Shown: positions 1-24,000 of the stretch, one piece after another
Numbering within the stretch: position 1 is the stretch's first letter
Layout: every line of letters begins with the position of its first letter
Made by a program: the position numbers and the translations under genes
Assembly: GCF_003987495.1 (NCBI RefSeq)
Contig: NZ_NGJU01000009.1
Coordinates: forward strand, 38,600 to 62,599
Reading direction: 5' to 3'
Source of the DNA: Vagococcus salmoninarum
GTDB lineage: Bacteria; Bacillota; Bacilli; Lactobacillales; Vagococcaceae
Length of the DNA stretch: 24,000 nt
Notes under the pieces: model-generated
The model's database searches: none
Seen by the model: only the letters and a program-made list of their open reading frames with translations
Told to the model about the DNA's origin: nothing

Positions 1-6
1 TTATTT

Positions 7-11
7 CCTCC
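7..11 (-). promoter_or_regulatory. Shine-Dalgarno (GGAGG) for a further minus-strand gene that starts just beyond the window edge
   Basis: Reverse complement of 1-21 reads aacatatctaGGAGGaaataa, 10 nt after the EIIC stop. A start codon would fall about 6-7 nt past position 1. An EIIB gene would be expected in a ula-type operon. Confidence 0.45.
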
Positions 12-21
12 TAGATATGTT

Positions 22-1506
22 TTATTTTTTAAATTTAGTTTGATAGTCATCATAGTCATCGACGATTAAGAAATAACCTTCAGGATTTTTCCGGTATTGC
101 CATTGTGGAATCAGCAACAGTAAAATTACGACAACTGCAATTCCAGTAAAACCTAAGACTTTCATAATTACCGTGAAGGCTGGCCAAACAGTTGCCCAGT
201 CGAACATGCCAATGTAACCACCATATTGTGATAAACCAATCCAACTTGCGAATAAAGCTGAACCGCCGACTTGAATAATCCCTGACAAGAATGGGAATAA
301 ACAAGCTGCTTTAAAACCACCACGGTTATTAGCAAAGACTGCAATTACTGCATTATCGAAAAATAAAGGAATAAAGCCGGCAATGACAATTGTCGGTGAC
401 TTCATTAAAATCAATAAGCCAATCATCAAAAACTGCCCTAGTGAACCAAACAAGAAACCAACTGTCACCGCATTTGGTGAACCAAAACCAAATGTCGCTG
501 CCACATCAATGCCTGGAACAGCTCCAGGTAAAATCGTATTAGAAATTCCTTGGAAAGATTGAGTCAGTTCATCAACGAAGGTTCTAACGCCTAGTTGTAA
601 AATAGCTAAGTAAACAGCAAAGTTAAGAGAGGTCGTTAAAATATAAAAGAGAAAACTTTGACCTTCTTGCATAAATTCTGCAGCGATTAAATAATCTTGA
701 CCTAAGACAAGTAAAATAATTCCGAAAAAGAAGAGCATTAGTAAAGAAGTCGCTACCATATTTTCATTAAAGATTGATAAAAAGCCTGGTAACTCAATGT
801 CTTCTAATTTTTTGTCTCCTTTAGACTTTTTACCTTTTTTCTCATCATGTTTTTTTAATTTTTCAGCTAACTTTGCAAAAAAGTAAACACCAAACATTTG
901 TTGATGAGCGATAGCAAAACCAGCCCCCTCGGTTAATTCTTGAGTAATATCAACAGTTAAATTGGAACCGACTGCCCAGTAACAGCCTAAAATTAAGCCC
1001 ATTGAAATTAAAACTTCGATTCTTCCAAGGTTTGGGAAACAAAATAGCAAAATCCAAAAAGCGGTAGCAGCTTGTTGCACTTGGACATTCCCAGTTGTAA
1101 AAACAGCTCGTAACTTCGTATATTTTTGAAATCTCACAAGTAAAATGTTCATGACAAAGGCAATTAATAATAAAATCATGACGTCGCCAAACGTTTTGCC
1201 AAAAGTTTCCATTAAGCCGGCATCAACCGCATTTTGACCAAAGTAGGGATCTGTCACCATGGCATCTAAGTTAAAACGTTCTTTTAAACCGACTAAAATT
1301 GGGCGAAAGTTATTGACTAACCCACCAGAACCCACTGTCAAAATAAAGTAACCGACTGTGGCTTTCAAAAACCCCGCTAGACACTCATACAAGGGACGCT
1401 TCAATAACAAGTACCCTAACAACACAATAAATCCAATTAAGTAGGCTGGTTGCGTCAGAATATTTTTAGCAAAATATTCCCACATAGTCATCAATACATC
1501 TAACAT
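22..1506 (-). CDS. ulaA: PTS ascorbate-family EIIC permease (UlaA/SgaT-like)
   Basis: 494-aa polytopic membrane ORF whose N-terminus and overall layout resemble UlaA/SgaT as I recall it. AGGAGG lies 6 nt upstream of the ATG at 1506. Co-directional with ulaG and an EIIA gene, with 13-16 nt gaps. Confidence 0.87.
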   Translation of the reverse strand: MLDVLMTMWEYFAKNILTQPAYLIGFIVLLGYLLLKRPLYECLAGFLKATVGYFILTVGSGGLVNNFRPILVGLKERFNLDAMVTDPYFGQNAVDAGLMETFGKTFGDVMILLLIAFVMNILLVRFQKYTKLRAVFTTGNVQVQQAATAFWILLFCFPNLGRIEVLISMGLILGCYWAVGSNLTVDITQELTEGAGFAIAHQQMFGVYFFAKLAEKLKKHDEKKGKKSKGDKKLEDIELPGFLSIFNENMVATSLLMLFFFGIILLVLGQDYLIAAEFMQEGQSFLFYILTTSLNFAVYLAILQLGVRTFVDELTQSFQGISNTILPGAVPGIDVAATFGFGSPNAVTVGFLFGSLGQFLMIGLLILMKSPTIVIAGFIPLFFDNAVIAVFANNRGGFKAACLFPFLSGIIQVGGSALFASWIGLSQYGGYIGMFDWATVWPAFTVIMKVLGFTGIAVVVILLLLIPQWQYRKNPEGYFLIVDDYDDYQTKFKK

Positions 1507-1519
1507 AATTATCCTCCTT

Positions 1520-1975
1520 TTATTCGTATTCCCTCATCACTTGCTCATAATCTTCAATGCTACTCGTCGCTACTAGTTTTTCAATTAAGCCTTCCGTCAT
1601 TAATAACTCCGATAGTTTTGTTATATTTGCTAAATGCTCTTCAGTATTTTTAGCTGCTAAAGTAAAAAATAGCGTTGCCTCTTTGTCTTCAGTTTCGTCA
1701 TCAAAAAGGACTGGTGACTGCATTTTTGTGAAAGAAATCCCAGTTCCAAAAACCCCTTGACTCTCTCCAGATGAGTGAGGCATGGCGACTTGAGGAACAA
1801 TCACAATGTAAGGACCATGCTCTTCCACACAAGCAATTATTTCAGTAATATAACTTTCGTCAATCACCTTTTTTTCTAATAATAGTTGGCAACTTTCAGT
1901 GATAGCTTCCCGCCAATTCAGGTTATTTTTTTCAGAGTATCTGATCAAATGGTTGTCATAAAAGTAATTTAACAT
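1520..1975 (-). CDS. PTS EIIA component, type-2 (mannitol/fructose/ascorbate class, UlaC-like)
   Basis: Contains the EIIA-2 style phospho-His context VAMPHSS. I place the start at M24 of the track ORF (ATG 1975) because AAGAGGAG lies 8 nt upstream, and the longer ORF would overlap the ulaG 3' end. Confidence 0.85.
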   Translation of the reverse strand: MLNYFYDNHLIRYSEKNNLNWREAITESCQLLLEKKVIDESYITEIIACVEEHGPYIVIVPQVAMPHSSGESQGVFGTGISFTKMQSPVLFDDETEDKEATLFFTLAAKNTEEHLANITKLSELLMTEGLIEKLVATSSIEDYEQVMREYE

Positions 1976-1991
1976 CTCGTCTGCTCCTCTT

Positions 1992-3059
1992 TTATAAAAA
2001 TGATGGAAAGGGTGTGTCATTTTGAATACTAAAGGCATCATCAAAGCCGCGATTAAAATTAAACTCTAAATCGTCTTTGTTAGTTGGGTAAGTAAACTTT
2101 CCACCCACTTGCCAAATATACGGTTTGAATTGATAGTTTAAACGATTTTTTTTCATTTCCCATAAAGCCGTAATCTCTTTAGGGTCAGCCATGAAATTTG
2201 CCCAAATATCATAGTGAACTGGTATCACAACCTGAGTTTTAAGGGCTTCTGCCATTCGCAACATATCAACTGAAGTGACTTTGTCGGTAATCCCCCGTGG
2301 GTTTTCGCCGTAAGCACCGAGACAGACATCAACTTGATAATTATTACCATGTTCAGCAAATTTATTACAGTAGTGAGAGTCACCAGCATGGTAGATATTA
2401 CCACCTGACGTGCAAAACAAATAATTTACAGCAATTAAGTCCATATCTTGAGGAACTTGACCTTTTAACCTTTCTTCAGGATTATCCCAAGTAATTAAAG
2501 CTGTTCGATCAAAGGCTTCTAAAGCAACAAGCTTGATGTCTTTCACAACAACTTCATCTCCTGGTTTTACGACAATCGTCTTCTCCACAGGTATTCCCCA
2601 ATTTAACCACGTCTGAACCACTTCTTTTGGGCCAATAAATTTAGCCTCAGGACAATTTTTGTGAACAGCTGCTGCCGTATGAATATCTAAGTGATCGCTA
2701 TGAATATGAGTAACGACTAAGGCATCAACATCTTTGATTTCAAAAGGATCGATGACAAAAGGTTGTGTTCTTAAATTAGGTTGCATTTTTTGGACACCAC
2801 TCATTCGCATCATTTGATGACCTTTTTTCATTAAACCATCACCGTGAGTTCGTTTGCCGGTACCGCACCAAAGATCACATAGAATATTGGTTCCTTGATC
2901 TGATTTTAACCAAATACCAGTACAGCCGAGCCACCACATTGAAACAGTATTTTTTTGAACTTCTTCGGCTGCAATCTCTTCATTTAGCCATGTTCCCCAT
3001 TCAGGAAAAACGGCCTTTACCCAGGCTTCTTTCGTGATGCTATTGACATGTTGACTCAT
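1992..3059 (-). CDS. ulaG: L-ascorbate-6-phosphate lactonase (metallo-beta-lactamase fold)
   Basis: 355 aa. Near-colinear by eye with E. coli UlaG (354 aa): [30 protein letters not shown], HxHxDH metal motif (THIHSDHLD), [19 protein letters not shown]-terminal PSFL. GGAGG lies 7 nt upstream of the ATG. Confidence 0.93.
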
Positions 3060-3091
3060 AAAAATTCCTCCTATCCATTACTTACAAGTTC

Positions 3092-3120
3092 ATACTATCG
3101 CCTTTTTTTCTTTATGAAAA
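3092..3120 (-). promoter_or_regulatory. Candidate sigma-A promoter for the ulaG operon (TTTTCA-17 nt-TAGTAT)
   Basis: Read on the minus strand. The -10 TAGTAT is the complement of 3092-3097 and the -35 TTTTCA is the complement of 3115-3120. Gives a ~26-nt leader. Weak -35. Confidence 0.3.
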
Positions 3121-3126
3121 CCCTTT

Positions 3127-3162
3127 TATATGACTTTATGATTTTTATATGATTTTATGATT
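3127..3162. repeat. Tandem direct repeat TATATGA(C/T)TTTATGATT x2 (19-bp period) in the divergent ulaG/deoR control region
   Basis: 3127-3143 and 3146-3162 are identical at 16 of 17 positions. Four TATGA(Y) cores at 3129, 3138, 3148 and 3157 recur every 9-10 bp. Confidence 0.6.
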
Positions 3163-3179
3163 CCATTGTTCATCTTTAG

Positions 3180-3188
3180 TGGTAATAT
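3180..3188 (+). promoter_or_regulatory. Extended -10 element (TGgTAATAT) for the DeoR-family regulator gene
   Basis: TGNTAATAT lies 34 nt upstream of the ATG at 3222. AGGAAGG RBS at 3204-3210. No good -35. Confidence 0.4.
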
Positions 3189-3221
3189 GGTCATATAAAG
3201 ATTAGGAAGGTAGGTTTCTTA

Positions 3222-3989
3222 ATGAAAAATTCAATTGAAAATATTCAGATACGTCAAGCCAGTATCTTACTTCTACTCCAAAAGAAAGGAGAACTGACTG
3301 CCAAAGACTTAGCTGAAGAACTTAAGGTCTCCCTTAGTACTATCCGCAGAGACTTAATCATTTTAGAAAATAAAAATGATATTATTCGGAAGCATGGCTA
3401 TTGCCTCTTTAACTTTAAAAACAAAGAACATTTTGATGAAACCGGTCCCCTAGTAATCAAGAATTTGATTGGCAAAGAAGCTGCTAAATTCATTAATAAT
3501 TATGACAGCGTTTTTATTAACACGAGTTCAACAGCCCTTTCAACTCTTGATTATGTCACTGCTGACTACTTAACAATTATTTCTAATAATTTAAAATTAA
3601 AACACAAACAACACATTCAACATTCCACCTATCTACTAACTGGTGGGGAGATGCGTTTTCCAAAAGAAGCTTTAGTTGGTGATATTGCGATTAATACGAT
3701 TACAGGAATGAATGCTGATGTTTGCATCATTGGATGTAACGGTGTTGATTTAGAAAATGGCGTCACTACAAAAATTCTTCATGAAGCTAAAATTAATGAA
3801 GTCATGATTAATCAGACCCGTTCTAAACGAATTTTAGTGGCTGACCATCGAAAAATCGGCCAAACATCTAAATTCAAAATCGCCGACCTTTCAGTCTTTG
3901 ACTACTTGATTACTGACCAATACAGTTCAGCGCCGACTTTAAAGGCGATTGAGAAGTTAGGCTTGCAAGTCATTCAAGTGTTTGTGTGA
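3222..3989 (+). CDS. DeoR/GlpR-family transcriptional regulator (UlaR-like by context)
   Basis: 255 aa. N-terminal HTH (LTAKDLAEELKVSLSTIRRDL) followed by a DeoR C-terminal sugar-phosphate-sensor-like domain. Divergent from the ula-type operon. Confidence 0.85.
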   Translation: MKNSIENIQIRQASILLLLQKKGELTAKDLAEELKVSLSTIRRDLIILENKNDIIRKHGYCLFNFKNKEHFDETGPLVIKNLIGKEAAKFINNYDSVFINTSSTALSTLDYVTADYLTIISNNLKLKHKQHIQHSTYLLTGGEMRFPKEALVGDIAINTITGMNADVCIIGCNGVDLENGVTTKILHEAKINEVMINQTRSKRILVADHRKIGQTSKFKIADLSVFDYLITDQYSSAPTLKAIEKLGLQVIQVFV

Positions 3990-3995
3990 CAGCTA

Positions 3996-4077
3996 AAAAC
4001 CTCATTGTGTCAGAATTAACTAAAGGCTAGCTTCTGCTAATTCACCTTTGATTCTTCGACACAATGAGGTTTTAAAT
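3996..4077 (+). terminator. Long rod-like hairpin: 16-bp perfect inverted repeat with a structured 46-nt interior, followed by TTTT. Probable terminator of the DeoR gene.
   Basis: AAAACCTCATTGTGTC (3996-4011) pairs with GACACAATGAGGTTTT (4058-4073). Further inner pairs are AGAAT/ATTCT, AAAGG/CCTTT and TAGC/GCTA. Starts 7 nt after the stop codon. Confidence 0.5.
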
Positions 4078-4175
4078 TAAAAGCAACTAATTGTTTACAT
4101 CAAGGCAATCCTAGCTAACTAATCAAAAGAGGAAACTAACCTTTATCCTTCCTTTTTCTAAATAAAATAAAAAAG

Positions 4176-4211
4176 AAAAAAATAAGCCCACGTAGACTGG
4201 CTTATTTTTTT
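4176..4211. terminator. Rho-independent terminator, bidirectional in appearance, downstream of the OppA-like gene
   Basis: ATAAGCC (4182-4188) pairs with GGCTTAT (4199-4205). Flanked by an A-run (a T-run on the minus strand) and a T-run. Confidence 0.7.
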
Positions 4212-4223
4212 GCTTAAAACTAT

Positions 4224-5864
4224 TTATTTTTCAATCGAAACATTTTTATAATAAGGACTACCTAAGGCGCGATAGACGAGACCTTTGACTTCTTCTTTCA
4301 CTAAGTAACTTTCACTACTTTGATAAAGCGGGGTGACTGGGGCATTGTCAATTAATAATTTATGAGCTGCTAGTAAGGTTTCCCAGCGTTTTTGATTATC
4401 ATTCACATAAGTCGTCGCAGCAGTCTTTAATAATGCTGTGTATTCAGCGTTATCCCACTTACCGTAGTTTTGGGTGGTGCCAGCATTAACTAGTTGTAAG
4501 AAATCGTAGGGGTCTGCATAGGTTGCTGCCCAACCAGCTAAGACAAAATCAAAGTTACCTTTACTCATAGCGTCTAAGCGATTGTTAAAAGGAACTGTCG
4601 AGACATTGACTTTTAAGCCAGCTAATTCACTAGTTAAGACGCCTTGAACATACTCCGCTAGCTTCTTAGCCGAATCAGTATCAGAGGCTAGTAGCGTGAC
4701 TTCAGCTTGATCAAGCTGTAACTCAGCCTTAGCTTTTTCCCAGTGTGCCTTGCCAGCTTCAATATCTGGTGTTAGTAACTTACCAGATTTTTCTGAAAAG
4801 TCTTCTTCCGTTTCCGGGTTAATGATGCCAGAAGGAACAAAGCCATAGAGTTCCTTAGAGCCGTCTCCTAAAATATTACTAGCAATTTGTTGTGAATCAA
4901 TCACTTTTGAAATTGCTAAACGAGCTTCTTTGTTTGCAAAAATAGCATTTTCAAAATTATATTGAATGTAATAATTTCCAGGGTACTCTCTTAAAACTAA
5001 GTCTTGGTTAGCACTTTCTTGTTGAGCAAATTCCCCTTTGACTTGAATGACTTCAACTTCATCTGAGTTGTATAAGTTCAAACTAGTGCCATTTTCTTTA
5101 ACTACTTGGACAGCAATTTCATCAAGTTTAACTTTATCTGCTTGATAGTAACTATCATTCTTAAGATATTTCCAAGTCATGCCAGTGCCATCCCATTCCG
5201 CTAATTCGAAAGGTCCGTTAGACAGGACGCTGTCACTATTCATACCATACTGGTCGCCTTTTTCTTCAACAAACTTTTGGTTTTGTGGGTAAAAAGTCGG
5301 CTTAGCTAAAATCGAGCTTAAGTAAGGAATCGGGTACTCTAAATTAATTTCTAACGTAAAGTCATCAAGGGCTTTCACACCTAATTCACTAGGATTTTTT
5401 TTACCTGTGACAACTTCACTATAATTTAAAAAGCCGTCGAATAAGTAGGCGTATTCAGAAGCAGTTTTAGGATCCACTGTTCGTTGCCAAGAATAAACAA
5501 AGTCATGGGCGGTAACTGGCTCACCGTTACTCCAAGTGGCATTCTCTTTTAAAGCAATCGTATACTTTTTGCCATCATTAGTCGGTTTGACAACTTCTTT
5601 AGCAATCGCTGGTTGACTGCTGCTATTATCAGCAAATTCGTACAAGCCTTCCATTACTTGGCTAATTGCCGAAAAACTCACAACGTCTGTTGCTTGTGAT
5701 AAATCCATCGTCGGTAGCTCCGACATTTCGACAACTCGTAAAACTTGGCTAGTTTCTCCCGTTGGCTTATCCGTTGCTGTTTCTTGTTCCTTACTACTAC
5801 AACTAGCTAAGGCTATTGTACTCCCTAATATCAATAAACTTATCCCGAGTTTTTTGATTGTCAT
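4224..5864 (-). CDS. Peptide/oligopeptide ABC transporter substrate-binding lipoprotein (OppA family, SBP family 5)
   Basis: 546 aa. Signal peptide with lipobox LASC (Cys22). Size and motifs are typical of Gram-positive OppA/DppA-type binding proteins. No permease or ATPase genes adjacent. Confidence 0.85.
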   Translation of the reverse strand: MTIKKLGISLLILGSTIALASCSSKEQETATDKPTGETSQVLRVVEMSELPTMDLSQATDVVSFSAISQVMEGLYEFADNSSSQPAIAKEVVKPTNDGKKYTIALKENATWSNGEPVTAHDFVYSWQRTVDPKTASEYAYLFDGFLNYSEVVTGKKNPSELGVKALDDFTLEINLEYPIPYLSSILAKPTFYPQNQKFVEEKGDQYGMNSDSVLSNGPFELAEWDGTGMTWKYLKNDSYYQADKVKLDEIAVQVVKENGTSLNLYNSDEVEVIQVKGEFAQQESANQDLVLREYPGNYYIQYNFENAIFANKEARLAISKVIDSQQIASNILGDGSKELYGFVPSGIINPETEEDFSEKSGKLLTPDIEAGKAHWEKAKAELQLDQAEVTLLASDTDSAKKLAEYVQGVLTSELAGLKVNVSTVPFNNRLDAMSKGNFDFVLAGWAATYADPYDFLQLVNAGTTQNYGKWDNAEYTALLKTAATTYVNDNQKRWETLLAAHKLLIDNAPVTPLYQSSESYLVKEEVKGLVYRALGSPYYKNVSIEK

Positions 5865-5891
5865 ATTAACAACTCCTTCATTTTTCTTAGT

Positions 5892-6968
5892 TTAAAAACT
5901 GGCAATGATTTCTTTGTTTAAATGTTTGATTAACTCTAAAGCTAATTTCTTAGCACTAACAAAATCTTCGTAGGCGCTATAACCGTAATGGGTATGGGCA
6001 TAACGGACAGGGATGCCAATAACAATACAAGGGACACCTCTGTTAACTAAATTAATCACTGCACCATTTGTGCCGCCACCTTTTCTGACTGATGCTTGAA
6101 CTGGAATCCCTAACTCTTTCGCTAAGTCTAAAGCAAATTTTTGAAAGCGGGGATTAGTAATCATCGAAACATCAAAATGTCGTAACATCGGCCCTTTTTT
6201 CAAAGCTGACTGAATCATATAATCCTCTTCAAAAGTATCATCTGCGGGACAGCCTTCAAAAGCAATCGCAATATCTGGTTGAACGTTACGAGCTGCCACC
6301 GTCGCCCCTCTTTCGCCAACTTCTTCTTGACTAGTTAAAGTTGCTATGATATTCAAGTCACTTGCTAAACTAGCAGATTCTTGTAAAGTTTCTAACAAAC
6401 AAGCACAGCCAATGCGGCAATCAAAAGCTTTGCCCGTTAGCACTTCTAAGTTTTCATCATAAGCAAACTGACCTTCTGGAACAACTGGGGCGCCAATTTC
6501 TATTTTTAATTTTTCCATAACTTCTTGAGCACTTGTCGCCCCTAAATCAATGACCATATCTTCAATGCTTAGTGGTTGATTCCGTTCTTTCTCTGACATA
6601 AAATGTGGCGGTTTGCTTGCGATAATCCCAGATAAGTAATGTCCTTGACTATTGCGAACTCGGACGCGATGAGCAGGAATATTATTTGGAACCCACCCCC
6701 CTAAAGGTAAAAAGCGCAAAGTTCCATTAGGTTTGATCGCCTGAACGATAAAACCAACTTCATCCATATGAGCATCTAGTAAAATAGTTGGCTTAGCTGG
6801 GTCTGCCTTCCTAGTTGTCAGATAAAGATTGCGCATGTGATCTTCTTTTATGGTGGCAAAGTCCGCCGCATATTCTTTTGCCACAGTAACTACTTCATCT
6901 TCAAAACCTGAAACCCCATTAGCTTGAGATAAGTTTTTGATTAATTCAATTGACTCTTTGTTAATCAT
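5892..6968 (-). CDS. M42-family metalloaminopeptidase (PepA/FrvX/YsdC-like glutamyl aminopeptidase)
   Basis: 358 aa. N-terminal GVSGFE motif, LDAHMDEVGF metal-ligand context and SQEEVGERGA, all characteristic of M42. GGAGG RBS upstream. Confidence 0.85.
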   Translation of the reverse strand: MINKESIELIKNLSQANGVSGFEDEVVTVAKEYAADFATIKEDHMRNLYLTTRKADPAKPTILLDAHMDEVGFIVQAIKPNGTLRFLPLGGWVPNNIPAHRVRVRNSQGHYLSGIIASKPPHFMSEKERNQPLSIEDMVIDLGATSAQEVMEKLKIEIGAPVVPEGQFAYDENLEVLTGKAFDCRIGCACLLETLQESASLASDLNIIATLTSQEEVGERGATVAARNVQPDIAIAFEGCPADDTFEEDYMIQSALKKGPMLRHFDVSMITNPRFQKFALDLAKELGIPVQASVRKGGGTNGAVINLVNRGVPCIVIGIPVRYAHTHYGYSAYEDFVSAKKLALELIKHLNKEIIASF

Positions 6969-7120
6969 TTTGTTCCTCCTAGTTCTTATTAAAATTAGAT
7001 TAGTTTAATTAGAGTTTTCTAATACATAAACTTTAGTATACGGAAAAAATTCAAATAAATCTAGTTATTTTACTTAACTAGATGATGTTTTTTTAAGTTT
7101 CTCTTGAAAATTCACCAACT

Positions 7121-7164
7121 AAAAAAGCCTCTAACTAACTTGTCATCAAGTCAGTCAGAAGCTT
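7121..7164 (-). terminator. Rho-independent terminator after the DUF2200 gene
   Basis: On the minus strand: AAGCTTCTGACTGACTTG-ATGA-CAAGTTAGTTAGAGGCTT (18-bp stem including 3 G-U pairs) followed by TTTTTT. Confidence 0.8.
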
Positions 7165-7177
7165 CTAAAGAGTTTTT

Positions 7178-7528
7178 TTATTGCCGTAAAATTTTCTCCA
7201 TCTTCTTCCCTTTCGCTAATTCGTCAATTAACTTATCCATGTAACGAATTTTTTGCATCAAAGGGTCTTCAATTTCTTCCACCCGATAACCACAGATCAC
7301 ACCTTTAATTAAGCTCACATTAGGATTTAAAGCTGGTGCTTCGGCGAAGAACGTTTCAAAATCAACCATCTTTTCGATTTGACTGACTAACTGGTCTTGG
7401 TCATAACCGGTTAACCATTGGATCACTTGATCAACTTCTGCCTTAGTCCGGTCCTTTTTCTCGACTTTAGTAATATATAAAGGATAGACACTAGCAAAAC
7501 TCATCTTAAATATTTTTGGTTCCTTCAT
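7178..7528 (-). CDS. DUF2200-family protein (function unknown)
   Basis: 116 aa. The N-terminus [34 protein letters not shown] matches my recollection of the DUF2200 family. AAAGGAG RBS upstream. Confidence 0.7.
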
Positions 7529-7558
7529 TATTCCACTCCTTTCTAGCTAGGTTCTTCA

Positions 7559-7888
7559 TTAAGCTTTGATATAACGATAGCTGTCTTCTTGTAACTCAAC
7601 TAAGCGGTAAATCCCGGCTGGAACAACTTCGACCCCTTCTAATAAGTCTGCTACGTTTATTTCTAAACTGTTTAAAGAATTTTGGCAAGCAGAAAAAGTC
7701 ACGCCACTAGCTCTTAAAACCGTCACTTTAGCTTGATAGTCTGGTTCTAAATAAGCTTTAACTCCTTGACTGTTGGCAACAACTTCGATTGTTAGTGTCT
7801 CTTCAGTGGCTTTGATTAAGTTTTTAACATTACTTAAGGCACCACTAAATTTCTCTGCTTCTGATACGTGAACAACAACTTTGACCAT
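7559..7888 (-). CDS. DsrE/DsrF-like (COG1416-type) small protein
   Basis: MVKVVVHV... beta-alpha layout with SACQNS near the conserved-Cys position of DsrE-like proteins. I prefer the ATG at 7888 (GGAGG 8 nt upstream) over the TTG at 7903 used in the ORF track. Confidence 0.65.
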   Translation of the reverse strand: MVKVVVHVSEAEKFSGALSNVKNLIKATEETLTIEVVANSQGVKAYLEPDYQAKVTVLRASGVTFSACQNSLNSLEINVADLLEGVEVVPAGIYRLVELQEDSYRYIKA

Positions 7889-7927
7889 TTCCAGGACCTC
7901 CAATTTCAGTAATTTTTTATTACATTT

Positions 7928-7957
7928 ATTGTATCATACCCTCTGAATTATTCTGAA
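7928..7957 (-). promoter_or_regulatory. Candidate promoter for the DsrE-like/DUF2200 pair: TTCAGA-18 nt-TGaTACAAT (extended -10)
   Basis: Read on the minus strand. The -10 is the complement of 7928-7933, with TG at 7935-7936. The -35 is the complement of 7952-7957 and lies within the direct repeat ATTCAGA-ATA-ATTCAGA. Confidence 0.5.
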
Positions 7958-7988
7958 TGATTGAGCCCTTCTTGTGATCTGTTAACGT

Positions 7989-9017
7989 TTAGATTCCCAT
8001 CTCAAAGTACTTTCCTAGTTCGCCAAAGTAACTAGTTACTAAAGGATCCAGCGGACATTCTAAACATGCTGCTACTTTTAATAATTTATGTAAATCAGCT
8101 AAATTATTTTTACAGATTAAAACGTAGCCTTTCGCCAACTCCCCAGTTGGTACAGTAATTGCGATTGCCCCAGCCATATTAACGACTCTGACAAAGCCTT
8201 TATTAGCTTTGATTTGTTCTGCTTGTGTCTGTTGATCAAAGTGTCCGAAGATGCTTTCGCCAAAACCTGCCACATCGACTGGGCCTTCTTCGGAAATCAA
8301 AAGGTCACAACTACTTAAAAGATTAGTTAATTCTTCAATTAAAACTTCCCGACTGGCTGTATATTTACTAGTTAAAGGCACTAGCTGAATGTCTGAAGTC
8401 ACGGTCTGAAGTCTTTCTTTTAACTTCGGACGACTTTCATCTAAGATGATCTTAGGTGACTCTCTTGACTGATTAACTAAGGGAAAGACCTCCTCAATTA
8501 AGTTAACTAAAAGGTGCCACTCTTTAGTCATAAAGCCTAGTGACGGGGAAAAGCTGATGCCATCTGTTGATGTTTTAGCCTCAACTTCTTTTTGAAAACT
8601 TTTGCCTAAATCTGGATGAATAAAGCCGTATAAGTTTAAACTCATAGCTGGCGCTAAGACGGAACCACCGCCATCTGTACCAATCCCAATGTCATTGATT
8701 CCTAAAAAAACATTCAAGGCTGTCCCACTTGATGAGCCCGTCATTGGTCGTCCTGTTAATGGATTCGTTAAATCTAAATCAATCCCTCGACCAGACAAAC
8801 TTCCTTTATCAACTGTGTGCTGATAATAACCTGCCTCTCGTAAACTCTCTACGAAGCTGGTAGGAATACTTTTGACTTCTTTAACTCCTAAGTAGTAACC
8901 AGACTCCTCGGTAATTTCTAGCAGTTGATTAGGGAACACTTTTTTGACTGACTTGGCTGGATTGACTAATGCTAAAAAACTTTTCTGAGCGTATTCTTTA
9001 ATGCGATTTTCCATCAT
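7989..9017 (-). CDS. Compact amidase-signature (AS) family-like protein
   Basis: 342 aa. NPLTGRPMTGSSSGTALNVFLGINDIGIGTDGGGSVLAPA resembles the AS signature (GGSSGG...GTDxGGSIRxPA), with both the cis-Ser and the nucleophile Ser present. A candidate Lys lies in GVKEVKSIPTS. GGAGG sits 3 nt before the first ATG and 6 nt before the second ATG (9014). Confidence 0.5.
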   Translation of the reverse strand: MMENRIKEYAQKSFLALVNPAKSVKKVFPNQLLEITEESGYYLGVKEVKSIPTSFVESLREAGYYQHTVDKGSLSGRGIDLDLTNPLTGRPMTGSSSGTALNVFLGINDIGIGTDGGGSVLAPAMSLNLYGFIHPDLGKSFQKEVEAKTSTDGISFSPSLGFMTKEWHLLVNLIEEVFPLVNQSRESPKIILDESRPKLKERLQTVTSDIQLVPLTSKYTASREVLIEELTNLLSSCDLLISEEGPVDVAGFGESIFGHFDQQTQAEQIKANKGFVRVVNMAGAIAITVPTGELAKGYVLICKNNLADLHKLLKVAACLECPLDPLVTSYFGELGKYFEMGI

Positions 9018-9034
9018 TTGCCTCCTTCAATAGT

Positions 9035-9066
9035 AAAAAAGACTGGGAATCAATAACTTCCCAGTC
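9035..9066 (-). terminator. Intrinsic terminator/attenuator between the yhfW-like and amidase-like genes
   Basis: On the minus strand: GACTGGGAA-GTTATTGA-TTCCCAGTC followed by TTTTTT. It sits 15 nt after the yhfW-like stop and ends about 10 nt before the amidase RBS. Confidence 0.7.
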
Positions 9067-9080
9067 CCTTTTACTCACAA

Positions 9081-10292
9081 CTATTCGATTATTTTATTTA
9101 AAAATGAACTACCGTGTTGAGGTGCTTCGACTTTAAAGAAGTCTGCCACTGTCGCTCCCACATCTGCCATTGTTGTTCTTTCGCCAATGACTTTGCCCTT
9201 AACATTTGGACTATAAACTAAAAGTGGCACTCGTTCCCGAGTATGGTTACTATGGCCAATCGTCGGATCATTGCCGTGATCCGCCATAACAACTAAGATA
9301 TCACCTTCAACTAATAGGGGTAACAGTTCTGCAATCCGCCGATCACTTAGCTCTAAGCGGTCAGCGTAGCGCCCAACATCTTCAGCATGACCTGCTAAAT
9401 CTGTTTCCTGAATATTTAAGGCGATAAAGCCCTCGGTAACGTCTCTCACTTCTGACAGTAAGCAATCAAATAAATAATCGGAATCCACCCCAGGAAATAA
9501 CCGTTGACTATCCGTTTGAATAATATCAGCAATTTTTCCTAAGAAAGAATTCGTGATCCCATGATTATCTAAAATAGTTGGGGTTTGAACTTTTTTATCA
9601 ATCCCATAACCTAAATGGACAACTTGGTAACCATGATTATAGACCCCTGATTCAGGGGCATCAACACCAGCAATCTCAGCATTTTTCGTTTTAAAGGCTC
9701 CTAGTAAATCAGCTAATGTGACTTGTTCGCCGCCAAAAGTAATGACCCGGGAAACTTCTACAACTTCTCGGACTACTTGGCCGAGCTTGCTTAAATCTGA
9801 AAAACTAATCAAATCAAGACAAGCTGAGACATTGTAGACTTGACCGTAATCAGTTTCTAAGTTGTCACCAACTGTGGCGTAGTCATTAACGACTAAGATT
9901 TGGGTACCAGGCTCACCGACTCGGCGGACGCTGTAGCCGTTTTTAACTAAATTAGCTTCAACTTCAGCAATTTTTTGATTGAAGGGTTGAATCAATGGAA
10001 CTTTCGGTGTTGTTCCCATAATTTCTTGATGACCTAAAAATGAATCTGCCCCATGATGGGCTAAGTTAGCTGTCCCGTAATTTGCTTCTTTTGAAAAATG
10101 GTGACTACCAATTTCATAGCCAAGAGCATTCATCAAGCCTAATTTTTCTAATGTTGGTAACTTAATTGCCGGCATTTTTTCGATAATATGACCTGCCGTA
10201 GTACTACCAAGGTCACGAGGACGAACTTTAGCCACATCTGCCATCGCACCGACCCCAAAACTATCTAAGACAATAACGATAAATCTACTCAT
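9081..10292 (-). CDS. YhfW-like phosphopentomutase-family (alkaline-phosphatase superfamily) mutase
   Basis: 403 aa. Motifs are colinear with DeoB: VLDSFGVG, GADSFLGHQEIMG (Ser where DeoB has the Thr nucleophile), DLAGH, ADHGNDP. Its RBS overlaps the stop of the upstream gene (4-nt gap). Confidence 0.85.
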   Translation of the reverse strand: MSRFIVIVLDSFGVGAMADVAKVRPRDLGSTTAGHIIEKMPAIKLPTLEKLGLMNALGYEIGSHHFSKEANYGTANLAHHGADSFLGHQEIMGTTPKVPLIQPFNQKIAEVEANLVKNGYSVRRVGEPGTQILVVNDYATVGDNLETDYGQVYNVSACLDLISFSDLSKLGQVVREVVEVSRVITFGGEQVTLADLLGAFKTKNAEIAGVDAPESGVYNHGYQVVHLGYGIDKKVQTPTILDNHGITNSFLGKIADIIQTDSQRLFPGVDSDYLFDCLLSEVRDVTEGFIALNIQETDLAGHAEDVGRYADRLELSDRRIAELLPLLVEGDILVVMADHGNDPTIGHSNHTRERVPLLVYSPNVKGKVIGERTTMADVGATVADFFKVEAPQHGSSFLNKIIE

Positions 10293-10296
10293 TTTT

Positions 10297-11451
10297 TCAC
10301 CTTCTAATTAAATTTCCAAGACTGTTATAAATACCTTCGATTTTAGGCTTCCCGCTTTGGATGCCAGAAACAACGGCAACGTCACTACGAGTTACAAATA
10401 TTTGGGTTCTAAAAGCCGCAATCACCGTTGCACCAATCGGATGGGTGTGTTGACTCGTTAAATAATAGTCGATGCTCTCATTACCAAATGGAGCGACTTG
10501 ATCTTGAACAGCATAGTCTACATCATTAACTAAAATTTCTTCTAAATGGCCGCGACGGTAATACCCACCACCATAAAAATAACCTTTCCCATCTAAGTTA
10601 TGGGAAATTTCACTGACGTAAACCATTCCTGGCAATTCAGCTAAATCCATTTTCGCATGTAAGGGTGTTGAGCCTGTCAAAGCATGACCTGGTTCGCCTT
10701 GGGTGCCTTTAATGCTTTTTATCATAGGAATTGTTTTGCTACAAGTAGCAGAAGGAATATTAATTTCTGAGATTTCAATTCCTTTAGCCCCTAGTATTTC
10801 AACAGCTTTTTCAATTGTTTTAACATTATTCGTCGGGGTTAATTCTGAGACGCCGTCAAATAAGAAACAAGGAAATGAAGTAATCCCAGCAATTTCCACA
10901 TGTTCAAGATTTTTTACTAGTGTTGCTAACGCACCTAACTGGTCTAGATGAAACCCACCATTTTGGCCTTCATAAATTTCGTCAGTACTTTCAATCATTT
11001 TAATTAATAATTTTTGCTTCACATTGAGTTTTTTAGCAATTTCATTAATCTGTTCAATGATTTCTAGTGAAAAAACGGTAAAAAATTTAGGGCCATAAGC
11101 AATCACTTTTTCTAATAAATGTTTCGGCACTTGGACTAAATGCCCCACATTGCCGATTGGTAACTGCTGCTCCATCATGACTAACGCTTCTTTAAAATCA
11201 ACAACGACAGCATCAGTAATTCCTGCTTCGTGAATTTTTTGGGCAACTAACGGATTACGACCAAGTTGTTTCGTCATATAAAACAAGTCGATGCCAGCTT
11301 GATCCGCACTCGCTTTTAACGTTTTGGCATTAGCGACGATAGTATCTAAATCTAAGACGTATGTATCTGGCAAAATTGCGCCACTTTGATGTAATTGGAT
11401 TGCTGATTCGATCAACTTAGGATTTCTACGTTTCGTAACATCTAAAAACAT
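10297..11451 (-). CDS. YhfX-like fold-type-III PLP enzyme (alanine-racemase N-terminal barrel family)
   Basis: 384 aa. Barrel-type layout with a candidate PLP lysine in FYMTKQLGRNP. Occupies the same position next to the yhfW/yhfY homologues as in E. coli. Confidence 0.75.
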   Translation of the reverse strand: MFLDVTKRRNPKLIESAIQLHQSGAILPDTYVLDLDTIVANAKTLKASADQAGIDLFYMTKQLGRNPLVAQKIHEAGITDAVVVDFKEALVMMEQQLPIGNVGHLVQVPKHLLEKVIAYGPKFFTVFSLEIIEQINEIAKKLNVKQKLLIKMIESTDEIYEGQNGGFHLDQLGALATLVKNLEHVEIAGITSFPCFLFDGVSELTPTNNVKTIEKAVEILGAKGIEISEINIPSATCSKTIPMIKSIKGTQGEPGHALTGSTPLHAKMDLAELPGMVYVSEISHNLDGKGYFYGGGYYRRGHLEEILVNDVDYAVQDQVAPFGNESIDYYLTSQHTHPIGATVIAAFRTQIFVTRSDVAVVSGIQSGKPKIEGIYNSLGNLIRR

Positions 11452-11452
11452 C

Positions 11453-11803
11453 TTAATCCTCCTTCAGCATATTAATAATGTGAAGATAGAAGTAATCTAA
11501 TTCTGCCTCTTCAAATTTATTCTCCGCCATCTCTTCTAAATCTTGCCATAGCTCTTTAGAATGTAAAAAATTAGGATCACCAGTAATTTCAGCGACGATA
11601 AAGTCATCTAAGCTGGCGATTGATTCATTCTTTTTACGACGAGCATCTGCCATCGCTAAATGTGTTAAGAAAACATCGGCCTTCGTAGCATCACTAATAA
11701 TCTTAGTCGCTAATAAATAATCTAGTACTTTTAGCACATAATCTTCTGTTGTTTTTTCAATAATTTGTGACTCAACTAATATCTCAAGTTTTTGTTTTAT
11801 CAT
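11453..11803 (-). CDS. YhfY-like stand-alone PRD-domain protein
   Basis: 116 aa from the ATG at 11803 (AAGGAG 8 nt upstream). All-helical, with His48 (FLTHLAMADARR) and His108 (YLHIINML) 60 residues apart, as in PRD modules. The longer track ORF would overlap yhfZ by 80 nt. Confidence 0.75.
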   Translation of the reverse strand: MIKQKLEILVESQIIEKTTEDYVLKVLDYLLATKIISDATKADVFLTHLAMADARRKKNESIASLDDFIVAEITGDPNFLHSKELWQDLEEMAENKFEEAELDYFYLHIINMLKED

Positions 11804-11816
11804 TTGTTTGGCTCCT

Positions 11817-12740
11817 TTAGTATCTTGGGATAGTCGTCCCTCTAACCACATCTTCTTGGATGGTAATAACTTTTTCTTTTTGAAAACTTTTAGCAAAAAA
11901 GGCCTTCATCGAAGAATCTTCTTGATGACAAATAACGACTGAAGCCCCCATCTCTGTTGCTAATTTATTTTCAGTTAAATTGACATAATTTAAGTCTTCA
12001 TAGTTTTTATCACGAATTTCATCAAAGTTCCAAATACCAGCATCAATTTGTTGACTCTTTAAGGAGTGAATAATTTGATGACCTGGCATTTCAACTAAGG
12101 TGACTTCTTTGTCTTGAATATTATCTTTCGTCAACATTTGTTGGTCCAAAGAACTATAATCAATTGCCACTTTCATTCCATCCCTTATCTGGTCATTGGC
12201 TAAATTGGCAAATAATAAGACGTGACCACTTAAATAAGTGTTGTTGCCAAAGTCCACGGCAACTTCGATTGGCTCCCCTTGCTCAATCGCTCGCTTAGCA
12301 GCAAAGCGTGACACTACTGCAAAACGATAAGTTTTCATGGTTATTGAGCGAACCCGCTCTTTTGACCCTCGAATATAAGCTAAATTTAATTTAATATTAT
12401 TGTCTTTAAATTCCTCGTAAATCCCTGTTGCCATGCCTTCGTATAATCTAGAATAAGGCAAGGTCATCGTTCCTAAAATGGCTTCAGAGAGAGCATATTC
12501 TTGTAAAATGGCGTAGTTAATTTCTTCAATAAAAGTGCCCAAGTGCCCACTGCTTTTTGTTTTCAAAGCTTCTTCAGTTTTCAAATAATTCAAGGCATTT
12601 TGGACAGTTCCTCTAGCAACATCGTACTTTAATTGATACTCAGAAATACTCGGCATTTTATCGCCTTTCTTTAATTGCAATAAATCTGATGCTAAGTAAT
12701 TAACAATGACGCCTTTTTTAGTTAAGAATTTATTACTCAC
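11817..12740 (-). CDS. YhfZ-like transcriptional regulator (GntR-type winged HTH plus YhfZ C-terminal domain)
   Basis: 307 aa with a GTG start. N-terminal wHTH (SISEYQLKYDVARGTVQNALNYLK). Length and position match E. coli YhfZ as I recall it. Confidence 0.75.
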   Translation of the reverse strand: MSNKFLTKKGVIVNYLASDLLQLKKGDKMPSISEYQLKYDVARGTVQNALNYLKTEEALKTKSSGHLGTFIEEINYAILQEYALSEAILGTMTLPYSRLYEGMATGIYEEFKDNNIKLNLAYIRGSKERVRSITMKTYRFAVVSRFAAKRAIEQGEPIEVAVDFGNNTYLSGHVLLFANLANDQIRDGMKVAIDYSSLDQQMLTKDNIQDKEVTLVEMPGHQIIHSLKSQQIDAGIWNFDEIRDKNYEDLNYVNLTENKLATEMGASVVICHQEDSSMKAFFAKSFQKEKVITIQEDVVRGTTIPRY

Positions 12741-12750
12741 TCTGATTTCC

Positions 12751-13848
12751 TCATTTCTTGACTTGTTTCATCGCTTCTTTTAAAATAGTTAAAATCGTTT
12801 CCGCTCCAGCACGGTTAGGATTAATTCTGATCATTGTGTCTTCAGCTGTTGGATCGGCAGCTCGGAATGTGCCAGAGACCCGATAAACTAGAGGTGAAAA
12901 CTCATACTTTGATTCCGCCCCGACTGGATTAGGTAAAGCACCAAGGGTAGTAGCAGCTTCAATGACTGCTTTGGCATTGTCTTGCTGTAATTTAACGACT
13001 ACAACTTTTGATTGAGCATTCACAACAAAGGCCTCAGCTAAGCCTTGAACTTCCCCTTGATTAATTCTATCACAAATTTCCTCACTTACTTTAGCGGAAA
13101 TTGCTAAAGAGACTGGGGCATAGATCAAGCCTTTTAAAACATCTAAGGCTTCATGACCTTGAACTTGACCCCCACCTGAGTAATTTTCAGTTTTTAACTG
13201 TTTTAAATATTTTTCGTCACCAACAATACAGCCAATGCCTTCTGGACCTAATAGTTTAAAGGTTGAGAAGCAAGCCAAACTTCCGCCAAATTGACTACCA
13301 ATCCCTGCAGTTTTCATCGCTGAATAGTTGTCATCAGTAATAATCGGAATTGTCTTATCAAGATTGCGGATAGTGGCAATCAATTCCGCTAAATCATAAG
13401 AGTCATCCATTTTTTGACGAGTGACTTGAATTAAAATACCGTCAAATCGCTCCTTAGCTAAGATGGCTTGAACCTCTGCCAATTGGTTAAAATCAACAGC
13501 AACTGTTTCAATGCCTAGCATCTCAAATGAGACTTGGGTTGTCGGATAAACCGGTGCCTGATGGACTAAGACTTTCCCCCCTGAACCAACAGCAGCATGT
13601 AAGGCTAAACGAATGGCATTAGTGCCTGCCCCACGAACGAGCAGAGCGCTTTCCGCTTCAAAGAAATCAGCTAAGGCCGTTTCTACTTTATTAGTTGTGA
13701 CCGGTTGATTAAGCCCTTTAACTACGCCTAAATCGCCACGGGTTAAAATTTCATTGCCTGGAAAGTGACGAGTAATTGAATCAACCAGCTTAAATTGCAG
13801 CTCAGTTGCTTCGCTTATCGTTAAACTTTTCAAAGGATAGACTTTCAT
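12751..13848 (-). CDS. YhfS-like fold-type-I PLP-dependent enzyme
   Basis: About 365 aa. Candidate PLP lysine in ACFSTFKLLGPEGIG, and a glycine-rich GAGTNAI segment. I prefer the ATG at 13848. The track TTG at 13863 overlaps the php stop. Confidence 0.75.
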   Translation of the reverse strand: MKVYPLKSLTISEATELQFKLVDSITRHFPGNEILTRGDLGVVKGLNQPVTTNKVETALADFFEAESALLVRGAGTNAIRLALHAAVGSGGKVLVHQAPVYPTTQVSFEMLGIETVAVDFNQLAEVQAILAKERFDGILIQVTRQKMDDSYDLAELIATIRNLDKTIPIITDDNYSAMKTAGIGSQFGGSLACFSTFKLLGPEGIGCIVGDEKYLKQLKTENYSGGGQVQGHEALDVLKGLIYAPVSLAISAKVSEEICDRINQGEVQGLAEAFVVNAQSKVVVVKLQQDNAKAVIEAATTLGALPNPVGAESKYEFSPLVYRVSGTFRAADPTAEDTMIRINPNRAGAETILTILKEAMKQVKK

Positions 13849-13853
13849 TGTTT

Positions 13854-14735
13854 TCACTTCCAATTCATAAATTCATGAGGGTTTTGTTCTAACATTTTTG
13901 TAATAAAACTTTGAGACACACCATTTTCTAAAGCCATTGGCACGAAGGTATCTAGTAAATAAGAATAACCCATGCCACCCATGTATTCTAAGTTAGACTT
14001 ACGAGTAATGTCCATTGATAAAAAGACTTTGTCAGTGTAGCCACGTTTCTCAATTTCTTTAAGCATCTCAACTCTTAAAAGGTCTGGTTGATAGTTTTCT
14101 TTACCAATTGTATCAAATTCAACATAAACCCCTTGATCCAATATTTCTAAAACATAGTTGATATCACCAGTTAAATCCACATGACCAATGACGATTTTAT
14201 TCAAATCAGCTTGGTGCTTTTTGAAGAAAGCCACTTGTTCATGACCGTATGTCCCTAAAGTCGTGTGGGTCGTAATTGGCACCCCAGTCTCTTGTTGGGC
14301 GATAACTGACGCTAAGAAAACTTTTTCTTCTTTTTCCGTCATCATGTTTTTACTTGTCCCGATTTCACCAATAATTTGTGCCTTGATCGTTGTGTCAGCA
14401 ATGCCTTCACGAATTTCTTTCACCATGAACGCCGTAAGCTGCTCTACTGAATATGTCTCCACAAAAGCTGGTAAAAATTTGTCTTGGTAAAATCCTGTGG
14501 CTTGAACAATGTTCATGCCAGTTTCTTCAGCAACCCTTTGGACATAGGCAGGGTTTCTGCGCATGTCCATATTGGTTACATCAACAATGTTTCTAACACC
14601 TTTAGTATACAATTTTTTGTATTCTAAGACAGTTTCTTCGTAACAGTTTAAGTTTGTATCATCAATATTTTTCAACCGTGATAAATCGATGGTTGTGTGT
14701 TCGTGCATGTATGTGATTCCCGGTTTTAAAACCAT
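13854..14735 (-). CDS. php: Phosphotriesterase-homology protein (Php/YhfV; amidohydrolase superfamily, binuclear metal centre)
   Basis: 293 aa (E. coli Php is 292 aa). Clear by-eye colinearity with E. coli Php: HEHxxIDLS, TGFYQD, IGEIGTS (Glu in place of the PTE carbamylated Lys), TTHT, IGHVDL, FDTIGK, LSMDITR. Confidence 0.92.
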   Translation of the reverse strand: MVLKPGITYMHEHTTIDLSRLKNIDDTNLNCYEETVLEYKKLYTKGVRNIVDVTNMDMRRNPAYVQRVAEETGMNIVQATGFYQDKFLPAFVETYSVEQLTAFMVKEIREGIADTTIKAQIIGEIGTSKNMMTEKEEKVFLASVIAQQETGVPITTHTTLGTYGHEQVAFFKKHQADLNKIVIGHVDLTGDINYVLEILDQGVYVEFDTIGKENYQPDLLRVEMLKEIEKRGYTDKVFLSMDITRKSNLEYMGGMGYSYLLDTFVPMALENGVSQSFITKMLEQNPHEFMNWK

Positions 14736-14749
14736 TTAAACCATCCTCT

Positions 14750-16066
14750 CTAGCCAACAATAACTGGGGTAAACAAGCCTAGTAAGTATAGAATATTAAC
14801 AATAATACCTAAACTAATGGCTGCGATTGGCCCAACAGCTAAGTCAACAACTGGTTTTTTCGCTTTACGGTTAAGTAATAACAAACCAATTACCCAGAAG
14901 TAACCAATGCCAGGAGCAATTGCTTCAGATGCCATCGCACCACCAATTAATAAGGCAACTTCTAAGACTTTGTTCATAGCTGTTCGAATGTGGTCACCCA
15001 TTTCTCTAATTCCAGGGAACTTATCTAAAGCTTTAGCCATTAATGTTAATAATTGGACTTCAATGACCATTACTAAAGCACCAAGGACAAAGGCTAAGAT
15101 TGGGTTACCTTTTAATAAGATACCAACTACAAAGACAAACGTTGTGCCAGCAGGACTATAAACACCTGTGACGATTGCTGTTGAGAAGACTAAGGGAATA
15201 AAGCCAATCCCTCTAGCAAGAGCTGCTAAAGCTGCTTCATTCATTTTTCCTTCAGCTAATAAATTTAAAGAAATTGGATCACCAGCAATTAATAATAAAC
15301 TTGTGGCAGCTGAGACTAATCCGCCCATAACTGATAACCACATCCAGTTTTTCTTAATGCGGTTAACCCGTTCTAAGAAAATACTAACAAGACTTTCATT
15401 TGAGGTACTACCATCGCTTTTAACTTTGATTGCATAATAAATCATGAAAATCATGCCGACTAAAAGAGACATACCTTCTGCACTAAGTGTTAGTGAGGCA
15501 CCATTTCCTACACTAAATGTTCCAAATTGTTTTACAATGAATAATGTCAATAACGTTGCAGAAAATGAAATAAAACCTTTTTTAGCGCCATGTTGACTCG
15601 CAATTGCTACTGCTGGGAAAATACTAAACGCAACGACAACTGGTGCTCCTACTTTTGATAATGAATCAATAAAGTTAACTGGCATCATGGCAAACCCATC
15701 AACTACGGCTTGTAAACCTAGAACTAAACCGATCCCGTAAAGAGCGCCGACGATTCCGGCAATGATCATGCCTTTTTTACCTTCTGGTGCCCATGAACCA
15801 ATAATATCAGTCATTAATAAAATACTATGAACTAATAAAATCGACGCCCCAATTGAAACGGGGATCCCAAAACCAATAACTAATCCAAAACTTAAAGCAA
15901 AACTCGTTGCTGCTAATTCTTTTTTACCAATTTTTCCTTCTAAAAATTCTGGGACAATCGGTCGTAAGCCATCATTAAAAACGGCGATGCCTTTATTTGC
16001 TAAAATTGAACTTAAGCCACCTAATAATGCAATTGCAATTAATTCAATTATCTTCGAAGACTCCAT
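14750..16066 (-). CDS. YhfT-like polytopic inner-membrane protein (putative permease)
   Basis: 438 aa with about 11-12 hydrophobic segments. Located between the yhfU and php homologues. Size matches E. coli YhfT as I recall it. Confidence 0.8.
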   Translation of the reverse strand: MESSKIIELIAIALLGGLSSILANKGIAVFNDGLRPIVPEFLEGKIGKKELAATSFALSFGLVIGFGIPVSIGASILLVHSILLMTDIIGSWAPEGKKGMIIAGIVGALYGIGLVLGLQAVVDGFAMMPVNFIDSLSKVGAPVVVAFSIFPAVAIASQHGAKKGFISFSATLLTLFIVKQFGTFSVGNGASLTLSAEGMSLLVGMIFMIYYAIKVKSDGSTSNESLVSIFLERVNRIKKNWMWLSVMGGLVSAATSLLLIAGDPISLNLLAEGKMNEAALAALARGIGFIPLVFSTAIVTGVYSPAGTTFVFVVGILLKGNPILAFVLGALVMVIEVQLLTLMAKALDKFPGIREMGDHIRTAMNKVLEVALLIGGAMASEAIAPGIGYFWVIGLLLLNRKAKKPVVDLAVGPIAAISLGIIVNILYLLGLFTPVIVG

Positions 16067-16086
16067 AATTTCTCCACCTTACTCTT

Positions 16087-16452
16087 TTAATTTAATTTTT
16101 TTAATTCATCAATAATGATTGGGACAACAATGTCTTTATGTTGAGCTGTGAAACCAAAAGCTTTTTTACCACTTTGGACTTCAGCCCGGATTTCTTCTTC
16201 CGTCATCATGTTTGATGGCATTGAAACGGTTACACAATTTTCTCTACCTAGTAATGCTAGAGCCATTGCCAAAGCACCGCCACCACCTGTATTACAAGCA
16301 CCTAAGTAATAGTCAGCTTGACCAGCCTTAACAGCCATCGCTGCATCTAAATCACTCTTAACATCAATTTCGAAACTCCCTTGAGTACTACTTTCGACTA
16401 GAACTTTAACTTCTGGTTTGTCGATTTGTCCTCCAATGACGATTTTTTTCAT
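16087..16452 (-). CDS. YhfU-like DUF2620 protein with a Cys/Gly-rich loop
   Basis: 121 aa. MKKIVIGG...DYYLGACNTGGGGALAMALALLG. First gene of the cluster. GAGGAGG RBS upstream. Confidence 0.8.
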   Translation of the reverse strand: MKKIVIGGQIDKPEVKVLVESSTQGSFEIDVKSDLDAAMAVKAGQADYYLGACNTGGGGALAMALALLGRENCVTVSMPSNMMTEEEIRAEVQSGKKAFGFTAQHKDIVVPIIIDELKKLN

Positions 16453-16519
16453 TGAAATTCCTCCTCTTTCTCAATATACATTTTTTTGTATTTTGATACC
16501 TACTTCTTAATACCCCCTC

Positions 16520-16548
16520 ATTATAATTAGATAGTTGTCAAAATGCAA
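16520..16548 (-). promoter_or_regulatory. Candidate sigma-A promoter of the yhfU-T-php-S-Z-Y-X-W operon (TTGCAT-17 nt-TATAAT)
   Basis: Read on the minus strand. The perfect TATAAT is the complement of 16520-16525 and TTGCAT is the complement of 16543-16548, with exactly 17 nt between them. Gives a ~60-nt leader to the ATG at 16452. Confidence 0.55.
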
Positions 16549-16661
16549 GCCTTTTCTTTTGATTATTAAATAAATACTTATTTAACTAATAATTACACTA
16601 TTTATTTCACTATTATTAAATATCCGATAATTAAACTATTCTCACCTTTACTAATAGAACA

Positions 16662-16691
16662 TAAAAAAACAGGCAGACACTGCCTGTTTTT
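16662..16691. terminator. Rho-independent terminator after the coiled-coil gene; insulates the yhf-type operon
   Basis: ACAGGCAG-ACA-CTGCCTGT (16669-16687), flanked by A7 and T4. On the minus strand the stem is followed by T7. Confidence 0.8.
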
Positions 16692-16715
16692 AAAATTTCT
16701 TTTGCTGGCTTCCCT

Positions 16716-17117
16716 TTAACTTAACAAGCCTGACTCTTTTAATATTTTTCGAGCTTCATGTAAGGCTTTCTTTTGCTCTAAGAAGCTGGCTACTTTATTC
16801 GTTGATTCAGCCATTTTAGTGACTGTTTCTTCTAGTTTAACAAAGTCGTTATCAATTTTTTGAGCAAGCTCTAGTTCTGACTCTGTTTCATAAATCACAT
16901 CGTCAATCGCCTTATCAATCGCTTTTCCTTCTAATTTCTCAACTTTTTTAGCCTTTCTAACAATCACATGAATATTGTGAATGGCTTTCTCTTGCTCGTA
17001 AAATTCTTTGACTTTACTATCGGTTTCTGTCATCTTTTCAAGATTGACGGCTAAACTTTCTAACTCATTATTAATTTTGTTTAATAGTCTAACTTCTTTA
17101 TTCGTTAATTCTGACAT
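16716..17117 (-). CDS. Hypothetical coiled-coil protein with an internal ~45-aa duplication
   Basis: 133 aa, Glu/Lys-rich and helical. The two halves align: NKINNELESLAVNLEKMTETDSKVKEFYEQEKAIHNIHVIVRK versus QKIDNDFVKLEETVTKMAESTNKVASFLEQKKALHEARKILKE. No family recognised. Confidence 0.6.
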   Translation of the reverse strand: MSELTNKEVRLLNKINNELESLAVNLEKMTETDSKVKEFYEQEKAIHNIHVIVRKAKKVEKLEGKAIDKAIDDVIYETESELELAQKIDNDFVKLEETVTKMAESTNKVASFLEQKKALHEARKILKESGLLS

Positions 17118-17163
17118 GATTGATTCCTTCTTTCTTATTTTAATTCAGCGTCACCACTTATGA

Positions 17164-17687
17164 CTAGCTGAAAGCTTCCACGATATAAAAAATACCAATC
17201 CACATTAAGTAAAATCCAACTAAAAAGCTTAAAGTTAGCGCTGAAGTAATCGGATCAAAAAGTAAGGAAATACTAATCAAAATACCTACTATACTTAAAA
17301 TTAACTGTAACCAATAATTGGCAGTACTTAGAGATTTCGCTTGTTCTAAAGAGAACAAACCGCCAATTGAATCGACTAAAAACCAAGTAGCAAAAACAAA
17401 GGGCAGCGCCATAATACTCGTAGTTAGATTAAATAGTAACAAGAATCCGAGGATAATATCAAAGACCCCAATAATCAGTAAACTCGTTCCTGGCATGCCG
17501 GTTTTTTTTTTACTTTATTTCTAAAAAAGACATCAAATCCCCCTTTGACAATCGCAAGCATCCCAAAGAATACTGTAATCCCCGCTAAATTGCCAACGGG
17601 ATTTCTAAAAGAAATGAGGGCAGTTAAGATAAACAACACGCCGACAATTAAATTTCCCCATTTAAAACTACTTTTACTGTGAGTCAT
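17164..17687 (-). pseudogene. HdeD/DUF308-family membrane protein split by a frameshift in an A10 tract
   Basis: Two overlapping ORFs (17475-17687 and 17164-17496) together form one ~174-aa protein with DUF308-type TM repeats. The frames join at the coding-strand A10 run (17502-17511). A11 would read ...NKVKKKTGMPGTSLL... Confidence 0.8.
17502..17511. repeat. Homopolymer T10 (A10 on the coding strand) at the HdeD frameshift
   Basis: Counted directly: g(17501), t x10 (17502-17511), a(17512). Confidence 0.95.
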
Positions 17688-17707
17688 GATTAAGACCTTC
17701 TCTCTTT

Positions 17708-18856
17708 TTATTTTAAATAGTTTTTAGCAATTTCTTGGTACGTCTCACTCATATCTAAATAATTACTAATTAAAACATATTCATTAATTTGATGTGGCAA
17801 GGTCGGTTCCCCAGGTCCAAAAACAACAAAGTCAAAGGCTTGTTTTCCTTTGATAAACTCAGCTGCATCCGTCGTACCAGCAACACCAAGTAAAGGCATT
17901 TTTTGCCCCTGTTGTTTTTCGACAACTGACTGAATCACTTGAATTAATTTTGAATCTGCTGCTGATTTAACTGGTAACTTGTCATAATCAATCGTTAATT
18001 CTAATGTCGTTTCTGATTGTTGATTCAATCTCTTCACTAGTTCTGTTAAATCTTTAATAATTTTTTCGTTACTATAAGCTGGAATCGAACGAATGTTGCC
18101 TTGAACGGTCGCTTCCCCCGGAATGCTATTAACTTGGCTTCCACCTTCAATTACCGTTAAATTGTGTATCGTTTGACCTAAGACCTCATCACTGTATGAC
18201 TGACTTATCTCAGCCATTTTCTGATTGATTTCCGTCATAAATGGCAATAAGTGATCGATCGCGTTAATTCCTAAATCCGGCATTGAGCTGTGGGCTTCTT
18301 TACCAATCGACCTTACTCGGTAATTAATTGACCCCATATGTGTGTAGACTAAATTATAATTACTCGGTTCACCGACAATTAAGCCTGCCAAATCGTCAAT
18401 ATAACCTGCTTTTGTTAATTGTTCTGAACCTAACTCGCCGATTTCTTCACCAACTGTTGCTAATAAGCGCAACGTGCCATTGAAAGGTAAGCCACTTTCT
18501 TTTAATTCAATCATCCCGATAACCATTGCCATTAGACCACTTTTCATATCAGTCGCTCCACGGCCATAAAGACGATCCCCTTCGATTTCAGCTGCGAAAG
18601 GGGGATATTTCCATAAACTTAAATCCCCAGGCACGACCACATCCATATGACCAGTCAAGCCTAAGACTGGTCCATCACCATGGCTAATTTCAGCAACTAA
18701 ATTACTCCGTTCCGGACCATAGGAAATTAATTTTGAGTCTATCCCGTATTCTGCTAATAAGTTTTGAATGTATTCAGCTACCCGCTTTTCTTTACCATTA
18801 ACTGATTCTATTTTGATAACGTCTTGTAAGATTTTAATTTTTTTATCTTTATCCAT
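17708..18856 (-). CDS. M20-family metallo-deacylase (ArgE/DapE/succinyl-diaminopimelate desuccinylase-like)
   Basis: Motifs LTGHMDVV, GRGATDMK, VGEEIGELGS and the dimerisation-domain layout are typical of M20A ArgE/DapE. I prefer the ATG at 18856 (GGAG 9 nt upstream). The TTG at 18865 directly abuts the GGAG. Confidence 0.85.
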   Translation of the reverse strand: MDKDKKIKILQDVIKIESVNGKEKRVAEYIQNLLAEYGIDSKLISYGPERSNLVAEISHGDGPVLGLTGHMDVVVPGDLSLWKYPPFAAEIEGDRLYGRGATDMKSGLMAMVIGMIELKESGLPFNGTLRLLATVGEEIGELGSEQLTKAGYIDDLAGLIVGEPSNYNLVYTHMGSINYRVRSIGKEAHSSMPDLGINAIDHLLPFMTEINQKMAEISQSYSDEVLGQTIHNLTVIEGGSQVNSIPGEATVQGNIRSIPAYSNEKIIKDLTELVKRLNQQSETTLELTIDYDKLPVKSAADSKLIQVIQSVVEKQQGQKMPLLGVAGTTDAAEFIKGKQAFDFVVFGPGEPTLPHQINEYVLISNYLDMSETYQEIAKNYLK

Positions 18857-18951
18857 CAAACTCAACTCCTAAGTTTTAATTTTCTTTACATTTATATAGT
18901 ACAACTTATTTAACCTGTGTATAATAGACAGAAAAGAGGAGGTGTTTTATT

Positions 18952-19551
18952 TTGGACACATCTTTGGAATTGTCTAATAACTTCCCTTATAAATTAGACA
19001 TGAAGCTTAATAATACTCATAAACACTTAATCAATGCTCTTTACCGTTTAGTTGAAAAATATCCCTTCGATACCTTGAGTGTTAAACAAATTTGTGATGA
19101 AGCTAGTGTTAGCCGTTCAAATTTTTATAATCATTTTGACGATAAATATCATTTACTACTTTTTTATCTAAATTTAATTTATCATAACTTACAAAATAAA
19201 ATTTCTTTTAATAATAATCGGCTAATCTTTGATGATTTTTTATTATACATTCAAGACCATGGCCTTTTTTTCAAATCCTTATTTTCATATGAAAACGGCA
19301 CGGAACTTAGTAAGTTACTTGAAAATGTAGTAACTGAAGACATTACTAGTTTTTTTAAAGATAGACATTCAAAAGATAACTTAGAAGATAATTTATTAAC
19401 ACAACTTCAAATTGTTTTTCTGACTGGCGCTTTAACTAACACGATACAATGGTGGGTCTGTCACGATTTTCCCGTTTCAATTGCTGAAATCAGCCAAGGA
19501 CTTGACGATCTGATTAAGCCTGATCTCTTAAATCCACCAAAAAAAGACTAA
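18952..19551 (+). CDS. TetR/AcrR-family transcriptional regulator
   Basis: 199 aa. N-terminal HTH (SVKQICDEASVSRSNFYNHFDDKYHLL). TTG start with GGAGG 9 nt upstream. TATAAT at 18920-18925. Confidence 0.85.
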   Translation: MDTSLELSNNFPYKLDMKLNNTHKHLINALYRLVEKYPFDTLSVKQICDEASVSRSNFYNHFDDKYHLLLFYLNLIYHNLQNKISFNNNRLIFDDFLLYIQDHGLFFKSLFSYENGTELSKLLENVVTEDITSFFKDRHSKDNLEDNLLTQLQIVFLTGALTNTIQWWVCHDFPVSIAEISQGLDDLIKPDLLNPPKKD

Positions 19552-19583
19552 CCTAGCAGCTAAAACTGCTAGGTTAGTCTTTT
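19541..19583. terminator. Bidirectional rho-independent terminator between the convergent tetR-family and ABC genes
   Basis: Perfect 15-bp stem: AGACTAACCTAGCAG (19545-19559) pairs with CTGCTAGGTTAGTCT (19566-19580), with a 6-nt loop. Flanked by A5 and T4. The stem includes the TetR stop codon. Confidence 0.85.
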
Positions 19584-19606
19584 AATTATCTTAGACTGTT
19601 GCTGAT

Positions 19607-21448
19607 TTACTCAGCAACTTCTTCAAATTGTGAATTATAAAGTGAGGCATAATAACCACCTGCCGCTAATAATTCATCATGGGTTCCTTGCTCTTTAATG
19701 TCCCCATCTTGCATATAAAGAATCTTATCAGCATCTTTAATTGTTGATAGACGGTGAGCAATGACAAATGACGTCCGTCCTGACATCAAGTTATTCATGG
19801 CCTCTTGAATCAAGCCTTCTGTCCGCGTATCAACAGAAGAAGTTGCTTCATCAAGAATTAAAATTGGTTTCTCAGCTAAGATTGCCCGGGCAATCGTCAA
19901 CAATTGCTTTTGCCCTTGGGAAATATTCGAAGATTCCTCATTTAGTTCCATATTATAGCCACCAGGTAAGGTTTGGATAAATTGGTGAACGTGAGCGGCT
20001 TTAGCAGCTTCGTAAACTTCTTCATCCGTTGCTTCTAGACGACCATAACGTAAGTTCTCCATGATCGTTCCTTTGAATAACCAAGTATCTTGTAAGACCA
20101 TCCCGATGTTTTTCCGTAAGTCACCGCGATTAAAGTCTTTAATATTATGGCCTTCAATTTTGATAGCGCCACTATTAACATCGTAGAAACGCATTAAAAG
20201 TTTAACCATCGTTGTTTTACCAGCGCCAGTTGGTCCCACAATCGCCACCATTTGACCTGGCTCAACGTGTGAGCTAAAGTCATTAATAATGTTACGATCT
20301 GCCGTATAACCAAAGTTAACATGTTCAAAATCAACCATACCTTCAACGTGATCCAATATGACTGGATTTTCAGCAAACTGAGCTTCTTCTTCTTCACCTA
20401 AGAATTCAAAGACTCGTTCCGCTGCCGCTGCCATTGATTGTAACATGTTAGACACTTGGGCTAATTGAGCAATCGGTTGGGTTAAGTTTCTAACGTATTG
20501 AATAAAGGCTTGGATATCACCGACGGTAATCGCGCCACTGTATGCCATCATTCCCCCGAAAATCGCGACTGCCACGTAACCTAAGTTACCGACAAAGTTC
20601 ATGATTGGTTGCATTAAACCAGATAGAAATTGTGATTTCCAAGCTGATTTAAATAAAATATCATTTTGTTCTTTAAATTCTTTTAAAGCATTTTCTTCTT
20701 CGTTAAAGAGACGAACGATGTTATAACCACCGATTGTTTCTTCAACTTTCCCATTAATTACCCCAAGATATTCTTGTTGGGTTTTAAAGTATTTTTGTGA
20801 GTTTTTCACGACGATCATAATTAAAATTAATGAAATTGGCACAATTAAGACGGCAATCCCGGTCATTTTAACTGAGATTGATAACATCATAATAATGACA
20901 CCAATAATCGTGAAAGTTGACGTAATCAATTGGGTAATTGATTGGTTCAAGGATTGACCAAGTGTATCCACATCGTTCGTTATCCGTGATAAGACTTCAC
21001 CTGTTGTCCGACTTTCAAAATAATTCATCGGCATCCGATTAATTTTCTCAGAGATTTCTTTCCGCATTCGGTAAGTGATTTTTTGAGAAATCGTCGACAT
21101 GATCCAACCTTGGAAAATTCCAAAGAGGGCTGCCACAACATACAAGCCTAGCATGAAGAGCAAGATGCCACCAATTTTCGTGAAATCAATGCCGCCTGTT
21201 CCTTGATATTTTTTAATTAAGCCATTAAATAATTCAGTAATGGCTGATGATAAAATTTTCGGTCCCCAGATATTAAAAACCGTCGATGCAATTGCAAAGA
21301 TGACTACTAGGATCATTGGAAGTTTGTAGCTACCAATATAGGCTGCTAGTTTCTTAATTGTTCCTTTGAAATCTTTGGCTTTTTCGACTTTCGCCATCGG
21401 TCCATGTCCACCGCCGCCACGAGGGCGATTTTGATTTTTTTCTGTCAT
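19607..21448 (-). CDS. Heterodimeric ABC exporter half-transporter (TMD-NBD), consensus-site subunit (LmrD/BmrD/TM288-like)
   Basis: 613 aa with a Gly-rich N-terminal tail. Walker A GPTGAGKTT, Walker B ILILDEATSSVD (catalytic Glu present), H-loop AHRLST. The signature is non-canonical: SQGQKQ. Confidence 0.9.
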   Translation of the reverse strand: MTEKNQNRPRGGGGHGPMAKVEKAKDFKGTIKKLAAYIGSYKLPMILVVIFAIASTVFNIWGPKILSSAITELFNGLIKKYQGTGGIDFTKIGGILLFMLGLYVVAALFGIFQGWIMSTISQKITYRMRKEISEKINRMPMNYFESRTTGEVLSRITNDVDTLGQSLNQSITQLITSTFTIIGVIIMMLSISVKMTGIAVLIVPISLILIMIVVKNSQKYFKTQQEYLGVINGKVEETIGGYNIVRLFNEEENALKEFKEQNDILFKSAWKSQFLSGLMQPIMNFVGNLGYVAVAIFGGMMAYSGAITVGDIQAFIQYVRNLTQPIAQLAQVSNMLQSMAAAAERVFEFLGEEEEAQFAENPVILDHVEGMVDFEHVNFGYTADRNIINDFSSHVEPGQMVAIVGPTGAGKTTMVKLLMRFYDVNSGAIKIEGHNIKDFNRGDLRKNIGMVLQDTWLFKGTIMENLRYGRLEATDEEVYEAAKAAHVHQFIQTLPGGYNMELNEESSNISQGQKQLLTIARAILAEKPILILDEATSSVDTRTEGLIQEAMNNLMSGRTSFVIAHRLSTIKDADKILYMQDGDIKEQGTHDELLAAGGYYASLYNSQFEEVAE

Positions 21449-21463
21449 TATATTCGCTCCTCC

Positions 21464-23845
21464 TTACTCAGCTTCTTCAATGCCTAATTCAGCGTTACTT
21501 AACTGTGATTGGGCAATTTCTTGATAGACTGTCGATGTTTCCATTAATTCTTCATGTTTCCCTTGAGCGACAATTTTACCTTGATCTAAAACGATAATAT
21601 TGTCTGCATGTAAAATCGTTGAAATCTTTTGGGCCACAATAATTTGCGTGGCGTGATTGACTGTTTCTGATAAAGCTTTTCGTAAAGCCACATCCGTCTT
21701 ATTATCTAAGGCTGAAAACGAGTCATCAAAAATCAAGATTTTAGGATCTTTAGCTAAAGCGCGAGCAATTGATAAACGTTGCTTTTGACCGCCTGAAACG
21801 TTCGTTCCACCTTGGGATATTTCCCGGTCATAGCCTTTTTCATCAGAATTAATAAATTCTTCCGCTTGAGCTATTTTAGCCGCATGTTTCATTTGTTCTT
21901 CAGAAATTACCGCATCACCAAATGTGATGTTTGAAGCGATATCGCCTGAGAATAACACGCCTTTTTGTGGCACGAAACCAATCAGTTCATGTAATTTATG
22001 TAATTTTAATTGTCTAACATCGATGCCGTCGATAGTAACTTGACCTTCTGTCACATCGAAGAGACGAGGAATCATATTAACAATCGTCGTTTTACCAGAA
22101 CCGGTTGAACCGATAATCGCTGTCGTTTCTCCTGGTTTAGCTACAAAGTTAATATCATGTAAGACATTTTCGTCGGCATCTCCATAACGGAAATTAACAC
22201 CAGAAAACTTAACTTCACCTTGGAAGTCAGCTTTATCTTGTGGATTACTTGGATCAGTAATCGTTGGTTCTGTTTCTAAAACTTCTTCTACCCGACCAGC
22301 AGCCACATTCGCTCTTGGTAAGATGATTGAAACCATTGATAACATCATAAATGACATTACAATTTGCATGGTATAAGTAATGAAGGCCATCATGTCACCG
22401 ACTTGAAGTTGCCCCATATCCATATTATGACCACCAACCCAAACGATTAGCACGGAAATACCGTTCATCATTAACATCATCATTGGCATCATAATCGACA
22501 TTGCTCGGTTAACAAATAACTGAGTCTTCATCAAATCAGTATTGGCACCATCAAAGCGTTTTTCTTCATGTTTTTCCCGAGAAAAAGCACGAATAACTGG
22601 TAAACCAGTAATAATTTCCCGAGAGACTAAGTTGACTCTATCAACTAAATTTTGTAATGCTTTAAATTTTGGCATTGTGAAAATTAAAAGCGTGCCGACT
22701 AACAGCATAACTGCTGAAACAGCGATTCCTAAAATCCAGCCCATGCCTGTGCCTGTTTTATAAACTTCATAAATCCCACCAATCCCTAAAATCGGTGCAT
22801 ACAAGACAATTCGCATAATCATCACGATTGCCATTTGCATTTGTTGAATATCATTCGTATTCCGGGTAATTAATGAGGCTGGTGAAAATTTATCCATCTC
22901 TGTGTTAGAGAATTGTAACGTTTTTTCGTACTGACCGACCCGTAAATTACGACCGACAGCGGCTGCGACTAATGATGCAATCAAGCCGACGATAATCGCT
23001 GTAACGGCTGCGACTAAAGTTAAACCTAACATTTTACTTCCGGTTTTCAGCATGTAATCTGTTTGAATTTTTTGAATATCCATGTCTAAAGCTTTGTATT
23101 CAGCTAAAGTTAATTGGATTCCCACGGTTTTCATTGAATCTGTTCCTAAATCCCCTAAGCCCTCGATTGTTGCTTCACGGGCTGCTTTAACTTTAGCAGG
23201 TAAGGCTGCCATTTTAGTATCAAGTTCAGCAGCAATTTTTTGCGCTTCCGCCCCTTTTTCTTGGGCTTCTTTAGCTAAAGCTTGAGCCACAGAGGCTTTT
23301 TCAGCGGCTTCCGTTGGATCAGTGGCAGCCATTGCTTCGGCACTAGCAGCTTTGGCTTGTTCGCCTAAGCTAGCCGCATTTGCACCAAGCTCTTGGGCTT
23401 TTTCGCCCTCTTGGCTAAAACTTGCAACTTCATCCATGATGACTTTCGCTTCACTGCCATTAGCCGACTCTTTAGATTGTGATGAAGCTAACATCATCAT
23501 TGGTAAATCAAAAATCTTGGCTAACTTAGCTTCAGTCATGCCATCTTTTAATTTCAATTGATAAACCTCAACTTTTTCACCGTCAATTGTCATTGTCTTC
23601 AATTGATAGTTTTCAGCAATTGTTGCTTTTTCCTCTTCAGTCATGAAGAGCTCAATCCCTTGCAGGGTTGTTTGTCTTATTTTAGTCGGAGTGGAATATT
23701 CCAGACCTCCTTGTTGAATACCTACGTCAACGATATCTGAAGTTAAGCCTGGCAAGCTTAACTCACTACGAGCTTGTACGAATAATAGTCCAAGAACGAC
23801 GATGACGGCGTACCAGTATTTGCCAAGATGTTTAAAAATCTTCAC
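21464..23845 (-). CDS. Heterodimeric ABC exporter half-transporter, degenerate-site subunit (LmrC/BmrC/TM287-like), with a large extracellular-loop insertion
   Basis: 793 aa with a GTG start. Walker A GSTGSGKTT, canonical signature SGGQKQ. Walker B is ILIFDDSFSALD (Asp replaces the catalytic Glu) and the H-loop is AQKIST (Gln replaces His). About 215 extra residues lie between TM1 and TM2. Confidence 0.9.
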   Translation of the reverse strand: MKIFKHLGKYWYAVIVVLGLLFVQARSELSLPGLTSDIVDVGIQQGGLEYSTPTKIRQTTLQGIELFMTEEEKATIAENYQLKTMTIDGEKVEVYQLKLKDGMTEAKLAKIFDLPMMMLASSQSKESANGSEAKVIMDEVASFSQEGEKAQELGANAASLGEQAKAASAEAMAATDPTEAAEKASVAQALAKEAQEKGAEAQKIAAELDTKMAALPAKVKAAREATIEGLGDLGTDSMKTVGIQLTLAEYKALDMDIQKIQTDYMLKTGSKMLGLTLVAAVTAIIVGLIASLVAAAVGRNLRVGQYEKTLQFSNTEMDKFSPASLITRNTNDIQQMQMAIVMIMRIVLYAPILGIGGIYEVYKTGTGMGWILGIAVSAVMLLVGTLLIFTMPKFKALQNLVDRVNLVSREIITGLPVIRAFSREKHEEKRFDGANTDLMKTQLFVNRAMSIMMPMMMLMMNGISVLIVWVGGHNMDMGQLQVGDMMAFITYTMQIVMSFMMLSMVSIILPRANVAAGRVEEVLETEPTITDPSNPQDKADFQGEVKFSGVNFRYGDADENVLHDINFVAKPGETTAIIGSTGSGKTTIVNMIPRLFDVTEGQVTIDGIDVRQLKLHKLHELIGFVPQKGVLFSGDIASNITFGDAVISEEQMKHAAKIAQAEEFINSDEKGYDREISQGGTNVSGGQKQRLSIARALAKDPKILIFDDSFSALDNKTDVALRKALSETVNHATQIIVAQKISTILHADNIIVLDQGKIVAQGKHEELMETSTVYQEIAQSQLSNAELGIEEAE

Positions 23846-24000
23846 TGTTGGTCACCTTCCTCTTTCGGAGTAATTTTGTGGGAGTAATCTATGAAAGTTG
23901 CAATTAGCTCAACTAACTTCTTCGTATCTGTTTCTCCCATTAAGTTAAAAATTTTGATCATCTTGTCATGCATCTCTTTTTTCTCTGATTTGGCAACTTC
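23842..24000 (-). CDS. 3' end of a small regulator gene (possibly MarR family), truncated by the window edge
   Basis: Open frame from the window edge: ...EVAKSEKKEMHDKMIKIFNLMGETDTKKLVELIATFIDYSHKITPKEEGDQQ*. Its TGA overlaps the GTG start of the ABC gene (GTGA). The helical C-terminus and the position upstream of an exporter suggest MarR-like, but the DNA-binding domain is off-window. Confidence 0.45.
   Translation of the reverse strand, partial: EVAKSEKKEMHDKMIKIFNLMGETDTKKLVELIATFIDYSHKITPKEEGDQQ

Follow-up and report, generated by a model that had tools for sequence, protein, structure and literature searches.

A yhf/php-type gene cluster of Vagococcus salmoninarum with an associated compact amidase gene: a probable regulated unit and PTS-linked catabolic operon

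The yhf/php genes constitute one of the larger gene blocks of Escherichia coli K-12 without a function, despite the existence of structures for Php, YhfS and YhfX. No experiment or paper in the literature searched ties any gene of this cluster to a substrate or function, and the orphan status attributed to the set in the initial annotation of the DNA studied here therefore holds. In E. coli the order of the genes is yhfZ-Y-X-W-php-U-T-S, as that annotation had correctly stated. Members of the Bacilli, Clostridia, Erysipelotrichia, Fusobacteriota and Proteobacteria and a plasmid of a spirochaete keep the gene set, and its flanks vary.

A cluster of this type is present in V. salmoninarum, in the stretch of 24,000 nucleotides that was analysed (the window), as eight tightly packed minus-strand genes running from 16452 to 9081. 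Their products are one-to-one, full-length matches to E. coli YhfU, YhfT, Php, YhfS, YhfZ, YhfY, YhfX and YhfW, with 24-52% identity (blastp against b3376-b3383; YhfY by profile). The genes are the following:

16087..16452, minus strand: yhfU-like gene, DUF2620 (Pfam 153.8 bits; 40% identity to YhfU)
14750..16066, minus strand: yhfT-like gene for a polytopic membrane protein, presumed permease (Pfam YhfT 573 bits; 35% identity to YhfT)
13854..14735, minus strand: php-like gene for a PTE-family binuclear metallohydrolase (Pfam PTE 281 bits; 47% identity to Php; PDB 1bf6/4lef, E 2e-82)
12751..13848, minus strand: yhfS-like gene for a fold-type I PLP enzyme, lyase-like (YhfS-like_C 138 bits; 52% identity to YhfS; PDB 4j8l)
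11817..12740, minus strand: yhfZ-like gene for a GntR-type wHTH regulator with a binding-protein-like C-terminal domain (NCBIfam YhfZ_full 393.6 bits, cut-off 260; HTH_41 and YhfZ_C)
11453..11803, minus strand: yhfY-like gene for a stand-alone PRD module (the ORF reaches 11896; likely start ATG 11803)
10297..11451, minus strand: yhfX-like gene for a fold-type III PLP enzyme with alanine-racemase fold (Ala_racemase_N and YhfX-like_C; 42% identity to YhfX; PDB 4kbx)
9081..10292, minus strand: yhfW-like gene for a phosphopentomutase-family phosphomutase (NCBIfam PRK12383 579.7 bits, cut-off 254; 52% identity to YhfW)

The eight family assignments made initially hold: the domain searches, proposed then as the check that could refute them, recovered every family in Pfam and NCBIfam (DUF2620, YhfT, PTE/Php, YhfS-like, YhfZ, PRD/YhfY by profile, YhfX-like and YhfW-type mutase), and these families are already present in the NCBI annotation. 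The position of the ORFs, their common direction, the gaps of 1-20 nt and the overlap of ribosome-binding sites with stop codons were likewise confirmed by an ORF check and by gap measurement. With the starts of yhfS (ATG 13848) and yhfY (ATG 11803) reset by alignment to E. coli, the intergenic gaps from yhfU to yhfW are 20, 14, 5, 10, 13, 1 and 4 nt, and the Shine-Dalgarno sequence of several genes overlaps or abuts the stop codon of the gene before. No strong internal terminator was found across the eight-gene run.

The elements around these genes, including a ninth gene downstream, are the following:

16665..16691, bidirectional: terminator-like hairpin (12-bp stem, T-runs on both strands), which ends the upstream gene and forms the 5' boundary of the unit
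16520..16556, minus strand: promoter, read directly, with a GAAAAGGC block, -35 TTGCAT at 16548-16543, a 17-nt spacer and -10 TATAAT at 16525-16520
16471..16496, minus strand: palindrome of 26 bp in the 5' UTR, TCAAAATACA-AAAAAA-TGTATATTGA, candidate YhfZ operator
9035..9066, minus strand: intrinsic terminator hairpin and U-tract, between yhfW and the amidase gene
7989..9017, minus strand: gene for a compact amidase-signature protein of 342 aa, cytoplasmic, ninth cluster member (Pfam Amidase 41.9 bits)

The TTGCAT-17-TATAAT promoter, of sigma-70 type and already proposed in the initial annotation, is confirmed by direct reading and by conservation, as both hexamers and the upstream block are kept in 10 orthologous loci in which the spacer has diverged. 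A promoter scanner omitted it because its -35 fits only 3/6 consensus bases. The claim that nothing terminates transcription before 9035-9066 has also been borne out: along the gene strand no strong terminator comes before the hairpin at 9041-9066 with its T6 (dG -26.5 kcal/mol, z -5.0, 0/200 shuffles as stable). Comparable hairpins occupy the yhfW/amidase junction in Vagococcus and Enterococcus relatives, and none is found in Granulicatella, where the gap is 8-9 nt.

The comparison set comprised about 90 related loci, with 82 used for the palindrome and 72 complete clusters used for gene order and for the amidase. The palindrome (window 16471-16496), which can also be written as TCAATATACA-A6-TGTATATTGA, has one match in the window, where 0 would be expected. 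It is found at cluster promoters in 65 of the 82 loci and also in E. coli, in which a related palindrome, AATATTCA-N6-TGAATATT, sits before yhfX and yhfZ. When up to 3 mismatches were allowed, the 82 loci yielded 88 matches, 88/88 inside cluster spans, while shuffled palindromes average 0.57. According to these data, the palindrome is probably the operator of YhfZ. However, its A-rich spacer is strand-biased (74 vs 11), which is unexpected for a simple symmetric DNA operator and counts against this explanation.

Gene order is more variable than the gene set. The near-invariant pairs in the 72 complete clusters are X-W (72/72), U-T (71/72), P-S (62/72; P-A-S in the remaining ten) and Z-Y (58/72), and in most Firmicutes U-T-(A)-P-S stands between Z-Y and X-W. 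Of the two blocks initially regarded as kept, U-T stands, whereas Z-Y-X-W is not generally conserved and is split in most Firmicutes. Sharing the E. coli order is not really a defining feature, because order varies widely among members.

The Php-like protein scores below the NCBIfam equivalog PRK09875 (329 bits vs a cut-off of 486) and well above the Pfam PTE threshold. Its residues H11, H13, E124, H157, H185 and D242 are kept in at least 97% of 85 sequences; the binuclear-metal ligands reported in the 1998 Php structure paper are the His-x-His, Glu, His, His and Asp at E. coli positions 12, 14, 125, 158, 186 and 243. YhfS, with an invariant Lys203 (ORF numbering), has methionine gamma-lyase, C-S lyases and desulfurases as its next-best PDB relatives after 4j8l, and resembles gamma/beta-lyases and desulfurases more closely than aminotransferases. 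YhfX holds an invariant Lys61. YhfW falls below the cut-off of TIGR01696 deoB (163 vs 341) and keeps the Asp/His motif residues; in the alignment with the Bacillus cereus phosphopentomutase, its Ser84 falls opposite the phospho-acceptor Thr of the KDTMTGHWE motif. As judged by these alignments, YhfW is in the same superfamily as phosphopentomutase (DeoB).

For YhfU, a guess of the initial annotation, that of an RpiB-like protein, is upheld by structure prediction. The AF2 model (pLDDT 95) has an RpiB-like fold, RpiB being the top Foldseek match (TM 0.67-0.71, rmsd about 3.1 A). As in RpiB/LacAB, the fold is alpha/beta, and the glycine-rich loop that follows strand 3 carries an invariant Cys53-x-Thr55, matched in the alignment by the CGTG motif of the RpiB family. 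In contrast to RpiB, YhfU is about 30 residues shorter, and its gene is always beside that of a membrane protein. No significant YhfU-RpiB sequence similarity was found (E 0.35-0.65; hhalign probability 0.1%), and the N-terminal Asp/His and the C-terminal Arg/His phosphate-binding residues of RpiB are not evident. Because this similarity is lacking and the remaining catalytic and phosphate-binding residues are not apparent, YhfU is not filed as an RpiB family member. YhfT has about 10-12 hydrophobic segments. No PDB relative was found for it at E up to 10, nor any similarity to the EIIC-GAT encoded in the same window (hhalign probability 0.3%); with no detectable relative among known transporters, even transport is presumed.

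The ninth product matches Pfam Amidase only over residues 90-132 (about 43), out of a model of about 445 positions. Its AF2 model (pLDDT 90.8) nevertheless retrieves the AS amidases 2dc0, GatA and MAE2 in Foldseek (E about 1e-12; TM about 0.6 normalised to the query and 0.36-0.49 to the target), and the predicted structure has the AS fold over the whole protein. K46, S95 and S119 are invariant, S95 and S119 being 24 residues apart, which suggests that the Ser-cisSer pair is retained and makes K46 the candidate triad Lys.

Some clusters carry additional genes, although in a minority of loci and with no NagB, HPr or PBP4B-like gene in this window. In five Clostridia loci the translation of nagB, whose product scores above the TIGR00502 cut-off, is coupled to that of yhfW; HPr paralogues come after nagB and close several clusters; the accessory genes also include one of the HAD sugar-phosphatase type; and at least 13 loci of six or more lineages have a PBP4B/AmpH-like PF00144 gene with a signal peptide or lipobox within the cluster or next to it. 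No kinase gene was found in any cluster compared.

The promoter, operator, eight genes, terminator and amidase gene of the same system would form one regulated unit, which is best read, and with fair probability, as a PTS-linked catabolic operon for an imported conjugate of an amino acid and a sugar or sugar phosphate. The catabolism of a phosphorylated or esterified sugar-amino-acid conjugate, as initially suggested, is a hypothesis that gains support from the accessory NagB, HPr, HAD phosphatase and PBP4B-like genes. In the hypothesized pathway, YhfZ, of the GntR type, would act as a repressor at the palindrome until a pathway metabolite releases it, and the two histidines of the PRD protein YhfY would tie expression or activity to the PTS. 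Import of the small conjugate would fall to YhfT, which is always paired with YhfU, the RpiB-fold protein with the Cys. Inside the cell, the amide and ester or lactone bonds of the conjugate would be cut by the amidase and by Php, the metallohydrolase. The amino-acid part would be disposed of by YhfX, which has a racemase fold, and by the lyase-like PLP enzyme YhfS, and the sugar phosphate would be taken to central metabolism by the phosphomutase YhfW, the isomerase-like YhfU and, in some Clostridia, NagB. The amidase would be made at a lower level through terminator read-through; because a strong terminator precedes its gene, co-expression in this genome is put forward as a proposal only.

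An alternative, which we consider unlikely, is the salvage of cell-wall fragments, in which the substrate would be a piece of peptidoglycan or teichoic acid consisting of an amino sugar or polyol phosphate with D-amino acids. This piece would be released in some species by the surface PBP4B/AmpH-like lipoprotein and, after import, stripped by the amidase or Php, YhfX and YhfS taking the D-amino acid and YhfW, YhfU and NagB the amino-sugar phosphate. The recurrent PF00144 genes, which in Granulicatella lie behind the palindrome, the coupling of nagB to yhfW and the alanine-racemase fold of YhfX are consistent with this. Moreover, FmtA of Staphylococcus aureus, a PF00144 protein, is a D-alanyl esterase of teichoic acids, and E. 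coli PBP4B (yfeW) belongs to the murQP MurNAc operon. However, the cluster is devoid of MurQ, NagA, NagK or AmiD-type genes, PF00144 is broad and includes esterases, and most loci, E. coli and this window among them, lack the lipoprotein.

It is also possible, if doubtful, that uptake occurs by a non-canonical phosphotransferase, with YhfT as the membrane component and YhfU (Cys53) as a phospho-carrier fed by HPr, perhaps via the PRD histidines of YhfY. Phosphorylation of the substrate on entry would explain the absence of a kinase gene from clusters whose downstream enzyme families act on phospho-sugars. The adjacency of U and T in 71/72 loci, the PRD with both histidines and the dedicated HPr paralogues that end several clusters point in the same direction, as does the invariant, glycine-rich Cys loop of YhfU, which aligns equally well with the phospho-Cys loop of UlaB and with RpiB. 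Nevertheless, in Foldseek YhfU groups with RpiB, its Cys following strand 3, and the top 50 matches include no EIIB; YhfT lacks EIIC-GAT similarity and the cluster lacks an EIIA; and the PRD and HPr may be purely regulatory. A wider version, tentative and with rather low odds in our view, is that YhfT, YhfU and YhfY (plus a dedicated HPr in some species) represent an unrecognised phosphotransferase-coupled uptake module, made up of a new membrane family, a free PRD and a Cys protein of RpiB fold that serves either as phospho-carrier or as first enzyme; the module would feed a new catabolism of amino-sugar/amino-acid conjugates under a 26-bp YhfZ operator kept from E. coli to Firmicutes and Fusobacteria.

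It is very unlikely that the cluster serves, alongside the fructoselysine (frl) operon that neighbours it in E. coli, to break down glycated amino acids, which are Amadori or Heyns products (glucoselysine or ribuloselysine, for instance). Three points favour this: the distance from yhfS to frlR and the frlABCD operon in E. coli K-12 is 151 bp, the cluster combines amino-acid and sugar-phosphate enzyme families, and NagB would fit a 2-amino-2-deoxy-hexose-6-phosphate product. Against it, no frl-type kinase or deglycase is present, and frl genes adjoin the cluster in none of the roughly 90 non-E. coli loci. The E. coli adjacency may be due to chance.

Finally, the idea that the terminator at 9041-9066 separates the operon from an amidase-like gene that is adjacent to it but unrelated could appeal to the strength of this terminator, to the 63-nt gap before the gene and to the failure to find an operator copy in front of it in the window, but it is extremely improbable, being contradicted by a compact family of only 174 representatives in 1.84 billion that is linked to yhf genes in 55 of the 72 complete clusters (Bacillota, Fusobacteriota), at five or more different positions and often inside the operon with gaps of 2-30 nt, and by locus L070, where the amidase gene comes first and the palindrome lies 31 nt upstream of it. 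Of six distant compact amidases looked up again, four adjoin yhf-cluster genes and the two most distant are located in other sugar-phosphate operons; distant members occur in FGGY-kinase, RpiB, HPr and aldolase operons. On this comparative evidence, the amidase gene belongs to the same system as the yhf genes: the extra ORF (7989-9017) noted initially is real and is no oddity of this genome.

What is new is that the set, usually with the ninth amidase gene, is kept across distant phyla with a common cis-element, and that NagB, HPr or a PBP4B-like hydrolase is attached in some lineages. A sugar/amino-acid function becomes testable with the handles gained, which are a reporter and operator, a regulator that is a candidate sensor of the ligand and a short list of possible substrate classes. 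If PTS-linked uptake were true, a new kind of transporter would be added to a well-studied system.

Among known regulators, YhfY is, on profile evidence, a true PRD module with both phosphorylatable histidines, like those of the antiterminators LicT, BglG and GlcT. Its family profile matches the LicT PRD (1tlv, E 6e-11), and two invariant His align with the LicT PRD2 His that are Asp in the mutant 1h99; the single sequence is under the Pfam PRD cut-off (18.3 vs 23 bits). Unlike those antiterminators, it consists of one PRD alone, of about 115 aa, without RNA-binding CAT, DNA-binding, EIIA or EIIB domains. It matches TIGR03582 weakly (E 0.009). Clusters of the EF_0829/AHA_3910 type encode a TIGR03582 PRD protein, a glycine-rich SFCGS protein, DUF4310/4311 membrane proteins, a SelA-like PLP enzyme, an amidohydrolase and an aldolase. 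Their logic is presumably analogous to that of yhf, in that a PLP enzyme and an enzyme of the amidohydrolase superfamily are combined with novel membrane proteins and with two small proteins, a PRD protein and a glycine-rich one with a Cys. The protein families are different, and these clusters are a lead only. The amidase shares with GatA, malonamidase E2 and FAAH the predicted AS fold, the GSSSG and GGGS motifs, the 24-residue spacing from cis-Ser to Ser and the invariant Lys, and differs from them in its length of about 340 residues instead of 410-600, about 100 shorter than canonical members. With E. coli K-12 b3383-b3376, the V. salmoninarum cluster shares all eight families, the co-directional tight packing and the related palindrome. 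It differs in lacking an frl neighbour, in its order (U-T-php-S-Z-Y-X-W), in the regulators placed mid-operon, in the single operator before yhfU and in the extra compact amidase gene.

The nine genes of the cluster all lie on the minus strand.

Genes of the cluster in order of transcription (window positions; families from Pfam/NCBIfam)
16452-16087, minus: yhfU; DUF2620, 153.8 bits
16066-14750, minus: yhfT; YhfT, 573 bits
14735-13854, minus: php; PTE, 281 bits
13863-12751, minus: yhfS; YhfS-like_C and class-V aminotransferase fold
12740-11817, minus: yhfZ; HTH_41 and YhfZ_C, with NCBIfam YhfZ_full at 393.6 bits (cut-off 260)
11896-11453, minus: yhfY; PRD, sub-threshold
11451-10297, minus: yhfX; Ala_racemase_N and YhfX-like_C
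10292-9081, minus: yhfW; Metalloenzyme, with NCBIfam PRK12383 'phosphopentomutase' at 579.7 (cut-off 254)
9017-7989, minus: ninth gene, amidase; Amidase signature, the match spanning 43 residues

Each of the eight families named in the initial annotation has thus been recovered, and the cluster is securely identified. The E. coli K-12 counterparts are full-length, one-to-one blastp matches (24-52% identity), and the order Z-Y-X-W-php-U-T-S given for E. coli in the initial annotation is the annotated transcription order of the K-12 block. By exact sequence match, seven of eight proteins queried are on public record as belonging to Vagococcus salmoninarum (Enterococcaceae), and NCBI labels are already present for DUF2620, YhfT family, phosphotriesterase family, GntR regulator YhfZ, alanine racemase, phosphopentomutase and amidase family protein. 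Alignment with the E. coli proteins shifts the starts of yhfS and yhfY to the ATGs at 13848 and 11803, respectively; with these starts, the intergenic gaps of the eight-gene run are 20, 14, 5, 10, 13, 1 and 4 nt, and its ribosome-binding sites abut or overlap the stop codon of the preceding gene.

Control elements of the cluster (window positions)
16665-16691, both strands: bidirectional terminator closing the preceding gene, upstream of the cluster
16548-16520, minus: promoter TTGCAT-17-TATAAT, by direct reading
16471-16496, minus: palindrome, its left arm having one mismatch; lies between the -10 and the ribosome-binding site
9041-9066, minus: hairpin followed by U6, downstream of yhfW (-26.5 kcal/mol, z = -5.0)

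The upstream regions of the cluster have in common a palindrome, TCAATATACA-A6-TGTATATTGA, which matches once within the 24 kb, where chance would give no match. In 82 loci, 88 matches with up to three mismatches were found, and all 88 fall inside the cluster spans, which make up 53% of the sequence searched; 65 of the 82 loci hold at least one match, and 30 shuffled palindromes of matched composition averaged 0.57 matches. The site precedes whichever gene opens the transcription unit: yhfU in Enterococcaceae-type clusters, yhfY (and often also yhfZ) in clusters that begin with Z-Y, the amidase gene in one locus (L070), and a PBP4B-like gene in Granulicatella. The Entomospira copy overlaps the -10, and in E. 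coli a copy, AATATTCAAAAAAATGAATATT, is located 31 nt upstream of yhfX, with a degenerate one just before yhfZ. Read most simply, the palindrome would be the operator bound by YhfZ, the GntR-type regulator that accompanies the cluster. Since gene starts in the related loci were taken from the longest ORF, operator distances and some gaps are approximate there.

Two features of these sites deserve separate mention. On the sense strand, 74 sites have an A-rich spacer and 11 a T-rich one. This bias (window 16471-16496 and the 88 sites in L002-L085) is not explained by a symmetric DNA operator; it could reflect bending of the DNA, the promoter context, or a function in the transcript. A second copy, AAGATACAAAAAAATATATATT, occurs at 7309-7330 of L002 and at the same place in four other Granulicatella-type loci (L019, L020, L022 and L023), some 50 nt into the yhfY coding region as annotated; an internal operator/promoter for Y-X-W-A is one possible explanation, a mis-called yhfY start another.

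The promoter at 16548-16520 and the terminator placed at 9035-9066 in the initial annotation are both present, the latter as the strong hairpin at 9041-9066. The -35 fits only three of the six consensus bases, which is why a promoter scanner missed the site. When ten orthologous upstream regions from Vagococcus, Enterococcus and two Erysipelotrichia-like lineages are aligned, three conserved islands stand out amid diverged sequence, namely the GAAAAGGCTTGCAT block, the -10, and the downstream palindrome. A GAAAAGGC block at 16549-16556, which abuts the -35 on its upstream side, is kept across genera (L004-L013, L027) where neighbouring sequence has diverged; an UP-like element and a further binding site are possible explanations, as is past horizontal movement of the promoter-operon unit as a whole. 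No Rfam family matched the leader, and a riboswitch or other known RNA in the 5' UTR or in 7000-17500 was discarded, as the sole Rfam match was a chance snoRNA (E 0.79).

The ninth gene encodes a protein of 342 aa, and all its homologues are of about 320-390 aa. It is present in 55 of 72 complete clusters and belongs to the yhf system. The family is very small: out of 1.84 billion, it has 174 representatives at E <= 1e-3 and 83 at <= 1e-30; four of the six distant members looked up adjoin yhf-cluster genes, while the two most distant lie outside such clusters, in other sugar-phosphate operons. One of the latter (L090, 9001-10152) comes after an FGGY kinase, Rpe and an ABC sugar transporter, and the other (L095, 5138-6268) is accompanied by an SDR, an FGGY kinase, RpiB, a G3P-dehydrogenase-like gene, HPr and a class II aldolase, a company resembling an erythritol/tetritol set. 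Along its entire length, the AlphaFold model (pLDDT 90.8) resembles amidase-signature enzymes (TM about 0.6, normalised to the query; E about 1e-12). Three residues, K46, S95 and S119, never vary, and the two serines are spaced by the canonical 24 residues. The protein is a cut-down, probably active amidase-signature hydrolase. It is also probably cytoplasmic, since its sequence holds neither a hydrophobic segment nor a signal peptide.

The ribosome-binding site of the amidase gene lies about 20 nt beyond the hairpin at 9041-9066, and comparable hairpins occupy the yhfW-amidase junction in Vagococcus and Enterococcus relatives; in the lineage of the window, therefore, the gene is probably expressed by terminator read-through. 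The corresponding gap in Granulicatella is 8-9 nt, without a hairpin. In Enterococcus sp. BWB1-3 (L016, 17237-17696), this spacer has grown to about 940 nt through 8.5 tandem copies of a 54-nt unit (96% matches) and a second 54-nt repeat behind them. Beyond the amidase gene, a DsrE/DsrF-like gene (7559-7903) and a DUF2200 gene (7178-7528) continue on the same strand; no terminator-like site is predicted on that strand between 7000 and 7989, and a promoter-like site with a TG-extended -10 is found at 7957-7928.

A YhfT alignment scan with one genome per species revealed relatives in 299 species, of which the best 80 loci were analysed with ORFs labelled by blastp; as these are the loci closest to Vagococcus YhfT, Proteobacteria are under-sampled. 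With P for php and A for the amidase gene, the order U-T-P-S-Z-Y-X-W-A is that of Enterococcaceae, Vagococcus and Granulicatella; in Granulicatella adiacens and an Enterococcus species the amidase gene directly follows yhfW, and the nine-gene block is kept between different flanks. Alkalibacterium and Carnobacterium show A(-)|U-T-P-S-Z-Y-X-W, Clostridia and Erysipelotrichia Z-Y-U-T-A-P-S-X-W or Z-Y-U-T-P-A-S-X-W, and Lactobacillus and Companilactobacillus Z-Y-U-T-P-S-X-W, without the amidase gene. In complete clusters, X-W are neighbours in 72/72, U-T in 71/72, P-S in 62/72 (the remaining ten being P-A-S), and Z-Y in 58/72.

Several copies are carried by plasmids. A Cetobacterium (Fusobacteriota) megaplasmid (L087, a 705-kb replicon) has Z-Y-U-T-A-P-S-X-W, a Vibrio halioticoli plasmid (L088) Z-Y-P-U-T-X-W, and a 485-kb B. 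thuringiensis plasmid (L086, 9184-19711) a reduced Y-U-T-P-S-X, with no yhfW or yhfZ listed in a PLSDB gene table that may be incomplete. Downstream of the L086 cluster come a hypothetical gene, two ATP-grasp genes and an MFS transporter. Together with the Entomospira plasmid p118 (L033), L087 and L088 represent three further phyla or classes. These copies and the flanks, which vary everywhere, suggest that the cluster has spread horizontally as a unit. The flanking DsrE-like, DUF2200, M42, OppA-like, M20 and DUF308 genes were rejected as members of the system, since none adjoins the cluster in other genomes, other Vagococcus included; a nucleoside hydrolase neighbours it in few loci only, upstream of the operator.

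Elsewhere, the window holds an ula/sga-like set (22-3989), whose EIIB is not found within the window and may sit beyond position 1, and a group of ORFs labelled tentatively by reading of the sequence.

Other genes in the window (window positions)
22-1506, minus: PTS EIIC-GAT, ula/sga-like set
1520-2044, minus: EIIA_2, ula/sga-like set
1992-3059, minus: UlaG-like metallo-beta-lactamase-fold protein, ula/sga-like set
3222-3989, plus: divergent ORF with the look of a DeoR-type regulator, by sequence reading
18952-19551, plus: TetR-type-looking ORF, 199 aa
19607-21448, minus: large ORF resembling an ABC exporter subunit, adjoining the TetR-type-looking ORF
21464-23845, minus: large ORF of the same look and neighbourhood, with a long Ala/Glu/Lys-rich insert near residues 150-230

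Regarding the individual proteins, YhfU has no sequence relative in the PDB, and the structures most like its model (pLDDT 95) are RpiB ribose-5-phosphate isomerases (TM 0.67-0.71). Its invariant Cys53-x-Thr55, within GACNTGGGG, lines up with the CGTG motif of the RpiB family. Other catalytic or phosphate-binding residues of RpiB are apparently not conserved. Comparison by hhalign with a genuine RpiB (from L095) and with E. coli UlaB was insignificant in both cases, only the Cys loop being aligned, and this loop fits the phospho-Cys loop of UlaB as poorly as it fits RpiB. Sequence does not tell RpiB from EIIB here, and YhfU may be either an isomerase or a phospho-carrier.

The YhfY family profile matches the PRDs of LicT (E 6e-11) and GlcT, and the two histidines that never vary in YhfY coincide in the alignment with those of LicT PRD2 which the activated mutant 1h99 replaces by Asp. 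YhfT has about 10-12 hydrophobic segments; a PDB profile search returned nothing at E up to 10, and its identification as a PTS EIIC was abandoned, given a probability of 0.3% by hhalign against the EIIC-GAT protein of the window. In Php, the residues at all six metal-ligand positions of the E. coli protein are kept. YhfW keeps the Asp/His motif residues of phosphopentomutases, and one of its Ser residues aligns with the Thr of the B. cereus KDTMTGHWE motif. After E. coli YhfS (4j8l), the nearest solved structures to YhfS are methionine gamma-lyases, C-S lyases and cysteine desulfurases, so that elimination seems more likely than transamination. YhfX has the alanine-racemase fold, E. coli YhfX (4kbx) being its sole PDB match at 1e-3.

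Further genes accompany the cluster in other genomes. In five Clostridia loci, nagB (above the TIGR00502 cut-off) overlaps the yhfW stop or begins within 6 nt of it; two of these five and a further sporeformer carry an HPr paralogue with the GLHARPA His motif, and that sporeformer has a HAD sugar-phosphatase-type gene too. At least 13 loci, drawn from six or more lineages, have a PBP4B/AmpH-like PF00144 gene next to or within the cluster, and all the encoded proteins have signal peptides or lipoboxes; in Streptobacillus, such a gene fills the php-yhfS slot, which is the place of the amidase gene elsewhere. The YhfW, RpiB and NagB families act on phosphorylated sugars, as does the phospho-sugar-lactonase family, yet no kinase gene was seen inside any cluster examined; the phosphate must therefore come with the substrate or from the PTS.

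On family resemblance and genomic context, the cluster is somewhat more probably than otherwise a YhfZ-repressed, PTS-sensing catabolic operon acting on an imported conjugate of an amino acid with a sugar or sugar-phosphate. This proposal agrees with the sugar/amino-acid conjugate guessed at in the initial annotation and is strengthened by the accessory genes. Narrower versions, which may be regarded as rivals or as sub-hypotheses, are the salvage of cell-wall fragments, the use of glycated amino acids, and a non-canonical PTS.

In the full-text literature searched (mostly without subscription journals), neither a functional assignment nor a mention of the palindromic site was found, the matches being same-named B. 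subtilis genes, genome lists, and screens naming yhfZ in passing. Within that literature, the nine-gene version with its dedicated compact amidase, the candidate cross-phylum operator, the predicted RpiB fold of DUF2620, and the NagB, HPr and PBP4B-like extensions appear to be undescribed. The cluster type itself is known and annotated, its occurrence in Firmicutes is implicit in the Pfam families, and it is not categorically new; its E. coli K-12 counterpart is the yhf block that adjoins frlABCDR.

Follow-up and report, generated by a model that had tools for sequence, protein, structure and literature searches.

Genes at the locus and position of the insert

The analysed window comprises 24,000 nucleotides of Vagococcus salmoninarum contig NZ_NGJU01000009.1. 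Close to its end, a MarR-family regulator and two ABC half-transporters are encoded on the minus strand. The regulator gene (149 aa; PF01047, 2e-7) extends past the end of the window, with only its 3' end inside (23842..24000). Its stop codon TGA and the start codon GTG of the next gene share nucleotides (GTGA). This next gene encodes an insert-bearing, TM287/BmrC-like type IV ABC half-transporter of 793 aa, the degenerate-site subunit (21464..23845). The partner half-transporter (613 aa; 19607..21448) follows after a gap of 15 nt.

Pfam searches with the 793-aa subunit identified ABC_membrane (PF00664, 7e-25), beginning at residue 272 (profile position 47), and ABC_tran (PF00005, 1e-29) at residues 562-710. 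With both domains, the protein is a type IV ABC exporter half-transporter of Sav1866/TM287-type fold. In the partner, which carries no insert, the ABC_membrane match is unbroken (residues 45-325, profile 1-273).

Insert boundaries were taken from alignments to PDB relatives. The PDB relatives matched the 793-aa subunit in two pieces flanking the insert: residues 16-55 of 8wcw_A correspond to TM1 through '...DVGIQQG', and residues 54-577 to the part from '...kIQTDY' on. Because of this two-piece alignment, the extra segment was delimited as residues 47 to ~258 (~212 aa; 23072..23707). A profile search of the PDB in which the core columns were retained (A4) returned ordinary exporters only and still served to fix these boundaries. 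TM1 (approximately residues 11-44; 23714..23815) corresponds to the predicted helix 2-44 and to 8wcw_A residues 16-55. It ends in the family motif DIVDVGIQQGG, of which G42, Q44 and G47 were invariant in 66 homologs. TM2 (residues 257-310; 22916..23077) was assigned from conservation and the AlphaFold2 model and begins with the family-conserved Q261, Y264 and G269. About 18 exporter paralogs of the same genome aligned only from query residue 250-300 onward and have no insert.

Placement of the insert between TM1 and TM2, in extracellular loop 1, is thus well supported, with the outside location assigned by homology to solved exporters of N-in topology. This topology of the exporter fold follows from the cytoplasmic position of the nucleotide-binding domain. 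The insert domains are mostly acidic (mean net charge -14 in 42 members), which is consistent with an outside location.

Two markers of a degenerate ATP site were found in the 793-aa subunit: Walker B Asp707-Asp708 (21722..21727), with Asp replacing the catalytic Glu, and the H-loop Gln739 (21629-21631). D707, D708 and Q739 were invariant in the 66 homologs. The corresponding motifs are FDD and AQK, with signature SGGQ, in the long subunit, and the consensus LDE and AHR, with the degenerate signature SQGQ, in the partner. With adjacent genes and one degenerate ATP site, the pair has the features of a heterodimeric exporter, and these motifs place the insert on the degenerate-site half. A preliminary description of this DNA had named the same loop, the same subunit and an insert-free partner, with boundaries (~48-262) that differ by a few residues from those given here; all four points were borne out.

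The order MarR, long subunit, partner was found in nearly all loci examined. A partner of ~600-640 aa lies directly downstream of the long subunit in nearly all of 40 related loci, and a MarR gene was present at the equivalent position in 5 distant loci tested. Gene order and the GTGA overlap are those of a co-transcribed, MarR-controlled efflux operon, and we infer that the exporter operon is controlled by its MarR. Other MarR-linked heterodimeric ABC efflux operons of Firmicutes include SatRAB (Streptococcus suis) and RcrRPQ (S. mutans). They resemble the present locus in having a MarR-family gene directly upstream of two ABC half-transporter genes; their pumps consist of ordinary-length subunits and are not known to carry an outer domain.

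Predicted fold and composition of the insert

AlphaFold2 modelling of the insert alone (residues 45-256) gave a pLDDT of 95.6 and a pTM of 0.83. The full-length model of the 793-aa subunit (pLDDT 83.9) agreed with the insert-only model in secondary structure. All models were single chains and were assessed from summaries. AlphaFold is sometimes over-confident for Ala-rich helices, and a lone two-helix hairpin of 65 Å is an unusual stand-alone element.

The model starts with a base subdomain (residues 47-123; 23477..23707) composed of strand 55-57, helices 58-65 and 70-79, a beta-hairpin (80-87/90-97) and helix 105-123. It is kept across phyla (P53, Y80, Y95). A Ser-rich linker follows (residues 124-129; 23459..23476), where confidence and conservation are lowest within the insert (pLDDT dip to 63-78; conservation 0.60). 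The next element is an Ala/Glu/Lys-rich antiparallel coiled-coil hairpin (23186..23458) of helices 130-173 and 177-220, with its tip at the invariant D176 (ATDP). In the model it is ~65 Å long, with ~44 residues per helix and an Ala/Leu core. The return helix (residues 221-256; 23078..23185) contains the conserved TVGIQLTLAEYKAL (Y250), is continuous with the second hairpin helix (predicted helix 177-252) and leads into TM2. The family design is an alpha/beta base atop TM1, a helical middle of variable length and a long return helix running almost straight into TM2. That the insert is a real folded domain with this anatomy is well supported.

Residues 146-226 consist of 35% Ala, 15% Glu and 11% Lys. 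Both this composition and the predicted hairpin agree with the Ala/Glu/Lys-rich helical segment of the preliminary description, which had also remarked on a locally higher GC content and spurious antisense ORFs. GC indeed rose to 0.49-0.505 in the insert region vs ~0.38 in the remaining gene, and three ORFs of 60-79 aa overlap this region on the plus strand. GC3 of the stretch was 0.27 and not above that of the remaining gene; the GC rise is therefore due to Ala codons, and an origin from foreign DNA was ruled out. No DNA tandem repeat was found in the Ala-rich stretch. An internal repeat of the hairpin halves was likewise rejected, with an alignment no better than shuffles (101/500).

Database searches with the insert returned no known relative. 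Pfam gave noise alone over the insert (E > 0.4), and Pfam and NCBIfam gave single chance matches only across 42 diverse inserts. For the whole 793-aa protein, no NCBIfam model reached its cut-off. A PDB sequence search with the insert gave no match at E <= 10, Foldseek none at E <= 0.001, with no BmrD chain among the 50 matches listed. No viral structure scored below E 0.09 in Foldseek.

Solved relatives and distribution of the family

The closest solved relatives of the core are TM287 (TM287/288), MsRv1273c chain A (of the isoniazid efflux pump MsRv1273c/72c) and EfrC (EfrCD), each of them the same degenerate-site half (PMC12038006; PMC4997860). Identity to them was 38-40% over ~520-540 columns, insert excluded. 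Foldseek aligned the 793-aa model to 9iqg_A, 4q4j_A and 7ocy_A with E 1e-39 to 1e-47 and TMt ~0.8. In all of these relatives, unlike in the present subunit, the first outer loop is short; in 8wcw_A, residue 55 runs straight to the equivalent of residue ~258.

Large domains in this loop had been regarded in the preliminary description as foreign to LmrCD/BmrCD/TM287-288-type exporters. This does not hold for BmrCD of Bacillus subtilis (PDB 7M33, 9CUS), a heterodimeric type IV exporter with one degenerate ATP site: BmrD carries a folded domain at this very place, between TM1 and TM2. The domain caps the exit and moves with ATP, and once it is deleted substrate no longer stimulates ATPase (bioRxiv 10.1101/2021.03.13.435271; PMC12644906). 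In the BmrCD work, BmrD is the canonical-site half. Its domain is beta-rich (two-subdomain) and shorter, whereas the present insert is predicted to be mainly helical, measures ~212 aa and lies on the degenerate-site subunit. Structural alignment of 9cus_D with the whole 793-aa model covered the core only (537 columns). The likeness to BmrD is therefore positional only, with no sequence or fold similarity detected. A literature search for comparable outer domains in heterodimeric exporters found the BmrCD work alone.

Dozens of contigs carry the identical 793-aa protein. Among the Enterococcaceae genomes sampled, 20 of 40 have an ortholog of 787-804 aa, as do 3 of 7 genomes of Vagococcus. More than 100 Enterococcus protein clusters have the 793-aa length, with insert identity of 60-68%. 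Length is near-fixed in Enterococcus and Vagococcus, mostly at 793 aa, with only rare, small indels. In a sample of 400 genomes from the whole phylum, the insert profile matched 37 (~9%), many of them gut Clostridia, and the insert also occurs in Collinsella and Anaerolineae. Insert-bearing frames were always 700-990 aa. The species-genome collection holds at least 589 loci of the insert family, and among the best 80 loci it was confined to monoderm-type lineages. The rarity implied earlier is thus not upheld: as a domain the insert is common, although it is not annotated. Distribution was determined by profile and pattern searches, since a phmmer search of 1.84 billion cluster representatives with the insert yielded just four short fragments and was uninformative on this point.

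Between lineages the aligned insert segment ranges from 152 to 231 aa, with a strongly variable middle region. The hairpin is the part lengthened in Enterococcaceae and Vagococcus; in other lineages the aligned region is much shorter, and Gln/Met-rich or Glu/Lys-rich fillers are found. The variable middle region may matter little to core function.

In a core-only tree (insert removed), the 66 insert-bearing proteins formed one side of a branch (98/95) vs the own-genome paralogs. The tree suggests that the Enterococcus/Vagococcus copy derives from Clostridia-type donors. No tblastn match was obtained in 72,556 plasmids. The exporter belongs to a large unannotated subfamily of monoderm-type bacteria with marR, long subunit, partner operons. 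Seven heterodimeric exporters of E. faecalis were tested by Hürlimann et al. (PMC4997860). This set probably does not include the insert family, because E. faecalis and E. faecium proteins were absent from the named matches of two homology searches.

Possible roles of the insert

An artefact, be it misassembly, gene fusion or a cytoplasmic segment under a mis-modelled topology, is highly improbable. No support for it was found, and the locally raised GC was its sole prompt; in GC3 the stretch does not differ from the remaining gene. The frame is single and open, with conserved TM1 before the insert and TM2 after it, and the cytoplasmic nucleotide-binding domain fixes the N-in topology. A fused or misassembled ORF, which had been raised earlier as a possibility, is excluded, as far as sequence data allow, by the many independent contigs with an identical protein and by same-length orthologs in dozens of species, many of them Enterococcus. 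A reading in which the Ala/Glu/Lys stretch is low-complexity sequence whose expansion is tolerated but serves no purpose, so that only base and return helix would matter, is also unlikely. In favour of such an expansion, the domain varies most, family-wide, in its middle, with the differing fillers, conservation within Enterococcaceae is lowest in the hairpin region (0.68 vs 0.79-0.83 in flanking parts), and the length of some frames, up to 990 aa, points to a hotspot for insertions. Length, however, is near-fixed in Enterococcus and Vagococcus, and the fold is predicted very confidently. The heptad-phase Ala/Leu positions and the turn residue of the hairpin are invariant, and a hydrophobic period of 3.45 residues was significant across homologs, its observed power being reached by 0/2000 and 19/2000 shuffles.

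The insert could also be a docking or force-transmitting element, by which ATP-driven TM1/TM2 motion would act on, or pass substrate to, something beyond the membrane, for instance a lipoprotein, a secreted partner or a component of wall or teichoic acid, with the stalk reaching the membrane-wall space. This is possible but unlikely. The stalk is rigid and conserved in length, with an invariant tip residue (D176), its helices are near-continuous with the TM helices, and the best 80 loci all belong to monoderm-type lineages. HlyD, MacA and chemoreceptors likewise contain long two-helix coiled coils, antiparallel and with small residues in the core, and in adaptors such as HlyD they are contact elements; the Foldseek matches to such hairpins were weak (E ~1 for HlyD) and not significant (E 0.4-1.4, TM-score 0.2-0.4). 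Those hairpins act in oligomers, whereas the present exporter has one hairpin per heterodimer, so that no tube is possible. The stalk is moreover lineage-specific, its place being taken in other lineages by segments that are short or differ in composition, and the neighbourhoods examined showed no conserved gene other than marR and the partner. Mechanotransmission is established for type VII ABC systems and is not known for type IV. A related and similarly improbable proposal is that the subfamily is not a drug pump. ATP-driven TM1/TM2 motion would then do work outside the membrane, or an envelope lipid, glycolipid or peptide would be handed to an acceptor. If true, this would be a type IV counterpart of type VII mechanotransmission, limited to bacteria without an outer membrane, and the enterococcal coiled-coil stalk would be its reach element.

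We rather favour the view that the insert is a folded extracytoplasmic cap or gating module on the exit side of the degenerate-site subunit, bearing a lineage-specific stalk. A capping or gating role is put forward by analogy to BmrD. Because near-continuous helices join the insert to TM1 and TM2, it should ride on that transporter wing. In the inward-facing state it would cover the exit, and in the ATP-driven outward-facing state it would swing aside. As a cap it may tune substrate release and coupling to ATP turnover, as for the unrelated BmrD domain. The hairpin probably serves as a stalk or lever that is specific to the lineage.

Studied outer domains on type IV exporters amount to essentially one case, BmrCD, whose domain shapes substrate release. 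The present insert adds a second domain, unrelated to the first, which occupies the same topological site in the opposite half of the heterodimer, and it defines a large, so far unnamed exporter subfamily. With a confident fold model and no solved relative, it is well suited to structural and deletion studies, and the conserved marR neighbour offers a route to the inducer and hence to the substrate.

Gene pair, insert boundaries and conservation

The 793-aa long subunit (21464..23845, minus strand) is followed 15 nt downstream by its 613-aa partner (19607..21448, minus strand), and both carry Pfam ABC_membrane and ABC_tran domains. In the long subunit the ABC_membrane match begins only at residue 272, equivalent to profile position 47; the partner matches the entire profile without a break and has no insertion, as the preliminary description had stated. 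Because solved relatives align in two pieces (for MsRv1273c, 8wcw_A: 16-55, covering TM1 to DIVDVGIQQG, and 54-577, from ...KIQTDY), the extra segment was placed at residues 47 to ~258 (window ~23072-23707), close to the 48-262 read from the sequence alone. Agreement of the whole-protein model with MsRv1273c, TM287 and EfrC was confined to the core, and the segment was found in none of the ~18 further exporter half-transporters of the same genome.

Subunit identity was assigned from nucleotide-binding motifs. The long subunit combines a Walker B ending in IFDD and the H-loop AQK with the canonical signature SGGQ; the corresponding Walker B and H-loop motifs of the partner are LDE and AHR, but its signature reads SQGQ. 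D707, D708 and Q739 are invariant in 66/66 family members. The outer domain therefore sits on the degenerate-site, TM287/BmrC-like half, in agreement with the initial assignment.

The Ala/Glu/Lys stretch (residues 146-226, 35% Ala) reaches a local GC of 0.50, and three ORFs on the opposite strand (60-79 aa) overlap the insert region, which bears out the raised GC and antisense ORFs reported earlier. Since its GC3 (0.27) is the same as in the remainder of the gene, the GC rise is a codon-composition effect.

The identical 793-aa protein is recorded on many contigs, and almost every Enterococcus/Vagococcus ortholog has precisely this length, with 60-68% identity in the insert. When genomes of the order were sampled, the insert turned up in 20/40 Enterococcaceae genomes and, within the window's family, in 2/35 genomes besides the window's own, both from the window's genus, whereas the remaining families gave no hit; a broader profile added shorter versions in 4/40 genomes of one further family. 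Within the genus the gene was present in three of seven sampled genomes, the window's included (G057, G113, G145 and G193 versus G251 and G265). The insertion as originally observed is thus real and conserved, and as far as sequence data go an artefact is excluded. When the insert was searched against all 1.84 billion cluster representatives, only four short fragments came back. Full-length proteins were missing, despite the existence of hundreds of full-length orthologs; the clusters that hold insert-bearing proteins may be represented by sequences lacking the insert.

Predicted fold and structural relatives

Single-chain AlphaFold2 models were calculated from a 66-row alignment for the full protein (pLDDT 83.9) and for residues 45-256 alone (pLDDT 95.6, pTM 0.83), and their elements agree. 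The TM1 helix (residues 2-44) is followed by a strand (55-57), helices 58-65 and 70-79, a beta-hairpin (80-87/90-97), a helix (105-123), a Ser-rich linker (124-129), a helix (130-173), a turn at the invariant D176 (174-176) and a single long helix (177-252), with TM2 starting from residue 257. The Ala-rich stretch is thus predicted to fold into two antiparallel helices of ~44 residues each, forming a hairpin whose length is about 65 Å by standard helix geometry. Both hairpin helices showed a hydrophobic period of 3.45 residues in 12 homologs (0/2000 and 19/2000 shuffles reached the observed power), and in-phase positions are invariant Ala/Leu; together these argue for a genuine coiled coil and against disorder.

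For the window insert, Pfam gave no family match and PDB sequences gave nothing at E <= 10, and 42 diverse inserts yielded only isolated chance matches in Pfam. Foldseek of the insert model against the PDB returned nothing at E <= 0.001 (best E 0.08); sub-threshold matches were generic helical hairpins from a designed binder, chemoreceptors and HlyD. No match to viral models was found with Foldseek. By these searches the insert is not an already annotated domain.

Distribution, gene order and evolution

In further families of the phylum, a profile of enterococcal inserts matched weakly through its first 40-100 residues, and each match lay within a frame of 710-780 aa. Alignment of the N-terminal regions revealed a common plan: TM1 ending in IV(N/D)xGIQQxG, a conserved segment with P53, Y80 and Y95, a variable middle region, and a conserved helix (..Q.A....K.EY.A.G.D...Q..Y) leading into TM2. 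A pattern scan with one genome per species found at least 589 loci, the best 80 of which belong to Lachnospiraceae, Oscillospiraceae, Erysipelotrichaceae, Peptostreptococcaceae and Clostridium, together with a Bacillus, Collinsella (Actinomycetota) and Anaerolineae (Chloroflexota). Among 66 genes measured from these 80, complete frames span 716-797 aa, with one exception ending early at 478 aa; the counterparts of residues 40-270 of the window's protein measure 152-231 aa (median 188), the window's being in the longest class. The A5 profile, a diverse profile of the outer domain, detected it in 37/400 sampled genomes of the phylum (25/278 genera); the lowest E was 1e-61, and frames reached 990 aa. 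By sequence comparison, the window's insert is one version of a widespread outer domain.

In some members the open frame extends to 845-990 aa (G454:C5:63815-65053, G522:C66:2166-2771, G629:C16:218104-218340), and the match of the domain profile falls into two parts in G454, which suggests further insertions in the variable middle.

A ~600-640-aa gene lies directly downstream in nearly all of 40 related loci examined, and most have a same-strand upstream ORF of 140-190 aa. Upstream of the present exporter this is a 149-aa MarR-family gene (window 23842-24000 and beyond, minus strand; L001:3876-4325). Its TGA stop overlaps the exporter GTG start by 4 nt (GTGA), and a ribosome-binding site, AGAGGAAGG, lies within the 3' end of the MarR gene. 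Five distant upstream ORFs also proved to be MarR family, and the order marR - long subunit - partner recurs in Lachnospiraceae, Erysipelotrichaceae and Chloroflexota loci. A TetR-family regulator (TetR_N + TetR_C_8; 18952-19551, plus strand) faces the partner gene in convergent orientation, with 56 nt between it and the partner's stop.

A tree was computed from the core after the insert columns had been taken out. A well-supported branch (98/95) separated all 66 insert-bearing proteins from 10 own-genome paralogs, the non-insert rows being the window genome's paralogs only and the insert rows having been picked by the insert itself. The Enterococcus/Vagococcus clade (100/100) is nested in a starred group of Lachnospiraceae, Oscillospiraceae and Collinsella, and does not group with rows labelled Bacilli. 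The topology fits a single origin of the outer domain with later transfer among gut-associated bacteria. Collinsella and Enterococcus/Vagococcus copies both lie inside the Clostridia-dominated group (L100, L103, L104; P0014-P0122, window), a nesting that points to operon transfer between gut bacteria. No plasmid copy was found in a plasmid search.

Comparison with BmrCD and proposed role

The preliminary interpretation stood in part: the ECL1 insert and its placement on the degenerate-site half hold, but large ECL1 domains are not foreign to BmrCD-type exporters. BmrD has a domain between TM1 and TM2, the same topological site, which caps the outer gate and undergoes rearrangement with ATP; without it, Hoechst stimulation of the ATPase is lost (bioRxiv 10.1101/2021.03.13.435271; PMC12644906). 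It is the example that a 2026 preprint gives for type IV exporters with an added domain. However, the BmrD domain is beta-rich and on the consensus-site subunit, whereas the present domain is on the degenerate-site subunit, and no similarity between them was found by PDB sequence search or Foldseek. The two look like independent solutions at one site.

The middle region, which elsewhere is shorter or of other composition (e.g. Gln/Met-rich or Glu/Lys-rich), could be a functionally neutral expansion; we consider this improbable. A docking or force-transmitting role of the outer domain is slightly less doubtful, though still unlikely. We conclude that the degenerate-site subunit bears a folded domain, extracytoplasmic by homology, which defines the family, and that the coiled-coil hairpin is a lineage-specific elongation of it. 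The outer domain would form an exit-side cap or gating element moving with the TM1/TM2 wing, and the hairpin may act as a stalk or lever. The operon would be under MarR control, and the exported compound is probably amphipathic.
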